A stretch of DNA of 64,000 bases, from the NCBI GenBank assembly GCA_046290465.1, contig JBKAGP010000001.1, positions 5,056,001-5,120,000 on the forward strand, in the 5' to 3' direction. Made by a program: the position numbers and the translations under genes. Below the pieces are notes generated by a model. It searched no databases and was not told the DNA's origin. It saw nothing but the letters and a program-made list of their open reading frames with translations. This document shows, piece after piece, positions 1 to 64,000 of the stretch. Numbering within the stretch: position 1 is the stretch's first letter; every line of letters begins with the position of its first letter. Source of the DNA: Planctomycetota bacterium (GTDB lineage: Bacteria; Planctomycetota; UBA1135; UBA2386).

Positions 1-79
1 CGTTGATCAGGTCGACCCCTCGCGCCGGAGGGATCGTAGGGGGCGTGTCGTTGGTCGGCGCCTTCTTCTTCGCTGCCAT
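1..79 (-). CDS. 5' end of a hypothetical protein running off the window (MAAKKKAPTNDTPPTIPPARGVDLIN...)
   Basis: ATG at 79, frame open to the window edge, divergent from the helicase gene. Confidence 0.45.
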   Translation of the reverse strand, partial: MAAKKKAPTNDTPPTIPPARGVDLIN

Positions 80-297
80 GCGGTCGAGGCTACTCGATCG
101 CGTCCCCAGTTGGCTACGCCGCCCGCACGTCCGGCCGGTCAGTTCGCACCGGGCGGCCCGGAGCGGTCCAGCCAGCCGTTTCAGGCTCGTGATTGTGCCG
201 CCTTTAGCCGCGTGCTTGCGCCCCAGGTGCGCTGCTGGCAGCATCATCCCGCCGTCGCGCGTCGCCCGCTAGGCATCGAACAAGGAGAGTCAGAGCT

Positions 298-2094
298 GTG
301 AGTGGAAACCCCTTTCAATATCGGCAGCCGTCCATCGGCGGGAACAATCGAATCCGAACTCCACAGCGGGAGGCCTACGACGCGCTCGTGACCTATGCGG
401 CAAGACCGGCCGACGATCGCGAGGTCGGCATCGTTCTACCGGTCGGCTGCGGCAAGTCGGGGTGCATCACGCTCGCCCCCTTCGCGTTCCGATCGAAGCG
501 CGCGTTGGTCATCGCGCCCGGGAAGACGATCGCGCAGCAATTGTGCAACGACTTCGACCCGACCAAGCCTGACATGTTCTACGCGAAGTGCGGAGTTCTC
601 GCGGGCGCGCCGTACCCCGAGCCTGTGGAGATCAGAGGCACGACCGCGAATCGGGGCGATCTCGACGAAGCCCACGTGGTCATCACCAACATCCAACAGC
701 TCCAGGGGGAGCAGAACCGATGGCTGTCGACATTGCCGCCGGACTTCTTCGATTTGCTGCTGTTCGACGAAGGGCACCACAGCGTCGCCGCGACCTATAC
801 GGCGCTCAAGGGCTCGTTCCCCGGCGCGCGCATCGTCAACTTCAGTGCAACCCCACTGCGGGCTGACGGCCAGCGCATGGCGGGTCGCTTCATCTACACG
901 TATCCGATCTTCCGTGCGATCCAGGAAGGGTACGTCAAGCGGCTGAAGGCGCTCGTGTTGAACCCGCGTACGCTGAAGTATGTTCGACGCGATGGAGATG
1001 AGGAGATCACCGTTGGGTTGGAAGAGGTTCGCCGGCTGGGTGAGGTGGATGCCGACTTTCGGCGGAGCATCGTCACGTCGCGAGAGACGCTAACGACGAT
1101 CGTTGACGCGTCGATCCGAGAACTTGAGCGCATCCGTGCTGAAACGGGGGATAAGCGGCATGCGATCATCGCGTCGGCGTTGAACTACGAGCACTGTCGA
1201 CAGATCGTCGAGGCCTACCGCGGGCGGAATCGAGAGGTCGCATTCGTTCACAGTCGGGAGGATGGCGCCGCCAACGATGCTGTCATGAAGAAGCTGCGGG
1301 CGCACGAACTCGATGTGATCGTCCAGGTTCGCAAGCTCGGTGAAGGATTCGATCACCCGTACCTGTCGGTCGCCGCGGTCTTCAGCATCTTCGCGAACCT
1401 GTCCCCGTTCGTTCAGTTCGTGGGGCGCATCATGCGTGTCATCAAGCAGAACAGCCCGGGTGACCCCATCAACCAGGGGACGGTCGTCTTCCACGCGGGC
1501 GCGAACATCGCAAGCCAGTGGGAGGACTTTCAGGAGTACAGCGAAGCCGACCAGCAGTACTTCAACCAACTGCTGCCGATGGAAGGGCTGGACATCAACG
1601 GGCCTGAAGAAGTGGCCGTGGACCCGGTGCCGCGCGAGCCGAACACGGTGGAGGTTCGCGGTCAAAGCGCGGTGATGCTCCAGGAGATCCCGCTGCTTGA
1701 AGACGATGAGGCGATGCAGGCCATCGCGACACTGCGCGCCCGTGGGTACTCGTCTGACGATGTTCGGCGGGCGATGGAACATCAGCCGGTGCCGACAACC
1801 AAGGCGCATGAGCGCAGGGCTGCACAGGCGGCGCTCGATGAGCGCGTTCGCAGCGAAGTCGGTCGCATCCTGGGGGCTCGCAACATCAACCCCGTCGGAA
1901 AGGAACTCGACACCAAGCACCTAGGCAAGTCGAACTTCGTCGTGATGAAGGCGGCGATCGACAAGCAGGTGAACGCCCTTGTGGGCCGGCGTCCTGGTGA
2001 GCGTCACGAGCTGACACGGGCCGAACTGGACCGTATCCAAGAGCAGTTCGCGGACTTGGTGTCCGCAGCCGAGAAGGAGGTGTTTGATGGCTAG
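298..2094 (+). CDS. Superfamily-2 DEAD/DEAH-box helicase (type III restriction Res-subunit-like)
   Basis: Q-motif RTPQREA, Walker A LPVGCGKS, Walker B FDEGHH, motif III SATP, motif V LGEGFD, motif VI QFVGRIMR. AAGGAGAG RBS before the GTG start. Confidence 0.9.
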   Translation: MSGNPFQYRQPSIGGNNRIRTPQREAYDALVTYAARPADDREVGIVLPVGCGKSGCITLAPFAFRSKRALVIAPGKTIAQQLCNDFDPTKPDMFYAKCGVLAGAPYPEPVEIRGTTANRGDLDEAHVVITNIQQLQGEQNRWLSTLPPDFFDLLLFDEGHHSVAATYTALKGSFPGARIVNFSATPLRADGQRMAGRFIYTYPIFRAIQEGYVKRLKALVLNPRTLKYVRRDGDEEITVGLEEVRRLGEVDADFRRSIVTSRETLTTIVDASIRELERIRAETGDKRHAIIASALNYEHCRQIVEAYRGRNREVAFVHSREDGAANDAVMKKLRAHELDVIVQVRKLGEGFDHPYLSVAAVFSIFANLSPFVQFVGRIMRVIKQNSPGDPINQGTVVFHAGANIASQWEDFQEYSEADQQYFNQLLPMEGLDINGPEEVAVDPVPREPNTVEVRGQSAVMLQEIPLLEDDEAMQAIATLRARGYSSDDVRRAMEHQPVPTTKAHERRAAQAALDERVRSEVGRILGARNINPVGKELDTKHLGKSNFVVMKAAIDKQVNALVGRRPGERHELTRAELDRIQEQFADLVSAAEKEVFDG

Positions 2095-2308
2095 AAAGTC
2101 CCTGGTGCAACGATCAGAAGTGGATCAGGCGAAGCAGGCGCACAACTGTCAGGCGAGCGCCAAGCACAGGTTGCAGATGGGAGATCGGCGGCTGAAGGTC
2201 TTCGTCGATCGCTCTCACGACCACTATTGCGCCGACTGCGCTCTGAAGATCATCGAGGCCGACATCGCGAAGCTCCAGGAGCTGGCGCGCCAGATCAAAG
2301 GATCATGA
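2087..2308 (+). CDS. Small putative Zn-binding protein (PARP-type zinc-finger-like)
   Basis: 73 aa, overlaps the helicase stop, AAGGAGG RBS. Pattern EVDQAK..HNC..KHRL..GDRRLKV..HYCADC followed by a helix. Confidence 0.7.
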   Translation: MARKSLVQRSEVDQAKQAHNCQASAKHRLQMGDRRLKVFVDRSHDHYCADCALKIIEADIAKLQELARQIKGS

Positions 2309-2343
2309 CACCGCCGGTCCCGTGAGGTTGTCGAGCCACGCTG

Positions 2344-2934
2344 CTACGTCACGGGTCGACCCGGCCCGCTGCCGCCGGGGAACTGGTAACCCATGTGCGT
2401 CACGGTGTTGATCACTTCGCAGGCGAGTTCGGCCGCGTGCGCCTGCAACTGGTCGAGCCACGCGACCGTCACCGGCGTGTCGCACACCTGCTGCTGTCCG
2501 GGCTTGCCGGTGACGTAGAACGGGACCGACGCGCCGTTCTCGTCGGGCGTGCCCCATGAGCCGTGGCAGATCAGGTTCCGCACCTTCCCCGCGGCGCGCA
2601 GCTCGGCGACGAACTCGGCGAGGTTCTGGTGGCGCGACTCGGGGTGCAGGCGCGCCGCCTTGCCGAACGTGTCGATCAGTGGGTTCAGCGGGTTCACGAT
2701 CGACCGTTCCAACAGATCGCTCCAGTTCTGCACCGCCGCAGCCGCCTCGGCCTGATTCTCGGGCGCAGGGACGGTGCCAGTCAGCGCGAAGACCGCCTTC
2801 TTCAGCATCTCTTCGAGGAACCCGAACGTGGCGACGGCGCGGCCTAGACTGCACCAGAACGCGGGGCCATGGCGATGCGTCGGGAACAGCGGCGGCAACT
2901 GCGACTTGTCGATGACGTGCGGTTGGGTGGTCAT
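2344..2934 (-). CDS. Hypothetical alpha-helical protein (possibly HEPN-like, RNxxxH)
   Basis: Coherent ~196-aa ORF starting MTTQPHVIDK; contains VRNLICHG. Confidence 0.7.
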   Translation of the reverse strand: MTTQPHVIDKSQLPPLFPTHRHGPAFWCSLGRAVATFGFLEEMLKKAVFALTGTVPAPENQAEAAAAVQNWSDLLERSIVNPLNPLIDTFGKAARLHPESRHQNLAEFVAELRAAGKVRNLICHGSWGTPDENGASVPFYVTGKPGQQQVCDTPVTVAWLDQLQAHAAELACEVINTVTHMGYQFPGGSGPGRPVT

Positions 2935-2944
2935 GGTCTCTTCA

Positions 2945-3270
2945 TCTGGCGCAGCTGCACCTTGTAGATGCACAGGCAGTCTTCGGCTTCGGCGGCGGTC
3001 AGGCGGTGGAACCGCAGCTCGGCTCGCGCGCGCTGGCGGTACTCGCGGATGTAGTCGTCCACGATGGCGCGCAGGCAGTTCGCCGGCGCGGCAGTCGGAC
3101 GGCAGCGGGTCGGTCGCGGGCCAGACCGCCGTCGAACAAGCGGTACGCCCGGTAGTCGGCTTCGACGTTCGACGCGCGCGCCGGCGCGTAGTCCCCGGCG
3201 TTGTAGGCGAGCAGGTAGCGTCGGTAGTCGTCGGTGGTGAGGTCGCGCGTGCCCAGGCGGAAGATCACGG
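2945..3270 (-). pseudogene. Fused gene remnants
   Basis: Protein-like fragments with no own start: ...DLTTDDYRRYLLAYNAGDY...VEADYRAYRLF... and ...AIVDDYIREYRQRARAELRFHRLTAAEAEDCLCIYK. Confidence 0.45.
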
Positions 3271-3828
3271 CGTGCCAGCGTTCCAGTTGATCTCGTCCGG
3301 CGGCGGAGGCTCTTTCCCGGTGTAGATGACCTTCGAGGGCACCTGAGCTGGATTGTAGAGGATGACACCGCCCTCGCACCTGCGGCTTGGGAAGTAGATC
3401 CCGCTGTACGAATCTGGCGAGACCAGCTCAGACACTTCTTCGCGGACGATCTGCGACTTGGTGTACGAGCCCGAAGGGAGGTCGCGGTCCTCGTAGAGCG
3501 CATCGGCCAGATCCTGCGGTAGGCCATGCATGTCGAGGACCGGAGTGCCCTGCAATAAGCACGACACCTCAAAGACCGGAAGGACGGTTGGACGCACTTC
3601 GGCCTCGGCGACCAGGAAGTCCGTCCCATACCAGTTCCCGGATTCTGCCCCCGTCTTGTAGCTACCGGGGTTTGTAGAGACGTATCCCGTCCGGTAGGTG
3701 TCCGCCGCTACGTCAACGATTCGGTAGAGCCCGCTATGGGCTGGCAGCTCCCCCAAGAGCTTGGTGTGGTTGCTGGGCAGCCATTCCTGCAACCTCGCGC
3801 GGAAATCGTCGTCCTTCATTGCCGGCAT
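3265..3828 (-). CDS. RES-domain protein (putative NAD+ phosphorylase toxin)
   Basis: R-E-S spacing: GLYRIV ... VAEAEV ... YSGIYFPSRRCEGGVILYNP. Confidence 0.7.
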   Translation of the reverse strand: MPAMKDDDFRARLQEWLPSNHTKLLGELPAHSGLYRIVDVAADTYRTGYVSTNPGSYKTGAESGNWYGTDFLVAEAEVRPTVLPVFEVSCLLQGTPVLDMHGLPQDLADALYEDRDLPSGSYTKSQIVREEVSELVSPDSYSGIYFPSRRCEGGVILYNPAQVPSKVIYTGKEPPPPDEINWNAGTP

Positions 3829-3839
3829 CACCCGTAGTG

Positions 3840-3916
3840 TGGTACGCCCGACAGGATTCGAACCTGTGACCTGCTCTTTAGGAAAGAGCTGCTCTATCCA
3901 GCTGAGCTACGGGCGC
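3840..3916 (-). tRNA. tRNA-Arg (anticodon CCT)
   Basis: Reverse complement GCGCCCGTAGCTCAGCTGGATAGAGCAGCTCTTTCCTAAAGAGCAGGTCACAGGTTCGAATCCTGTCGGGCGTACCA: 77 nt, cloverleaf, GCTCT/AGAGC anticodon stem with TTCCTAA loop, encoded CCA. Confidence 0.97.
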
Positions 3917-3949
3917 TTGCTGCCTGCGGAACGTACCCATCGCCCCCAG

Positions 3950-4465
3950 CAGTCTCCAGCAGCTTGCCGCTGATCTTCTCGATGCCGGCGCGCAGGATCT
4001 CCATCGTCGGCCGAATGTAGCCCGCGGTCACGTCGTCGTTCGGCAGCCGGTGGTTCATCAGCACCTTCAGCGTGATCGGGGTCGACCTGGGCGCTTTGCG
4101 CGAACGTGGCGAACGTCTCGCGCAGCCGGTGCGGGCTCTTCAGGATCGGATGCGACACCTTGCGCTTTCTTCCCGTCGATCTCGGCGTAGACGTATTTCT
4201 GCACGGTCACCGCGTGCGACGTGCCGCGCTTGGTGAACGCCGGGAACGCCCAGCCCTGGTCCGGCGGGTTCGTCGCTTTGCGGTTCCGCAGCAGGTCCAG
4301 CGTGAAGCGCGACAGCGGCACGGTGAACGCATGGTCGACCCCGCCCTTGGGCCGCGGTCAGTGGATGGTACCCGCCGGGAAGTTCACGTGTTCCCACCGG
4401 ACCGTCTTGGCGTCGTCGCCTCACGGAGGTGGCCGATCGAGACCCGGACGTAACCAGCACGAGCG
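3950..4465 (-). pseudogene. Decayed tyrosine recombinase/phage integrase (catalytic C-terminal part)
   Basis: Across frameshifts and one stop: VRWEHVNF..TIH*PRPKGG..FTVPLS, WAFP, SPHRLRETFAT (HxLR), LKVLMNH..DVTAGYI (catalytic H and Y). Confidence 0.85.
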
Positions 4466-4610
4466 CTGGCGCCGCCCCCGCTTGATCATCGACGTGGTCG
4501 AAGGCCGCGGCGCCGGGTTCTTGCGGGAGGCGCCCGACGGCACCCGCTTCCTGTCGCGCTCCGACGTGTGGTCCCACACCGCGGAGTCATCGCAGGGAGC
4601 GACCGCCCGC

Positions 4611-4811
4611 TCAGCGCAGGGCCGCGCGCGGTGCCATCTCGACGAACGTCTGCACGGTGCTCGCGACGCGCTCTCCGACCCAGCTGGCGGCCTCGACCGC
4701 GTTCGAACCGAGCCACAGGGAGGCCGCGATCAGCACCGCGAGCAGCGATGCGGACCAGAGCACGCGGAGCGCAGCGTGGGCGTCCTGGGACCGCGGGGCG
4801 GTGTTCTCCAT
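4611..4811 (-). CDS. Small membrane protein (66 aa)
   Basis: MENTAPRS...LWSASLLAVLIAASLWLG, one TM segment. Confidence 0.55.
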   Translation of the reverse strand: MENTAPRSQDAHAALRVLWSASLLAVLIAASLWLGSNAVEAASWVGERVASTVQTFVEMAPRAALR

Positions 4812-4916
4812 ATGGAGCAGAAGTTCATTGCGGCGTCGATGTGTCGCGCCCGCCGAGAAAAATCTGCGGTCGCGGCAGGCGTGGACTTCGCGGCCGGCGC
4901 AGGCTTCGATCCTGCC

Positions 4917-6209
4917 ATGCGACGCTTGCCCTACGGTCTCCTGTGCCTGCTGCTCGCGGCGTGCGCCTCGGAACCCCGCAAAGCCGTCCCCAACGACGTC
5001 GTCTTCGCCGCGACGCCGGTCCCCGATCGCATCGTGCTGACCTGGGCCGCGGACCCGGCCAGCAGCCAGAGCGTCACCTGGCGCACCGATGGCTCTGGCG
5101 CCGACGGGGTCGGCGAGATCGCGGTCGCGACCGATGGGCCCGAGTTCCGCAAGCAGGTGCGCAGGGTCGCGGCCGAGCAGCAGCAGCAGGTCGACGGCGC
5201 GCGCTACCACACCGTGACGTTCGCCGGGCTCGACGCCAGCACGCGCTACGTCTACCGCGTCGGCGACGGCGTTGACTGGAGCGAATGGAGCCACTTCTCG
5301 ACGGCGAGCGTCGAGCCGGAGCCGTTCTCGTTCTTGTACTTCGGCGACGCGCAGAACGACCTCAAGTCGCACTGGTCGCGGGTGATCCGCGAGGCGTTCC
5401 GCGATGCGCCGCGGGCGGCGTTCGTCGTGCACGCCGGCGACCTGGTCAATCGCGGCTTCCGCGACGGCGAGTGGGGCGAGTGGTTCTACAGCGCTGGCTG
5501 GATCCTGCGTTCGATGCCGTCGATCGCGACGCCGGGCAACCACGAATACCGCAAGGGGGAGCTGTCGAAGTTCTGGCGACCGCAGTTCGCGTTTCCGCTG
5601 GACGGGCCGAAGGGCTTCGAGGAGACGGTGTACTCGCTCGAGTACCAGGGTGTGCTGCTGGTGTCGCTCGACACCAACCGCGAGCTCGAACCGCAGGTCG
5701 CGTGGCTCGACGGCGTCGTCGCCGAGAGCGACGCGAACTGGAAGATCGTGACGATGCACCATCCGGTGTTCGGGACCGCCAAGAAGCGCGACAGCCCGAA
5801 GCGCCGCGCGATCCTGCAGCCGGCGTTCGATCGCAACGGCATCGACCTGGTGCTGCAGGGCCACGACCACACCTACAGCCGGACCGCGCGCATGCGGCAT
5901 GCGCACGCTGGCGACGAGGGCGAGCACGAGCATGCGGGCGAGAACGTGCCGACCGGCCTGCGCGCGCGCGACGACGAGACCGGCACCGTCTACGTGGTCT
6001 CGGTCAGCGGGCCCAAGATGTACCAGCTGCTGCGGCAGCCGTTCATGGTGAAGGCGACCGAGAAGAAGCAGCTCTACCAGGTGCTGTCGATCGACGGCGA
6101 CCGTCTGACCTACTCGGCGCGCACCGCGACCGGCCGGCTGTTCGACCGGTTCGAGCTGCGCAAGCGGTCTGGTGGGCCCAATGAGCTGGTCGAGACGATG
6201 CCGCGCTGA
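4917..6209 (+). CDS. Purple acid phosphatase-like metallophosphoesterase with FN3 N-domain, lipoprotein
   Basis: Lipobox LLLAAC; motifs GDAQ, HAGDLV, GNHE, MHHP, QGHDH. Confidence 0.9.
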   Translation: MRRLPYGLLCLLLAACASEPRKAVPNDVVFAATPVPDRIVLTWAADPASSQSVTWRTDGSGADGVGEIAVATDGPEFRKQVRRVAAEQQQQVDGARYHTVTFAGLDASTRYVYRVGDGVDWSEWSHFSTASVEPEPFSFLYFGDAQNDLKSHWSRVIREAFRDAPRAAFVVHAGDLVNRGFRDGEWGEWFYSAGWILRSMPSIATPGNHEYRKGELSKFWRPQFAFPLDGPKGFEETVYSLEYQGVLLVSLDTNRELEPQVAWLDGVVAESDANWKIVTMHHPVFGTAKKRDSPKRRAILQPAFDRNGIDLVLQGHDHTYSRTARMRHAHAGDEGEHEHAGENVPTGLRARDDETGTVYVVSVSGPKMYQLLRQPFMVKATEKKQLYQVLSIDGDRLTYSARTATGRLFDRFELRKRSGGPNELVETMPR

Positions 6210-6261
6210 CCGGTTGTGGGGGTGCGTTGCCAGCGCGGCCCGGATCGGATGCAATCCGCGC

Positions 6262-9051
6262 ATGCGTCCGCTCGCCGCCCTCGTCCGATGCGCGCTGCCG
6301 CTGGCCCTCATCGGGGCCGCGGTCGCGCAACAACGGCACTGGTCGTTCGTGCCGTTGCCCGCCGAAGTGCCGCAGCCGCGCGTCGACGGCGACGCCTGGT
6401 GCAACAACGGCATCGACCGGTTCGTGCTGGCGCGGCTCGAGGCCGAGGGCTTGCAGCCGTCGGCGCAGCTCGACGTCGCGCGCTACCTGCGGCGCGTCAG
6501 CCTGTCGCTGACCGGGCTGCCGCCCGACGAGGCGCAGCTCGACCGCGCCGCCGCCGGCGAGCTCGACGCGGTGATCGACGAACTGCTGGCGTCGCCGCGC
6601 TACGCCGAACGCATGGCCAGCGAGTGGCTCGACGTCGCGCGCTATGCCGACACGTTTGGCTACCAGGCGGACGTCGATCGGCCGGTGTGGCCGTGGCGTG
6701 ACTGGGTGCTGCGCGCGTTCCGGGACAACCTGCCGTTCGACCAGTTCGCCGTCTGGCAGATCGCCGGGGACCTGCTGCCCGATGCGACCCGCGAGCAGCG
6801 GCTGGCGACGGCGTTCCAGCGGTTGCACCGCCAGACCAACGAGGGGGGCAGCGTCGAGGAAGAGATGCGGCAGGAGTACGTCGCCGACCGCACCCAGACG
6901 TTTGCGACCGCGTTCCTCGGGTTGACGATGGAGTGCGCGCGCTGCCACGACCACAAGTTCGACCCGCTGTCGCAGAAGGAGTACTACGAGCTGTCCGCGT
7001 TCTTCGACAACGTCGACGAGTCGGGGCTGTATTCGCACTTCACGCGGGCGACGCCGACGCCGGCGCTGTCGCTGCCGACGGAGCAGCAGGCGCAACAAGA
7101 GCGCGATGCACGCGCGGCAGTGGCCGAACGCGAGCGGGAGCTCGCGGCGCTGTGTGCCTCGCTGACGCAGCGCGAGGCGGTGCTGCTGGGTGGGACCGGT
7201 CCGATCGACCCGGTCGGCGTGTTCTCGTTCGACGCGTTGGACCAGGGCAAGCTGCAGAACGCGGCTGACGCCGAGCTCCCCGGCCGCGTCGGGGACGGGC
7301 CGAAGTTGGTCGAAGGCAAGGTCGGCAAGGCGCTGCGCTTCGACGGCGAAGACTGGGCCAAGGTCCCGAAGGTCGCGGACTTCGACCGGCACCAACCGTT
7401 CTCGTTGGCGTTCTGGCTGCAAGTCCCCGAGGCCTACGATCGCGCGGTCGTCGTGCACCGCTCCAAGTCGTGGACCGACGCCGGTAGCCGCGGCTACGAA
7501 CTCCTGATCGAGGACGGCTGCCTGAGTTTCGCGCTGGTCCACTTCTGGCCCGGCAACGCGATCCGGATCCGGACCGCGCAGCCGTTCCCGGTCGGCCAGT
7601 GGGCGCACGTGGCGCTGACCTACGACGGCAGCAGCCGGGCCACGGGCCAGGCGATCTACGTCGACGGCGTGCGCGCGGAGGTGGCGGTCGTTCGGGACTG
7701 CCTGACGCGGACCATCCAGGGCGGCGGCGCCGATGCGCTGACGTTTGCGCAGCGCTTCCGCGACAAGGGCCTCAAGGGCGGCGCGGTCGACGAGCTGCAC
7801 GTCTTCGCGCGCGAGTTGACCGGGGCCGAGGTCGGCCACCTCGCGGGCGCGCCGGTGCGGCTGAGCAAGGCCGACGTGCGCGACCTGCTGCTCCGCACCC
7901 AGAGCGAAGACGGCAAGGCCAAGCTGGCGGCACTCGCCGCCGCGCGCCGCGCGCTCGGCAAGGTCCAGGACGGCCAGCGGGAGATCATGGTCATGCGCGA
8001 GATGGCGGGCCGCCGCGATACCTACGTGCGGCCGCGCGGCAGCTACCGGATGCAGGGCGAGCGCGTCGATCCCGGCACGCCTCTGTGCCTGCCACCGCTG
8101 CCGGCGGAGGGGGCGCGCAACCGCCTGGCGCTGGCGCGCTGGCTGATCGATCCGAGCCACCCGCTGACCGCGCGCGTCGTCGTCAACCGCGTCTGGCAGA
8201 TGCACTTCGGCAGCGGCCTGGTCGCGACCAGTGAGGACTTCGGCACGCAGGGCACGGAGCCGACGCATCCGCAGCTGCTCGACTGGCTGGCGCGCTGGTT
8301 CGTCGATTCGGGCTGGGACCTGAAGGCGCTGCACAAGCTGATCGTGACGTCGGCGACGTTCGGGCAGAGTTCGTCGGCGAGCGCCGCGCTGCGCGCCCGC
8401 GACCCGCAGAACCAGCTGCTCGCGCGCGGCCCGCGCTACCAGCTGCCGGCCGAGACGCTGCGCGACCAGGCGCTGTGGGCGGCCGGGCTGTTGGCCGAGC
8501 GCTTCGGTGGCGCGCCGGTGTTTCCCTACCAGCCGGCGGGGCTGTGGAAGGAGAAGAGCGGCCGCACCTACCGGCCGAGCAAGGGGGACGACCTCTACCG
8601 GCGCAGCCTCTACACCTACTGGAAGCGCACGTCGCCGCCGCCGGCGATGCTGCTGCTCGACGCCAGCAAGCGCGACGTCTGCGTGATGCGGCGGCACTGC
8701 ACGTCGACGCCGCTGCAGGCGCTGGTGATGCTCAACGACCCGCAGTTCGTCGAACCGGCGCGCGTCTGGGCGGAGCGGCTGGTGGAGCAGGGGGGCGAGG
8801 ACGACGCGCGGCTGCGAACGGTGTTCCGTCGCCTGACGAGCCGCGAACCCGAGGCGCGCGAGCTCGTGATCGTGCGCACGGCGCTGCAGGAACAGCGAGC
8901 CGGCTACCGCGCCGATCCGGCTGCCGCCGAGGCGTTGGCCAGGATCGGTGCGAAGCCGCAGGTGGCAGACCTCGACCGCGTCGAGGTCGCCGCGTGGACG
9001 GTCGTGATCAGCACGCTGATGAACTTCGACGAGGTGGTGAGGCTGCGATGA
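6262..9051 (+). CDS. DUF1549/DUF1553 (PSD1) protein with LamG-like domain
   Basis: HWSF..P, WLDVARYADT, CARCHDHKFDP, LamG core (GQWAHVALTYDG), HPLTARVVVNRVWQMHFG, TPLQAL. Confidence 0.92.
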   Translation: MRPLAALVRCALPLALIGAAVAQQRHWSFVPLPAEVPQPRVDGDAWCNNGIDRFVLARLEAEGLQPSAQLDVARYLRRVSLSLTGLPPDEAQLDRAAAGELDAVIDELLASPRYAERMASEWLDVARYADTFGYQADVDRPVWPWRDWVLRAFRDNLPFDQFAVWQIAGDLLPDATREQRLATAFQRLHRQTNEGGSVEEEMRQEYVADRTQTFATAFLGLTMECARCHDHKFDPLSQKEYYELSAFFDNVDESGLYSHFTRATPTPALSLPTEQQAQQERDARAAVAERERELAALCASLTQREAVLLGGTGPIDPVGVFSFDALDQGKLQNAADAELPGRVGDGPKLVEGKVGKALRFDGEDWAKVPKVADFDRHQPFSLAFWLQVPEAYDRAVVVHRSKSWTDAGSRGYELLIEDGCLSFALVHFWPGNAIRIRTAQPFPVGQWAHVALTYDGSSRATGQAIYVDGVRAEVAVVRDCLTRTIQGGGADALTFAQRFRDKGLKGGAVDELHVFARELTGAEVGHLAGAPVRLSKADVRDLLLRTQSEDGKAKLAALAAARRALGKVQDGQREIMVMREMAGRRDTYVRPRGSYRMQGERVDPGTPLCLPPLPAEGARNRLALARWLIDPSHPLTARVVVNRVWQMHFGSGLVATSEDFGTQGTEPTHPQLLDWLARWFVDSGWDLKALHKLIVTSATFGQSSSASAALRARDPQNQLLARGPRYQLPAETLRDQALWAAGLLAERFGGAPVFPYQPAGLWKEKSGRTYRPSKGDDLYRRSLYTYWKRTSPPPAMLLLDASKRDVCVMRRHCTSTPLQALVMLNDPQFVEPARVWAERLVEQGGEDDARLRTVFRRLTSREPEARELVIVRTALQEQRAGYRADPAAAEALARIGAKPQVADLDRVEVAAWTVVISTLMNFDEVVRLR

Positions 9052-10448
9052 GCAATCCGATCACGCGACGGCATCTGTTCGGCAAGGGCGCCGCGGGCAT
9101 CGGCTCGGTGGCGCTGGCGCACCTGCTCGGCGAGGACGGCGACCACAAGCCGCGGCCGCACCATGCGCCGAAGGCCAGGCGGCTGGTCTACCTGTTCCAG
9201 AGCGGCGGGCCCTCGCAGCTCGAGACCTTCGACCACAAGCCGCTGCTGCAGGAGCTCAACGGCCAGGAGCTGCCGGATTCGGTCCGTCAGGGCCAGCGCC
9301 TGACCGGCATGTCCGGCAACCAGGCGACGCTGCCGCTGGCGGGCGCGCAGTTCCGCTTCGACAAGCACGGCGAGAGCCGGCAGTGGGTCAGCGAACTGCT
9401 GCCGCACACGGCGCGCATCGTCGACGAGCTGACGATCGTCAAGTCGATGCACACCGAGGCGATCAACCACGACCCGGCGATCACGTTCTTCCAGACCGGC
9501 TCGCAGATCGCCGGGCGGCCGTCGATCGGCTCGTGGCTCAGCTACGGGCTCGGCACCGCCAACCGCGAGCTGCCGGCGTTCTGTGTGCTGGTCACCAAGA
9601 ACAAGGGCGGCCAGCCGCTCTATGCGAGGCTCTGGGGCAACGGCTTCCTGCCGGCGACGCACCAGGGCGTGCAGTTCCGTCCGGGCAGGGATCGCGTGCT
9701 CTACCTCGCCGATCCCGACGGCGTCGACACGAACACCCGCCGGCGCATGCTCGATCGACTGCGCGAACTGCACGAGGCGTCGTGCGAACGCGACGTCGAC
9801 CCGGCCGTTCGGGCGCGCATCGAGCAGTACGAGATGGCCTACCGCATGCAGATGTCGGTGCCGGAGGTGACCGACCTGTCGGACGAGCCGGACTGGGTGT
9901 TCGAGCACTACGGCGAGGAGGCGCGCGATCCGGGCACCTACGCCGCCAACTGCCTGATGGCGCGCCGGCTGCTGGAGCGCGGCGTGCGCTGCGTGCAGCT
10001 GTACCACCAGGGCTGGGACCAGCACGGTGGGCTGCCGGGTGCGATCCGGCGGCAGTGCCGGGAGACCGATCGGGCGAGTGCGGCGCTGGTCATGGACCTC
10101 AAGGCGCGCGGCCTGCTCGACGACACGCTGGTCGTCTGGGGCGGCGAGTTCGGCCGCACCAACTACTCACAGGGCAAGCTGACCGACAACGACTACGGGC
10201 GCGACCACCACCCGCGCTGCTTCTCGATGTGGCTGGCCGGTGCGGGCCTGCGCGGCGGCTACGCGCACGGCCAGACCTGCGACTACGGCTACAACGTCGT
10301 GCAGGATCCGGTGCACGTGCACGACCTGCAGGCCACGATCCTGCACCTGCTGGGTCTCGACCACGAGCGCCTGACGTTCTTCTACCAGGGCCGCGACTTC
10401 CGCCTCACGGACGTGCACGGCAAGGTCGTGCACCAGCTCCTCGGCTGA
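9048..10448 (+). CDS. DUF1501 sulfatase-like protein with Tat-like N-terminus
   Basis: TRRHLF, GGPSQLETFD, GWDQH, WGGEFGRT, GRDHHP, RLTDVHG. ATGA overlap with the upstream gene. Confidence 0.92.
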   Translation: MSNPITRRHLFGKGAAGIGSVALAHLLGEDGDHKPRPHHAPKARRLVYLFQSGGPSQLETFDHKPLLQELNGQELPDSVRQGQRLTGMSGNQATLPLAGAQFRFDKHGESRQWVSELLPHTARIVDELTIVKSMHTEAINHDPAITFFQTGSQIAGRPSIGSWLSYGLGTANRELPAFCVLVTKNKGGQPLYARLWGNGFLPATHQGVQFRPGRDRVLYLADPDGVDTNTRRRMLDRLRELHEASCERDVDPAVRARIEQYEMAYRMQMSVPEVTDLSDEPDWVFEHYGEEARDPGTYAANCLMARRLLERGVRCVQLYHQGWDQHGGLPGAIRRQCRETDRASAALVMDLKARGLLDDTLVVWGGEFGRTNYSQGKLTDNDYGRDHHPRCFSMWLAGAGLRGGYAHGQTCDYGYNVVQDPVHVHDLQATILHLLGLDHERLTFFYQGRDFRLTDVHGKVVHQLLG

Positions 10449-10534
10449 TGCGATCGTGGCCACGCTGCGTTCGGCCACCCTGCATTCGGCCTGGTCGCGA
10501 GACCAGGCCGACCGGACCGGCGCTTCGCGTCGTC

Positions 10535-10868
10535 GCCAGGAGCGCGTCCATGTAGTGGACGCGCTGCCGACCGTGATCGCGGAAGCGGCGTGTACGCGTG
10601 CGGACGGGGCTTTGCCCACCAGGAGCGCGTCCATGTAGTGGACGCGCTGCCGACCGTGATCGCGGAAGCGGCGTGTACGCGTGCGGACGGGGCTTTGCCC
10701 GCCAGGAGCGCGTCCATGTAGTGGACGCGCTGCCGACCGTGATCGCGGAAGCGGCGTGTACGCGTGCGGACGGGGCTTTGCCCGCCAGGAGCGCGTCCAT
10801 GTAGTGGACGCGCTGCCGACCGTGATCGCGGAAGCGGCGTGTATGCGTGCGGACGGGGCTTTGCCCGC
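10535..10868. repeat. Four tandem 83-bp REP/BIME-like palindromic units
   Basis: AGCGCGTCCA starts at 10541, 10624, 10707 and 10790. Each unit has the hairpins AGCGCGTCCA-TGTAG-TGGACGCGCT and GGGC-TTT-GCCC. Lies between convergent genes. Confidence 0.92.
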
Positions 10869-12097
10869 TAGAGCACCGACATCTCCAGGCCGGGGGTGGC
10901 GCTGACGCCGAGCGGTGCGGTGGCGTCGAAGAAGCCGGCCTGCCAGAAGCCCTGCCACTGGTTGAACAGCGGCGTGTTGGGGATCGTCGTCGAGTAGGTC
11001 GCGTCGCCGTTGCCGTCGAGGGTCAGCATCACGGTCGGGTCGACGTCGATCAGCAGCGTGCAGTTGAGGATCGGCACGTTGACCATCTGGTAGCCGAGGC
11101 CGAGCGCGCCCATCGCGTTGGCGGGGCCGCCGGTGACGTCGATGGTGATCGGCGCGCCCGGGATCGGGCAGCCGGTGCCGGAGATCTGCGGCACGCCGCT
11201 GCCGCCGCCGCAGCCGACGCCGTAGGTCTGGTAGAAGCCGCACGCGGCGAAGCCGGTGACGACGATGATGCGGTTGCCGCCGCCGAACGTCGAGAACAGC
11301 ATGTCGCCGGTGACCGGGTCCGCGACGGCGCCCTCGGCGCCCGACAGGCCGCTCATCATCACGCGCCGCGTCGCCGGGATCGGGTCGCCGTTGCCGTCGA
11401 TGTCGTAGACCGCGAGCGCGCCGCTGCCGTATTCGGACACGATCACCGTCGAGAAGTCCGGCAGCTGCGGCGAGCCCGGCGGCGGGTAGAGGATGCCCTC
11501 CGGGCCACCGCCGATCGTCAGCGGCGCGGACACCGTGCCGACGTCGTAGGTGCCGGCGGCGTTGACGTTCAGGTCGACGGTGTACCAGGTGCTGGCGTTG
11601 TACGACGCCACCTTGAACTGCCCGGCGCCCGGCCAGCCGGCCGGCACGAACTGGCAGGTGCCGACGCTGCTGCTGACGCCGAACGGCGTCAGGTCGGTGA
11701 TCAGGTCCGGTGCGGTGCTGCCCGGCAGATGCTGCAGCAACGTGTTGTTGCTGTAGCCGGTCGAGAACAGCACGCCGCCGGGGCCGTAGGTCAGGCCGCC
11801 GTCGATGTTCGGGCAGCTCGCGAACATCGTCGGGGTGCCGAATCCGGTGATGTGCCCCTGCGCGTCGCGCGTCAGCGGCACCGCGTAGATGGCGCCCGCG
11901 GCGTTGTTGGCGTTGCCGCCGATCAGCAGCGTGTTGGGGTCGTTCGCCAGGAACGTCACGCCGCCGAGGTTGCTCGGCACGCCGGCGATCGAGCCGAGAT
12001 CGGTGTAGCTGTAGTCGACGTCGAACGGGGCGACGATCGTCTGGGCCGCGCACGGGGCGAGCAGCGTAGAGGTGAGTAGCAGGGTGCGGAGATTCAT
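10868..12097 (-). CDS. Secreted beta-propeller-like protein with conserved Cys-containing C-terminal domain
   Basis: Signal peptide MNLRTLLLTSTLLAPCAAQ; Gly/Pro-rich beta repeats. Confidence 0.8.
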   Translation of the reverse strand: MNLRTLLLTSTLLAPCAAQTIVAPFDVDYSYTDLGSIAGVPSNLGGVTFLANDPNTLLIGGNANNAAGAIYAVPLTRDAQGHITGFGTPTMFASCPNIDGGLTYGPGGVLFSTGYSNNTLLQHLPGSTAPDLITDLTPFGVSSSVGTCQFVPAGWPGAGQFKVASYNASTWYTVDLNVNAAGTYDVGTVSAPLTIGGGPEGILYPPPGSPQLPDFSTVIVSEYGSGALAVYDIDGNGDPIPATRRVMMSGLSGAEGAVADPVTGDMLFSTFGGGNRIIVVTGFAACGFYQTYGVGCGGGSGVPQISGTGCPIPGAPITIDVTGGPANAMGALGLGYQMVNVPILNCTLLIDVDPTVMLTLDGNGDATYSTTIPNTPLFNQWQGFWQAGFFDATAPLGVSATPGLEMSVL

Positions 12098-12205
12098 GGG
12101 GACCACGTGGAGTCGGGGGAGGACGATGCGTGCGTTGCCGCATCCGGCGGCAGCAACGTGCGCGGGCCGCCACCATTTTCGCTGGCGATGGTGCCGCCGC
12201 CGCGA

Positions 12206-14374
12206 TCAGTCCTTGTTGCCGACGACGGACACCACGGCGGGGCCCCCGCCGAGGCGGTGGTCGTGCTCGAACTCCAGCTCGCGCGGCGCATCGGTCCGGT
12301 ACTTGATGGCGTGCAGCGAAAGCCGATAGCGGCCGGGCGGGTAGCCGATGCGGGTGCAGATCGTCACCGCGTGCGGCACGTGCCCGAACTCGCCCGGCGC
12401 CGGGTGCACCGCGCGCAGCCGCTGGGTGTGGCCGTGCTCGTCGACGAGGTAGAGCTTCGGGTCGTGGCTGTGGTAGCTGCGTTCGGCGGCGCCCTCGATG
12501 CGCAGCCAGATCGGCGAGCCGACCGGCACGCGCGCCGGCACGGTCCGGGTGGTGCCGCTCGGCACGTGCACCCGCTGCAGCAGGGTCGGGTGCATCGACA
12601 GCAGGTGGTTGCGCTTGCCGGTCGGCGCGAACAGCACCTCGGCGAGCAGGTCGCCGGCGGGAAGATCCTGCACTACGCCGTCGGGTGGCAGCTCCAGCCA
12701 GTTGCCGCGCAGGCGGCCGAGGTCGAACTCGCGCGAGCGCAGGGCCGGCACGTCGACCGGCACGGCGGCGTCGTCGAGTCCGCGCGCGAAGCGCACCCAG
12801 GCCGAAGCGACCGGTGCGCCGTCGATGGTGGTCGGCTCGAAGCGCAGGCTGCCGGTCTGCGCGCGCGGCTCCAGCAGCAGCCGGACGTCGGCGCGGTGCT
12901 GGCCGGCTTCGATCATCGTCGCGGCGTAGACCGGGCCGGCGTTGCCGCAGCTGGCCTCGACGATGCAGAACGTGTCGGGCGCGACCTCGAGCACCGGCCA
13001 GTCGCCGTGGTTGCCGAAGTCGGTGTGTTCGGCGGTGGCGAGCAGCGCGAGCGACGGACCGACCTGCGCGAACTTCGCGGCGGCGACGCGGGCCTGCTCA
13101 CCGTGCCACATGCGGCAGCCGTAGTCGGCGTGCACGAGGCGGTCGCCCGCGGCGTCGACGACGTCGACGTAGAGCTGCGCCGGCAGCTCCGCGTCGTGCG
13201 TGCCGTAGACGTAGGCGACGTCGGTCATCTGGCCGGCGACGACGCGTTCGACCACCGGGTCGCGATCGTCGACGTAGACGTGGTAGGAACCGGCGCGCAG
13301 TCCCTGCAACGCAAACCGGCCGTCGCGATCGGTGTGCAGGTAGAACGCGCCGTTGCTCTCGGGGTTGAGCACGTCGTGGAACTCCGGCACCGCCAGTCCG
13401 TCGACGAACTCGATGTCGGGATCGCCGTCGTCGATGACGAACTGCAGCTCCACCGAGACGCGCGCGGCGGGGCGTCCGTCGGGCCAGCGGACGACGCCGC
13501 GCACACCCTGGCGGTGCGGTCGCAGCACCAGGTCGGGGCAGCGCACCTCCCCGGTGCCGGTGACGTCGACCGGGACCGGCCGCGCGCGGCCGTAGCGGTA
13601 GTCGGCGGTGACCAGGTGCACGGTGGTGGTGTCGTCGGGCACGCTGTCGAGTTCGAGTTCGAACGAACCGTCGATCTCGCTCGAGGCCCACGCCTCGATC
13701 TCCGGCGCGAGGCAGACGACGTTGGCCTGCGCGACCGGCGCGCCCGCAGCCGTGACGACCCGCCCTTTGAGCAGCCGGCCGCGCTCGACGCGCACGACCA
13801 TCACCCACGGCTTGCCGCTGGCGGCGGCATCGGCGACGTATTCGACGGCGATGTCGTTGCTGCCGAGCCAGTAGCCCTCGGCGTCGGCGACCACGTGCAG
13901 CATGGTCTCGCGGTGCTGCAGTTGCGGGAAGCGCAGCAGCGCGTCGAACGGCACCGCAAACGTGCCGTCCGCGCGCGACACGGTGTCGCCGATCGGCAGG
14001 TGCGCGCGGCGCCGTTCGTCCCCGCCGAGCTTCGCCCACATCGAGATGCGGGCGTCGGCGACGCCGCGATCCTCGTTGTCGAGCACGCGGCCGCGCAGGA
14101 GCCACCGTTCGTCGACCGTCTCGGCGGCGGTCGCAGCAGCGATGCGCTCGGGGGCGGCGTCAGGTGAGGACGCCGGAGGCTCGTCCGGGATCGTCGCGGC
14201 GTGCTGGCGGGTCGGGGTCGCGCTCGGCCCGGCGGTCGGCGGTGGGGCCGCGCGGTCGAACCAGCCGATCGGGTCGCAGGTCGCCGCCCAGCCCAGCGCG
14301 AGCGCGAGCGCGGCGAGCAGGAGCGCGATCCCGGCGGGTCGCCGGCTGCGGGGGCGGGCTCGAGGGGGCGTCAT
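12206..14374 (-). CDS. Membrane-anchored protein with carboxypeptidase-regulatory-like beta-sandwich domains
   Basis: N-terminal TM; repeated LRGRVLD..GxPVA..A and TDxDGxF motifs. Confidence 0.8.
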   Translation of the reverse strand: MTPPRARPRSRRPAGIALLLAALALALGWAATCDPIGWFDRAAPPPTAGPSATPTRQHAATIPDEPPASSPDAAPERIAAATAAETVDERWLLRGRVLDNEDRGVADARISMWAKLGGDERRRAHLPIGDTVSRADGTFAVPFDALLRFPQLQHRETMLHVVADAEGYWLGSNDIAVEYVADAAASGKPWVMVVRVERGRLLKGRVVTAAGAPVAQANVVCLAPEIEAWASSEIDGSFELELDSVPDDTTTVHLVTADYRYGRARPVPVDVTGTGEVRCPDLVLRPHRQGVRGVVRWPDGRPAARVSVELQFVIDDGDPDIEFVDGLAVPEFHDVLNPESNGAFYLHTDRDGRFALQGLRAGSYHVYVDDRDPVVERVVAGQMTDVAYVYGTHDAELPAQLYVDVVDAAGDRLVHADYGCRMWHGEQARVAAAKFAQVGPSLALLATAEHTDFGNHGDWPVLEVAPDTFCIVEASCGNAGPVYAATMIEAGQHRADVRLLLEPRAQTGSLRFEPTTIDGAPVASAWVRFARGLDDAAVPVDVPALRSREFDLGRLRGNWLELPPDGVVQDLPAGDLLAEVLFAPTGKRNHLLSMHPTLLQRVHVPSGTTRTVPARVPVGSPIWLRIEGAAERSYHSHDPKLYLVDEHGHTQRLRAVHPAPGEFGHVPHAVTICTRIGYPPGRYRLSLHAIKYRTDAPRELEFEHDHRLGGGPAVVSVVGNKD

Positions 14375-14636
14375 GGGCAGGCACTACTAGCACGCGGCGC
14401 GCGTGCGGTTGGCTTGGATTGTTGCCGCGGTGTGCCACCCTTGCGAATGCCGTGCCTGTCGCGGGGCGGGCCGGTCGAGGCTGACGCGTGGTTGCGTGGC
14501 CACCGGCGCGACGCGATCGACCGTGCTGGGGCCACGGTGAGCTGACGTTTCGTTTCCGGAACGACGCACGCCAGCCCGTCCAGGGCAATCGGTCGCGACA
14601 GGAACGTCGCCCGGTTGGCTACGTTGGCGCCTGCTC

Positions 14637-16451
14637 ATGCGAATCACACTCTCTGCCGTTCCGTTCCTGATCACGTGCTCGCTCGCAGCGCCGCTCGCCA
14701 CGGCGCAGGAAGCAGCCGCCGAGGCGAAGGCGACCGAGGCCGCCGAGGCGAAGCAGGAGCCCGAGAAGGTCGCGTTCCTGCGCCCGTCGGGTCTCTACTC
14801 CGATCTGCCCGAGGCCGGGTTCGACCCGACCAGCCTGCTGACCGGCGGCGGCGCGCAGCCGAAGGCGTTCTTCCCGTTCCTGCAGATGATCGAGGACCTC
14901 GCCGCGCAGCCCGGCGAGAACGTGCTGATCGACCTGTCTGCCGGTGCCGGCTTCAACCTCGCGCAGCAGCGTGAGGTCGAGCGCGCGATCGCGCGCGTGC
15001 GCGGCGCGGGCAAGCACATCACCTGCTACCTCGAAGGTGCCGGCATCGGCGCCTACCAGATCGCCGCGCAGTGCGACCGCATCCTGCTCGCCGACATGGG
15101 CGGCGTCGACCTGCGTTCGCCGGCGATGAACGTCATGCACTTCAAGGACGCGCTGGATCTGCTCGGGGTGCAGGTCGAGGTCACGCGCGTCGGTGAGTTC
15201 AAGGGCGCGGTCGAGCCCTACATGCTGCCGACGATGTCGAGCCACCTGCGCGAGCACTACCGCGCGATGCTGACGTCGATGAACGGCGACATCGTGCGCC
15301 GGATCGCGGCCGGCAGGAAGCTGTCGCAGAGCAAGGTGCGCGAGCTGCAGGAGCGGCGCATGTTCACCGCCAAGGAGGCGCTGCTCGAGGGGCTGGTCGA
15401 TCGGCTGGTGCCGTGGGAAGGAGCCAGGCGCGCGCTCGCGAACGTTCGCGGCGACGACGACTTCGAACTCGAGGACGTGGCGCCGCGCAAGAAGAAGAAG
15501 CGCCGCGACCTGATGTCGATGCTGACGAGCATGATGCGTTCGCAGAAGGAGGAGGAGATCGAGGATCCGGAGATCGTCGTGATGCACCTCTCGGGCCAGA
15601 TCGTCGACGGCAACGCGCCGTCGGCCGGCAGCATGGTCAGCGGCCCGTCGGTCGCGCGTCTCGACAAGCTCGCCGACAACGACCTCGTCAAGGGTGTCGT
15701 GATCCGCATCAACTCGCCCGGTGGTTCGGCGACCGCGAGTGAGGCGATCCGGCTGGCGATCGCGCGCCTCGCGAAGAAGAAGCCGGTGGTGTTCTCGATG
15801 GGCGAGATGGCCGCGTCGGGTGGCTACTGGATCACGGCGATCGGCGAGCCGATCCTGGCCGAGGTCGGCACGATCACCGGCTCGATCGGCGTGTTCGGCA
15901 TGCGCTTCCAGCCGGGTGCGCTGATGCGCCGCCTCGGCGTGCACACCGAGATCGTCAGCATCGACGACGGCCCGCAGATGGACGCGATGGATCGGCCGTG
16001 GACGCCCGAGGCGCGCGCCAAGATCCAGAGCGGCGTCGACGACGTCTACGACCGCTTCCTCGCGCTGGTCGCGAAGTCGCGCGGCAAGACGGCGGAGCAG
16101 GTCGACGGCATCGCCGGCGGCCGGGTGTGGTCCGGGGAGCAGGCGGTGCACAACGGCCTCGTCGACGAGATCGGCGGGGTCGACCGCGCCGTCGCGATGA
16201 TCCGCGAGCGCGCCAGGATCGAGGGCGACCTCGAGATCCGCCACATGCCGCAGCCGACCAACTTCGCCGACGCGTTCTTCAGCCAGCTGTTCGACGCCAA
16301 GGTCGAGACCACCGAAGGGGCGCTGCTCGAGACGCTGATCGCGCGCTGCGGCCGCTTCGGCGAGGTCGTCGCCGTCCTCCGCGAAGCCCTGACCAGTGAC
16401 GGCAAGGCGCGCATCTACGCGCTGATGCCCGCCGGCCTCCGCGTTCGCTGA
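14637..16451 (+). CDS. sppA: Signal peptide peptidase SppA (S49, long form)
   Basis: RVGEFKGAVEPY, RINSPGGSATASE, MAASGGYW, TITGSIGVFG, GRVWSG. Confidence 0.92.
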   Translation: MRITLSAVPFLITCSLAAPLATAQEAAAEAKATEAAEAKQEPEKVAFLRPSGLYSDLPEAGFDPTSLLTGGGAQPKAFFPFLQMIEDLAAQPGENVLIDLSAGAGFNLAQQREVERAIARVRGAGKHITCYLEGAGIGAYQIAAQCDRILLADMGGVDLRSPAMNVMHFKDALDLLGVQVEVTRVGEFKGAVEPYMLPTMSSHLREHYRAMLTSMNGDIVRRIAAGRKLSQSKVRELQERRMFTAKEALLEGLVDRLVPWEGARRALANVRGDDDFELEDVAPRKKKKRRDLMSMLTSMMRSQKEEEIEDPEIVVMHLSGQIVDGNAPSAGSMVSGPSVARLDKLADNDLVKGVVIRINSPGGSATASEAIRLAIARLAKKKPVVFSMGEMAASGGYWITAIGEPILAEVGTITGSIGVFGMRFQPGALMRRLGVHTEIVSIDDGPQMDAMDRPWTPEARAKIQSGVDDVYDRFLALVAKSRGKTAEQVDGIAGGRVWSGEQAVHNGLVDEIGGVDRAVAMIRERARIEGDLEIRHMPQPTNFADAFFSQLFDAKVETTEGALLETLIARCGRFGEVVAVLREALTSDGKARIYALMPAGLRVR

Positions 16452-16500
16452 CCCGGTCGGCAGGTCCGGTTCCGGGAGCAGGGCTTCCGGACCGGGTCAG
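16448..16500. terminator. Inverted repeat spanning the stops of two convergent genes
   Basis: CTGACCCGGTC (16448-16458) and GACCGGGTCAG (16490-16500). Confidence 0.55.
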
Positions 16501-17573
16501 AAGCCGATCTGGAGTTGCATGCCGTTGCTCCAGTAGGTGTCGCCGTTGAGGTCGATCGCGGCGTGCTGGACGAAGAACGTCTGGCCGGCGATGGCGGGCG
16601 GCAGCAGGATCGGCATGAAGAAGCTCGGCGCCGCGGCGCCCGTCGTGAAGCCGAGCTGCGACGCGTCGATGCTGACGTAGAGCGAACAACCGGTCGTGCC
16701 GAGCAGCGGGTCGAGGTCGAGCGGCAGCGGCACGTTCTGGTAGCTGGTGCTGCTGGTGCCGAGCAGGATCGCGCCCGCGATGCCGACCGTGGCGCCGGTC
16801 TGCGGGTAGCCGGTCGACACCGTCGACAGGTAGCTGCCCGGTTGCAGCGTGCCGGTCGCGCGCAGCTGCACGCCCTCGCAGCCGCTGCCGATCGGCACCG
16901 CGAACTGGCTGCGCTCGGCGCCGCGGAAGTAGTTCGGGCTGCCCGCGTACGGCGTCGCCGCACCGGTGGTCGGATCGATCGCGAACAGGTCGAGGCCGCC
17001 GCCGATCAGCTGGCCGTCGGAGCGCACGCTGAGCCACTGGATGTTCTGGCCGCCGAGCGGGCCGACGTCGGTCCACACCCCGGTGGCCGGATCGATCGTG
17101 CCGAGGCCGTCGGTCAGGCTCCAGCCGTAGAGCGTGCCGTCGAGCATCGCCATCGCCTGCACGGTCGCGCCGGTCGCGCCGAGGAACGTGCGCACGCCGG
17201 TGCTCGTGTCGATGCGCATCAGGCGGTAGTCGTCCGGGAAGAACTCGGCCGCATACAGGATGCCGTTGCCGCCGTCGGCCAGCGCGCGCGTGTCGCCGAT
17301 CGGCGCGATGATGGTCTGGTCGAACGTCGTGGTGTCGAGCCGCGTCAGGTAGTAGGTCGGCACGCCGAGCAGCGTGCGGGCGACGGTCCAGATGGTGCCG
17401 TTCTCGTCCCGCGCCATGGCGTTGTGTCCGAACAGGCCGGCGGAGACCAGCTGCGTCTCGCCCGTGAACGAGTCGAGCGTGTGGATCGAGCCGGTCCAGG
17501 TGACCGCGATCATGTCCTGGGCGGGAAGTCCGGCGAGACCGGTCAACAGGGCAGCGAGGATGGGGGTGCGCAT
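16497..17573 (-). CDS. Secreted beta-propeller protein with conserved C-terminal domain
   Basis: AAGGAGAG RBS; signal peptide MRTPILAALLTGLAGLPAQ; IDxxTG repeats. Confidence 0.82.
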   Translation of the reverse strand: MRTPILAALLTGLAGLPAQDMIAVTWTGSIHTLDSFTGETQLVSAGLFGHNAMARDENGTIWTVARTLLGVPTYYLTRLDTTTFDQTIIAPIGDTRALADGGNGILYAAEFFPDDYRLMRIDTSTGVRTFLGATGATVQAMAMLDGTLYGWSLTDGLGTIDPATGVWTDVGPLGGQNIQWLSVRSDGQLIGGGLDLFAIDPTTGAATPYAGSPNYFRGAERSQFAVPIGSGCEGVQLRATGTLQPGSYLSTVSTGYPQTGATVGIAGAILLGTSSTSYQNVPLPLDLDPLLGTTGCSLYVSIDASQLGFTTGAAAPSFFMPILLPPAIAGQTFFVQHAAIDLNGDTYWSNGMQLQIGF

Positions 17574-17640
17574 AGAGATTCTCTCCTTGGGGCCCGCAGA
17601 TAGCCGCGTCGGGCCTGGCCGTAACGCCTTGCCGGCCGGC

Positions 17641-17728
17641 CCTGGTGGGCAAAGCCCCGTCCGCACGCGTACACGCCGCTTCCGGGATCACGGTTGGCAG
17701 CGCGTCCACTCCATGGACGCGCTCCTAG
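17641..17728 (-). repeat. Single inverted copy of the 83-bp REP-like unit
   Basis: Reverse complement of the 10535-10868 unit with a few substitutions, abutting the udk stop. Confidence 0.9.
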
Positions 17729-18369
17729 CCGGAGATCGTCAGCGGCTCGTCGTCGAGGCGTTCGCGCAGCTTCTGCAGCACCGCCTGCGCCTGCTCGCGC
17801 GAACTCTGCCGCCAGTCGAGCACGATGTCGGCCGTGCGTCGCGCCGGCTCGACGAACTGCTCGTGCATCGGCCGCACCGTGTCGAAGTACTGCTGGATCA
17901 CCGACTGGACCGTGCGGCCTCGTTCGACGATGTCGCGCTGCACCCGCCGCAGCGCCCGCACGTCGGCCGGCGTGTCGACGAAGATGCGCAGGTCGAACGA
18001 CTTGCGCAGCTCGGGCACGGCGAGCAGCAGGATGCCCTCGCACAGGATCACCGGCCGCGCCTCGACCCGCCGGGTGTCCGCGGTGCGCGTGTGCGTCGCG
18101 AAGTCGTAGACCGGCCGGTCGATCGTCACGCCGCGCAGCAGGTCGCGCACGTGTCGTGCCAGCAGGTCGTTGTCGAGGCTGTTCGGGTGGTCGAAGTTGG
18201 TCCGCTCGCGCAGCGACAGCGGCCGGTCGCTGAGGTCGCGGTAGTAGGAATCGTGGTCGAGCACGCAGCAGCGCTCGGCGCCGAGCACGTCGACCAGCGC
18301 CCGTGTCAGCGACGTCTTGCCGCTGCCGGAGCCTCCGGCGATGCCGATCGCGAACGGTTTGCTGCGCAT
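17725..18369 (-). CDS. udk: Uridine kinase
   Basis: IGIAGGSGSGKTS, DSYYRD, NFDHP, PVYDF, EGIL, RDIVERGR, VRPMHEQFVEP. Confidence 0.95.
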   Translation of the reverse strand: MRSKPFAIGIAGGSGSGKTSLTRALVDVLGAERCCVLDHDSYYRDLSDRPLSLRERTNFDHPNSLDNDLLARHVRDLLRGVTIDRPVYDFATHTRTADTRRVEARPVILCEGILLLAVPELRKSFDLRIFVDTPADVRALRRVQRDIVERGRTVQSVIQQYFDTVRPMHEQFVEPARRTADIVLDWRQSSREQAQAVLQKLRERLDDEPLTISG

Positions 18370-18505
18370 GGCGTGGAAAGTAGCCCACAAGCGCCCGTGG
18401 CGGTGCACCGAACCCTGGCGGATTCTTGCTCGTCAAGGGGTTGAGCTTCTGCGCCGCACCGGCTTACTGTCCGGACGTCGGGGTCGCGCGGGTCGCGGCT
18501 CGGAC

Positions 18506-18868
18506 ATGCACCCGTTGAGCTACGATCCGTCGAACGTGTTCGCTCGCATCTTGCGTGGGGAGATCCCCGCCAAGGTCCTCCACGAGGACGAGCACTGCAT
18601 GGCGTTCCACGACGTCGCGCCGCAGGCGCCGACGCACTTCCTCGTCATCCCCAAGCAGCAGATCGCGTCGCTGAGCGACGCGACGGCCGATGACGCCGCG
18701 CTGCTCGGACATCTGCTGGTGACGGCCGCCAACGTCGCCCGGCAGCTGGGTGTCGAGGAAGGTGGGTCGAGGATCGTGATCAACAACGGCGCCGGTGCCG
18801 GGCAGACGGTCTTCCATCTGCACGTGCACGTCCTCGCCGGGCGTCCGTTGACCTGGCCGCCTGGATAG
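18506..18868 (+). CDS. hinT: Histidine triad (HIT/HinT) nucleotide-binding protein
   Basis: FARILRGEIP, AFHDVAPQAPTHFLVIPK, GQTVFHLHVHVLAGR. Confidence 0.93.
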   Translation: MHPLSYDPSNVFARILRGEIPAKVLHEDEHCMAFHDVAPQAPTHFLVIPKQQIASLSDATADDAALLGHLLVTAANVARQLGVEEGGSRIVINNGAGAGQTVFHLHVHVLAGRPLTWPPG

Positions 18869-18961
18869 CGGCATGGCGGGAGCACCATCACGGCCGGAGG
18901 CGCGTCTGTGCCCCTGGTCACGGGCCTCTGGGTCACGGGCCTCTGGTCAAGGCGAACAGCG

Positions 18962-20770
18962 ATGAGCGAACGACGCGAGACGAACGACGAACTCCGGGAT
19001 CCGGAGGTGATGTTCCTGCCGCTGGCGGCCACGCCGAGCGAGTCCTGGGGCGAGCTCGATCCCGGCGTCGTGGCGCGGCGCATCCCGGACTTCGTGCACC
19101 AGGTGCTCAACCAGGGGCAGATCGGTCCGACCGCGATGCTCGAACTGCAGACCGCGGCGGACTCCGGTCCGGTGACGTGGGTGCAGCTCGACGCGCCGCC
19201 CGATCGCGACGAGGCGTTCGACCTGATGCCGCACCAGGTGATGGTGCACGCGGTCGTCAGCGGTGAGATCGAGCCGGTCGACGGCGGCCTGCGGCTCGAG
19301 TTCCACGTGTTCCGCGACGAGGACGACGAGGACTTCGTCACCGAGAAGATGGGCACCGTGCTGTCGCTGCAGGACCCGGTCACGGGTCTGATCAAGCTGG
19401 CGCGGCGCCTGGCGCGGCTGCTGGCGATCCCGTTCCACGAGCCCGCGACCGGTCTGTTGACCAAGAGCGGCGCTGCGTTCCACTGCTTCTTGCGCGGCCT
19501 CGACAACGCGATGCTGCTCAGCGGCGACCTCGAGATCGCCGTGCCCGACGACCGCGGCGAACTGATCCGGCCGTTCGCGGATGCGATCGAGCTGGATCCG
19601 TCGTTCGGTCTGGCGCTGCGCATCGCCAACGCGACCGCGGCGCTGGCGCTGCACGGTGCGCGCATCGACCGCGAGACCGTGCGCAGCTTCCTCGACCGCT
19701 GCTACTCGGCGCACCCGTTCGACGGCGAGGCGTGCGTGGCGATCGCCGAGCAGCTGAGCGAGATGGGCGACGAGGATCGCGCCTTCGCGTGGCTCGAATA
19801 CGCGACCGAGCTCGACCCGCCGCCGTCGCGCGGCCTCGAGAGCCTCGGCATCCTGAAGGCGCGCCGCGGCGACCCGGCCGCCGCGCGCGGGCTCTGGGAG
19901 AAGGGCCTGTCGGTCGACGGCCACCCCGACTTCTTCTCGCACCTGGCGCAGCTGAGCTTCGCCGAGGGGCGCCACCAGGACGGCTGGGACTTCGTCGTGC
20001 GCGGCCTGCGTCGCCTGCGCGAGCGCACCGTGCGCGCCGCCGAGTGGGGTGAGGCCGAGCGCGGCGCCGGCGTCCTGCTCGAGTGCCTGCAGTCGCACCT
20101 GACCGAGCGCACGCCGCCGCCGCGCCTCGCCGACACGCTGCTCGAGCTGCGCGGGCTGCTCAGCGGGGACGATCGGGTCGCCCTCGGCCTGTGCCTGTTC
20201 TCGGTCGGCAAGCGTCGCGAGGCGCGGGTCGAGCTGGTCGCCGGCATGCGCGCGATGCAGGACATGACGGCCCGCGACCGGGCGGTCCGCGCGATGCTGC
20301 AGATCGACGTCGCCGACTTCGAGGCGCGCTTCGCCAAGTCGACCGAGCGCAGCCTGCGCGGCCGCAACCCGAAGCAGGCGCTGGCCGAGTACCAGCTGTG
20401 GCTGCACCTGCAGCCGGAGTTCTGGCCGGCGCTCTACTACTCGGCGATCGTCAAGCGGCGCCTCGGCGCGTTCGACGAGGCACTCGACCTGCTGGCCGCC
20501 GCGCTCGAGATCTCGCCCAACCAGCCGGACGTGCTGTTCGAGATGGCCGAGCTGTTCGCGCGTCGCAAGAACAGCAAGCGCGCCCTCGAACTGGTCGACC
20601 GGGCGCTGCCACAACGCACCTCCGAGGCCCGCCTGCACGAGGCCAAGGCGCGCTACCTGCGCGACCTGTCCCGCTCCGACGACGCCCGCCGGGTGGTCGC
20701 CCGCGCGATCACCGCCGGCCTCGACAGCCCCGAACTCCGCCGCCTCGGCCGTTCGCTCCGCCGCGACTGA
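18962..20770 (+). CDS. Tetratricopeptide repeat protein
   Basis: Multiple TPR-like helix pairs (AIELDPSF, ALEISPNQPDVLFEMA). Confidence 0.8.
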   Translation: MSERRETNDELRDPEVMFLPLAATPSESWGELDPGVVARRIPDFVHQVLNQGQIGPTAMLELQTAADSGPVTWVQLDAPPDRDEAFDLMPHQVMVHAVVSGEIEPVDGGLRLEFHVFRDEDDEDFVTEKMGTVLSLQDPVTGLIKLARRLARLLAIPFHEPATGLLTKSGAAFHCFLRGLDNAMLLSGDLEIAVPDDRGELIRPFADAIELDPSFGLALRIANATAALALHGARIDRETVRSFLDRCYSAHPFDGEACVAIAEQLSEMGDEDRAFAWLEYATELDPPPSRGLESLGILKARRGDPAAARGLWEKGLSVDGHPDFFSHLAQLSFAEGRHQDGWDFVVRGLRRLRERTVRAAEWGEAERGAGVLLECLQSHLTERTPPPRLADTLLELRGLLSGDDRVALGLCLFSVGKRREARVELVAGMRAMQDMTARDRAVRAMLQIDVADFEARFAKSTERSLRGRNPKQALAEYQLWLHLQPEFWPALYYSAIVKRRLGAFDEALDLLAAALEISPNQPDVLFEMAELFARRKNSKRALELVDRALPQRTSEARLHEAKARYLRDLSRSDDARRVVARAITAGLDSPELRRLGRSLRRD

Positions 20771-20907
20771 CGCACGCGCCGCCAAGTGCCGCATACCGAA
20801 CCGGGTTCATCGCTGCGCCGTTTCACGGCGCATGCGGCACTTGGTGCTGACCGCGCCGCGGGGATGCGAACGTGTCGTCGTTCGCAGCTGCGGATAGCCT
20901 TCGCTGC

Positions 20908-22002
20908 ATGGCTGATGCTTCGCCGCAGCCCGCGGCGCCGTTCCGCTACGTGCACTCCCCGCGGTTCCCCGAACTGCTCGAACAGCTGCAGTGCTCGCTG
21001 CTGGTCACGACCTACCAGGCCGGTCGGCTGATGGTGGTGCGCAGCGCTGGGGGTCGCCTGTCGACGCTGCTGCGTGCGTTCGAACGGCCGATGGGTCTGG
21101 CGGTCGATGCGGCACAGCAGCGGCTCGCGCTCGGCACCCGCCGGATGCTGTGGATGCTGCGCTCGGAGCCCGACATCGCGCCGCAGCTGGAGCCCGCCGG
21201 TCGGCACGACGCCTGCTTCGTGCCGCGCCGTGCGTTGGTGACCGGCGACATGCAGGGCCACGAGGTCGCGTTCTGCGGCGACGAGGTCTGGATCGTCAAC
21301 ACGCGGTTCTCGTGTTTGGCGACGCTCGACGACGAGCGCTACACGTTCGTGCCGCGCTGGCGGCCTCCGTTCGTCGACGAGCTGGTCGCCGAGGACCGCT
21401 GCCATCTCAACGGCTTCGCGATCGAGAACGGCCGGGTGCGCTACGCGACCGCGATGGGGGAGACCAACACGGCCGGCGGGTGGCGCGACGGCAAGGTCGG
21501 CGGCGGCGTGGTCGTCGACGTTCAGTGCGACGAGGTGCTGGCGCGCGGCTTCGCGATGCCGCACTCGCCGCGCATCCACCGCGGCGAACTGTTCGTGCTC
21601 GACTCCGGCCGCGGCGCGCTGGTGCGCGTCGACCGCAGCACCGGCGAACGGCAGGTGGTGGCCGAACTGCCCGGCTACGTGCGCGGGCTCGCGTTCCACG
21701 GCGACTTCGCCTTCCTGGGCCTGTCGCTGGTGCGCGAGAAGGACGTCTTTGCCGGCATGCCGATCACCGAGCGTTTCGGGGCGGACCAGCGCAGCTGCGG
21801 CGTCAGCGTCGTCAACCTCAACAGCGGCAAGGTGGTCGCGTTCTTGCGCTTCGAGGCGGCGATCGCCGAGATCTTCGACGTGCAGGTGCTCGCCGGGATG
21901 CGTTGGCCCGGCGTGCTCGGGATCGAAGGCGACGGGCTCGACTCGGTGTTGACCGCGCCGCCCGATGCGTGGCGACGCGGCGCCGGACTGCCGGGCGTGT
22001 GA
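20908..22002 (+). CDS. TIGR03032/DUF4915 family protein
   Basis: SLLVTTYQAGRL, FERPMGL, VNTRFSCL, EDRCHLNG, MPHSPR, PGYVRGL. Confidence 0.88.
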   Translation: MADASPQPAAPFRYVHSPRFPELLEQLQCSLLVTTYQAGRLMVVRSAGGRLSTLLRAFERPMGLAVDAAQQRLALGTRRMLWMLRSEPDIAPQLEPAGRHDACFVPRRALVTGDMQGHEVAFCGDEVWIVNTRFSCLATLDDERYTFVPRWRPPFVDELVAEDRCHLNGFAIENGRVRYATAMGETNTAGGWRDGKVGGGVVVDVQCDEVLARGFAMPHSPRIHRGELFVLDSGRGALVRVDRSTGERQVVAELPGYVRGLAFHGDFAFLGLSLVREKDVFAGMPITERFGADQRSCGVSVVNLNSGKVVAFLRFEAAIAEIFDVQVLAGMRWPGVLGIEGDGLDSVLTAPPDAWRRGAGLPGV

Positions 22003-22020
22003 GCCGGCTCGGCGCGCGCG

Positions 22021-23130
22021 TCAGAAGTCGCCGATCGTGCCCTTGATGCCGTTCGACGCGGCCAGCTGCAGCGGGTTGGCGCCGGGCACGATCACGGCGC
22101 CCTGCGCGAACACCTCCTGGCCCAGGAACGCCGGGTTGGCCGGCCACGGCAGCGACCACGCCGGCGACGGCGCCGGCAGCGGCACGACGTTGGTCAGCAG
22201 CAGGTTCTGGTAGGCGGTGCAGCCGGGCGCCAGCGGGCCGAGCGGCAGGTTGGGGTTGACCGTGTCGAGCATGACCAGGCCGAGCACGGCGGTGGCGGGC
22301 ACGTTGACCAGTTCGAAGCTCCAGCTCGTGCCGATCACCGGCCGGCTCGACGCGGTCAGCGACAGGCCGCCGCAGCTGGTGCCGAACGGCTCGTTGATGG
22401 CCTGGATCGTGCCGCTCTGCGCGATCGTCGCCAGCAGCGAGTTGGCCATCAGCAGGTCGCCGTCGGTGTTGGCGTCCCAGCCGAACGGCGGCGTGCAGTC
22501 GGTCGACGGCGGGAAGAAGCCGAGGTCGACGCGGTTGGGCTGCGAGCCCTGCACGACCAGCGGGATGCCGTCCGACCAGTCAGCGATGCGCCGCGCGCCG
22601 GGAGCGATCGTCGCGTTGATGCCCGGTCGGAACGACTGCCCGCCGCCGTCGAACGACGTGACGTTGAGCATCGACAGGTGCGCCGGGTCGTAGACCGTGC
22701 CGAGCGTCTGTTGGGTGCCCTGCTGCTGCTGGCTGGACACCAGCGCGTAGTAGTTGCCGGTCGCCCAGCGGCCGCCGAGCGGCTGCCAGTTGCTGTAGGT
22801 CGCGAAGCCCGCGACCACCACGCCGTAGCCGAGGTCGACGTAGTCGGCGAGGTTGTCGCCGAGCGTGACCTCGTCCTGGAAGCCGGGGAAGTCCTGCATC
22901 ACCAGCACGGCGTTGTACTGCTGCAGCTGGGTCAGCGTCGGGGTCGTGACACCGACGTCGATCGCGGTGACGTTGGCGAACCAGCCGACGGCCTGGATCT
23001 TGGCGGCGGGGTCGGTGCCCCAGCACGGGTCGTTGGCCCCGCCGGTCGTGTACAGGACCGCGATGTCCTGCGCTTGGGTGGCGGCGGCGAACGTGGCGAC
23101 GACGAGCGTCTCGAGCAGATACAACTTCAT
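22021..23130 (-). CDS. Secreted protein with conserved C-terminal domain
   Basis: GGAGG RBS, signal peptide, TPTLTQLQQYNAVLV..LGDNLADYVD domain, C-terminus ending SNGIKGTIGDF. Confidence 0.82.
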   Translation of the reverse strand: MKLYLLETLVVATFAAATQAQDIAVLYTTGGANDPCWGTDPAAKIQAVGWFANVTAIDVGVTTPTLTQLQQYNAVLVMQDFPGFQDEVTLGDNLADYVDLGYGVVVAGFATYSNWQPLGGRWATGNYYALVSSQQQQGTQQTLGTVYDPAHLSMLNVTSFDGGGQSFRPGINATIAPGARRIADWSDGIPLVVQGSQPNRVDLGFFPPSTDCTPPFGWDANTDGDLLMANSLLATIAQSGTIQAINEPFGTSCGGLSLTASSRPVIGTSWSFELVNVPATAVLGLVMLDTVNPNLPLGPLAPGCTAYQNLLLTNVVPLPAPSPAWSLPWPANPAFLGQEVFAQGAVIVPGANPLQLAASNGIKGTIGDF

Positions 23131-23224
23131 GGTGGCTTCCTCCGTTGCCGGAGCATAGCCATCGCGCGCGTTCTCTGCCGGGCCGGTACGTCCCGTGAGC
23201 GTCCCGGCTCGTCGCCGGCCGCGC

Positions 23225-24406
23225 CTACTTGGGCGGCGCGGCGAGGTAGCGCAGGTCGATGCGGTCGACGGACTCGCTGCGCAGCAAGTGGTCCATCTTC
23301 TCGTCCTCGAGCCACTCGTAGACGAGGTCCATCGGCGTGCACAGGCCCATGTGCGGCACGACCACCGGCTGGCCCTTGCCGTGCGTGTAGATCTTGGAGA
23401 ACACGCCGATCAGCTGGCGGGTGTCGGCGCGGTAGATGCCGCCGCCCGAGTTGCCGAAGTAGGTCGGCGCGTTGACCATCCAGTAGTTGGCGCCGTTGAG
23501 CTCGTTGGTCAGCGAGCTGACCTCGCCCTTCGACGGCACCGGGTCGTTGCCGAGCGGGCAGCCGACGGCACACACCGGATCCCAGACGTTGACCTCGTCG
23601 GTCTCCTCGCGCGGCAGCACGTTGGCGACGTTGGGCAGCTTGCGATCGGTCACGAGCTTGACCAGCGCGGCGTCGATCTTGGGCTCGCTGGCGACCATGT
23701 GGCCCTTCACGATCAGGTTCTCGCCGGGCAGGTAGACGGTCACCTCGAAGCCCTCGCGGCGGGCGCGCGGCGTGTCGGCGAGGATGTTGCGCACGACGTG
23801 GTAGGACGTCAGCACGTAGGTCTCGGTCTTGTTGCCGTTCTTGCGGTTCGGGCCCGAGAACACGATCGTGCCGGAGCCGACGGTGTCGTCGCCGTTGAGC
23901 TGCACGGTCGGCAGCAGCATGCGGCGGGTCAGCTCCTCGCGGTCCTGGTAGATCGTGCTGGCGAGCGTCGCGATCTGGCCCTGCGTCTCGCTGAGCTTCA
24001 TCGCGGCGTTCTGTTCCTTGGCGCGGACCTCGCTGATGTAGGCGTCGACGAGCGCCTTGGTGCGCGCGAAGTCCGTCGACAGCTGGCTGCGGAACAGCTC
24101 GACGTCGCGCTGGGCACGCTCGAGCTCGTCGGCGATGACGCGCGCCTGGTCGGAGCCGGCGGCGGCGACGCGCAGCTTCTGCTCCAGCGAGGCCATGCGG
24201 TTCTCGGTCTGTTCGATCAGCTGCTTGCGAAGATCGTCGAGTTCCTCGCGGCTCGCGTCCTTGTTCGCGATCGCGTCCTCGAGCTTGTCTTCCAGTGCGC
24301 CGACGTCGGCCTGCTGCACTTCGATGCGCGCGATCTGGTGATGGAACGAGACCATCATGACCAGGACCGCGAGGCCGCAGAACACCTCGATGAGTGTGCG
24401 CTTCAT
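23225..24406 (-). CDS. Trypsin-like serine protease with N-terminal TM and coiled coil
   Basis: Catalytic triad LTSYHVV, IDAALV, FGNSGGG; heptad-rich N-terminal half. Confidence 0.88.
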   Translation of the reverse strand: MKRTLIEVFCGLAVLVMMVSFHHQIARIEVQQADVGALEDKLEDAIANKDASREELDDLRKQLIEQTENRMASLEQKLRVAAAGSDQARVIADELERAQRDVELFRSQLSTDFARTKALVDAYISEVRAKEQNAAMKLSETQGQIATLASTIYQDREELTRRMLLPTVQLNGDDTVGSGTIVFSGPNRKNGNKTETYVLTSYHVVRNILADTPRARREGFEVTVYLPGENLIVKGHMVASEPKIDAALVKLVTDRKLPNVANVLPREETDEVNVWDPVCAVGCPLGNDPVPSKGEVSSLTNELNGANYWMVNAPTYFGNSGGGIYRADTRQLIGVFSKIYTHGKGQPVVVPHMGLCTPMDLVYEWLEDEKMDHLLRSESVDRIDLRYLAAPPK

Positions 24407-24800
24407 CCCTGTTGCTTCCCCCTGTTGCTGGTGGGCAGAAATCGCTGCCCAACAAGGGGTTCGGAATGGCTTTCGAGGCGCCTGAAGGGAAAAGGAAGGG
24501 GCCTCCAGAGGGTGCGGATCGCACGCCCGTGGCACGGGCGGTTGCGGCTCTTGCCGCCGGACGAAAGCGTGTGGAATTGCCGTGCTTTTCGGCAGTGGGC
24601 CGGGAGGTGTCGGGAACTCCAGCAGTGTGCCGGCGCGCGGCCGGAGGCATGCTGCCGGCACCCGCGCGATGCGGTAGATGGAATCGTGACCGCGGAGCGA
24701 CGCGTGGCTATCGCACTTCGACCCGCTCCATGACAGCGGGCTCTCGATCTCGCTCCCTGCCAGCCTCGCCTTGCCCGCACGGGCCTCGCCCCATCGGGCG

Positions 24801-24857
24801 AACTCCAGCGGCCAACTCCAGCGGCCAACTCCAGCTGGCCAACTCCAGCGCGCCAAC
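24801..24857. repeat. About four tandem 13-14 bp repeats (AACTCCAGCGGCC)
   Basis: aactccagcggcc aactccagcggcc aactccagctggcc aactccagcgcgcc aac, directly upstream of the CHRD gene. Confidence 0.8.
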
Positions 24858-24869
24858 CTCTTCTCGACC

Positions 24870-25835
24870 ATGCGACGACTCCTTGTCTGCGTCCTGCTCG
24901 GCGCCTCGCTCCCCGCACAGACCTGGTTCTCCGCTCGCCTCGACGGCAACCAGGAGGTGCCACCGGTTGCGACCAATGCGTCCGGCTTCGGCCTGATCCG
25001 GTTCGATCCGGGAACCAGCCAGGTTCGCGTCTTCGTGCAACACGAATCCCTCTCCGCCGCCCCGACGGCAGCCCACCTGCACCTCGCACCGGTCGGGGCC
25101 AACGGCGGGGTCGTACTGAACCTGGCCGCCGCGGGGCCGAACGCCTTCACGGGCACGGGAACCCTCTCCCCGGCCGCCGCCGGTGCGTTGGTTGCGAACG
25201 GCACCTACCTCAACCTGCACACGCCAACCCACCCGGGTGGCGAGATCCGCGGCCAGGTGGTCGCGGGGCGCGCGACCCGGCTGCTGGCGCAACGCGACGG
25301 ATCCCAGGAAGTGCCGCCCGTCGCGACCGCCGCAACCGGCAGCGCGGTGGCGTTCCTCTACGAACCCGACGACCGCCTCGTCTTCATGGTCGACGCGACC
25401 GGGCTGTCGAACATCACCGCAGTGCACCTTCACCAAGGTCTGCCCGGCAGCAACGGGCCGGTGCTGTTCCCGTTGGCCGGTCAGGCTGGTCAGTACATCG
25501 GTGCCAGCCCACGGCTGACGCCGCTGGAGGCCGCGGCAGTTCGTGCGGGCGCGACCTACTTCAACGTGCACACGGCGGCGAATCCGGGCGGGGAGATCCG
25601 TGGCCAGCTGCAACCGGTCGTTCCGGGCGCCTATGGCGCCGACATCTCGCAGGCGCAGAGCGTGCCGCCCACCGGCTCGTCCGGGATCGGCGGAGCCAGC
25701 CTCGTGCGCCGGCCGGACGGGTCGGTTGCCGTCCGAGGTCGTTTCACGTGTCGCCCGCGGAGGTGGCTGGCTCGGACCGTGTGCGCCCGTGGCCGGGGCT
25801 CCGCAGGGCAGTCAGGAAAATATGCTGGGAGTTGA
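24870..25835 (+). pseudogene. Secreted multi-CHRD-domain protein, truncated in its third repeat at ~25748
   Basis: Two complete CHRD repeats (LDGNQEVPPV..AAHLH..YLNLHT..PGGEIRGQ). The third stops after VRGRFT and runs into unrelated sequence. Confidence 0.78.
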
Positions 25836-25902
25836 GCACTTGTGTTGCGATGCTGTGGTTAATCCCAGAGATCTTCCGGTTAGTAGAGGTGTAAAGGAAG
25901 CG

Positions 25903-26343
25903 ATGTCGAAGGTCGTCTTCGCGAGTGAGGGCTTGATCACCTCGATGTGCCGGCAGCGCACCGTTGAGTTGGATACTGCAATAAAATATGGGCGCCTGCA
26001 GCGGGCAGTGCGGCGGCCCGGTGGAAGTAAGGCGACAATTTCGCTGGACCCAGAAGAGTATGTAGGTTCCAAGTCCATAAACTACGTCATGGTGCATAGG
26101 AGCACTGTCTTGGCAGTGCGCTACGGGGAAGATGAGCTTATGAGGTCGATGGACGCAGTCCGACAGTTCGTCGAAGGCAAGGTTGTCGAATCAATTCTTA
26201 TGGTTGCGGAGGCAGGTGATCTCCTGTCGGAAGATGAGTTTGTTGATGTAGTTAAAGGATATGCGGGTATTCGGTGCGCCTACGGATATACCGATGAGGT
26301 TGGTTCTGGGCGCAGTGTTGCGAATCCTTACAAGCGGCGATGA
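25903..26343 (+). CDS. Hypothetical protein in AT-richer insert (possibly a 3' remnant of a longer gene)
   Basis: AAAGGA RBS before ATG; ATGA overlap with the next ORF; atypical codon usage. Confidence 0.5.
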   Translation: MSKVVFASEGLITSMCRQRTVELDTAIKYGRLQRAVRRPGGSKATISLDPEEYVGSKSINYVMVHRSTVLAVRYGEDELMRSMDAVRQFVEGKVVESILMVAEAGDLLSEDEFVDVVKGYAGIRCAYGYTDEVGSGRSVANPYKRR

Positions 26344-27384
26344 AGGCATTTCTTACAGTAGCCATCCTGTTGGGGTTGAGCATTGCTGCTTGGCTGGTCG
26401 GTCTTGATGATGTCGCCGACCCGCCTGGTAATGGTGCAGTTGATGCTGGCCGCGTGACACCGGGCGCGGCGGGTGTCAGTGATCGGGGGGGGGCATGCCG
26501 CTACCGTGAACGATGCGGTTCTCGTTGATCAGGTGGATCGCGTCGAGATTAGGGATCAGGCCAAGGAGCGTTCCCTCGATGAAGAGCTCAGGATCAGCGG
26601 CCGCGTTGTTGATCCTCTCGGGTCGGCCCTGGTCAAGATTAGGGTGTTGGCCAGCTGGCGAGAATCGCGCAAGAGCGAGTTTGGGCAAACAGACGACTAC
26701 GGACGTTTTTGCGTAGCTATTCCTCGTGGCGTGACGGAAGTGTGTGTGTATTCACGGCCAAGCCAAGGTCTCGCTGGATTTCAGGTGTTGTTAGACGTGG
26801 ATTCAGGTCAGGAATGCATCGATATGGGAGATTTGGTTGTCGTGCCCGCTGCAAGCATAGAGGTTATCGCGAGCGGTTTGCCGGGGCGCGAGCTAGTGAG
26901 GAATCTTCGCTTTCTAGATATGCTCGCAGATGACGCTGTGGTGCAGACTGCCGAGTGGCACAAAGAAAGTTGGAAGGCGCTAATTGCAGAAGGGAAATAC
27001 CAAATATCTCTTGCGGGCTTGCGGGGGAGGCTTTTCCCTAACGTGGTTACAGCCCGGCGCGGGCAGGGGTTGGTGTTTGCGTGCAGGTTTTTGGACGACA
27101 CAACGTCAAGCATCGTTCCCTTGATAGTAGATGCAAGTCGTATTGAAGGCGACGTCCGAGGTGCCTCGTTGATAGTGAAGGGCAACGATATGAGCGAGCA
27201 TCGATATAGGCTCACTACGGCTCTGCGGCGCGAAGGCAGGTCATGCGTCTTTGTCCGGTTGCCCAACGAGATTTATCCAAGCGACGTTGAGTGGAGGTTG
27301 CAAGGGCGGGGGCGCGAGATTGCACTTCGATGCACGGGCGAGACTGGCAGCGGTGACCTCACCTGGCTCTTGCAGCCGAAGTGA
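26340..27384 (+). pseudogene. Membrane-anchored carboxypeptidase-regulatory-like domain protein frameshifted at a G9 tract
   Basis: MKAFLTVAILLGL signal/TM in one frame, ISGRVVDPLG..QTDDYGRF in another. Removing one G at 26485-26493 joins them into 347 aa. Confidence 0.7.
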
Positions 27385-27980
27385 AGCTAGGGTTGAGACC
27401 TTAGGGGTCTGCGCGATGATCGTGGCGGGTCTCGCAACGGTGAGAGGGGCGAGCTCAGGATGCGCAAAATAATCCGCAGCGTCTCCGCGCGGACAGAATT
27501 GACACCGATCCGCCGTATTGACCGCAATAGCCCATTGTCGCAGAGGCGGATGGTGGCGGCGTCCTCGTCGTCTTGGAGGCCGCTGACGTGCGGCGCGCAG
27601 ATGGAACCGATGCGCGCAGCGGTGTCGAGGGTGGGTGCGATGATGGCCTTGTCGGGCGCGAAAAGGACGTCGAGCCCCTCCGCAGGCCCTGGCGAGTGGT
27701 TCTCCTTGAACGGCTGCGACAGGGGCGCCTCTGCCTTCAGCCTGTGATCTCGCGGCGGAAACCGCTGGCCTTCGAGGACGTCAACGACGCCGGATTGGAG
27801 TTCAGAGGGCTGCGTAGCGAATCTTGGTGATGGGTCGTAGGGGCAGGTCGCGGAGTCGGGCGCCCTGGCATGGTCAGATTGCTGTCGGTGACGTGGATGA
27901 GCGTGTTCGCCTTGTCGTTGCACCGGACAGGGATCTGTAGCGAACTCCGTTGGCCGCAGAGAGCTTCGGTCTCCACCCTA

Positions 27981-28283
27981 TCAGAGCAGCAACCCGATCG
28001 TCGCCGTGACGCCGTTGGCGAGCAGTGACGCCGCGGCTGCACGCGGCCATGCCATGCGCGTCGACGCGCGGTAGACCAGCGTCTCGGCGATCGCGACCAG
28101 CGCTTCGACCAGCAGCCACGGCGCGCCGGCCGACAGCACGGCCCACCACGCGCACGGATGCGTGAGCAGGTTGGCGGCGAACGCATCGCCGCAGGCGCGG
28201 CGACGTCGCCCGCGGGCCGCGACCAGCACCACGATCGGCAACTCGATCGCGACGGTCAGCGCGAACGCGGTCGCCCAGTTCAC
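27981..28283 (-). CDS. Small integral membrane protein
   Basis: ALTVAIELPIV, ANLLTHP, LVEALVAIAE; GTGA overlap with the upstream gene. Confidence 0.75.
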   Translation of the reverse strand: MNWATAFALTVAIELPIVVLVAARGRRRRACGDAFAANLLTHPCAWWAVLSAGAPWLLVEALVAIAETLVYRASTRMAWPRAAAASLLANGVTATIGLLL

Positions 28284-29224
28284 GCCGGCCGCACCTCGCG
28301 CACGGCGGCGGGGCCGAGCGCGCACGCGACGAGCAGCATCGGGATCTCGATCCACGCGTGCACGGCCGCGAAGATCGCATAGCCCGAGCGGGCCGACGCG
28401 AAGTCGAACGCGAACGACGCAGCGGCGATCGCGGTGACCAGTGCCACCGCGACCGCGAACGTGCGCGGGCGCGGCCACGGTGCGAGCGCCTGGGTTCGCT
28501 GGTCGCCGCCGCCGAGCCGCGGCAGCACCCCGAGCACGACTGCGTAGTGCATCACCTGCAGGTAGGCGGCCGCCGCGAACAGCCGTTCGCCGAAGGTCGT
28601 GCCGATCCACGGGGACGGTACGAACGCGTGCAGGTGGTGCGACAGTTCGCCGGTGGCGAACGGGCCGTCGACGACCGTCGGCAGGTAGGGGGTCGACACC
28701 AGCACCGTCGGCACGACGAAGAACACGACCGCCGCGGCGAGCAGCGCGCGCCGGCGTGCTCGGCCCTGCAGGCGCTCGGCGAGGAAGCCGACCGGCGTCA
28801 GGTTGTGCAGCAGCGCCAGCGCCACCAGGGTCGGCAGCGGCGCGTAGACGACGCCGGCCAGCAACGAGCCGGCGACGGCGAACGCCAGCAGCGAGCCGAT
28901 CGGGTTGGCGCGCGCGAGCAGCAAGGGCGCGGCGATCGCGACCAGGCCGACGCCGAGTGCGAGTTCGGCGCGCACCAGGGAACCGCCGGCGCCGGCGAAC
29001 GCCAGCGTGCGCAGCGCGGCGACGCCGAGCAGCACCGCGCCCAGCCACAGCAGCGTGCCGCGTGGCAGGCGGCCGGAGAACCGTTGGTCGACGTAGCGGA
29101 GTTCGACGAGCACGTGGGGCAGGCCGAACAGCGCGAGGGTGGTGGCGTAGACCCACAGCGGCGCCTGGGCGGACGCGAGCGCGACCAGCGCGACCGCGAC
29201 GGAGATGGCGCCGACGCGCAGCAT
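28280..29224 (-). CDS. Polytopic membrane protein with conserved His motifs
   Basis: FGLPHVLVELRY, LHNLTPVGF, LQVMHY, VHAWIE; about 8 TM segments. Confidence 0.75.
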   Translation of the reverse strand: MLRVGAISVAVALVALASAQAPLWVYATTLALFGLPHVLVELRYVDQRFSGRLPRGTLLWLGAVLLGVAALRTLAFAGAGGSLVRAELALGVGLVAIAAPLLLARANPIGSLLAFAVAGSLLAGVVYAPLPTLVALALLHNLTPVGFLAERLQGRARRRALLAAAVVFFVVPTVLVSTPYLPTVVDGPFATGELSHHLHAFVPSPWIGTTFGERLFAAAAYLQVMHYAVVLGVLPRLGGGDQRTQALAPWPRPRTFAVAVALVTAIAAASFAFDFASARSGYAIFAAVHAWIEIPMLLVACALGPAAVREVRPA

Positions 29225-30009
29225 CAGGCGACCGCCAGCCGGGCGCTGCTCGGGGCGCGCTGGCGAAGGCGCAGCCAGATCAGGCCGGCACCGCCGAGCG
29301 TCAGCAGCAACAGCCACATCTGGTCGCTGGTCTGCTTGTCGTTGCCGGCGGTCGCGATCGGCTTGCCGTCGGCGTCGAGATGCTCGACGACCGTCTCGAG
29401 CGAGTAGCGACCCTTGGCGTCGCGCTTCGCGGTGATCTTCTCGGTGATGCGCCGGGCCTTGCTGCCGTCGGCCACCAGCCCGCGCACCGTCGATCCCTTG
29501 ATCACCTGGACCTTCTCGGCCTTCTCGAGTTCGAGCACCTCCGGCCACTTCTTGGTCTTGGCGACGGTTGCGCGGTTGGCCTCGTCGACGATGACGAACG
29601 CGAACCCGACGTAGCGGCCGTAGACCCGATCGCTCAGCGCGAACGGTTCGCTGCGGTAGACGCCCGGCCAGCGGTTGAGGTAGACGAAGCGGTGCGGCGC
29701 GTTGGCGTCGCGCGGCGGCAGCCAGATGCGTTCGCCGACCTTCAGGCGCCGGGGGTCGGCGTCGGGGTTGAGGGCGGTGATGTCGTGCACGCGGCCGGCA
29801 CTGCCGAGCTTGCTGCGAGCGAGCTTCTCGAACGTGTCGCCCTTCTGGATCACGTACTGCACGCAGCAGTGCTCGTGGAGCAGGCTCAGGTCGTGGGTGC
29901 GGTCGACCGGGACGCTGTGGTGACCCTCCGGGATGATGTCGGGGATCGTGTGGGAGGTGGTCGCTGCGGGTGACGTTCCCAGCAGGCAGAGGAAGATCAG
30001 GCTCAGCAT
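29224..30009 (-). CDS. LysM-domain protein with C-terminal membrane anchor
   Basis: Signal peptide; YVIQKGDTFEKLA..ITALNP..LKVGERIWLP; C-terminal TM followed by RLRQR. Confidence 0.85.
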   Translation of the reverse strand: MLSLIFLCLLGTSPAATTSHTIPDIIPEGHHSVPVDRTHDLSLLHEHCCVQYVIQKGDTFEKLARSKLGSAGRVHDITALNPDADPRRLKVGERIWLPPRDANAPHRFVYLNRWPGVYRSEPFALSDRVYGRYVGFAFVIVDEANRATVAKTKKWPEVLELEKAEKVQVIKGSTVRGLVADGSKARRITEKITAKRDAKGRYSLETVVEHLDADGKPIATAGNDKQTSDQMWLLLLTLGGAGLIWLRLRQRAPSSARLAVA

Positions 30010-30133
30010 CGTTCGGACTCCTTGGCGTCAGCCGGTTCGGCCGCGCACCAACGATACGGCGTTGGAGCGGTTCCTGGGGAATCCGGATCTTGTCGAACGG
30101 TCGCGCGCGGATGCGAGTGGCGGCCTTGCCGGC

Positions 30134-31741
30134 CTACAACTCGCGTCCGCTGATGCCCAGGAAGGGCGCGTTCCTGCCGATCTTGCGCGCTGCTTCGTTC
30201 GCGGTGATGGCCGCCTGGACGAAGGCGCTGCGAGCGGTCCTCCGCTGCTCGTCGGTCGCTGATGAGGTCAGCCCGAGCCATTGCCGCTGCGCATCCAAGG
30301 CGAGCGCCACCGCCGAGTAGTAGCTCTCCTCGTCGGCCTGGCGGGCATCGCGCAGGGCGCGCTGGGACGACTCCAACTCTTCGATCTTGTCCAGCAGTTC
30401 CTTCTCCTTGGCGGTCGTGTAGATCTTCAGCTGGATCAGCTCCGTCGGCAGCGCGATCAGGCGCTCGACGACCTTGAGCGGGAAGTCGGCGGCCGCAGAG
30501 AACGAACTGGGGCGGTGCCAGTCGTGCGCCGTCACGACGCCGTTGCCGAAGGTTAGGTTCTCGGTCACCTTGACGAAGGTGGCGCGTTCGAACGGGATCT
30601 GCGAGATCGGCGCATAGTCGGTCACCAGGACCTGCTGGGTTGCCGCCGTGCTGCCTCGCACGGCGTAGCCGGCAGGCCGGGTCGCGTAGCCTCGCTTGCG
30701 CGCCAGCTTGGCCATCTCCGTTGCCAGGTGCGCGCCGAGGGTCGTCATCTCGGCTGGCACTTGCCGCAACTGGATCACCGCCCGATTCGCATGGACTCGC
30801 GCAGCTTGTTCGGCCGCGAGCGTGTCGAACTCCTTGTCCTTGCTCACCCGTGCTGTCAGAACGCCAGACTTCGCGCGGGCCGTTTCATGCTCGTCAGTGG
30901 TTCGCTCGACGGCTGCCTGGCGCTTGAGGGTCAGCGCCTGCTCGACGTCGGTGAGGTTGAAGTCAGGAGAGATCGGCAGGTTCCAGGTCAGTCTGCTGCG
31001 CGCCACGAACGGCTGCACGCCGCGCACGTAGACCCCGTTGATCGCGTCGGTCGACGGGGCGGCGACCGGCGCGGTGGCGATCGAGGGAGCTGGCGGTGCC
31101 TGGAGTTCGTCGGAACGGGTCAGTTCGACCTCCAGCGTCCAGCCTGGCGCCGGAAAGTCGGCGAACCTCGCCGCGATGACGCCGGAGTCGGGCAGCGCCC
31201 AGAAGCGGCGGTGCGTGCCGATCGCCGGCAGCAACCGGATGCGCAGGGCGTCGTCGAGACGATTCTCAGCCAGCTGGCGGGCCGTCGGGAGCTGCCACGA
31301 TTCGAGGTTGGCGGAGGTCACCTTCTCGGAATCGACACCGCCGGGCACGGGAACGCCCGTGGTGAGCTTGGCGATGCCGATACCGACCTCGAGGACCTTG
31401 CCGAGCCCCTCGAGCGTCTTGTCGTCGGCGGTCATCTGGATCGAGGAAAGCATGCCTTCCTCGGCCACCTTGATGTCGACGTCGTCCTCGGAGAACCACG
31501 AGTCGCGGCGCTGCAGCAGGAACTGCTGCCGCGGATCGGCAACCCGGTGCGGCACGACGGAAAGCGCGACGTCGAAGCCGCCGTCGTCCTCGGCAGGGGT
31601 CACACTGGCGACCAACTCGAGGATCGTCCGGGGCAGCGCGTAGCTGACGCCCTTGGCGTCCTTGGAGGGCTTGACGGTGCAGATCGGGCCGGCGCAAGAC
31701 GCCAGCGCCGCGGCGGTCACAATCGCGAGAGTGGGGCGCAT
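30134..31741 (-). CDS. Putative lipoprotein (DUF4831-like N-terminus)
   Basis: Lipobox ALASC; GVSYALPRT..GMLSSI..ADDKT pattern. Confidence 0.7.
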   Translation of the reverse strand: MRPTLAIVTAAALASCAGPICTVKPSKDAKGVSYALPRTILELVASVTPAEDDGGFDVALSVVPHRVADPRQQFLLQRRDSWFSEDDVDIKVAEEGMLSSIQMTADDKTLEGLGKVLEVGIGIAKLTTGVPVPGGVDSEKVTSANLESWQLPTARQLAENRLDDALRIRLLPAIGTHRRFWALPDSGVIAARFADFPAPGWTLEVELTRSDELQAPPAPSIATAPVAAPSTDAINGVYVRGVQPFVARSRLTWNLPISPDFNLTDVEQALTLKRQAAVERTTDEHETARAKSGVLTARVSKDKEFDTLAAEQAARVHANRAVIQLRQVPAEMTTLGAHLATEMAKLARKRGYATRPAGYAVRGSTAATQQVLVTDYAPISQIPFERATFVKVTENLTFGNGVVTAHDWHRPSSFSAAADFPLKVVERLIALPTELIQLKIYTTAKEKELLDKIEELESSQRALRDARQADEESYYSAVALALDAQRQWLGLTSSATDEQRRTARSAFVQAAITANEAARKIGRNAPFLGISGREL

Positions 31742-31870
31742 GGGGTGGTCTCCTTCCGAAACGAGGGCGCGGGCTGCGAGAGTCCTGCCCCGTCCATGGC
31801 GACGGTAGCGGGCGAGCCTCGCGGGGCCAATGCCGCTTTCGGGTCTACGCTCGGGGGGGGCTCTGGGCTT

Positions 31871-33121
31871 ATGGTGGGCGGCGTGACCGAGACGTTTGCA
31901 CCCATCCCCGAACTGCTGGAAGAGCTGCAGGCCGGCCGCCCGATCGTGCTGGTCGACGACCCCGACCGCGAGAACGAAGGCGACCTGTGCTTCGCCGCCG
32001 AGTTCGCGACCCCCGAGCTGGTCGCGCAGATGGCGCGCGAGGCCTGCGGGCTGATCTGCCTGGCGCTGGACAACAAGATCTGTGACCAGCTCGACCTGCC
32101 GATGATGGTCTCGCAGAACCGTTCGCGGTTCGGCACGGCCTTCACGGTGTCGATCGAGGCCGCCGAGGGCGTGACCACCGGGATCTCCGCCAAGGACCGG
32201 GCGACCACGATCCTGGCCGCGGTCGACCCGGACGCCAAACCTGCCGACTTGGCGCGGCCGGGCCACATCTTCCCGCTGCGCGCGGTCGACGGCGGCACGT
32301 TGGTGCGCACCGGCCAGACCGAGGGGATCGTCGATCTCTGCCGCCTGGCGGGGCTGCGGCCGGCCGGCGTGATCTGCGAGATCACCAAGCCCGACGGCGA
32401 GATGGCGCGCGTGCCGGAGCTCGAGACGTTCTGCCAGGAGCGCGGCCTCAAGATGGGCTGCATCGCCGACCTGGTCGAGTACCGGCGCCGCCGCGAACGC
32501 ATGATCGAGCGCGTCGCCGTCGCCAAGATGCCGACCGAGTACGGCGACTTCGACTGCCACAGCTACCACAGCCGCGTCGACGGCCGCACCCACATGGCGC
32601 TGACGGTCGGCATCGACCGGGTCGGCGAAGGCGGCCGGTTCGCACCGATCGACGACGACGTGCTGGTTCGGGTGCACTCGCAGTGCCTGACCGGCGACGC
32701 GTTCGGTTCGCTGCGCTGCGACTGCGGTCCGCAGCTGCACTCGGCGATGCAGCGCGTGCAGCAGGAGGGCCGCGGCGTGGTGCTCTACATCAGCCAGGAA
32801 GGGCGCGGCATCGGCCTCGCCAACAAGCTGCGCGCCTACGAGCTGCAGGACACCGGCATGGACACCGTCGAGGCGAACGTGCACCTCGGTTTCCGCCCGG
32901 ACGAAAGGGAGTTCGGGACCGGCGCCCAGATCCTGCACGACCTCGGCCTGCGCCGGCTGCGGCTGCTGACCAACAACCCCAAGAAGCTCGCCGGCCTGCA
33001 GGGCTACGGCCTCGAGATCACCGGCCAGGTGCCGCTGGTCGTCGAGCCCAACCAGCACAACCAGAAGTACTTGGATACAAAGCGCGAGAAGATGGAGCAC
33101 CTGCTGCCGAAGCCCGAGTAG
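31871..33121 (+). CDS. ribBA: Bifunctional 3,4-DHBP synthase / GTP cyclohydrolase II
   Basis: DDPDRENEGD, TAFTVSIEA, RPGHIFPL, RVHSQCLTGDAFGSLRCDCG, EGRGIGLANK, LLTNNP. Confidence 0.97.
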   Translation: MVGGVTETFAPIPELLEELQAGRPIVLVDDPDRENEGDLCFAAEFATPELVAQMAREACGLICLALDNKICDQLDLPMMVSQNRSRFGTAFTVSIEAAEGVTTGISAKDRATTILAAVDPDAKPADLARPGHIFPLRAVDGGTLVRTGQTEGIVDLCRLAGLRPAGVICEITKPDGEMARVPELETFCQERGLKMGCIADLVEYRRRRERMIERVAVAKMPTEYGDFDCHSYHSRVDGRTHMALTVGIDRVGEGGRFAPIDDDVLVRVHSQCLTGDAFGSLRCDCGPQLHSAMQRVQQEGRGVVLYISQEGRGIGLANKLRAYELQDTGMDTVEANVHLGFRPDEREFGTGAQILHDLGLRRLRLLTNNPKKLAGLQGYGLEITGQVPLVVEPNQHNQKYLDTKREKMEHLLPKPE

Positions 33122-33241
33122 GCGCGGGGCGCAGGTCCTGCCGGCCTCGAACGCGCCCTGCCAACGACCCGATGGCCCGCCGTCGTCGCCAAATGCGACC
33201 TCGCGGGAAGAATCCCCGCCGGGGTCCCTTCCAAGGGGCCC

Positions 33242-33868
33242 GTGTTCGCCTTGAAGCAACGTCCCGAGACCTCTGACCGCGACCTGATCGCCGCCGTGCT
33301 CGACGGCAGCGAGGCGGCCTTCGGCGAACTCGTCGACCGCTACAAGGACCGCGTCTTCCGGCTGCTGAGCCGCTACTGCCGCGACTCGGTCGAGTGCGAG
33401 GACCTGGCGCAGGACGTGTTCCTGAAGGTGTTCCGCAAGCTGCACACCTTCAACCACGACTCGCAGTTCTTCACCTGGCTCTACCGGATCACCTGCAACG
33501 CCGCGACCGACCACCTGTCGCGCGCCAGCAGCCGCCGCCTGCGCCTGGTCGAGGACACCAACGTGTTCGAGCGCGGCGACGAGGACCACGAGAGCCCGAC
33601 CGCGCCGCTCGAGGCGCAGGAGCTGCAGCAGGTCACCCGCGAGATCGTCGACCAGCTGCCCGAGAAGTTCCGCACCATCCTGGTGCTGCGCGAGTTCGAA
33701 GGCCTCTCCTACACCGACATCGCCGAGGTCCTGGACATCCAGCTCGGCACCGTCGAATCGCGTCTGTTCCGCGCCCGCCAGCGCTTCAAGGACGCCCTGA
33801 CCCGACAACACCCCGAACTGCTGCCGAGCGCGGGCGCCCCCGCGACGGCACGAGGAGCGAAGCGATGA
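33242..33868 (+). CDS. ECF RNA polymerase sigma-70 factor
   Basis: EDLAQDVFLKVF, FFTWLYRIT.N, LSYTDIAEVLDIQLGTVESRLFRAR. Confidence 0.93.
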   Translation: MFALKQRPETSDRDLIAAVLDGSEAAFGELVDRYKDRVFRLLSRYCRDSVECEDLAQDVFLKVFRKLHTFNHDSQFFTWLYRITCNAATDHLSRASSRRLRLVEDTNVFERGDEDHESPTAPLEAQELQQVTREIVDQLPEKFRTILVLREFEGLSYTDIAEVLDIQLGTVESRLFRARQRFKDALTRQHPELLPSAGAPATARGAKR

Positions 33869-34323
33869 GCCCGTCCCGCGACGATCTGATGGTCCAGCGC
33901 TACGTCGACGGCCAGCTGCCGGAGGCCGAGGCCGCCGCGTTCGCCGCGCGCATGCTGCAGGAGCCGTCGCTGCGCGAGCGCGTCGAGGAGCTGCAGCGGT
34001 TTGCGGTCGGCTTCGCCGAGGACGGCGATGCGATCGCGGCGCCGGCCGGCTTCACCGCCAACGTGCTCGCCGAGGTCCGGCGTCTGCCCGACCGCGCCGA
34101 GCTCGAGCAGATGGACGTCGCCGCCGGCGCCGTCAAGCTGTGCGTTCGCGTGCTGCTGGCGGCCGCGCTGATCCTCGGCCTCGGCCTGGCCTGGCACTCC
34201 GGCCTGCTCGACGGCAACCGCGCCGATACGCTCGAAGCCGCTCCCGACGCCATCGAGAAGGAGATGGACCGGCTCGACCAGCTGATCCTCGAGTCGATGG
34301 AGGAGCCGCGCCGCGGCAAGTGA
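33865..34323 (+). CDS. Putative anti-sigma factor (single TM)
   Basis: YVDGQL N-terminus and one TM; coupled to the ECF gene by ATGA. Confidence 0.75.
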   Translation: MSPSRDDLMVQRYVDGQLPEAEAAAFAARMLQEPSLRERVEELQRFAVGFAEDGDAIAAPAGFTANVLAEVRRLPDRAELEQMDVAAGAVKLCVRVLLAAALILGLGLAWHSGLLDGNRADTLEAAPDAIEKEMDRLDQLILESMEEPRRGK

Positions 34324-34733
34324 GCGTGAGCCAGCCGGTGCGGGTGTGGATCCTGACCGTCGCCCTCGGCAGCTTCGTCGCGGGTCTGGTGGTCGGGTTC
34401 GCCCTGCCGGAGCTGCTCGCCGCGCCGCGCATGTCGGACGGCCCCGAGGTCTACGCGCGGCACCTCGCCGACAAGTACGGACTCGACGCCGGCCAGTACA
34501 AGAGCCTGCTGATGGTGCTCCAGGAGGGCGAACGCCGCGAGCTGGAGATCCTCAAGAACGCCAACTGGAGCCAGCTGCCGCCCGCGATGCGGAGCGCCCG
34601 GCTGGAGGCCAACCGCAAGACAGAACAACGCATCCGTTTCGTGCTCGACGAGAGGCAGCGCGCCCTCTACGACCGCGACAGCAGACCCCCTGGTTCGAGC
34701 CCGCAAGCCGCGGGCGAACCGCAGAACAGGTGA
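34320..34733 (+). CDS. Membrane-anchored helical protein in the ECF operon
   Basis: N-terminal TM; VLDERQRALYD motif typical of Spy/CpxP-like helical proteins. Confidence 0.65.
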   Translation: MSVSQPVRVWILTVALGSFVAGLVVGFALPELLAAPRMSDGPEVYARHLADKYGLDAGQYKSLLMVLQEGERRELEILKNANWSQLPPAMRSARLEANRKTEQRIRFVLDERQRALYDRDSRPPGSSPQAAGEPQNR

Positions 34734-34737
34734 TCCC

Positions 34738-36795
34738 ATGGTGAGGAGTATTGGCATCGACTCGGGCGACCGGGCCGTCCACGTCGTCGAACTCGACGGC
34801 AGCTACCGCAAGACGCGGCTGGTCGACGCACACCACGCACCGATCGGTGCAAACGACGACCCGATGCGTCCGGACATCGTCGCGGACGCGGTCCGCGAGG
34901 CGCTGGACGGCGGCATGAAGGGGCCGCTGACCCTCGGCCACCCCTGCCGCGAGGCGGTGCTGCGCACCATCGAGCTGCCGTTCAAGGGGGCCGACGCGAT
35001 CAAGAAGGTCGTCAAGTCGGAGATCGAGGGCGAGATCTACACGCACTCGGTCGACGATATGGTGGTCGACTTCCACGAGATCGGCGCCGGCGCGAGCGGT
35101 GGCACGCGCGTGATGGTGGCGTCGGTGCCGAAGATCGGCCTGCGCAACCAGCTGACCTCGTTCGCGGCGCAGAACATCGACCCGGAGTCGATCGACCTCG
35201 ACACGATGGCGCTGTGGCGCGCCGCCGACTGGGTCGGCGCGCTGGAGTCGGACGACGACGCGGCCGGCGGCGACAAGCCGGTGCACGCGGTGATCGATCT
35301 CGGTTCGCGCAGCGTCAAGGTGATCCTGACCGAGGGGGACCAGCTGGTCGACATGCGCGTGCTGCGGCTCGGGGACCACGTGGTCGCCGACCAGGTCGCG
35401 CGCCAGCACGGCATCCACAGCGAGCAGGCCCGCGCGGCCATCGCCGAGAGCCTGCGCACCGGCAGCGACAGCTACGTCGACGTCGAGGCGGTGCCGCAGC
35501 TGGCGGCGCCCGCGGACGAGCTGGCCGGTGAAGAGACGGCCGGTGACGAGGTGTCCGGCGAAGGGTTGGCCGGCGAAGGGGCTGGCGGCGAAGCGGCGGC
35601 CGAGGCCGTCGAACCCGACGCGACGCCGTCGGTCGGCGCGACGCTGGTTCCGTACAGCGACATCGACGCGGCGCACACCAAGTACCTGAAGCGCCTGGCG
35701 CGCGAGCTGACCCGCTTCCTGACCGCGACCGGCATGGCCGCGCGGATCCGTTCGCTGTGGATCAGCGGCACCGCCAGCCGTGCTCCGGGTGTCAGCGAGA
35801 TGCTGCACGCGGTGTTCGGCGTGCACGCGCAGGAGCTGGACGTGCTGTCCCACCTGGCGCACGACCTCGACGAGGAGGAGGCGGCCGAGCTGTCGCCGCA
35901 ACTCGCGGTCGCGGTCGGCCTCGCGCTGGAGCGGCTCGGCGGGCCCGAAGGCTTCGAGCTGCGTCAGGAGGACCTCGCGCAGAAGGGCGGCTTCGACGTC
36001 ATCAAGTTCCCGCTGGCGATCGCGTGCATGGTCGGCCTGCTGGCGATGTTCGTGTTCGCCAACAAGAAGTCGATGGAGCTGAAGAAGCTCGAGCTCGAGA
36101 TCGGCCAGCAGCACATCGACCCGAAGCGCCCGAAGGCGGCGATCTTCCACGGCCTGCTGAACCCGCTGTTCCGCAACAAGTGGCTGGAGGACAAGCGCTA
36201 CTTCGGCATCAAGGGCAAGAGCGGTCGCACCACCTACGCGTTCGACGAACTGCTCGACGAGGTGTCGAAGGCGCCGGTGGCCGACCGCGTCGGCATCATC
36301 CGTCGCCAGATGCGCGCGGTCGCCAAGCAGAAGCAGAAGGAGACTGGCGTCTACGAGGACGTCAAGATCGAGTCGGGGCTGTCGGTGCTGGTGCGCTGGG
36401 CGGAGATGCTCAAGTCGGTCGAGCCGCAGCTCGGCCGCTACCTGGTGCCGTCGCTCGATCTCAACATGAAGCCGAAGTCGCGCAAGCTGACGTTCGTGGT
36501 GGCGTTCCGCGGCGAGGACTTCCGCGCCCGCAGCACCGTGCTGCAGACCGCGATCCGCGCCGAGGCCAACAAGGCGGACTCGCCGTTCCTGCAGCTCGAA
36601 GGCGTGCCGCCGGAGTCGCTGTTCACCGACCGCGACGAGACGGGGGTGACCGGTGCCTACTTCACGTTCGAGATCCCGATCAAGGAATCGTTCAACCCGT
36701 TCGGCCCGAGTGCGCGGGTCGGCGCGCTCGACGTCGCCAGACCGCAGCGTGACTACCTCGCGATGACCGACGACCGCACGGAGGAAGGACGATGA
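34738..36795 (+). CDS. PilM/GspL-like actin-fold protein fused to TM and periplasmic (PilN-like) part
   Basis: SIGIDSGDRAVHVVEL, AVIDLGSRS, LAVAVGLAL, then a TM and periplasmic domain. Confidence 0.8.
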   Translation: MVRSIGIDSGDRAVHVVELDGSYRKTRLVDAHHAPIGANDDPMRPDIVADAVREALDGGMKGPLTLGHPCREAVLRTIELPFKGADAIKKVVKSEIEGEIYTHSVDDMVVDFHEIGAGASGGTRVMVASVPKIGLRNQLTSFAAQNIDPESIDLDTMALWRAADWVGALESDDDAAGGDKPVHAVIDLGSRSVKVILTEGDQLVDMRVLRLGDHVVADQVARQHGIHSEQARAAIAESLRTGSDSYVDVEAVPQLAAPADELAGEETAGDEVSGEGLAGEGAGGEAAAEAVEPDATPSVGATLVPYSDIDAAHTKYLKRLARELTRFLTATGMAARIRSLWISGTASRAPGVSEMLHAVFGVHAQELDVLSHLAHDLDEEEAAELSPQLAVAVGLALERLGGPEGFELRQEDLAQKGGFDVIKFPLAIACMVGLLAMFVFANKKSMELKKLELEIGQQHIDPKRPKAAIFHGLLNPLFRNKWLEDKRYFGIKGKSGRTTYAFDELLDEVSKAPVADRVGIIRRQMRAVAKQKQKETGVYEDVKIESGLSVLVRWAEMLKSVEPQLGRYLVPSLDLNMKPKSRKLTFVVAFRGEDFRARSTVLQTAIRAEANKADSPFLQLEGVPPESLFTDRDETGVTGAYFTFEIPIKESFNPFGPSARVGALDVARPQRDYLAMTDDRTEEGR

Positions 36796-37418
36796 GCTTC
36801 TTCAAGGAAATGGATCTCTACAAGGGGATCATCCTGCTGTCCGTGATCCTGCTGCCGCTCGGCGGCTGGTGGATCAGCAACCTCGACGAGGAAATCAGCC
36901 AGTGTGAGGCGGCGCTGCGTCAGGCGACCAAGCGCGGCGGCTACATCGAGGAGATCGGCCGGCTGCAGAAGCAGATCGAGGTCGTCGCCAAGAACACGCG
37001 TTCGGACTCGATCATCCGCGACCCGCGGACCTACTTCGAAGGCCAGATCCTCGCGGTCAGCGAGAACCTCAAGTCGGACCACTTCTCGCCGTCGGCGCCG
37101 AGGGACGAGATGGTCACGATCGGTCGGCAGAAGGCGACCGACAAGGTGGTCACGATCGACTGGGGTCGCGGCAGCGATCGCAAGGAGGTCCAGATGGACT
37201 TCGTCTACGCGGTGCTGTTCAACTGCGAGTCGGGGGCGCGCGCCGGTGGCGGCGCGGTCAACGCCTCGCCGTCGGTCTGGCGCCTGCGCAGCCTCAAGCT
37301 CGCGAACGTCACCACCGACAAGATCCTCGGGCGGGAAAAGACGCCGCCGCCCGAACTCGAAGACCGGTGGTACATCCGAGAGATGAAGTTCGCGCGCCGC
37401 GAGCCGCGCGCGAAGTGA
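36792..37418 (+). CDS. Hypothetical PilO/GspM-like membrane protein
   Basis: N-terminal TM plus coiled coil; coupled to the PilM-like gene. Confidence 0.6.
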   Translation: MSFFKEMDLYKGIILLSVILLPLGGWWISNLDEEISQCEAALRQATKRGGYIEEIGRLQKQIEVVAKNTRSDSIIRDPRTYFEGQILAVSENLKSDHFSPSAPRDEMVTIGRQKATDKVVTIDWGRGSDRKEVQMDFVYAVLFNCESGARAGGGAVNASPSVWRLRSLKLANVTTDKILGREKTPPPELEDRWYIREMKFARREPRAK

Positions 37419-37864
37419 GCCGACGCCGGCTGGCGACGGCGGGCCTGCTGGTGCCGCTCATGTTCGGCGGCGCCTGCACGTCGGTGGTGCGCTACACCGA
37501 CGAGCTGGTCAGCAACCAGCACGGTCGCACCTACTTCACCCGGGCGCCGTCGGCGCTCGGTGGCGGGGTCGGGTTCACGCTCGGGATCCCGATGGACCTG
37601 CTGTCGCTGCCGGTGACGTTCGTCGTCTACCGTTCGCAGCCGCCGGCCACCCGCGACCCGCTGTCGGTGTTCCTGTTCCCGTCGTTCGTGCTGTGGAAGG
37701 TCGGCAACCTGTTCGGGGCGCCGTTCGACGCGGTCGAATGGGCGCTGTGGCGCTCGTGGCAGCCGGAGGTGCCGGTGACCGCCGAGGAGCGCGAGGCGAT
37801 CGAGCGCAAGTGGGACGCGCGCGAGTTCTCGGAGTATCCGGTCACGCCGATCTACCCGCGCTGA
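37415..37864 (+). CDS. Putative lipoprotein
   Basis: GTG start overlapping the previous stop; FGGAC lipobox-like; hydrophobic P-x-D-L-L-S-L-P segment. Confidence 0.65.
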   Translation: MSRRRLATAGLLVPLMFGGACTSVVRYTDELVSNQHGRTYFTRAPSALGGGVGFTLGIPMDLLSLPVTFVVYRSQPPATRDPLSVFLFPSFVLWKVGNLFGAPFDAVEWALWRSWQPEVPVTAEEREAIERKWDAREFSEYPVTPIYPR

Positions 37865-37937
37865 TCTAGCCGGGCTGGTCTAGCCGGGCTGGTCTAGCCG
37901 GGCTGGTCTAGCCGGGCTGGTCTAGCCGCGCTGGTCT
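37865..37937. repeat. Five tandem 14-bp repeats TCTAGCCGGGCTGG
   Basis: Units start at 37865, 37879, 37893, 37907 and 37921; the last has one mismatch. Confidence 0.92.
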
Positions 37938-38013
37938 TCGCGGCGGTCCGCAGCTTTTTGCTCCCGGAACCATTCTTACGGACCGGGGGCCGGTCCTCTA
38001 GATTGGGGCGGAC

Positions 38014-39045
38014 ATGGACGCTGCCTCGGTCGTGCTGAAGAAGTTGCGCGAGCAGGTGCTCGAGAACGACGGGGACGTGCCGCTGGCGCTGCTGCTCGAG
38101 CTGCTGGTGCCGGTCGAACGGCTGCGCGAGCTGGCGCACGAGTTCGGGGTGACGCCGAAGGGCGGCTTCCGGATCGAGCGGGCGCCGGCCAAGGTGCTGG
38201 CGCCGAAGCTGGCCGAGGAGCGCGACGGCAAGCGGCTGGAGCAGGTGCTGCGCACGATCGCCGAGCCGCCGACCCAGAAGGACGCGCCGCCGCCGATGGA
38301 CGAGCAGGCCCAGCGGCAGCAGGCCGAGTCGCTGCGCGAGGCGCGCGCGCTGCTGGCGCTGCGCGACCAGGAGGTGCAGCGGCTGCGCAGCGAACTCGAG
38401 CGTTCGCGCGAGGGGCAGTCGCGCGCGCAGGAACGCGAGCGCGAACTCGAACGGCAGCTCGGTGCCGCCCGCGACGAGCTGACCCGGGCGCAGCGCACGG
38501 CCGAGGAGGCGCGCCGCGCCGCCGACGCGCCGTCGCCGACGCCCCGCGACGACAAGCAGTTGCAGCACCGGCTGCGCGAACTCGAGGGGGAGCGCGAGGC
38601 GCTGCTCGCCGCCGACGAGGCGATGCGCCGCCAGCTGGCGCGCGACCGTTCGCGCCAGCGCGAGCTCGAGGACGAGGTCGCCGAGCTGGAGTCGCTGATC
38701 CCGGCGAGCCGCCGCCGCAAGAAGAAGCCGCTGCCGCCCGAGCCGCCGCAGGAGCGCCGCTTCCTGGTGCCCTACCTGCAGCCGTCGTTCTACAAGTCGC
38801 TCGACGGCAAGGAGCGCCGCTCGGTCGAGCGCGCCTGGCAGGCGCTGCTGCTGTTCTGCACCGAGGGGCACGGTTACCCCGGCCTCGAGGTCAAGCCGAT
38901 GGGCGGCCAGGACACCTGGAGCCTGCGCGCGTCGCTCGGCCTGCGCGTCTATTTCCGCCCGCGCTCCGACGGCGACATCGACGTGCTCGAACTCGGCAAT
39001 CGCGAGGACCAGCGCACGCTGCTGCGCCGGCTGAAGGACCGCTGA
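38014..39045 (+). CDS. Coiled-coil protein with C-terminal RelE/ParE-like domain
   Basis: Long E/R heptads, then PSFYKSL..HGYPGLEVKPM..WSLRASLGLRVYF..VLELGNRED. Confidence 0.7.
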   Translation: MDAASVVLKKLREQVLENDGDVPLALLLELLVPVERLRELAHEFGVTPKGGFRIERAPAKVLAPKLAEERDGKRLEQVLRTIAEPPTQKDAPPPMDEQAQRQQAESLREARALLALRDQEVQRLRSELERSREGQSRAQERERELERQLGAARDELTRAQRTAEEARRAADAPSPTPRDDKQLQHRLRELEGEREALLAADEAMRRQLARDRSRQRELEDEVAELESLIPASRRRKKKPLPPEPPQERRFLVPYLQPSFYKSLDGKERRSVERAWQALLLFCTEGHGYPGLEVKPMGGQDTWSLRASLGLRVYFRPRSDGDIDVLELGNREDQRTLLRRLKDR

Positions 39046-39746
39046 TGGCGAGCCGCCCGCCCAAGCCGCCGGTGTTCCTGAGGCCGGGCGACCCGGTGTC
39101 GTTCCCCGATCCCAACGGCTTCGACAAGGAAGGGCTGGTGGCGGTGGGTGGGGACCTCGCCCCCGATCGCCTGCTGGCCGCCTACGCGACCGGCATCTTC
39201 CCGTGGTACGACGAAGGCTACCTGCCGATGTGGTGGTCGCCCGACCCGCGCGGACAGTTCGTGCCGGAGCACCTGCACGTCTCGCGCAGCCTCGCCAAGG
39301 TGCTGCGGCGGAAGGAGTTCCGTCTCAGCTGGAACGAGGACTTCGACGCCGTCATGGCGGCGTGCGGCGATCGGCGCGATACCGGCACGTGGATCATCCC
39401 CGAGATGCTCGAAGCCTACCGGCAGCTGCACCGGCTCGGCTGCGCGCACAGCCTCGAGGTCTGGATCGGCGACGAACTGGTCGGCGGCACCTACGGCGTG
39501 CAGGTCGGGGGGCTGTTCGCGGCGGAATCGAAGTTCCACCGCCGAACCGACATGTCGAAGGTCGCGTTGGTCGCCCTCGTGCGTTCGCTGTTCCTCGCCG
39601 GGATCCGTCTGCTCGACGTGCAGTTCGTCACCGACCACCTGCGCAGCATGGGGGCGCGCGAGATCGATCGTCGGGAATACCTCCGTCGCCTGGCCGTCGT
39701 TCGAAACCTCGAAATCGACCTGACGGAACTCTCGCCCGCGGTCTGA
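39045..39746 (+). CDS. aat: Leucyl/phenylalanyl-tRNA--protein transferase
   Basis: GLVAVGGDL, AYATGIFPW, WWSPDPR, AHSLEVW, LVGGTYG, ESKFH, SKVAL. Confidence 0.95.
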   Translation: MASRPPKPPVFLRPGDPVSFPDPNGFDKEGLVAVGGDLAPDRLLAAYATGIFPWYDEGYLPMWWSPDPRGQFVPEHLHVSRSLAKVLRRKEFRLSWNEDFDAVMAACGDRRDTGTWIIPEMLEAYRQLHRLGCAHSLEVWIGDELVGGTYGVQVGGLFAAESKFHRRTDMSKVALVALVRSLFLAGIRLLDVQFVTDHLRSMGAREIDRREYLRRLAVVRNLEIDLTELSPAV

Positions 39747-39822
39747 TCGTGAGTTGCCCTGACCGGGCTAGTTCGAATCGGGCCGACTGATTACGTTGCG
39801 TAGCCCTCCGAGGAGAATCGTC

Positions 39823-42800
39823 ATGCGCGCCAACCTGCTCCTTCTGTCCGCCGGGGTGCTCGCCCTGGGCGGTGTGCTGCCCGCCCAGAACCCGACCCCG
39901 GTGATCGAACTGCCGACCGGGATCGACCCCGCCGACCTGCCGCCCGAAGTGCGCGCGCGCCTCGAACAGATGCAGGCGCAGGGTGCCCAGGGCCCGCAGG
40001 GCCAGCAGCCGGCAGCCGGCAACAACGCGCAGGACCAAAAGCAGGCCGCCGAGGCGGCGAAGCTGCAGAAGCGGCTGGTCGCGTTCAAGAAGCTGGTGTT
40101 CGACCGGCGGCCGTCGTCGATCCTCAAGGCGTGGGCGCAACCGGAGCTGAAGCCGTACGACCCAAAGGAGGAGGAGAAGAAGGGCAAGGACGGCAAGCCC
40201 GCCGGCGGTGCCGCCCAGCCGGGGGGACAGCCGGGGGGACAGCCGGGGGTGCAGCCGGGCAGCCAGCCCGGCACCCAGCCCGGCACAGCGTCGCCGACCA
40301 CCACCGGCTCGGCGCTGCAGCCGTCCTCGCGCGCGATCCGGATCTCGCGCACCAGCTCCGGCGCGACGCTGACAGCGCCGGCGCGCCCCGCCGCGACCAC
40401 GACTCCGGCGCAGCCGGTCGCGACCGGGACGCCGTCGAGCACCCCATCGAGCAGCTCGTCGAGCGCGATGAGCCCGGCGCAGATCCAAGCGCTGATCGAC
40501 GCCGAGACCGGCGGCAAACCCGCCGAGGCCCAGCCCGCGGCGAACGGCGCCGCCGCCGCCGCCGCGCCAGCCGGCCCCAAGGCCGACCCGGCGCTCGAGG
40601 CCAAGATCCTGCAGCGTGAGTTGGAGATGCTGCAGCGGGACGTCACGCTGAGCCGCTGGGACGAGGTCGCGAAGTTCTTCGACACGCTCGCCGAGAAGGA
40701 CCGCAAGGGCGCCTACGAGCACTTCCTGAAGACGCTGCTGCGCCACCCGAACAAGCCGCCGAGCCGGCTGCCGGCCAACCTGCAGGAGAAGAACCGCTTC
40801 TCGTTCGACGAGGCGTTCGTGCTCGCCGGCATGGCGCCGGGCGGCTTCGACAAGCAGCAGGCCAAGCTGCTCGGCCCGATCGTGCAGCGCGCGATGGACG
40901 GCGGCGGCGTGCGCGAGGAGTGGATCCGCCTGCTCGGCATCGAGGTTGGCAAGGCCAAGGAGACCCGTCGCGTCGATCGCCGTGAGGCGGCGCTGATCCT
41001 GTCGGCGCTCAACATGAACGACGAGCTCGGTGCCTTCCTGCCGACGGCGTCGCAGGCCGAGAAGAACGACGACCGCGAGGCGTTCAACCTGCTGGCGCGC
41101 CACGCGCTGGCGATGTACGCGAAGGACAACCGCGGCGATTGGCTGGAGACCGCGTGGGAGGTCACGCAGGCGGCGCTCGCCAAGGGCGAGATCCAGAAGG
41201 CGCAGAAGGAGGAGGCCCTGCGCCGTGCCGTCGACCTCGCGCCGAAGGTCCGCGCCGAGCTCGGTCCGGCGTGGCTCGAGAAGTCGTTCACCGAACGTCC
41301 CGAGCGCGGCATGGAGATCGTCGCGACGATCGGCGGCCAGGTCGCGTCCGGGTTCGCGACGCAGGCGCGCAACGCCAGCTATCGCGCGACCGGCCTGAAG
41401 CTGCAGAAGACCGCGGTCGAGGCGCTGCTCGCGACCGCGCCGAAGCTCGCCGACGAGTGGAAGGAGACGCTCGAGCTGCTGGCCGCCGGCTGGGTGCAGG
41501 AGGCGTCGCACAGCAACCGCTACTCGAAGACGACCTCGTACGGTTCGTACATGGAGCGCGACTCGTTCGGCAACGTCTACTGGACCAACCGCCGCATGGG
41601 CGGTGGGGGCCAGGTGACGGCGATCGAACCCGAGGACCTGCTCGAGTCGCAGCCGAGCGATCGCTGGGCGTCGCTGCTCGGCGCCGACCTGCGGCCGAAC
41701 TTCACGACGGTGTCGGCGCAGCTGTGGCTGAAGGTCAACGAGTACGACAAGGCGTTCCCGTACATCGAGCGCCTGGCGACCACCAACGGCCGCAAGGCCA
41801 AGGAGCTCGCCGACGAGTTCCTGCGGGTCTGGAAGCGCAACAACAACCCCAACGCGTCCAACCGCGGCAGCAACTACATCTACGTCTACGGCTTCAGCGA
41901 TCGTGCCAACTCGATCCCGCTGACCCGCAGTAAGCAGGAGCGCAACCTGAAGGAGCTGTCCGACTACGTCGCGCGGCTGCGCGCGCTGCCGATGGAGCCG
42001 GTCGACGCCAACCTGCTGACCGAGGCGTTCGTCGCTGCGCACAGCCTCGCCGAGGTCTACCAGCTCGACACGATCCGGCAGGTGTTCGGCGAGATCTCCG
42101 AGCTCGACCCGATCGTGCTCGGCCAGCTGATCGGCCGCATGCGCATGAACCTCGCGACGGTCTGGCGCACGCCGTCCGTGCAGCAGCAGGCCAAGACGCG
42201 CCGTTCGCAGAAGGAGATGATGCAGGAGGTCGCCAACGGCTACGCCACGGCGCTCAAGCTCGCGCAGGACTCGCTGATCTCGCGCGGCCGCCACTGGTCG
42301 CTGTTGACCGCGGTCGCGACGCTGCTGCACGACCAGAACAACTTCAAGAAGGAGATCATGCCCGACAGCTCCTTCAGCGAGGTGCGCAAGGGCGCCTTCG
42401 AACTGCTCGCCGAGGCCGCCGACCACTACGCGTCGGTGTGCGCCGACATGACGCGCAACGAGGAGACCGACACGGTCTTCACCAGCTGGTTCTACGCCGC
42501 GCTCGGCGCGTCGGACCTCGGCGCGATCGACGAGACGATGGTGGTCGCCAACAGCCAGCTGCCGCGGATCAAGGAGGCGATGGAGGCGCTGCCGGACGGC
42601 AGCCGCGAGCGCATGCAGGCGCGCTTCGCCAACCTGCTGTTCACGCGCATGTCGTCGGTCAAGCCGGACATCAAGTTCCGCTACCTGAAGGCGGGCTTCG
42701 AGATCACCGGCGACCACGAGCAGACCAAGAAGGCTCGTGAGGTCTGGCAGTACTACCAGGACCTGATCGGCGAGATCCGCCTCGAGGTCGTCGTCGACGG

Positions 42801-43950
42801 CTCCTCGCAGGTCGGCACCGAGCCGTTCGGCGTGCGCATCGACATCGTGCACACCGACGCGGTCGGCCGCGAGAGCGGTGGCTTCCAGAAGTACGCGACC
42901 AACCAGAACAACATGCAGTACGCGTACAACTACGGTCGCCCGACCGAGAACTACCGCGACAAGTTCCACGACGCCGCGATCGCGTCGCTGCAGGAGAACT
43001 TCGAGATCCTCAGCGCGACGTTCAACAGCGAGAACATGGAGCCGCTGCAGGGCGACGAGGACGGCTGGCAGCGCACGCCGTATGCCTATCTGTTGCTGCA
43101 GGCTCGCGGCCCGCAGGTCGACCGCATCCCCGAGGTGAAGCTCGACCTCGACTTCAAGGACACCACGGGCTTCTTCATCATGCCCGTGGTCTCGTCGCCG
43201 GTCGCGGTCGACGCGTCGCGCGAGCAGCTGCAGCGGCCGTTCGAAGGTCTCGAGGTGTCGCAGCTGCTCGACGAACGCAAGGTCGACGAGGGCAAGGTGA
43301 CGCTCGAGATCAAGGCCAAGAGCGAAGGCCTGGTGCCCGACCTCGAGGACATCCTCGAGCTGGAGACGCCCGGCTTCAAGGTCAGCAAGATGGACGACCA
43401 GGGGGCCGCGGTGGTGCGGTTCTCACCCGACCAGGACGCGATCGAGAGCGAGCGCGTCTGGCTGATCGCGCTCGAGCCGGAGAGCGCGGGCGCGAGCCCC
43501 GGCAGCTTCCGCTTCGGCCAGCCGAAGCTGGACGACATGAAGACGACCTACCAGCGCTACGACGACGCCGACCTCGAGACGGTCACCGCCGAGATCGCGC
43601 TGCGGCGCGGGCCGATCGGCTCGAACCCCTGGTGGGCCTGGCTGCTGCTCGGCGCTGGCGCGGTGCTCTACCTGGTGTGGTTCTTCTTCGCCAAGCCGGC
43701 CGACAGCGCGCCGGTCGAGGACGTCGCCGCGCTGCGCATGCCCGAGTCGGTGACGCCGTTCTCGGTGCTGGCGCTGCTGCACCAGATCCGGATGCGCGGC
43801 GACTTCGTCGACGAGCAGCGCACGTTGCTCGAGGTCGACATGCGCCGCATCGAGGCCGGGTACTTCGACAAGGCCGCCGAGGCCGCCGAGTCCGGCGAGC
43901 GCGCCGACCTCGAGAAGATCGCCCGCCACTGGCTGAGCAAGGCGAGCTGA
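39823..43950 (+). CDS. Large secreted/membrane-anchored protein heading the Bat-like operon
   Basis: AGGAG RBS, signal peptide, QPGG low-complexity linker, long helical region, C-terminal TM. Confidence 0.8.
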   Translation: MRANLLLLSAGVLALGGVLPAQNPTPVIELPTGIDPADLPPEVRARLEQMQAQGAQGPQGQQPAAGNNAQDQKQAAEAAKLQKRLVAFKKLVFDRRPSSILKAWAQPELKPYDPKEEEKKGKDGKPAGGAAQPGGQPGGQPGVQPGSQPGTQPGTASPTTTGSALQPSSRAIRISRTSSGATLTAPARPAATTTPAQPVATGTPSSTPSSSSSSAMSPAQIQALIDAETGGKPAEAQPAANGAAAAAAPAGPKADPALEAKILQRELEMLQRDVTLSRWDEVAKFFDTLAEKDRKGAYEHFLKTLLRHPNKPPSRLPANLQEKNRFSFDEAFVLAGMAPGGFDKQQAKLLGPIVQRAMDGGGVREEWIRLLGIEVGKAKETRRVDRREAALILSALNMNDELGAFLPTASQAEKNDDREAFNLLARHALAMYAKDNRGDWLETAWEVTQAALAKGEIQKAQKEEALRRAVDLAPKVRAELGPAWLEKSFTERPERGMEIVATIGGQVASGFATQARNASYRATGLKLQKTAVEALLATAPKLADEWKETLELLAAGWVQEASHSNRYSKTTSYGSYMERDSFGNVYWTNRRMGGGGQVTAIEPEDLLESQPSDRWASLLGADLRPNFTTVSAQLWLKVNEYDKAFPYIERLATTNGRKAKELADEFLRVWKRNNNPNASNRGSNYIYVYGFSDRANSIPLTRSKQERNLKELSDYVARLRALPMEPVDANLLTEAFVAAHSLAEVYQLDTIRQVFGEISELDPIVLGQLIGRMRMNLATVWRTPSVQQQAKTRRSQKEMMQEVANGYATALKLAQDSLISRGRHWSLLTAVATLLHDQNNFKKEIMPDSSFSEVRKGAFELLAEAADHYASVCADMTRNEETDTVFTSWFYAALGASDLGAIDETMVVANSQLPRIKEAMEALPDGSRERMQARFANLLFTRMSSVKPDIKFRYLKAGFEITGDHEQTKKAREVWQYYQDLIGEIRLEVVVDGSSQVGTEPFGVRIDIVHTDAVGRESGGFQKYATNQNNMQYAYNYGRPTENYRDKFHDAAIASLQENFEILSATFNSENMEPLQGDEDGWQRTPYAYLLLQARGPQVDRIPEVKLDLDFKDTTGFFIMPVVSSPVAVDASREQLQRPFEGLEVSQLLDERKVDEGKVTLEIKAKSEGLVPDLEDILELETPGFKVSKMDDQGAAVVRFSPDQDAIESERVWLIALEPESAGASPGSFRFGQPKLDDMKTTYQRYDDADLETVTAEIALRRGPIGSNPWWAWLLLGAGAVLYLVWFFFAKPADSAPVEDVAALRMPESVTPFSVLALLHQIRMRGDFVDEQRTLLEVDMRRIEAGYFDKAAEAAESGERADLEKIARHWLSKAS

Positions 43951-44007
43951 TCGCCAGCCGCGCTCCCGCAATCCACCCGCACGACCCCTCCGCAGCTCTT
44001 CGTCACC

Positions 44008-45009
44008 ATGACCGCTCCTGAAGCCCCCGCCGCCCGTTTCACCGAGACGCGCGAGTTCCTCGATCAGATCAAGTCCAAGGTCGGCACCGTCGTGGTCGGT
44101 CAGGACGTCGTCGTCGAGCGCGTGCTGATCGCGCTGCTGACGTCCGGCCACCTGCTGCTGCAGGGCGTGCCGGGCCTGGCAAAGACGCTGCTGGTCGCGG
44201 CCGTGTCGAAGACGGTCGACCTGGCGTTCGCGCGTATCCAGTTCACGATCGACCTGTTGCCGTCGGACATCGTCGGCAGCGAGATCCTCGACCAGAAGAC
44301 GCACGAGTTCCGGATCCACCAGGGCCCGATCTTCACCAACCTGCTGCTCGCCGACGAGATCAACCGCGCCGCCCCGAAGGTGCAGTCGGCGCTGCTCGAG
44401 GCGATGCAGGAGCGTCGGGTCACGATCGGCGGCGAGAACTTCGCGCTGCCGGCGCCGTTCCTGGTGATCGCGACGCAGAACCCGGTCGAGCAGGCCGGCA
44501 CGTTCGAGCTGCCCGAAGCGCAGCTCGACCGCTTCATGCTGCTGCACCGCCTCGAGTACCTGAAGCCCGAGGAAGAGAAGGAGGTGCTGCGCCGCAACAC
44601 CAAGCTGGGCGTACGACGTGAGGGCAAGGGCGCGGTCGCCCGCACCGAGTTCGACGTGCTCGACGGCCAGGACAAGGGCAGCGTCAAGCAGCTGGTCAAG
44701 GCGATGGAGGACGTGCAGGAGGTGCACGTCAGCGAGACGTTCATCGAGCACGTGATCGAGATCGTCAACCGCACCCGCAACCACCCGCTGCTCGAGCTCG
44801 GCTGCAGCCCGCGCGCCGGCATCTCGCTGGTCAAGGCTTCGCGCGCCCGCGCGCTGATCCACGGTCGCGACTACGTCGTGCCGGAGGACCTGTTCGCGCT
44901 GGCCGAGGACGTCATCCTGCACCGCATCCGCCTCAGCTATGAGGCGGTCGCCGACGGCTACACCAGCCAGCAGGTCCTGCAGGAGATCCTCAGCGAAGTC
45001 GCCAAATGA
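44008..45009 (+). CDS. moxR: MoxR-family AAA+ ATPase
   Basis: GVPGLAKT, RIQFT.DLLPSDI.G, LADEINRA, ATQNPVEQ.GTF.LPEAQLDRF, SPRA. Confidence 0.95.
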   Translation: MTAPEAPAARFTETREFLDQIKSKVGTVVVGQDVVVERVLIALLTSGHLLLQGVPGLAKTLLVAAVSKTVDLAFARIQFTIDLLPSDIVGSEILDQKTHEFRIHQGPIFTNLLLADEINRAAPKVQSALLEAMQERRVTIGGENFALPAPFLVIATQNPVEQAGTFELPEAQLDRFMLLHRLEYLKPEEEKEVLRRNTKLGVRREGKGAVARTEFDVLDGQDKGSVKQLVKAMEDVQEVHVSETFIEHVIEIVNRTRNHPLLELGCSPRAGISLVKASRARALIHGRDYVVPEDLFALAEDVILHRIRLSYEAVADGYTSQQVLQEILSEVAK

Positions 45010-45962
45010 GCGGGGACGTGATCGACATGGGCGGTGGCGCGATGCCGCCGCCGCCGCCGCTGCCCCGCAAGCAGCGGCTCAGCATCCGCGAACGCGAGGC
45101 CAGCCTGCCCGGCATGCTGCCGGCCATCGAACCGTCGGCTGCGCGCAAGTTCGTGATCGCGATCCGTCGCCTGGCCGACGACCTCAGCTACGGACTCGAC
45201 GGTTCGCGCTTCCTCGGCTCGGGCATCGACTACGTGCAGTCGCGGCAGTACCTGCCGGGCGACCCGGTCAAGTCGATGGACTGGCGCGTCACCGCGCGCA
45301 CCAACCGCTACCACATCAAGGAGTACGAGGCGCAGCGCCGGATCCCGGCCTGGTTCCTGATCGACACGTCGGCGTCGATGGTGGTGTCGTCGACGAGGCG
45401 CAGCAAGTACGAGGTCGCGCTGCAGGTGGCCGGCGGGCTGGCGCTGGCGTGTCTCGATCGCACCAGCCCGGTCGGCGTGCTCGGCTGCGGCACGCGCGAC
45501 GTGCACATCCATCCGAGCCTCGCCAAGGACCAGGTGATGCAGTGGCTGCTGCGGCTGCGGCGCCACGCGTTCGACGAGCGCACGATGATGACGCGGCGGA
45601 TCCGCGAGCTGCGGCCGACGCTGCAGAGCCGTTCGATCCTCGTGATCCTCAGCGACCTGCACGAGCAGGGGGCTGCGCACAGCGCGGCGCTGCTGGCGCA
45701 GGAGCACGAGGTCGCGGTGATCCAGGTGCAGGACCCGGCCGAGGCGTCGCTGCCCGCCGGCGGCTTCCTGCGCGCGCAGGAGGCCGAGACCGGCCGTCCG
45801 TTCACCGCGCGCGGGCGCCGGCAGATGGTCGACCAGCTGCGCATCGAGAACGAGCTGCGCAAGGGCGGCGTCGACCACCTGATGCTGCGCACCGACGAAC
45901 CCTACCTGCACAAGCTGCGTCACTTCTTCCGCTCGCGCGGGATCTCGGGAGGCGGAAGGTGA
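45006..45962 (+). CDS. DUF58 domain protein
   Basis: GSGIDY..SRQYLPGDPV..MDWRVTAR, LIDTSASM, ILSD. Confidence 0.92.
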   Translation: MSGDVIDMGGGAMPPPPPLPRKQRLSIREREASLPGMLPAIEPSAARKFVIAIRRLADDLSYGLDGSRFLGSGIDYVQSRQYLPGDPVKSMDWRVTARTNRYHIKEYEAQRRIPAWFLIDTSASMVVSSTRRSKYEVALQVAGGLALACLDRTSPVGVLGCGTRDVHIHPSLAKDQVMQWLLRLRRHAFDERTMMTRRIRELRPTLQSRSILVILSDLHEQGAAHSAALLAQEHEVAVIQVQDPAEASLPAGGFLRAQEAETGRPFTARGRRQMVDQLRIENELRKGGVDHLMLRTDEPYLHKLRHFFRSRGISGGGR

Positions 45963-46774
45963 ACCACGTGACGTTGCGATTCCTGGCGGCGCTGCTGCTG
46001 TGCGCGGTGGCCGCCACCGCGCAGGTGCGCGACCAGCGCGAAGCCACCGTCGGCATGCGGGCCTACGTCGAGCAGGTCGTGCTCGAGGGCTCGGAGCTGG
46101 TCGCCGCGCCGACGACGATCCAGGCGCCGGTGCTGGTGCGCATCCTGCGCACGTTCGCGCATGGCGACCACCTCCGCTACGACCTCGAGTGGGTCGGCTT
46201 CGAGGAAGGCACCTATGACCTGACCGACTACCTGGTCCGCAAGGATGGCTCGTCGACCGAGGGGCTTCCCGACGTCGAGGTCGAGGTCGTCAGCGTGCTG
46301 CCGGGCGACATGTTCGAGCCGAGCGAGATCGATCCCGAACAGGGCCAGCGTCTCGGTGGTTACTCGGCGCTGCAGGTGGTGGTCACGGTGATCTGGGTCG
46401 CCGGCCTGCTGGCGATCCTGTTCTTCGGGCGCAAGCGCAAGGTCCGCGTCGACACGGCGCCGCCGAAGCCGACGCTCGCCGACCGCCTGCGCCCGCTGGT
46501 CGAACGGGTCACGTCGGGCGACGCCGAGGAGGCCCAGAAGGCCGAACTCGAACGGTTGCTGGTCGCGTTCTGGCGGGCGCGTCTCGACCTCGGCGACCTG
46601 AAGGTCGCCGACGCGGTGATGGCGATCCGTCGCGACGACGAGGCCGGCAAGCTGCTGCGCCACATCGAGACGTGGCTGCACGCACCGGAGCCGCCGAAGG
46701 ACGTCGATCTCGGCAAGCTGCTCGAGCCGTACCGTTCGGTCACCGCCGACCAGTTCCAACCGGAGGCCCGCTGA
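45959..46774 (+). CDS. Bat-operon accessory membrane protein
   Basis: GTG overlap with the DUF58 stop; signal peptide and internal TM. Confidence 0.75.
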   Translation: MNHVTLRFLAALLLCAVAATAQVRDQREATVGMRAYVEQVVLEGSELVAAPTTIQAPVLVRILRTFAHGDHLRYDLEWVGFEEGTYDLTDYLVRKDGSSTEGLPDVEVEVVSVLPGDMFEPSEIDPEQGQRLGGYSALQVVVTVIWVAGLLAILFFGRKRKVRVDTAPPKPTLADRLRPLVERVTSGDAEEAQKAELERLLVAFWRARLDLGDLKVADAVMAIRRDDEAGKLLRHIETWLHAPEPPKDVDLGKLLEPYRSVTADQFQPEAR

Positions 46775-47695
46775 ATGTTCGCCCGTCCCTGGTTGTTGCT
46801 GCTGCTGGCGCTGCCGGTGATCCACCTCTACTGGGTGTGGGCGCGCCGCAGCGGTCGCTTCTCGATGCCGTTCGACTCCGACGGCAGCCGGCGCCTCGGC
46901 AGCGGCTGGTTGATGCGCGGCCTGCTCGGTATCGGCGAGTCGCTGCCGGCGCTGCTGTTCGCGGTTGCGATCCTGCTGATCGCGCTGCCGCAGGAACTGG
47001 CGGCGCCGAAGAAGAAGCGCGCGTTGACCAACATCCAGTTCCTGGTCGACATCTCCGGCTCGATGAGCGCGAAGTTCGGGGAGGGCAACCGGTTCGACGC
47101 CTCGATGAAGGCGATCGACGAGTTCCTGTCGTTCCGCGAGGGCGACTCGTTCGGGCTGACGTTCTTCGGCAACAACTACCTGCACTGGTCGCCGCTGACG
47201 AGCGACCCGTCGGCGCTGCGCAACGCGCTGCCGTTCATGGGGCCGGGCAACGCGCCGCCGGGATTCGGTGGCACCGAGATCGGCAAGGCCGTGCTGGGGG
47301 CCCGCGAGGTGCTGACCTCGCGGCCGGATGGCGACCGCATGATGATCCTGGTCACCGACGGCGACAGCCCCGACCTCGAAGGTGGCGCCGCGATGCAGAT
47401 CGCCAAGCGGCTGCGCGCCGACGAGATCCGGCTGTTCGCGATCAACATCCAGGACCGTGAGGCGAAGGCGCCGCTCGTCAACCTCGCCCGCACCAGCGGC
47501 GGCGAGGTCTGGAACCCCGGTGATCGCTCGGCGCTCGCCAACGTGTTCGCCGAGATCGACAAGATGAACAAGGCCAAGATCGAGCAGGGCACGGCCGAAC
47601 TGGTCGACTGGTTCTTCCCGTTCTGCGTCGCCGGCCTGAGCGTGCTCGGGGCGTTCGTCCTGTTCCTGCTCGGATGGAGGCACACGCCGTGGTAG
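46775..47695 (+). CDS. vWA-domain membrane protein (BatA-like)
   Basis: FARPWLLLLL N-terminus; MIDAS DISGSM, GGTEIG, VTDG. Confidence 0.9.
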   Translation: MFARPWLLLLLALPVIHLYWVWARRSGRFSMPFDSDGSRRLGSGWLMRGLLGIGESLPALLFAVAILLIALPQELAAPKKKRALTNIQFLVDISGSMSAKFGEGNRFDASMKAIDEFLSFREGDSFGLTFFGNNYLHWSPLTSDPSALRNALPFMGPGNAPPGFGGTEIGKAVLGAREVLTSRPDGDRMMILVTDGDSPDLEGGAAMQIAKRLRADEIRLFAINIQDREAKAPLVNLARTSGGEVWNPGDRSALANVFAEIDKMNKAKIEQGTAELVDWFFPFCVAGLSVLGAFVLFLLGWRHTPW

Positions 47696-48666
47696 CGCTC
47701 TACGTGGCGCTCGGCGTCTTCCTGGTGGCGATGATCGGCGAGGTGCTGCACGCACGTCGCGTGCACCGCGTCCGCCACCTGGTGTTCGGCCCGACCGGCG
47801 CGCCCGCGAAGTGGGCCGTGGTCGCGCCGTTCGTCCGGATCCTGTCGGGCAGCTTGCTCGCCTGGGGGCTGACCACCCTGATCTACGTCGAGCCGCAGGT
47901 GCACGCCGGCGAGGAGATCCCCGACGAAGAGTGGCGTCACCTGCTGCTGGTCTACGACGTCTCGCCGAGCATGCTGCTCAAGGACGCCGGCGCCAGCGGC
48001 GACCAGACCCGCCACGAACGTGCCCGCGAGCTGATCGAGTCGATGTTCGAGCGCGTCAAGATCGGCCAGTACAAGGTCACGGTGATCGCGACCTACAACG
48101 GCGCCAAGCCGGTGGTCACCGACACCAAGGACATCGAGGTCGTGCGCCACATGCTGAGCGAGGTCGACCTGCAGTACGCGTTCAAGGTCGGCAAGACCAA
48201 GCTGTTCGACGGCATCGAGGTCGCGTGCCAGATCGCCCGGCCGTGGCGCGTCAACAGCGCGCTGCTGGTGGTCGTCAGCGACGGCGACACGGTGCCGGCG
48301 ACCGGCATGCCCGAGCTGCCGCCGTCGGTCGGCGGCACGCTGGTCATCGGCGTCGGCGACCATCTGTCCGGCAGCTTCATCGGCGGCCAGCAGTCGCGGC
48401 AGGACGAGAGCACGCTGCGCCAGGTCGCGATCCGGATGGGCGGCGAGTTCCACAACGGCAACCGCCGCCAGGTGCCGAGCGACATCCTCGATGCCGCCGC
48501 CAAGGACTCGCGCAAGCCGCTGCTCGAGCAGCTGACGCTGCGCGAGTACGCATTGATCGCGGTGCTGCTGTCGTCGCTGCTGCTGGCGTTGCTGCCGGTG
48601 CTGCTGCACTACTTCGGCACCAGCTGGCGTCCCGGCGTCCCGGCGGCGCGTCGCGTCGCGGCGTAG
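47689..48666 (+). CDS. vWA-domain membrane protein (BatB-like)
   Basis: MIDAS DVSPSM, GKTKL, VSDGD; TMs at both ends. Confidence 0.88.
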   Translation: MVALYVALGVFLVAMIGEVLHARRVHRVRHLVFGPTGAPAKWAVVAPFVRILSGSLLAWGLTTLIYVEPQVHAGEEIPDEEWRHLLLVYDVSPSMLLKDAGASGDQTRHERARELIESMFERVKIGQYKVTVIATYNGAKPVVTDTKDIEVVRHMLSEVDLQYAFKVGKTKLFDGIEVACQIARPWRVNSALLVVVSDGDTVPATGMPELPPSVGGTLVIGVGDHLSGSFIGGQQSRQDESTLRQVAIRMGGEFHNGNRRQVPSDILDAAAKDSRKPLLEQLTLREYALIAVLLSSLLLALLPVLLHYFGTSWRPGVPAARRVAA

Positions 48667-48670
48667 GGCG

Positions 48671-49216
48671 ATGCCGTTCTCGACCGACATCGCGCTGCGC
48701 CGCGAGGCGGAACCGCGGTTTCCGTCGCAGTGCGTGCGGTGCCTCGCCGACGATCCTGACCGGATGAAGTTCTCCGGCAGCCGCTTCTCGTGGGCCGAGG
48801 TGTTCTTCTTCTGGCTGTGGCTGTTCCGCAAGCGCGTGCGCGTCGAGGTGCCGGTCTGCGACGCCTGCCGGCCGGCCGTGCGCTGGCGCAAGTGGCTCGA
48901 GCTGGCGGTGTTGCTCGGCGCGACGATCCCGGCGGTCGTGCTGCTCTACCCGTGGCTGAAGCAGTTCGACCTCGGCCGGCAGTGGAACAAGCTGATCGTG
49001 TTGGCCGTGGTCGTGGTCGCGCTGATGCCGTACTTCCTGTGGTCGGTGCTGCGGCCGCCGGCGTTCGACATCACGGTGCGCGACGAGGTCATCGAGTACG
49101 AGTTCGCCAACGCCGACTACGCCACGGTGTTCTGGGAGCAGAACCAGGAGATGGTCGAGCACGTCGAGGGCTTCGACGACGACGACGGCGATGATAACGA
49201 CGAGGAGCCCAGGTGA
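48671..49216 (+). CDS. Membrane protein with two CxxC motifs (Zn-ribbon-like)
   Basis: FPSQCVRC ... VPVCDAC, two TMs, acidic tail. Confidence 0.75.
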   Translation: MPFSTDIALRREAEPRFPSQCVRCLADDPDRMKFSGSRFSWAEVFFFWLWLFRKRVRVEVPVCDACRPAVRWRKWLELAVLLGATIPAVVLLYPWLKQFDLGRQWNKLIVLAVVVVALMPYFLWSVLRPPAFDITVRDEVIEYEFANADYATVFWEQNQEMVEHVEGFDDDDGDDNDEEPR

Positions 49217-49638
49217 GCGGGGAGCCGCCGCCGCTGCCGAAGCCCCGCACCGGTCGCAGCCGGGCCGGGGTCCTGCTGCAGATCGGCCTCGTCGTCGCGC
49301 TGGGGCTGCTGTCGCGCCGCTTCCCCCTGCCGGGAATCCTTGCCGAGCACACCGGCGACGCGCTCTATGCGGTCGCCGCCTACTTCGCGACCGCGTTCGT
49401 GTTCCCGGCGGCGTCGCGGCCGGCGCTGGTCTGTGCGGCGTTTGGCTTCAGCGCGGCGGTGGAGTTCTCGCAGATGCTCAGCTGGCCGTGGCTACGGGAC
49501 TTACGTGCAACTCGGCCGGGCGCGCTGCTGCTCGGGCAGGGCTTCCAGCGGGCCGATCTGGTCGCCTACGCGATCGGCGCGGTGCTGGCGGGGCTGGGAG
49601 ATCGTTGGCGCCCACACCGCGACGAACCGGCGCCGTAA
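49213..49638 (+). CDS. DUF2809 family membrane protein
   Basis: GDALYA, AVEFSQ, LLLGQGF..DLVAYAIG. Confidence 0.8.
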   Translation: MSGEPPPLPKPRTGRSRAGVLLQIGLVVALGLLSRRFPLPGILAEHTGDALYAVAAYFATAFVFPAASRPALVCAAFGFSAAVEFSQMLSWPWLRDLRATRPGALLLGQGFQRADLVAYAIGAVLAGLGDRWRPHRDEPAP

Positions 49639-49723
49639 CAAATGTGATGGGTTCGCCCGGAGGCGGTCCAGGGCCGATAGACTCGACACTCCGCGCCGGT
49701 GGTCGGCGCACCCCTCAGAACAC

Positions 49724-50437
49724 ATGCGCAACATCCTGCTGGTCGGATGGCTCCTGCTCCCTGTCGGGGCGTGGGCCTATCACGAAGGGCCGGGCCAGGA
49801 TCGCGTCGCCCTCGAAGAGGCGGACGCGGTCATCCTGGCGGCCCACCAGGCGGCGAGCGACGGCGACTGGAAGGTCGCCATCGCCGAATACGAAGCCGCC
49901 CTCGAGAAGCTGCCGAAGGACCCCGATGCCTACGACAAGCGCATCGCGCAGCGTCTGCAGATCGAGCTCAACAAGGCTCGCATGAAGTCGGAGGGTCTGA
50001 TCGAGGCCCGCGACGAGCTGGCGACGCTGGTCGAGCAGATGCAGGGCGAGGAGGACAGCGACCCGTCGCTGCTCCGCGATGCCCGCCAGGCCCTGGCCCG
50101 CACGCAGTTCTACAAGACGTGGCTGATGCGGCTCGAAGGCCTCGACCGCAAGGTCTGGGAGCCGGAGATCGAGGCTGCTCGCCAGAACTGGCGCCTGCTG
50201 GCCGAGACGGCCGCGAGCGACACCGAGAAGACGCTGCACCAGGAAGACCTGGAAGCGGCCGTGCGCCTCGCCCGCCTGGAGATGGAGGACCTGCAGGGCC
50301 TGCCGCTCCCCGGCGAGTGAGCAGGTTGAAAGAGCGGTAACAAGGCCGGTCGGCCTCGTAAGAGCAAGAGCAAGTCGAAGGGTAAGCCGAGCAACGGCGC
50401 TGGTTCGGGTCCGAAGTTCGGACGCGGCGGATCCTAG
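49724..50437 (+). CDS. Bat-operon helical (TPR-like) protein, predicted selenoprotein with UxxU motif (TGA at 50318 and 50327)
   Basis: Frame continues LPLPGE-TGA-AG-TGA-KSGNK...GRGGS to TAG at 50435-50437. A SECIS-like hairpin follows the TGAs and the terminator lies after the TAG. Confidence 0.75.
50343..50356 (+). promoter_or_regulatory. Putative bacterial SECIS element
   Basis: AGGCC-GGTC-GGCCT; loop is 27 and 18 nt downstream of the two TGAs. Confidence 0.62.
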
Positions 50438-50480
50438 CCCCCAGATTCGTATCCCCTCGATCTCCTACCTGTTTCCACAC

Positions 50481-50514
50481 ACGAAAACGCGGCCCATTGG
50501 GCCGCGTTTTTCGT
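50481..50514. terminator. Bidirectional rho-independent terminator
   Basis: AAAACGCGGCCCA-T-TGGGCCGCGTTTTT between convergent genes. Confidence 0.88.
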
Positions 50515-50563
50515 TGTACGGCGCGTTCGCCGATCCGGTTGCGTCGCGCGGTCGCGCCGCCGG

Positions 50564-53500
50564 CTACCTTGCCGGCGGGTTGATCTCGCGGATCACCGCG
50601 CCACGCTGTTCGTCGAGCACCAGCACCGCGTAGCGGGTCGCGCCGCGGTTGGGGTCGTCGGACAGGCTGACGTAGTCGAAGCGGCCGCGCAGGTCGGTGT
50701 AGCCGTCCTTGTGGAAGCGCACGGTGCCGTTGGGCAGGCGCGCGAACACCTTCACGTAGGTGCGTGACAGCGGCTTGTCGGTCTTCGGCTCGCTGACCGC
50801 GACCTGGCCGTAGGACTCGAGGAAGCGCACGTCGAGCGCGTTGGCGAAGTACTGGCGCGAGCGCACCAGGCCGCCGGCGCGGACCTCGACCAGCACGTTC
50901 TTCTGCCAGAACTGCTGCGGCAGTTCGTAGGCGAGCTGGGTGCCGCCCTTGGGCAGCGAGCGGGTCTCGCGGAAGTTCGGCTTCACGAACGCGGCCGAGG
51001 CCCCGTCCGGGCCGGCGAACGGCTGCGCCGAGAACGCGAACTCGACGTCGAGTTCGTAGTAGCGCACCTCGACCTCGCTGAGGTTCTTGTAGCTGACGGC
51101 GACGTCGCGGCCCTCGACCGCCAGCTCCAGCGCCGGCGCGGTCGCCGCCAGCGTCGCCGGCGTCTGCTCCTCGGCCTGCGGGCGCGCCTTGCCCTCGGCC
51201 TCGTCGAGCTGCGTCAGCACTTCGCGGAAGCGCTTGCGCCAGTGCATCGCGACGTGGTCCTGGTGGGTGCTGGCGATGCGCCGCGCCTTCTGCGTGTCGC
51301 CGGTGAAGAAGCACAGGTAGGCCGACAGGTAGTCGTACCGGACCCGGGCCTCGATGCCGTTCGGGTCGATCTCCGCAAAGGCCTCGAGCGCTTCCTCGAC
51401 GCGGTCCTGCAGCAGGAAGTAGTAGGTGACCGCGAGCCAGTCCGCGCTGTCGAGTTTCGGCCGGTAGCCGAGCAGTTCCATCAGCGATGCGTACTGCTTG
51501 GCCAGGTCCTGGTTGCCGAACACGCGCTGGCTGCCGAGCTGGTGGGCGCGCTGGTGGACCAGCGGGCTCAGCTCCAGGTGCTGGAAGCGGGCGCGTTCCT
51601 TCGGATCGATGTTCGCCAGCGGCGACTCGAGCCACGTGCCGCACTGGTCGAGGAAGTCGTCGCGGTGGCGCAGGTAGTCGGACGTCGCCTGCGCGTCGCG
51701 GTGCAGCAGCGAGTACGACCACAGGGTCGGGTCGAACGCGTGGCGCTGCTGCAGCTTGGGCAGCACCGCCTGGTAGAACGCGCGGTCGCGCATGCGCCAG
51801 GCGATCTTGCTCAGGTCGAGGCGCTGCACGTTGTGGCCGTCGAGGAACTCGAGCACCTCCTGCGGCGAGCCCTGCTGCGAGACGTGCTCCCACGACGTCG
51901 TGTCGATGCGGCTCGGCTCGGCGACGACCTTCAGCGTGCGCGGCGTCGCGAACGCGGCCAGCTTGCCGTTCTCGGCGGCGTGCACCGGGTAGTGCGCGAA
52001 GCGGCCCTCGGACGGGAAGTAGAACGAGTACTCGATCGTCTGGGTCGCGTACGGCGCCAGCGCGACCTGGCGGCCGCGGGTCCAGAAGCCGTTCTGCAGC
52101 GGCACGGCGCCGGCCGGCACCTGCAGCAGCACCTCGGCCGTGCGCAGGCTCGACGTCGGGTTGGTGACCACGACCTGGCAGCCGTAGGCGACGTCGACCA
52201 GGAACTCGTCGGTCACGAACGCATCGCGGCGCTTGCCGTCGACGAATCGGTAGCGGTCGTCGAGGCGGAAGAAGTTCTGTCCGAGCAGCAGCGGCTCGGC
52301 TTCGTTCGCCTCCTCGGTCGGCGCGATCTCCTTGCGCACCAGCAGCAGCGGCGTGGCCGCCTTCATCGTGGTGCCGTAACCGTCGGCGGTGACCTCGTGC
52401 GCGCCGGCCTCGAACGGCAGGTCGAGCACCGCCAGCGCGAACATCATCTCGACGAAGCTGTTGCTGGCCTGCACCAGCGCCGGCGACACGAACGGCTGCC
52501 CCGGCCTGGCGGACGCGAAGTCGAGCCAGAACTGGTTGGCCTGGATGGCGTCGGTGGTCGGGTTGCTGATCTTGCGCTGCCAGTAGTTGTGCTCGACCAG
52601 CAGGCGGGTCTTCTCGACCGCGGTGTAGAGGCGACGCACGCTCTTGCGTTGCTGCATCTCGAGGCCGAGGTGGCGGACCGCGCCGCCCTCCATCTCCTCG
52701 AGCACCTCTTCCTTGCTGGCCTCGTTGCGCTCCTCGGCGACCCGCTTGCTGTCCTTGCTCTTCTTGGCCATCTCGGCGGCCTTCTCGGCGGGTGCCGGGC
52801 TGGACGGGCCGGTGGGGCCGCCGGTGGTCGGGCCGCCGGTGGTCGGGCCGGCGGTCGTCGGACCGGAGGGCCGGCCGGCGCTGAGGCGCGGCGTCTGGTT
52901 GGGTTCGCGGGCCGGCGCACCGTCCGCGTTGCGACGCATCTCGAGCAGCTGGCCGAACGACTTGTCGCGGCCCTCGGCGTCGAGCGCCTCGCTCAGCAGC
53001 GACAGGTCGAACAGCTGCGCCAGCTGTTCGGTCGTCATCGGGCGGATCTCGAGCGCCTCCTTCAGCATGCGCGCGACCGCCGCCGGCTCGTCGCCGCCGA
53101 TGCGCCGCGCGAGCAGGATCTTCTCGACCAGGTTGAGCCTGGCGAACCGCCACGGCTCGAGGTAGCTGCGCAGGTCACGTTCGAGCAGCCACTCGTCGAG
53201 GAACGTCTTGTCGAGCTTGTTGGCCAGGAACGGTCGCACCACCGTGCGGAAGAACTCGGGGTCCTTCTGGTGCAGGAAGAAGTGCAGTTCGTGGCAGGCG
53301 TGCTCGCCGTAGAGCTCGAGCTTGCGGTCGCGGGCCAGGCCCGGCCACTCGAGCACGAACGCGAACCGCTGCAGCGATGGATCATTGCGGATCGTCGTGA
53401 ACAGCTGGAACGCGCTGCGCAACGAGTCGTGCACCTCGACCTCGGCGGCGCTCTGGGCGTCGAGCGCCACCTCGGCGCCGGCGGCGACGAACTCGATCCG

Positions 53501-56500
53501 CCGCGTCTCGATGAAGTGCCGGTCGTTGGCGAGCGCCTTCGGCAGCACGCGCGAACGCGGCTCGAGGCGGGTCTCGGCGCGCGTCGTCGTGTCGTAGACG
53601 GCCTGCGCGCCGTCGAGCGCGATCACGTGCACGTGCTGGCCTTCGCCAAGCTGCGCCAGCGGGATCGTCACGACGCCGTCGTCGTCGGGCGTCAGGTTGC
53701 TCAGCAGGCGCGAGCCTTCGGGCAGGTAGTCGAGGTTGGCGCTGACGCCGGCGTTCGGGCCGCCCTGGCCCTGTGCCAGCGCACGACGGTCGACGCCGCC
53801 GCCGCGCCGGCCGCGCGTCCGCCCGCCGAACTTGCCACCGCTGCCTCCGCCGAGGCCGACCGCGGAGTTCCAGGAATCCTGGTCGAGCTCCATCGGGTTG
53901 AGCAGCAGGCTCGGGCGGTCGAGCATGTTGCCCGGGTACTTCTTGGCGAACCGGCGCTCGAGCACGTAGCGGTATTCGTCGCTGAGCTTGCGCCCGGCGT
54001 CGTAGCTGCTGGCCAGGCGGTCGAGCGGCATCACCGCCGGGCCGTCGCCGGCCATGCCGCGCAGGCCGTCGAACAGGTCGTAGGCCGGCAGGTAGCGGGT
54101 CGCGACGACGTGCACGCGGGTGCCTGCCGTGGTGTTGGCGAGCTGCACGCGCACCGCGTCGTCGGTGGTCTGCAGATCGACCACGTGCAGCGGGCGGGTC
54201 GGCGTCGCCGACAGTGCGCGGTCGCTGCCGATCAGGTAGCGGTCGTCGCGTTCGCCGCGGGTGATGCGCACGGTGACGCGCTGGTCGGTCGCGTGCAGGC
54301 GCAGCTGGTAGTCGCCGGGCGGCAGATCGCGCAGCTCGACGAAGCCGTCGGCGATCGCCAGGTGTTCGAACGCATCGCGGTTGTTGCCGAGCAGCGAGAA
54401 CTCGGCGCGCGTCGGCGCGGTCTCGTCGCCCTGGTAGGGGATCCGGATCGTGCCGCCGGTGGTGCCGTGCAGCTCGCCGGGCAGGCGCACGCGCGCGTCG
54501 GTCAGTTCGAAGGTGCCGCCGCTGCCGCCGTCCTTGGTGACCTGCACGCGGTAGATGCCGGGCAGGCGGCCGAGCGTGATGCGGCCGTTGTCGTCGGTCT
54601 GCAGCGCCACCTGCACCGCTTCGCGGTAGTCGCGGTGGAACAGGTTCATCCGGCAGACGCGGCCCCGCTGCGGTTCGCCGCTCTTGCCGCGCAGCTCGAC
54701 GGCGTAGCCGGCGGTGGTGCGGACCAGCATCGGGATGCCGGTCTCGGCGGTCTTGTCGATCTGGTTGAAGTGGAACGAGTAGCTGCCGCCGGCGAGCGTG
54801 ACGGGCTTGCCGTTCATGCCCTGCACGCGGCCCGTCAGGCGGACGTCGAGGCGCGCCATGCGCGGCGGCACGCGGAACGCGTGGGTCAGCTCGCGGCCGT
54901 TGCGCAGCTCGAGATCGCGCACCTCCTGGGTGGTCGACTTGCCGTCGAGGTCGGTCGCGACGATCGTCAGCAGCGGCTGCTCGAGCAGTTCGAGCGAGAC
55001 CGGGTGGCCGGCCAGGTGCAGCTGGGTGCGCAGCACCAGGTTGGCGGTGTTGCCGGCGATGATCGACTCGCGGTCGACGTGCACGCTGCCCTGCAGCTCG
55101 TACGACTCGCCGCGGTGCGCGAACGGCGCGAGCGACGAGCGGTTGCCCTGGCGCAGCACCAGCTGCTTGTTGCCGGGCGCGGTCGAGAACGGCACCAGGA
55201 TCTCGCCGCGGTCGTCGGCGCCGTACTCCCGGCCGCCGAACCACGCGGTGGCGTCGGGCAGGTGTCGGCCGGCCTCGTCGTAGACCCGCACGACCTGGCC
55301 GGCGGCCGACGTGCGCTCGACCATGCGCAGCTCGCCCTTGTGCACGACGGCGCGGCTCGAGATGCCGTTGCCGACGAAGTCGACCACGTAGGTGCCGGGG
55401 TTGCGCAGCATCGGCAGGTCGAACGTCCGGCGCACGCGGCGCATCGGCGCGTCGTCGTACTGGAACGTCTGCTCGAAGTTGGCGACCACGCCGTCGAGGT
55501 CGATGGTCGCGTCGACCGACTTCTGCCGTTCGACGTGGTAGCGGAAGGTGTCGATCTCGAAGACCTTCACCAGCAGCGCCTTGACGTTCTTGGTGTCGAG
55601 CTCGAGGCGGACCGCGTCGTCGGCGCCGTAGGTGCGCTTCATGGTCGGCGGGAAGCGCAGTTCGACGCGCTTCTCGAGCTGCTCGAGGCGGGCCGGGTCG
55701 TCGAGCAGCGAATACCACCGTTCGGCGTCGCCGACGCCGGCCAGCAGCTTGGTCTCGGCGAGCACGGTCTCGAGCCAGCGCTGGTCGAGGTAGTCGCTGT
55801 AGGCCGCGACGGCGTCCTCGCCGACGAAGAAGTGCTCGAGGCAGGCGCGGACCAGCGCGGTGTCGGAGCCGATCGGATCGAGCAGCGTCGGATAGCGGCG
55901 GCGCAGGTCGACGTGCTCGGCGCGCTGCTGGAAGCGTTCGAGGTGCGCCTTGCTGGCGTAGCCGGTGCGGCGCGGCAGGCGGATGTAGGCGAGGAACCGC
56001 TCCTTGTCGGGGGCGCCCTGCATCAGGTCGTGGCGCAGCCAGTGGTAGAGCACGTGCGCCTTGAGCGAGTTGAACGACGGGCTCAGGCTGCGCACGAACG
56101 TCCAGACGCGCTGCAGGTGCTGTTCGCGCAGCTCGGCGTCGTCGTACCACGCCGTGTCGGCGTCCGGCTGCATGCGCGTCAGGTAGGCGGCGACGAACTT
56201 GCCGTTCTGCAGCAGGTCGCGGCGGAGCTCCAGGCACTGGTCCAGCTGGCCGCGGCGCAGCAGGCCGTGGATCTTGAGCGAGCCGAAGCCGCGGCTCTCG
56301 CGTCGCGACAGGTCGCGCACGATCAGCGCCGGCAGGTTGGGGACGTCGGGGCGGTCGAGACGGCGCAGCAGGCTGTGCAGCTGCTTGTCGTCGAGGTCGG
56401 CCGCGCACAGGCGCGCCAGCGCCGCGTCGGTGAAGCCGTCGACCGTGCCGCGGTGCCGGTTGAGCGCGCGCTCCGTCATGGTGGTCGGCGACAGCAGCGC

Positions 56501-56920
56501 CGGGTCGAGGCGCGTCGAGAGGTCGCTGCGCGCGCCGGGCACGATGCGCTCGTGCTGGAAGCGCAGGCCGAGCCGCTGCCGCAGGAAGTCGTAGGTCCGT
56601 TCCTGGTCGTCGCCGTAGCTGAGCAGCGCCTCGCGGTTCTCGATCTCGATGACGCGGTTGGTCCGACCGTGCCGCTTGATCCAGGTCGGCAGCACCTTGC
56701 GGACCGTTTCGAAGTCGCGCGCGTCGAGGCGTTCACGGCAGTGGTAGTCGTACCAGTCGGCGGTGCCCGGGATCAGTTCGGCGACGACGGCCGCCCGGTC
56801 CTTGGCCAGCGCATACGTCTCCTCGAAGCCGACGGGGATGCCCTGGGCCGTCAGCGCCGCCGAGCAGGCGGCGAGGGTCAGCAGGGCTGTGAGCGGGCGT
56901 CGTGGTGCGAATCTGGACAT
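50564..56920 (-). CDS. Giant secreted protein (~2118 aa), possibly alpha-2-macroglobulin-like architecture
   Basis: Signal peptide MSRFAPRR..CSAALTAQ; helical N-region, beta-sandwich segments (PGTYVVDFVGNG), C-terminal YVKVFAR..FHKDGYTDLRGRFDY. Confidence 0.8.
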   Translation of the reverse strand: MSRFAPRRPLTALLTLAACSAALTAQGIPVGFEETYALAKDRAAVVAELIPGTADWYDYHCRERLDARDFETVRKVLPTWIKRHGRTNRVIEIENREALLSYGDDQERTYDFLRQRLGLRFQHERIVPGARSDLSTRLDPALLSPTTMTERALNRHRGTVDGFTDAALARLCAADLDDKQLHSLLRRLDRPDVPNLPALIVRDLSRRESRGFGSLKIHGLLRRGQLDQCLELRRDLLQNGKFVAAYLTRMQPDADTAWYDDAELREQHLQRVWTFVRSLSPSFNSLKAHVLYHWLRHDLMQGAPDKERFLAYIRLPRRTGYASKAHLERFQQRAEHVDLRRRYPTLLDPIGSDTALVRACLEHFFVGEDAVAAYSDYLDQRWLETVLAETKLLAGVGDAERWYSLLDDPARLEQLEKRVELRFPPTMKRTYGADDAVRLELDTKNVKALLVKVFEIDTFRYHVERQKSVDATIDLDGVVANFEQTFQYDDAPMRRVRRTFDLPMLRNPGTYVVDFVGNGISSRAVVHKGELRMVERTSAAGQVVRVYDEAGRHLPDATAWFGGREYGADDRGEILVPFSTAPGNKQLVLRQGNRSSLAPFAHRGESYELQGSVHVDRESIIAGNTANLVLRTQLHLAGHPVSLELLEQPLLTIVATDLDGKSTTQEVRDLELRNGRELTHAFRVPPRMARLDVRLTGRVQGMNGKPVTLAGGSYSFHFNQIDKTAETGIPMLVRTTAGYAVELRGKSGEPQRGRVCRMNLFHRDYREAVQVALQTDDNGRITLGRLPGIYRVQVTKDGGSGGTFELTDARVRLPGELHGTTGGTIRIPYQGDETAPTRAEFSLLGNNRDAFEHLAIADGFVELRDLPPGDYQLRLHATDQRVTVRITRGERDDRYLIGSDRALSATPTRPLHVVDLQTTDDAVRVQLANTTAGTRVHVVATRYLPAYDLFDGLRGMAGDGPAVMPLDRLASSYDAGRKLSDEYRYVLERRFAKKYPGNMLDRPSLLLNPMELDQDSWNSAVGLGGGSGGKFGGRTRGRRGGGVDRRALAQGQGGPNAGVSANLDYLPEGSRLLSNLTPDDDGVVTIPLAQLGEGQHVHVIALDGAQAVYDTTTRAETRLEPRSRVLPKALANDRHFIETRRIEFVAAGAEVALDAQSAAEVEVHDSLRSAFQLFTTIRNDPSLQRFAFVLEWPGLARDRKLELYGEHACHELHFFLHQKDPEFFRTVVRPFLANKLDKTFLDEWLLERDLRSYLEPWRFARLNLVEKILLARRIGGDEPAAVARMLKEALEIRPMTTEQLAQLFDLSLLSEALDAEGRDKSFGQLLEMRRNADGAPAREPNQTPRLSAGRPSGPTTAGPTTGGPTTGGPTGPSSPAPAEKAAEMAKKSKDSKRVAEERNEASKEEVLEEMEGGAVRHLGLEMQQRKSVRRLYTAVEKTRLLVEHNYWQRKISNPTTDAIQANQFWLDFASARPGQPFVSPALVQASNSFVEMMFALAVLDLPFEAGAHEVTADGYGTTMKAATPLLLVRKEIAPTEEANEAEPLLLGQNFFRLDDRYRFVDGKRRDAFVTDEFLVDVAYGCQVVVTNPTSSLRTAEVLLQVPAGAVPLQNGFWTRGRQVALAPYATQTIEYSFYFPSEGRFAHYPVHAAENGKLAAFATPRTLKVVAEPSRIDTTSWEHVSQQGSPQEVLEFLDGHNVQRLDLSKIAWRMRDRAFYQAVLPKLQQRHAFDPTLWSYSLLHRDAQATSDYLRHRDDFLDQCGTWLESPLANIDPKERARFQHLELSPLVHQRAHQLGSQRVFGNQDLAKQYASLMELLGYRPKLDSADWLAVTYYFLLQDRVEEALEAFAEIDPNGIEARVRYDYLSAYLCFFTGDTQKARRIASTHQDHVAMHWRKRFREVLTQLDEAEGKARPQAEEQTPATLAATAPALELAVEGRDVAVSYKNLSEVEVRYYELDVEFAFSAQPFAGPDGASAAFVKPNFRETRSLPKGGTQLAYELPQQFWQKNVLVEVRAGGLVRSRQYFANALDVRFLESYGQVAVSEPKTDKPLSRTYVKVFARLPNGTVRFHKDGYTDLRGRFDYVSLSDDPNRGATRYAVLVLDEQRGAVIREINPPAR

Positions 56921-57117
56921 GGGTCTGGTCGGGTAGCGGTCTTGCGTTGGCGACGGGCGCGCCGGAGTGCGGCTCGATGCCACCGTCGGGAATTGTCGGG
57001 GTCCGAGCCGCGGCAGCAATGCGTTCCCGGGCTGAGGGTTCCGGGAAAGTTCGCGGCCGGATTGGGCTCGCATCGGGGCGGGCTGGACTGGGGCCTTCCC
57101 CCAACCCGGAGAATCCC

Positions 57118-58326
57118 ATGCAGATCTGCACGACGAACATCGTCCTCGGGCTGCTGGCGGCCTCCCTCCTCGTCTCCCCGTCCCTGCTCGCGCAGGAAGG
57201 CTCGGCCGACGCCGGGTCGATGGCGGCGATCGAGAAGGAATACGACGCCGCGAGCAGCAAGTGGATGGAGTCCTACCGCGCCGCGTCCAAGGACGAGCGC
57301 ACCAGGCTGATGGCCGAACGGCCGACCCCCGAGAAGTGGATGCCGCGCGTGCGCGCGATCCTCGACGCCAGCGCGGCCAGCGAGAACGGCTGCGCCGCGG
57401 CGGTCTGGATCGTTCGCGTCGCGCGAGCCAGTGGCGACGACCTCGGCCACGCGCTCGACGTGATGGCGGCGCACCACCTGGACAGCGACCAGCTCGGCGA
57501 CCTGATGGCGTCGCTGTCGCGCAACCCGTCGCCGATGGTGGGGCGGTTCCTGGACAAGGCCGAGGCGGCCGCCAAGGGCGAGATGCTGGCCAAGACGTGC
57601 TTTGCGATGGCGTCGCACCTGAAGTCGGCGGCGTCGACGGCCAACACGCTGAAGGACGCGACCGCCGAGGACAAGGAGCGCTACGCCGGCTACTACGGCA
57701 AGGAAGCGGTCGACGTGCTGTCGGTCGCCGACGCGGCTGCGCTCGAAGAGCGGGCGGCCAGCTACTTCGAGCGGATCCTCGCGGACGAGGGGATGAGCGC
57801 GGTCCCGCACTACCGCGAGACCTTGGGGGTGGCGGCGAAGAACAACCTGTTCGAGCTGCGCAACCTGTCGATCGGCAAGGTGGCGCCGGACATCGTCGGC
57901 GAGGACATCGACGGCACGCCGATGAAGCTGAGCGACTACCGCGGCAAGGTCGTGGTGCTCGACTTCTGGGGCGACTGGTGAGGCCCGTGCCGGGCCATGT
58001 ACCCACACGAGCGGTCGCTCGTGAAGCGTCTCAACGACAAGCCGTTCGCCCTGATCGGCGTCAACTCCGATCGTGACCGCGAGAAGCTCAAGCAGGTCAT
58101 CAAGGACAAGGGGCTGACCTGGCGTTCGTTCTGGAACGGCGGCAGCACCCAGGGGCCGATCTCGACCCGCTGGAACGTGCGCGGCTGGCCGACGATCTAC
58201 GTGCTCGACGAGCACGGCGTCATCCGCTTCAAGAACGTTCGCGGTGAGGCGATGGACAAGGCCGTCGACTCCCTGCTCGCCAAGCTGGAGAAGTCCGCGG
58301 GCGGCGATCAGGGCGGCGAGCGCTGA
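57118..58326 (+). CDS. TlpA/redoxin-family thiol-disulfide oxidoreductase, predicted selenoprotein (UGPC, TGA at 57979-57981)
   Basis: IGKVAPDIVGEDIDG..LSDYRGKVVVLDFWGDW-TGA-GPCRAMYPHE..IGVNSD..WNVRGWPTIYVLD in one frame (402 aa); signal peptide; SECIS-like hairpin. Confidence 0.9.
58006..58023 (+). promoter_or_regulatory. Putative bacterial SECIS element
   Basis: CACGAGC-GGTC-GCTCGTG; loop is 31 nt downstream of the TGA. Confidence 0.75.
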
Positions 58327-58340
58327 GCCGGGCTGGCCGT

Positions 58341-58384
58341 CGCAGGTCTGGTTCGTGAGGCCTCGTCCCGGAACCAGACCTGCG
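58341..58384. terminator. 14-bp inverted repeat between convergent genes
   Basis: CGCAGGTCTGGTTC (58341-58354) and GAACCAGACCTGCG (58371-58384). Confidence 0.65.
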
Positions 58385-58386
58385 GA

Positions 58387-59655
58387 CTAGATGAGGCCGT
58401 GGATGCGGGCGTCCAGGGCGTTCTGGTCCTGGGTGAAGCTGGCGAGGGCGGCGGCGGTCAGCACGCCGTCCCAGCTGCAGGTGCCGGCGCGCACGCGGTC
58501 GATCCAGGTCTTGTAGACCGGGATCTTGCCTTCGCCGGCGACCTTGGCGGCCTCCTCGGTCGAGAACTGCGGGAACAGGTCGCGGGCGCCGCTGTCGGCG
58601 AGCGTGGCCAGCACGTCCTCGGCCGTCGCGCGGCTGGCGTCGAGGCCGGCGGCGTTGGCGGCGGCGGTCTCGAACTGGTTGTCGATGTCCCAGAAGCAGT
58701 TGAGGCGGTCGGCGTCGACGTCGACGCCGCCGGCGAACTGCACCTCCGGATCGTTGCCGGTCTTGTCGGCGATCGACGCCGCGTCCGGGTTGAGGTCGAG
58801 GAAGCCCTTGGCCGCGCCGGTCGGCATCGTGAACACGTCGAGGCCGAGCAGGTCGTGCACCTGGTCGCCGTTGCGCATCGACGCGCCGATCTGGCGAACG
58901 TCGGCGCCACCCTGGTTCTTCAGGCGGCGCAGGCCGCGCTGGCTCGCGAGCGTCGCCTTCTCGCCGGCGTTCTTGCCGTCGCCGAGCTCGTTGTCGCTCA
59001 AGAACGCGTTGATGCGACCCATGAACACGTTGACCCAGGTCGGCCGGGCCAGCGACGCGATCAGCCAGTTCTGGCGCGCCGAGAAGCCGAGCGTGAAGTT
59101 GAGCCGGATGCCGTCGTCCGACAGGCGTCGCGCGGCCAGCAGGCCGGCCGGCGTCAGCGGCACCTTGACGATGAAGCGGTCCGGGCAGATCGCGTGGAAG
59201 CGCTTGCCGTACTGGTAGCTGGCCTCGGCGTCGTGGCTGATCGCGGTGTGCAGTTCGACCGACACGTCGGCGTCGAACGTCTTGACCAGCTTCAGGCCGT
59301 GCACGGCGTTGAGCACGAACGCGATCTCCTGCACGACGTCGTCGCCGTCGACGCCCTTGTCGCGCAGCAGCTTCGCCGTGCCCGGCACCAGCTCGTCGTA
59401 GATGCCCTTCTGGACCTCCTTGTTGAGCAGCGTGTTGTTGGTCGTCAGCGCGACGAACTCCTGCACCCACAGCTCCTTGGCGGCGTCGACGTCGCCGGTG
59501 TCCAGCCACAGCGACGTGCCGGTCCCGGCGACCGCGGCCCACAGCTCCGAGTTGGGGAAGCTCGAGCGGCTCTGCTGGGCGTCGGGGACCTGCTGCAGGC
59601 AGAAGCCGGCAACGTCTTGGGCGAGGCTGGAATCGTGGTTCGGGGCGTTCGACAT
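58387..59655 (-). CDS. tal: Transaldolase family protein
   Basis: LWLDTGD, LTTNNTL, VSVEL, FIVKVP (Schiff-base Lys), LNFTLGFS, FMGR, GASMR. Confidence 0.85.
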   Translation of the reverse strand: MSNAPNHDSSLAQDVAGFCLQQVPDAQQSRSSFPNSELWAAVAGTGTSLWLDTGDVDAAKELWVQEFVALTTNNTLLNKEVQKGIYDELVPGTAKLLRDKGVDGDDVVQEIAFVLNAVHGLKLVKTFDADVSVELHTAISHDAEASYQYGKRFHAICPDRFIVKVPLTPAGLLAARRLSDDGIRLNFTLGFSARQNWLIASLARPTWVNVFMGRINAFLSDNELGDGKNAGEKATLASQRGLRRLKNQGGADVRQIGASMRNGDQVHDLLGLDVFTMPTGAAKGFLDLNPDAASIADKTGNDPEVQFAGGVDVDADRLNCFWDIDNQFETAAANAAGLDASRATAEDVLATLADSGARDLFPQFSTEEAAKVAGEGKIPVYKTWIDRVRAGTCSWDGVLTAAALASFTQDQNALDARIHGLI

Positions 59656-59730
59656 CGTGATCGTTCGGGCGGCGGGATCGCCGCGACCGATCCTACGGGT
59701 TCGCCTGCCGATTCCGAGGCCGAACGGCCG

Positions 59731-60921
59731 CTACTGCTTCGGCAGCAGCCCGCGCCGCTCGAGCGCCGCGCGCATGCGCTGCAGCAACAGGTCGTGGCCC
59801 TTGGCGTTGCAGTGGGAGTCGAGCATCGAGTTGGTGATGCCCTGCGCCAGGTCCTGTTCGGACAGGTAGAACGGCTCGTAGGCGATGCCGTGTCGGTCGC
59901 AGAACGCGCGCAGCGACTCGACGCGCGGCAGCGTGTGGTCGAACAGCACCAGCGGCACGTCGGCCTCGCGGCACATGCGCTGCACGTCGAGCAGCGCGGC
60001 CTGGCTGCGGGCCCAGCCGCGCGGCCCCGACGCGAACGTCTCGGGCGTGTAGCTCGCCCCGTCGGGCAGCGTGCGCTGCACGCGGGCCTCGAGGTCGGTG
60101 TAGCGGTGGATCAGCGCCCCGGTCGCCGGCAGCACCGGCTGCAGCCACTCGGCCAGCCCCGAGCAGAAGTCGTTCGGGATCGTGACCTGCTCGTCGGGGT
60201 AGGGGTGTTCGCCGGTCAGCAGCTGGAAGATCGTGTCGCGCGTCGGCTCGGCCAGGTCGTTGGTGACGTAGGTCAGCACGACCAGGTCCGGCTCGAGGCC
60301 GAGCCCGATCTGCCGCAGCATCGCGGCCTCCTGGTTGGTGTCGTACTTCGGCAGCCCGGTGTTGACGACCTCGAGCCGCGTCTTCGGTCGGCGCGCGTTC
60401 CAGGTCGTCTCGAGGCGCCGCGCGAACGTGACCTCGTCGTCGACCCCCCAGCCGAACGTCACCGAGTCGCCGAGCATCACGATCCGGAAGGTGTGCTCCG
60501 GCTTCGGCGTGACGACCTGCGGCCCGCGCAGGCCGAGCGCATTGGTCTTCAGGTGGAAGCTGCCGATCGACACGTCGAGGTTCGGCTTGTGCACGAACAG
60601 CATGCCGTCCATGCGCGGGTCCTCGCGCATCGCGGCGATCGCCAGCTGGCGCTGCTCCGCCGGCAGCGTGGCCGGCACCGGCGGCGGCATGTCGTAGGCG
60701 ATCGCCGTCGTGAAGTAGTGCAGCGTCTCACGCTCGTAGTAGCGGCCGATCGGGTCGGTGATGCGCAGCGTCACCTCGAGCAGCGTGACCGCGAGCGCGA
60801 GGCCGAACGCCATCGCGAACAGCGCCATCAGGCGGCGGCGACGCCGACGACGCCTGGCCGCGTCCGCTGTGGGGGCCGGCGGGGAGCCCGGCGAAGATCC
60901 CGGCGGCGCGACGTCACCCAT
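59731..60921 (-). CDS. Membrane-anchored SGNH/GDSL hydrolase
   Basis: TNALGLRG, LGDSVTFGWGV, VTND, DSHCNAKGH. Confidence 0.88.
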   Translation of the reverse strand: MGDVAPPGSSPGSPPAPTADAARRRRRRRRLMALFAMAFGLALAVTLLEVTLRITDPIGRYYERETLHYFTTAIAYDMPPPVPATLPAEQRQLAIAAMREDPRMDGMLFVHKPNLDVSIGSFHLKTNALGLRGPQVVTPKPEHTFRIVMLGDSVTFGWGVDDEVTFARRLETTWNARRPKTRLEVVNTGLPKYDTNQEAAMLRQIGLGLEPDLVVLTYVTNDLAEPTRDTIFQLLTGEHPYPDEQVTIPNDFCSGLAEWLQPVLPATGALIHRYTDLEARVQRTLPDGASYTPETFASGPRGWARSQAALLDVQRMCREADVPLVLFDHTLPRVESLRAFCDRHGIAYEPFYLSEQDLAQGITNSMLDSHCNAKGHDLLLQRMRAALERRGLLPKQ

Positions 60922-60925
60922 TGGA

Positions 60926-64000
<3,075 letters not shown>

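Follow-up and report, generated by a model that had tools for sequence, protein, structure and literature searches.

The gene at positions 49724..50437 (forward strand) of the window, a 64,000-nucleotide stretch of a Planctomycetota bacterium genome, is a complete candidate selenoprotein gene of 237 codons plus a TAG stop, with two in-frame TGA codons. We consider it highly likely (a probability of about 0.85) that both UGAs are recoded as selenocysteine (Sec), such that the gene would encode a 237-residue UxxU member of a Planctomycetota family with Sec and cysteine (Cys) forms, located in a Bat-like gene cluster. An earlier reading of the letters alone (hereafter, the sequence-only reading) had proposed that both UGAs are read as Sec, and Cys homologues, SECIS-type hairpins, the Sec machinery of the genome and the properties of the downstream tail all argue in its favor.

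The frame begins with an ATG at 49724, as read from the window sequence, and reaches the first TGA (UGA-1; 50318..50320, forward strand) at codon 199 and the second (UGA-2; 50327..50329, forward strand) at codon 202, each a proposed Sec codon, with GCA GGT between them. Beyond codon 202 it reads KSGNKAGRPRKSKSKSKGKPSNGAGSGPKFGRGGS, amounting to 35 in-frame codons, up to a TAG at 50435..50437 (forward strand), which the window and its relatives mark as the true stop, as conservation ends there. A probable intrinsic terminator (50484..50511, forward strand), read by eye, lies 3' of the TAG and consists of an 8-bp GC-rich stem (50488-50495 pairing with 50499-50506), a 3-nt loop and T5 at 50507-50511. 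A consensus terminator scanner flagged nothing within 49000-51000; the relatives carry a similar hairpin and T-run downstream of their TAG. The sequence-only reading had located the ATG, both TGAs, the hairpin and the TAG, and had placed the terminator only after the TAG; every one of these coordinates was correct on re-reading, and the order holds. The predicted tryptic peptide across both UGA sites is LEMEDLQGLPLPGEUAGUK, and GKPSNGAGSGPK is an example of a peptide from the predicted tail.

The sequence-only reading would have given up its proposal had these codons been TGC or TGT, and an assembly or sequencing error affecting one or both TGAs is an explanation that we consider extremely unlikely, as nothing favors it. 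An independent DNA contig (X2, word depth 52) spans the whole stretch with nine differences, none of them at the TGAs, and two RNA-library contigs (X15, X16) span both TGAs without change. All three are assembled contigs, not raw reads; coverage by X15 and X16 is partial, and a further contig, X7, ends at ~50244. The pattern TGA-NNN-GGT-TGA was also found in eight metagenome contigs, in eight of the species-representative genomes read and in one genome from another lineage, and 17 further loci carry it together with the spacer, the hairpin and the tail.

Full-length matches that read through the TGAs are present in other genomes. Two database proteins, P0058 and P0099 (234 aa; 67% and 61% identical, respectively), read …LPLPKE-C-KG-C-CSCNGKK…GKPSTGASSGPKFDTGGS, with Cys aligned to both TGA positions and a tail in common with the window protein. 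Natural Cys forms go on as C-KG-C-CSC… and then share with the window a GKPSxGAxSGPKFxxGGS tail, the pattern of the Cys-rich form being CKGCCSGxC. The Cys-rich tail after LPLP, which the sequence-only reading had mentioned for planctomycete homologues, is real, and these homologues do not end at LPLPxx. At least 90% of the 35 rows of alignment A2 have Sec or Cys in the UGA-1 column. Most relatives have Cys at the codon-202 position, where L059 and G461, both close relatives, use TGC. These alignments also bear on another explanation. Leaky-UGA read-through exists in bacteria, and the two UGAs could in principle be read as near-cognate Trp, Cys or Arg, or through a lineage-specific codon reassignment. 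We judge this highly improbable: the residue aligned with the TGAs is Cys, not Trp; many homologues end the same gene with TGA as a true stop, right after …GSGS; the selA and selB genes of the source genome contain no in-frame TGA; the TGA forms are accompanied by a SECIS-type hairpin and by selA; and nothing specific speaks for it.

The source genome has the machinery for Sec insertion, whose absence the sequence-only reading had named as an argument against itself. The genes selA (453 bits), selB (354 bits) and selD (352 bits; one in-frame TGA) and the tRNA-Sec (72.8 bits) all score over their curated cut-offs. Across genomes, selA is above cut-off in 31 of the 32 with a TGA form, the exception being a genome that is 83% complete, compared with 6 of the 12 that have stop-free forms and 285 of all 401 in the phylum sample.

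The E. coli fdhF SECIS carries GGUC in its apical loop, and the window has a SECIS-type hairpin with the same loop, AGGCC-GGUC-GGCCU, at 50343..50356 (forward strand), identified by reading the window, by covariation and from comparative loci. Its parts (AGGCC 50343-50347, GGTC 50348-50351, GGCCT 50352-50356) are exactly as the sequence-only reading had described them, and the loop lies 27 nt from UGA-1 and 18 nt from UGA-2. Judged from the window sequence alone, the hairpin is not beyond chance: a 58-nt segment starting at the first TGA folds no more stably than its shuffled versions (z -0.8), and the hairpin pair probability in this naked 58-nt context is 0.14. It is the minimum-free-energy structure after the first 12-24 nt are masked, mimicking the ribosome. 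Judged from the comparative data, it is far beyond chance. All 58 UxxC, UxxU, Ux5U and UxxT/S loci have a hairpin with a GGUC loop and a stem of 4 bp or more, as against none of the 13 loci without TGA. C-GGUC-G does not vary among 33 distinct sequences, the five inner stem positions pair in 100% of them, and compensatory changes are seen at four of these five. Covariation scores 0.706, compared with 0.226 for shuffled alignments (none of 500 reaches 0.706) and no more than 0.316 when the partners are slid.

The hairpin agrees with the bSECIS model as given in section 5 of PMC13188914 (a loop of 3-9 nt with G in its first two positions, a stem of 4-16 bp, a UGA-to-loop distance of 16-37 nt and a minimum free energy <= -7.5 kcal/mol), having a GGUC loop, a 5-bp stem, distances of 27 and 18 nt and an isolated folding energy of -8.2 kcal/mol. 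As with the fdhF SECIS, a SelB-binding hairpin would directly follow the UGA, with a conserved loop G ~20 nt from it; the part of PMC4605307 that describes this spacing adds that the SelB hinge tolerates spacing differences. In contrast to fdhF, the stem in the window family is only 5-7 bp, with no evident bulged U, and a single hairpin would serve two UGAs 9 nt apart. An Rfam scan of 50250-50560 returned no SECIS family and 12 weak, unrelated matches. The SECIS of selD in the same genome is unlike this hairpin and does not share the GGUC hairpin, and no organism-wide SECIS consensus is therefore possible.

Within the double-TGA clade, the tail evolves as coding sequence. Differences in the tail of the UxxU clade, tallied by codon position (for example 2,1,8; 1,2,12; and 1,1,11), concentrate at third positions, and dN/dS is ~0.07-0.16 for the nearer UxxU pairs; among UxxU members, dS is 0.3-0.8 with dN well below. 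The only change in tail length in this clade is of one codon, TAG ends all copies, and similarity stops after it, in accordance with the earlier proposal that the reading frame continues past the TGAs to the TAG. It could still be argued that the gene ends at the first TGA (198 aa), with the 117 nt downstream being a 3' UTR or the decaying relic of a Cys ancestor; the hairpin would then be a UTR or stability element. Database annotation follows this course, as 118 of the best 120 database proteins have at most 84% query coverage and end at or before UGA-1, full coverage being reached only by P0058 and P0099; moreover, the hairpin does not stand out when the sequence is folded singly, and some members have no Cys site, so a tail-less protein might still work. 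Yet the frame, stop and length (±1 codon) of the tail are kept, with dN/dS ~0.1 in nearer pairs and similarity ending after the stop; the tail motifs are common to Cys forms across the phylum; the hairpin is confined to TGA forms; and these forms occur almost only with selA. We thus regard termination at UGA-1 as very unlikely.

The spacing between motif and hairpin differs among forms. The distance between the U of UGA-1 and the loop start is 30 nt in all 18 UxxU loci, and 24 nt (21 of 25) or 30 nt (4 of 25) in UxxC loci. The UxxU forms have two extra codons between motif and hairpin, without which UGA-2 would be just 12 nt from the loop; owing to this longer spacer, both UGAs of UxxU loci fall within the 16-37 nt SECIS range. 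The association rests on few events, since UxxU probably arose only twice, and the loci are not independent, as some represent the same organism in two collections. In the sister Ux5U clade, an additional hairpin lies upstream of the GGUC one and holds the second UGA in its loop.

This spacing, together with the tail, also bears on the possibility that only UGA-1 encodes Sec and that UGA-2 is a real stop in the clade of the window, yielding a 201-aa protein that ends in U-A-G and has no tail. The loop is only 18 nt from UGA-2, SelB may deliver poorly a second time within three codons, and family members differ at position 2 (C, U, T, S or N). We nevertheless find this explanation very improbable, given that purifying selection acts on the tail within the UxxU members, which keep the TAG, that the longer spacer brings both UGAs into range in 18 of 18 UxxU loci, and that L059 and G461 have TGC at this position followed by the same tail. 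Sec insertion at both UGAs, our preferred reading, need not be efficient: PMC4513850 includes a figure of 30-40% for E. coli, and if each UGA event ran at this rate, most chains would end early.

To judge from the genomes searched, the window gene belongs to a Planctomycetota-wide Sec/Cys family whose usual Sec form is UxxC, and UxxU is a derived form seen in two genera and one probably independent case. Whole-genome searches found a match in 51 of 401 genomes of the phylum sample and in 153 of 301 genomes of the order sample. Among the 150 order-sample matches listed, 111 have one TGA, 33 have two, one has three and five have none. Reading 79 loci, from which L041, L067 and L068 were left out as too short or partial, gave 25 UxxC, 18 UxxU, 13 Ux5U, 2 UxxT/S, 8 CU and 12 Cys-only forms and a single locus with no Cys (L080), with five different Sec arrangements within the family. 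The TGA of G356 (L077) was considered as a further family form and rejected, as the match is weak (E 6.5e-7) and the TGA looks like a true stop; it is outside all counts. Among 91 classifiable top representatives, 22 have no Cys within 15 residues after LPLP.

The predicted protein has three parts. A hydrophobic helix at residues 2-20 (49727..49783, forward strand), seen in the AF2 model and in alignment A2, is a probable membrane anchor and is followed by a conserved YHxGPGQ motif in the same alignment. Over 58 sequences, the charge flanking this helix is +1.6 at its N side and -1.1 at its C side, which suggests an N-in/C-out topology. Residues 23-191 (49790..50296, forward strand) form a TPR-like helical domain in the AF2 model, with block-mean pLDDT mostly >90, and profile comparison likewise matches them to consensus TPR proteins (E 9e-6). 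Pfam TPR_14 matches the domain below cut-off (E 0.0025), Foldseek against PDB gave weak, generic TPR/BamD matches only (best E 9.7e-3), which offer no clue to function, and the protein atlas returned TPR clusters only, one of them mostly Verrucomicrobiota. The remaining part is a basic disordered tail of 35 residues (203-237; 50330..50434, forward strand; pLDDT <50), the net charge after LPLP being +10. The sequence-only reading had placed the Sec site on a non-thioredoxin helical protein; the AF2 model is all-helical and TPR-like, with no thioredoxin-like fold around the U/CxxC motif, but it puts the Sec pair in a disordered segment (pLDDT <50) rather than inside the helical domain. Searches with the protein yielded only a 17.5-bit noise match in NCBIfam and sub-threshold TPR matches in Pfam, in line with the earlier suggestion of a new selenoprotein family.

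The gene closes a MoxR/vWA (Bat) operon, as the sequence-only reading had suggested, and Pfam recognizes MoxR, DUF58 and two vWA proteins upstream. On the forward strand, the cluster begins with a MoxR-type AAA+ ATPase (44008..45009; Pfam AAA_3, E 1.3e-62) and a DUF58 protein (45006..45962; Pfam DUF58, E 3.3e-37), followed by a BatA-like vWA membrane protein (46775..47695; Pfam VWA_2 and VWA; NCBIfam VWA_BatA_Lepto, E 6e-18, below cut-off) and a second, BatB-like one (47674..48666; Pfam VWA_2, E 7e-8). The MoxR, DUF58 and BatA/BatB-like genes together make this a Bat-type context. Between the vWA genes and the candidate selenoprotein gene lie two small membrane-protein genes (48671..49638, forward strand), one of 181 aa without a family and one of 141 aa with DUF2809, and the DUF2809 neighbor is also present in L058. 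Family genes usually follow directly on the BatB-like vWA gene in a MoxR-DUF58-vWA-vWA cluster, and a VWA_2 gene is directly upstream in 17 of the 19 loci tested, Sec and Cys forms alike. NCBIfam and Pfam returned no family for the 181-aa, 270-aa, 1384-aa and 2480-aa neighbors.

The window family shares with bacterial UxxC/UxxU selenoproteins, a few families of which have two Sec residues, an in-frame UGA with Cys homologues, CxxC-type spacing and a downstream coding-region stem-loop with G at the loop start. It differs from them in being TPR-like rather than thioredoxin-like, with Sec in a disordered C-terminal tail, in its location in a MoxR/vWA cluster and in its five Sec arrangements. Table 1 of PMC13188914, a 2026 catalogue of 119 selenoprotein families, lists UxxU for a Prx-like thiol:disulfide oxidoreductase, one metal-binding protein (NF041115) and one FmdB family (TIGR02605), and no entry fitting the window family was seen among those compared. 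None of the Pfam or NCBIfam models of the listed selenoprotein families matches the window protein. In two supplement files of GOS 2008, the motifs GLPLP and WEPE match other families only, and a literature search, with most subscription journals outside it, found no report of the family.

The eukaryotic membrane selenoproteins SelS and SelK combine one membrane helix, a helical part and a disordered Gly/Pro/basic Sec tail; SelS recruits an AAA+ ATPase, and SelL has a diselenide-forming UxxU. The resemblance is a works-like analogy only, as there is no sequence relationship, the Sec-insertion system is different and the topology of the window protein is probably periplasmic. A closer likeness is to the TPR proteins of Bat clusters, with which the family shares the order MoxR, DUF58, two vWA and then a membrane-anchored TPR protein; its likeness to BatC is one of context and architecture, and the NCBIfam matches of the window BatA and BatB are below cut-offs. 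The TPR and vWA proteins are described in PMC3557215 and PMC5700661 as forming a membrane/periplasmic complex of unknown function, and the portions of these papers that deal with the TPR proteins do not mention a Sec/Cys tail.

In the mechanism that we propose, SelB and tRNA-Sec would recode both UGAs, with the one 5-bp, GGUC-loop hairpin at 50343-50356 directing both insertions, and translation would stop at the TAG at 50435, just 5' of the terminator. The product would comprise an N-terminal membrane helix, a TPR-like domain reaching to LPLP, Sec199-Ala-Gly-Sec202 and the 35-residue basic disordered tail, and the TPR scaffold would tether this flexible tail to a membrane complex, probably on its periplasmic side. 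The selenol/thiol pair may act as a redox-active, or a chalcogen- or metal-handling, center, with the first Sec/Cys as the reactive residue and the second as its resolving partner; a UxxU pair could form a diselenide.

A more tentative proposal, which we find possible but on balance doubtful, is that the Sec/Cys pair is the missing reactive center of Bat-type MoxR-vWA complexes, the UxxU form being made through one SECIS used twice. The tethered selenol/thiol arm would pass reducing equivalents, chalcogen or metal at the periplasmic face, the arm in the clade of the window would be a diselenide-capable UxxU made with one hairpin used twice within 9 nt, and selenium supply would determine how much full-length relative to tail-less protein is made. 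Tang et al. reportedly postulated such an activity for Bat proteins. Evidence against a family-wide essential site comes from L080, which lacks Cys, and from the 22 of 91 representatives with no Cys near LPLP. According to the relevant parts of PMC3557215, the function of Bat clusters "remains elusive" and bat deletion mutants of Leptospira biflexa show no oxidative-stress phenotype, which counts against a general redox role of these clusters.

If both UGAs are indeed recoded, the family, present in about half of the order-sample genomes, is annotated ~40 residues too short, and at least one in-frame TGA occurs in 145 of the 150 order-sample matches listed. It would add to the bacterial selenoproteome a non-thioredoxin, membrane-tethered family with Sec in a disordered tail. 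Its natural series of forms (Cys-rich, UxxC, UxxU, UxxxxxU, CU and UxxT/S), which includes two UGAs apparently served by one hairpin and a UGA within a hairpin loop, offers good material for work on the evolution of Sec sites and of SECIS spacing. For Bat/MoxR-vWA clusters, the Sec/Cys pair would provide a first testable hypothesis at the level of residues and a first candidate redox site.

Direct reading of the sequence matched exactly the frame and coordinates proposed in the sequence-only reading. The gene begins with ATG at 49724 (+), carries in-frame TGAs at codons 199 (UGA-1; 50318-50320) and 202 (UGA-2; 50327-50329) with GCA GGT between them, and continues through an open 35-codon tail, peptide KSGNKAGRPRKSKSKSKGKPSNGAGSGPKFGRGGS, to TAG at 50435-50437. 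The hairpin AGGCC/GGTC/GGCCT lies at 50343-50356 (+), and a GC-rich stem followed by T5 was read 3' of the TAG (50488-50511, +), without a flag from the consensus terminator scanner.

A protein database search with the read-through query returned 1190 matches at E <= 1e-3. Among the best 120 of these, 118 cover at most 84% of the query, their called ends lying at or before …LPLPxE, i.e. the first TGA; full coverage was seen only for two database proteins, P0058 and P0099 (234 aa). Their C-terminus reads …LPLPKE-C-KG-C-CSCNGKKPSK…GKPSTGASSGPKFDTGGS. The Cys-rich tail expected of homologues was thus recovered: Cys stands opposite each TGA, and the tail motif of the window, GKPSNGAGSGPKFGRGGS, is conserved; at the level of sequence comparison, this combination is the classical Sec/Cys signature. 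The homologues, mostly from Planctomycetota, are named "hypothetical protein" or "tetratricopeptide repeat protein" at source, all in the shortened form.

Whole-genome searches in six frames, with stops read through, yielded a match in 51 of 401 genomes of a phylum sample and in 153 of 301 genomes of an order sample (E <= 1e-20). Among 150 listed order-sample matches, 111 have one in-frame TGA, 33 have two, one has three (the third being the terminal stop), and five have none (one of them partial). A profile search recovered 1105 representatives at E <= 1e-3, 230 of them at E <= 1e-30. We classified the C-terminal region of 79 loci, in which the same organism is sometimes present twice through two collections, by the residues at the motif after LPLP (U, TGA read as Sec): UxxC (25 loci), UxxU (18), U-x5-U (13), C-U (8), UxxT/S (2), Cys-only (12), and no Cys (1). 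Since TGA is the genuine stop of the family gene in many relatives, directly after …GSGS, the codon is not reassigned.

All 58 UxxC, UxxU, U-x5-U, and UxxT/S loci carry a GGUC-loop hairpin of 4 bp or more at a constant distance; none of 13 TGA-free loci does. When 39 of these sites (33 distinct) were aligned without gaps, C-GGUC-G did not vary and each of the five inner pairs was formed in 100% of sequences. Four of the five show compensatory changes, with stem variants including AGGCC/GGCCU, GCCGC/GCGGC, GCCCC/GGGGC, GGCCUC/GAGGCC, and AGGUC/GACCU. The covariation score was 0.706, compared with 0.226 for shuffles (0/500 reached 0.706) and at most 0.316 for slid partners; the site at each locus was the GGTC with the most flanking pairs, a choice that favours pairing somewhat. 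The peptide encoded by the stem varies with it (AGRP, GRGRG, RPGRG, GLGRG) while the RNA structure stays constant, and Cys forms have CCSGxC at the stem's place. This pattern indicates that selection maintains the hairpin RNA rather than its encoded peptide.

The bacterial SECIS model in section 5 of a 2026 review (PMC13188914) specifies a loop of 3-9 nt, a stem of 4-16 bp, a spacing of 16-37 nt, a G within the first two loop positions, and a minimum free energy of at most -7.5 kcal/mol. The hairpin in the window, put forward as a SECIS element from sequence, satisfies this model, at 27 nt from UGA-1 and 18 nt from UGA-2. The conserved G of the loop has been placed about 20 nt past the UGA, with the SelB hinge accommodating spacing differences (PMC4605307). 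On the window alone the hairpin is statistically unremarkable (fold z-score -0.8). It has -8.2 kcal/mol when folded alone and a pair probability of just 0.14 in a naked 58-nt context; masking of the first 12-24 nt, standing for a ribosome on the UGA, makes it the minimum-free-energy structure. No Rfam family was matched by the hairpin region. The C-U clade has a related hairpin about 21 nt past the UGA, with a GUU loop and a G-C closing pair (GGUUC), found by RNAfold in 8/8 loci and by the strict ungapped test in 3/8. These eight loci (L069-L076, eight genomes of one family) encode vicinal Cys-Sec, LPLPGG-C-U-QGSG…, and their genuine stop is a TGA with a very strong terminator behind it.

A 61-row tree of the protein body only groups the nine UxxU rows with the locus L059 (starred clade, SH-aLRT 99), and this group falls within a larger starred clade of 16 rows (97) to which the UxxC loci L022-L024 and L060 and two Cys forms, P0058 and P0099, also belong. 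L059 and genome G461 have TGC at codon 202 and the long spacer, and their placement inside the UxxU clade marks them as a reversal or a polymorphism. The naturally all-Cys protein P0058 (CKGCCSC) and the UxxC form L022 (genome G044) are starred sisters (SH-aLRT 98), so Sec and Cys interconvert at position 1 among close relatives. The loop lies 30 nt from the U of UGA-1, and hence 21 nt from UGA-2, in 18/18 UxxU loci; in UxxC it lies at 24 nt in 21/25 loci and at 30 nt in 4/25. The two added spacer codons (GTKAG to NSGNKAG) would hold UGA-2 far enough from the hairpin, a reading drawn from about two evolutionary events. The UxxU locus of genome G524 (L096, SQ-U-SG-U-SGGKGRGRG) has another stem and tail type, its loop again 30 and 21 nt from the two UGAs, and is probably a second, independent origin. 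The sister clade with U-x5-U comprises L025, L061-L066, and L097-L102 (genomes G371, G473, G581, G477, G425, G419, and G450). Its GGUC loop lies 21 nt past UGA-2 and 39 nt past UGA-1, and an extra 7-bp hairpin starts 8 nt past UGA-1, with UGA-2 within its 6-nt loop (UGAAAC or UGAGAC). This looks like two tandem SECIS elements, the first showing one-sided changes only.

Translation might instead stop at UGA-1 or at UGA-2. We compared the tails of ten loci, nine UxxU and L059, of which eight (seven UxxU and the UxxC relative L059) are equal in length. Over the 35 codons after UGA-2, the eight differ mostly at third positions (e.g. [2,1,8], [1,2,12], [1,1,11]); tail dN/dS is about 0.07-0.16 for nearer pairs and below 1 for all pairs differing in the tail. 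Among the ten, length changes by one codon only and TAG ends every frame, and beyond it similarity disappears at once, the terminator hairpin excepted. The third-position bias, low dN/dS, and kept TAG exclude both early stops; to the extent that comparative data can show, the double-TGA clade itself translates the tail.

The double TGA recurs in eight metagenome contigs, in eight of the species-representative genomes read (two genera), and in G524 with its different stem and tail types. The entire stretch is covered by a separate, independent DNA contig (X2, at word depth 52) that has nine differences, none at the TGAs, and contigs from two RNA libraries (X15 and X16) span both TGAs unchanged; as RNA libraries can hold DNA, the latter are no proof of transcription. 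Judged from these recurrences, the double TGA is not an assembly error.

The window's genome, a single 6.59-Mb contig, was found to contain all four components of the Sec machinery sought, each above its curated cut-off: selA (453 bits), the adjoining selD (352 bits, with one in-frame TGA), selB (354 bits), and tRNA-Sec (72.8 bits). By gene content, the organism can make selenoproteins. The selD TGA (…SSAGU-AAKLPPG…; G000:C1:1309619-1311945, loci L001 and L002), outside the window and beside selA, is followed by a structure unlike the GGUC hairpin. Across the 401 phylum-sample genomes, selA exceeded the cut-off in 285. It was present in 31 of the 32 that carry a TGA form, the exception (G230) being 83% complete, and in six of 12 with stop-free forms, in a cross-tabulation made by hand in which related genomes are not independent.

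No model in Pfam or NCBIfam (release 20.0) matched beyond noise. Among the 119 selenoprotein families tabulated in the 2026 review (PMC13188914), the part consulted shows no TPR, MoxR, vWA, or Bat entry; UxxU is assigned there to three other families, UxxxxU to a single one. The family went unmentioned in the portions consulted of a 2022 review and the GOS paper, a motif search of GOS supplement files likewise brought up no member, and full-text literature searches found no report of it. We class it as a new selenoprotein family with predicted Sec insertion; it stands out by its double-Sec variants and its operon setting. In E. coli, single-site Sec recoding has a reported efficiency of 30-40% (PMC4513850).

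An AlphaFold2 model from a 35-sequence alignment (mean pLDDT 84) predicts residues 2-20 to be a helix and 23-191 a TPR-like array of helices, with pLDDT <50 over the tail (199-237); sequence and fold searches with the window protein found nothing beyond generic TPR proteins. Mean flank charges over 58 sequences (N-terminal +1.6; after the hydrophobic helix -1.1) hint at an N-in/C-out topology, with the TPR domain and tail possibly periplasmic. A periplasmic vWA domain is described for a Borrelia BatA/B-type protein (PMC5700661). The tail averages 44 residues in the family, 77% of them G/S/P/K/R/N/Q, with a net charge of +6 (+10 in the window).

The cluster runs from MoxR (44008) and DUF58 (45006) through a 270-aa membrane protein, two vWA membrane proteins (46775 and 47674), and a 181-aa membrane protein followed by a DUF2809 protein (48671-49638, +) to the selenoprotein gene (49724-50437, +), last in order. 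A VWA_2 gene is directly upstream of the family gene in 17 of 19 related loci; of the other two, L058 has DUF2809 there, as the window does, and one has a peptidase gene. Just 5' of MoxR, a 1384-aa protein without a Pfam family (39796-43950, +) contains a motif, …FDRRPSxILxxW…, that recurs downstream of the selenoprotein gene in several other lineages (e.g. L027, L028, L033, L037, L040, L042, and L045); it looks like a conserved partner with a permuted cluster position. Directly 3' of the selenoprotein gene, giant ORFs overlap on opposite strands, at 50564-58006 (-; 2480 aa, no Pfam match) and 51242-57310 (+; 2022 aa).

Of the 35 rows in the family alignment, at least 90% keep Sec or Cys at the first position; the second position is variable (C, U, T, S, or displaced). 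This pattern would fit a reactive selenol or thiol, with a resolving partner as an option, more readily than a fixed pair that chelates metal; in view of the Cys-rich forms (CKGCCSGxCxC), metal binding is conceivable too. The site is not universal: locus L080 lacks any Cys, and of 150 top representatives, 59 were left unclassed by the pattern used and 22 of the 91 classed have no Cys within 15 residues after LPLP. According to a proposal by Tang et al., Bat proteins act as reductants of oxidised periplasmic proteins or as exporters of reducing power; later work in Leptospira biflexa saw no oxidative phenotype and concluded that "Bat function remains elusive" (PMC3557215). A Sec/Cys arm on a TPR subunit, as predicted here, would give redox chemistry in Bat-type clusters its first support at the level of residues.
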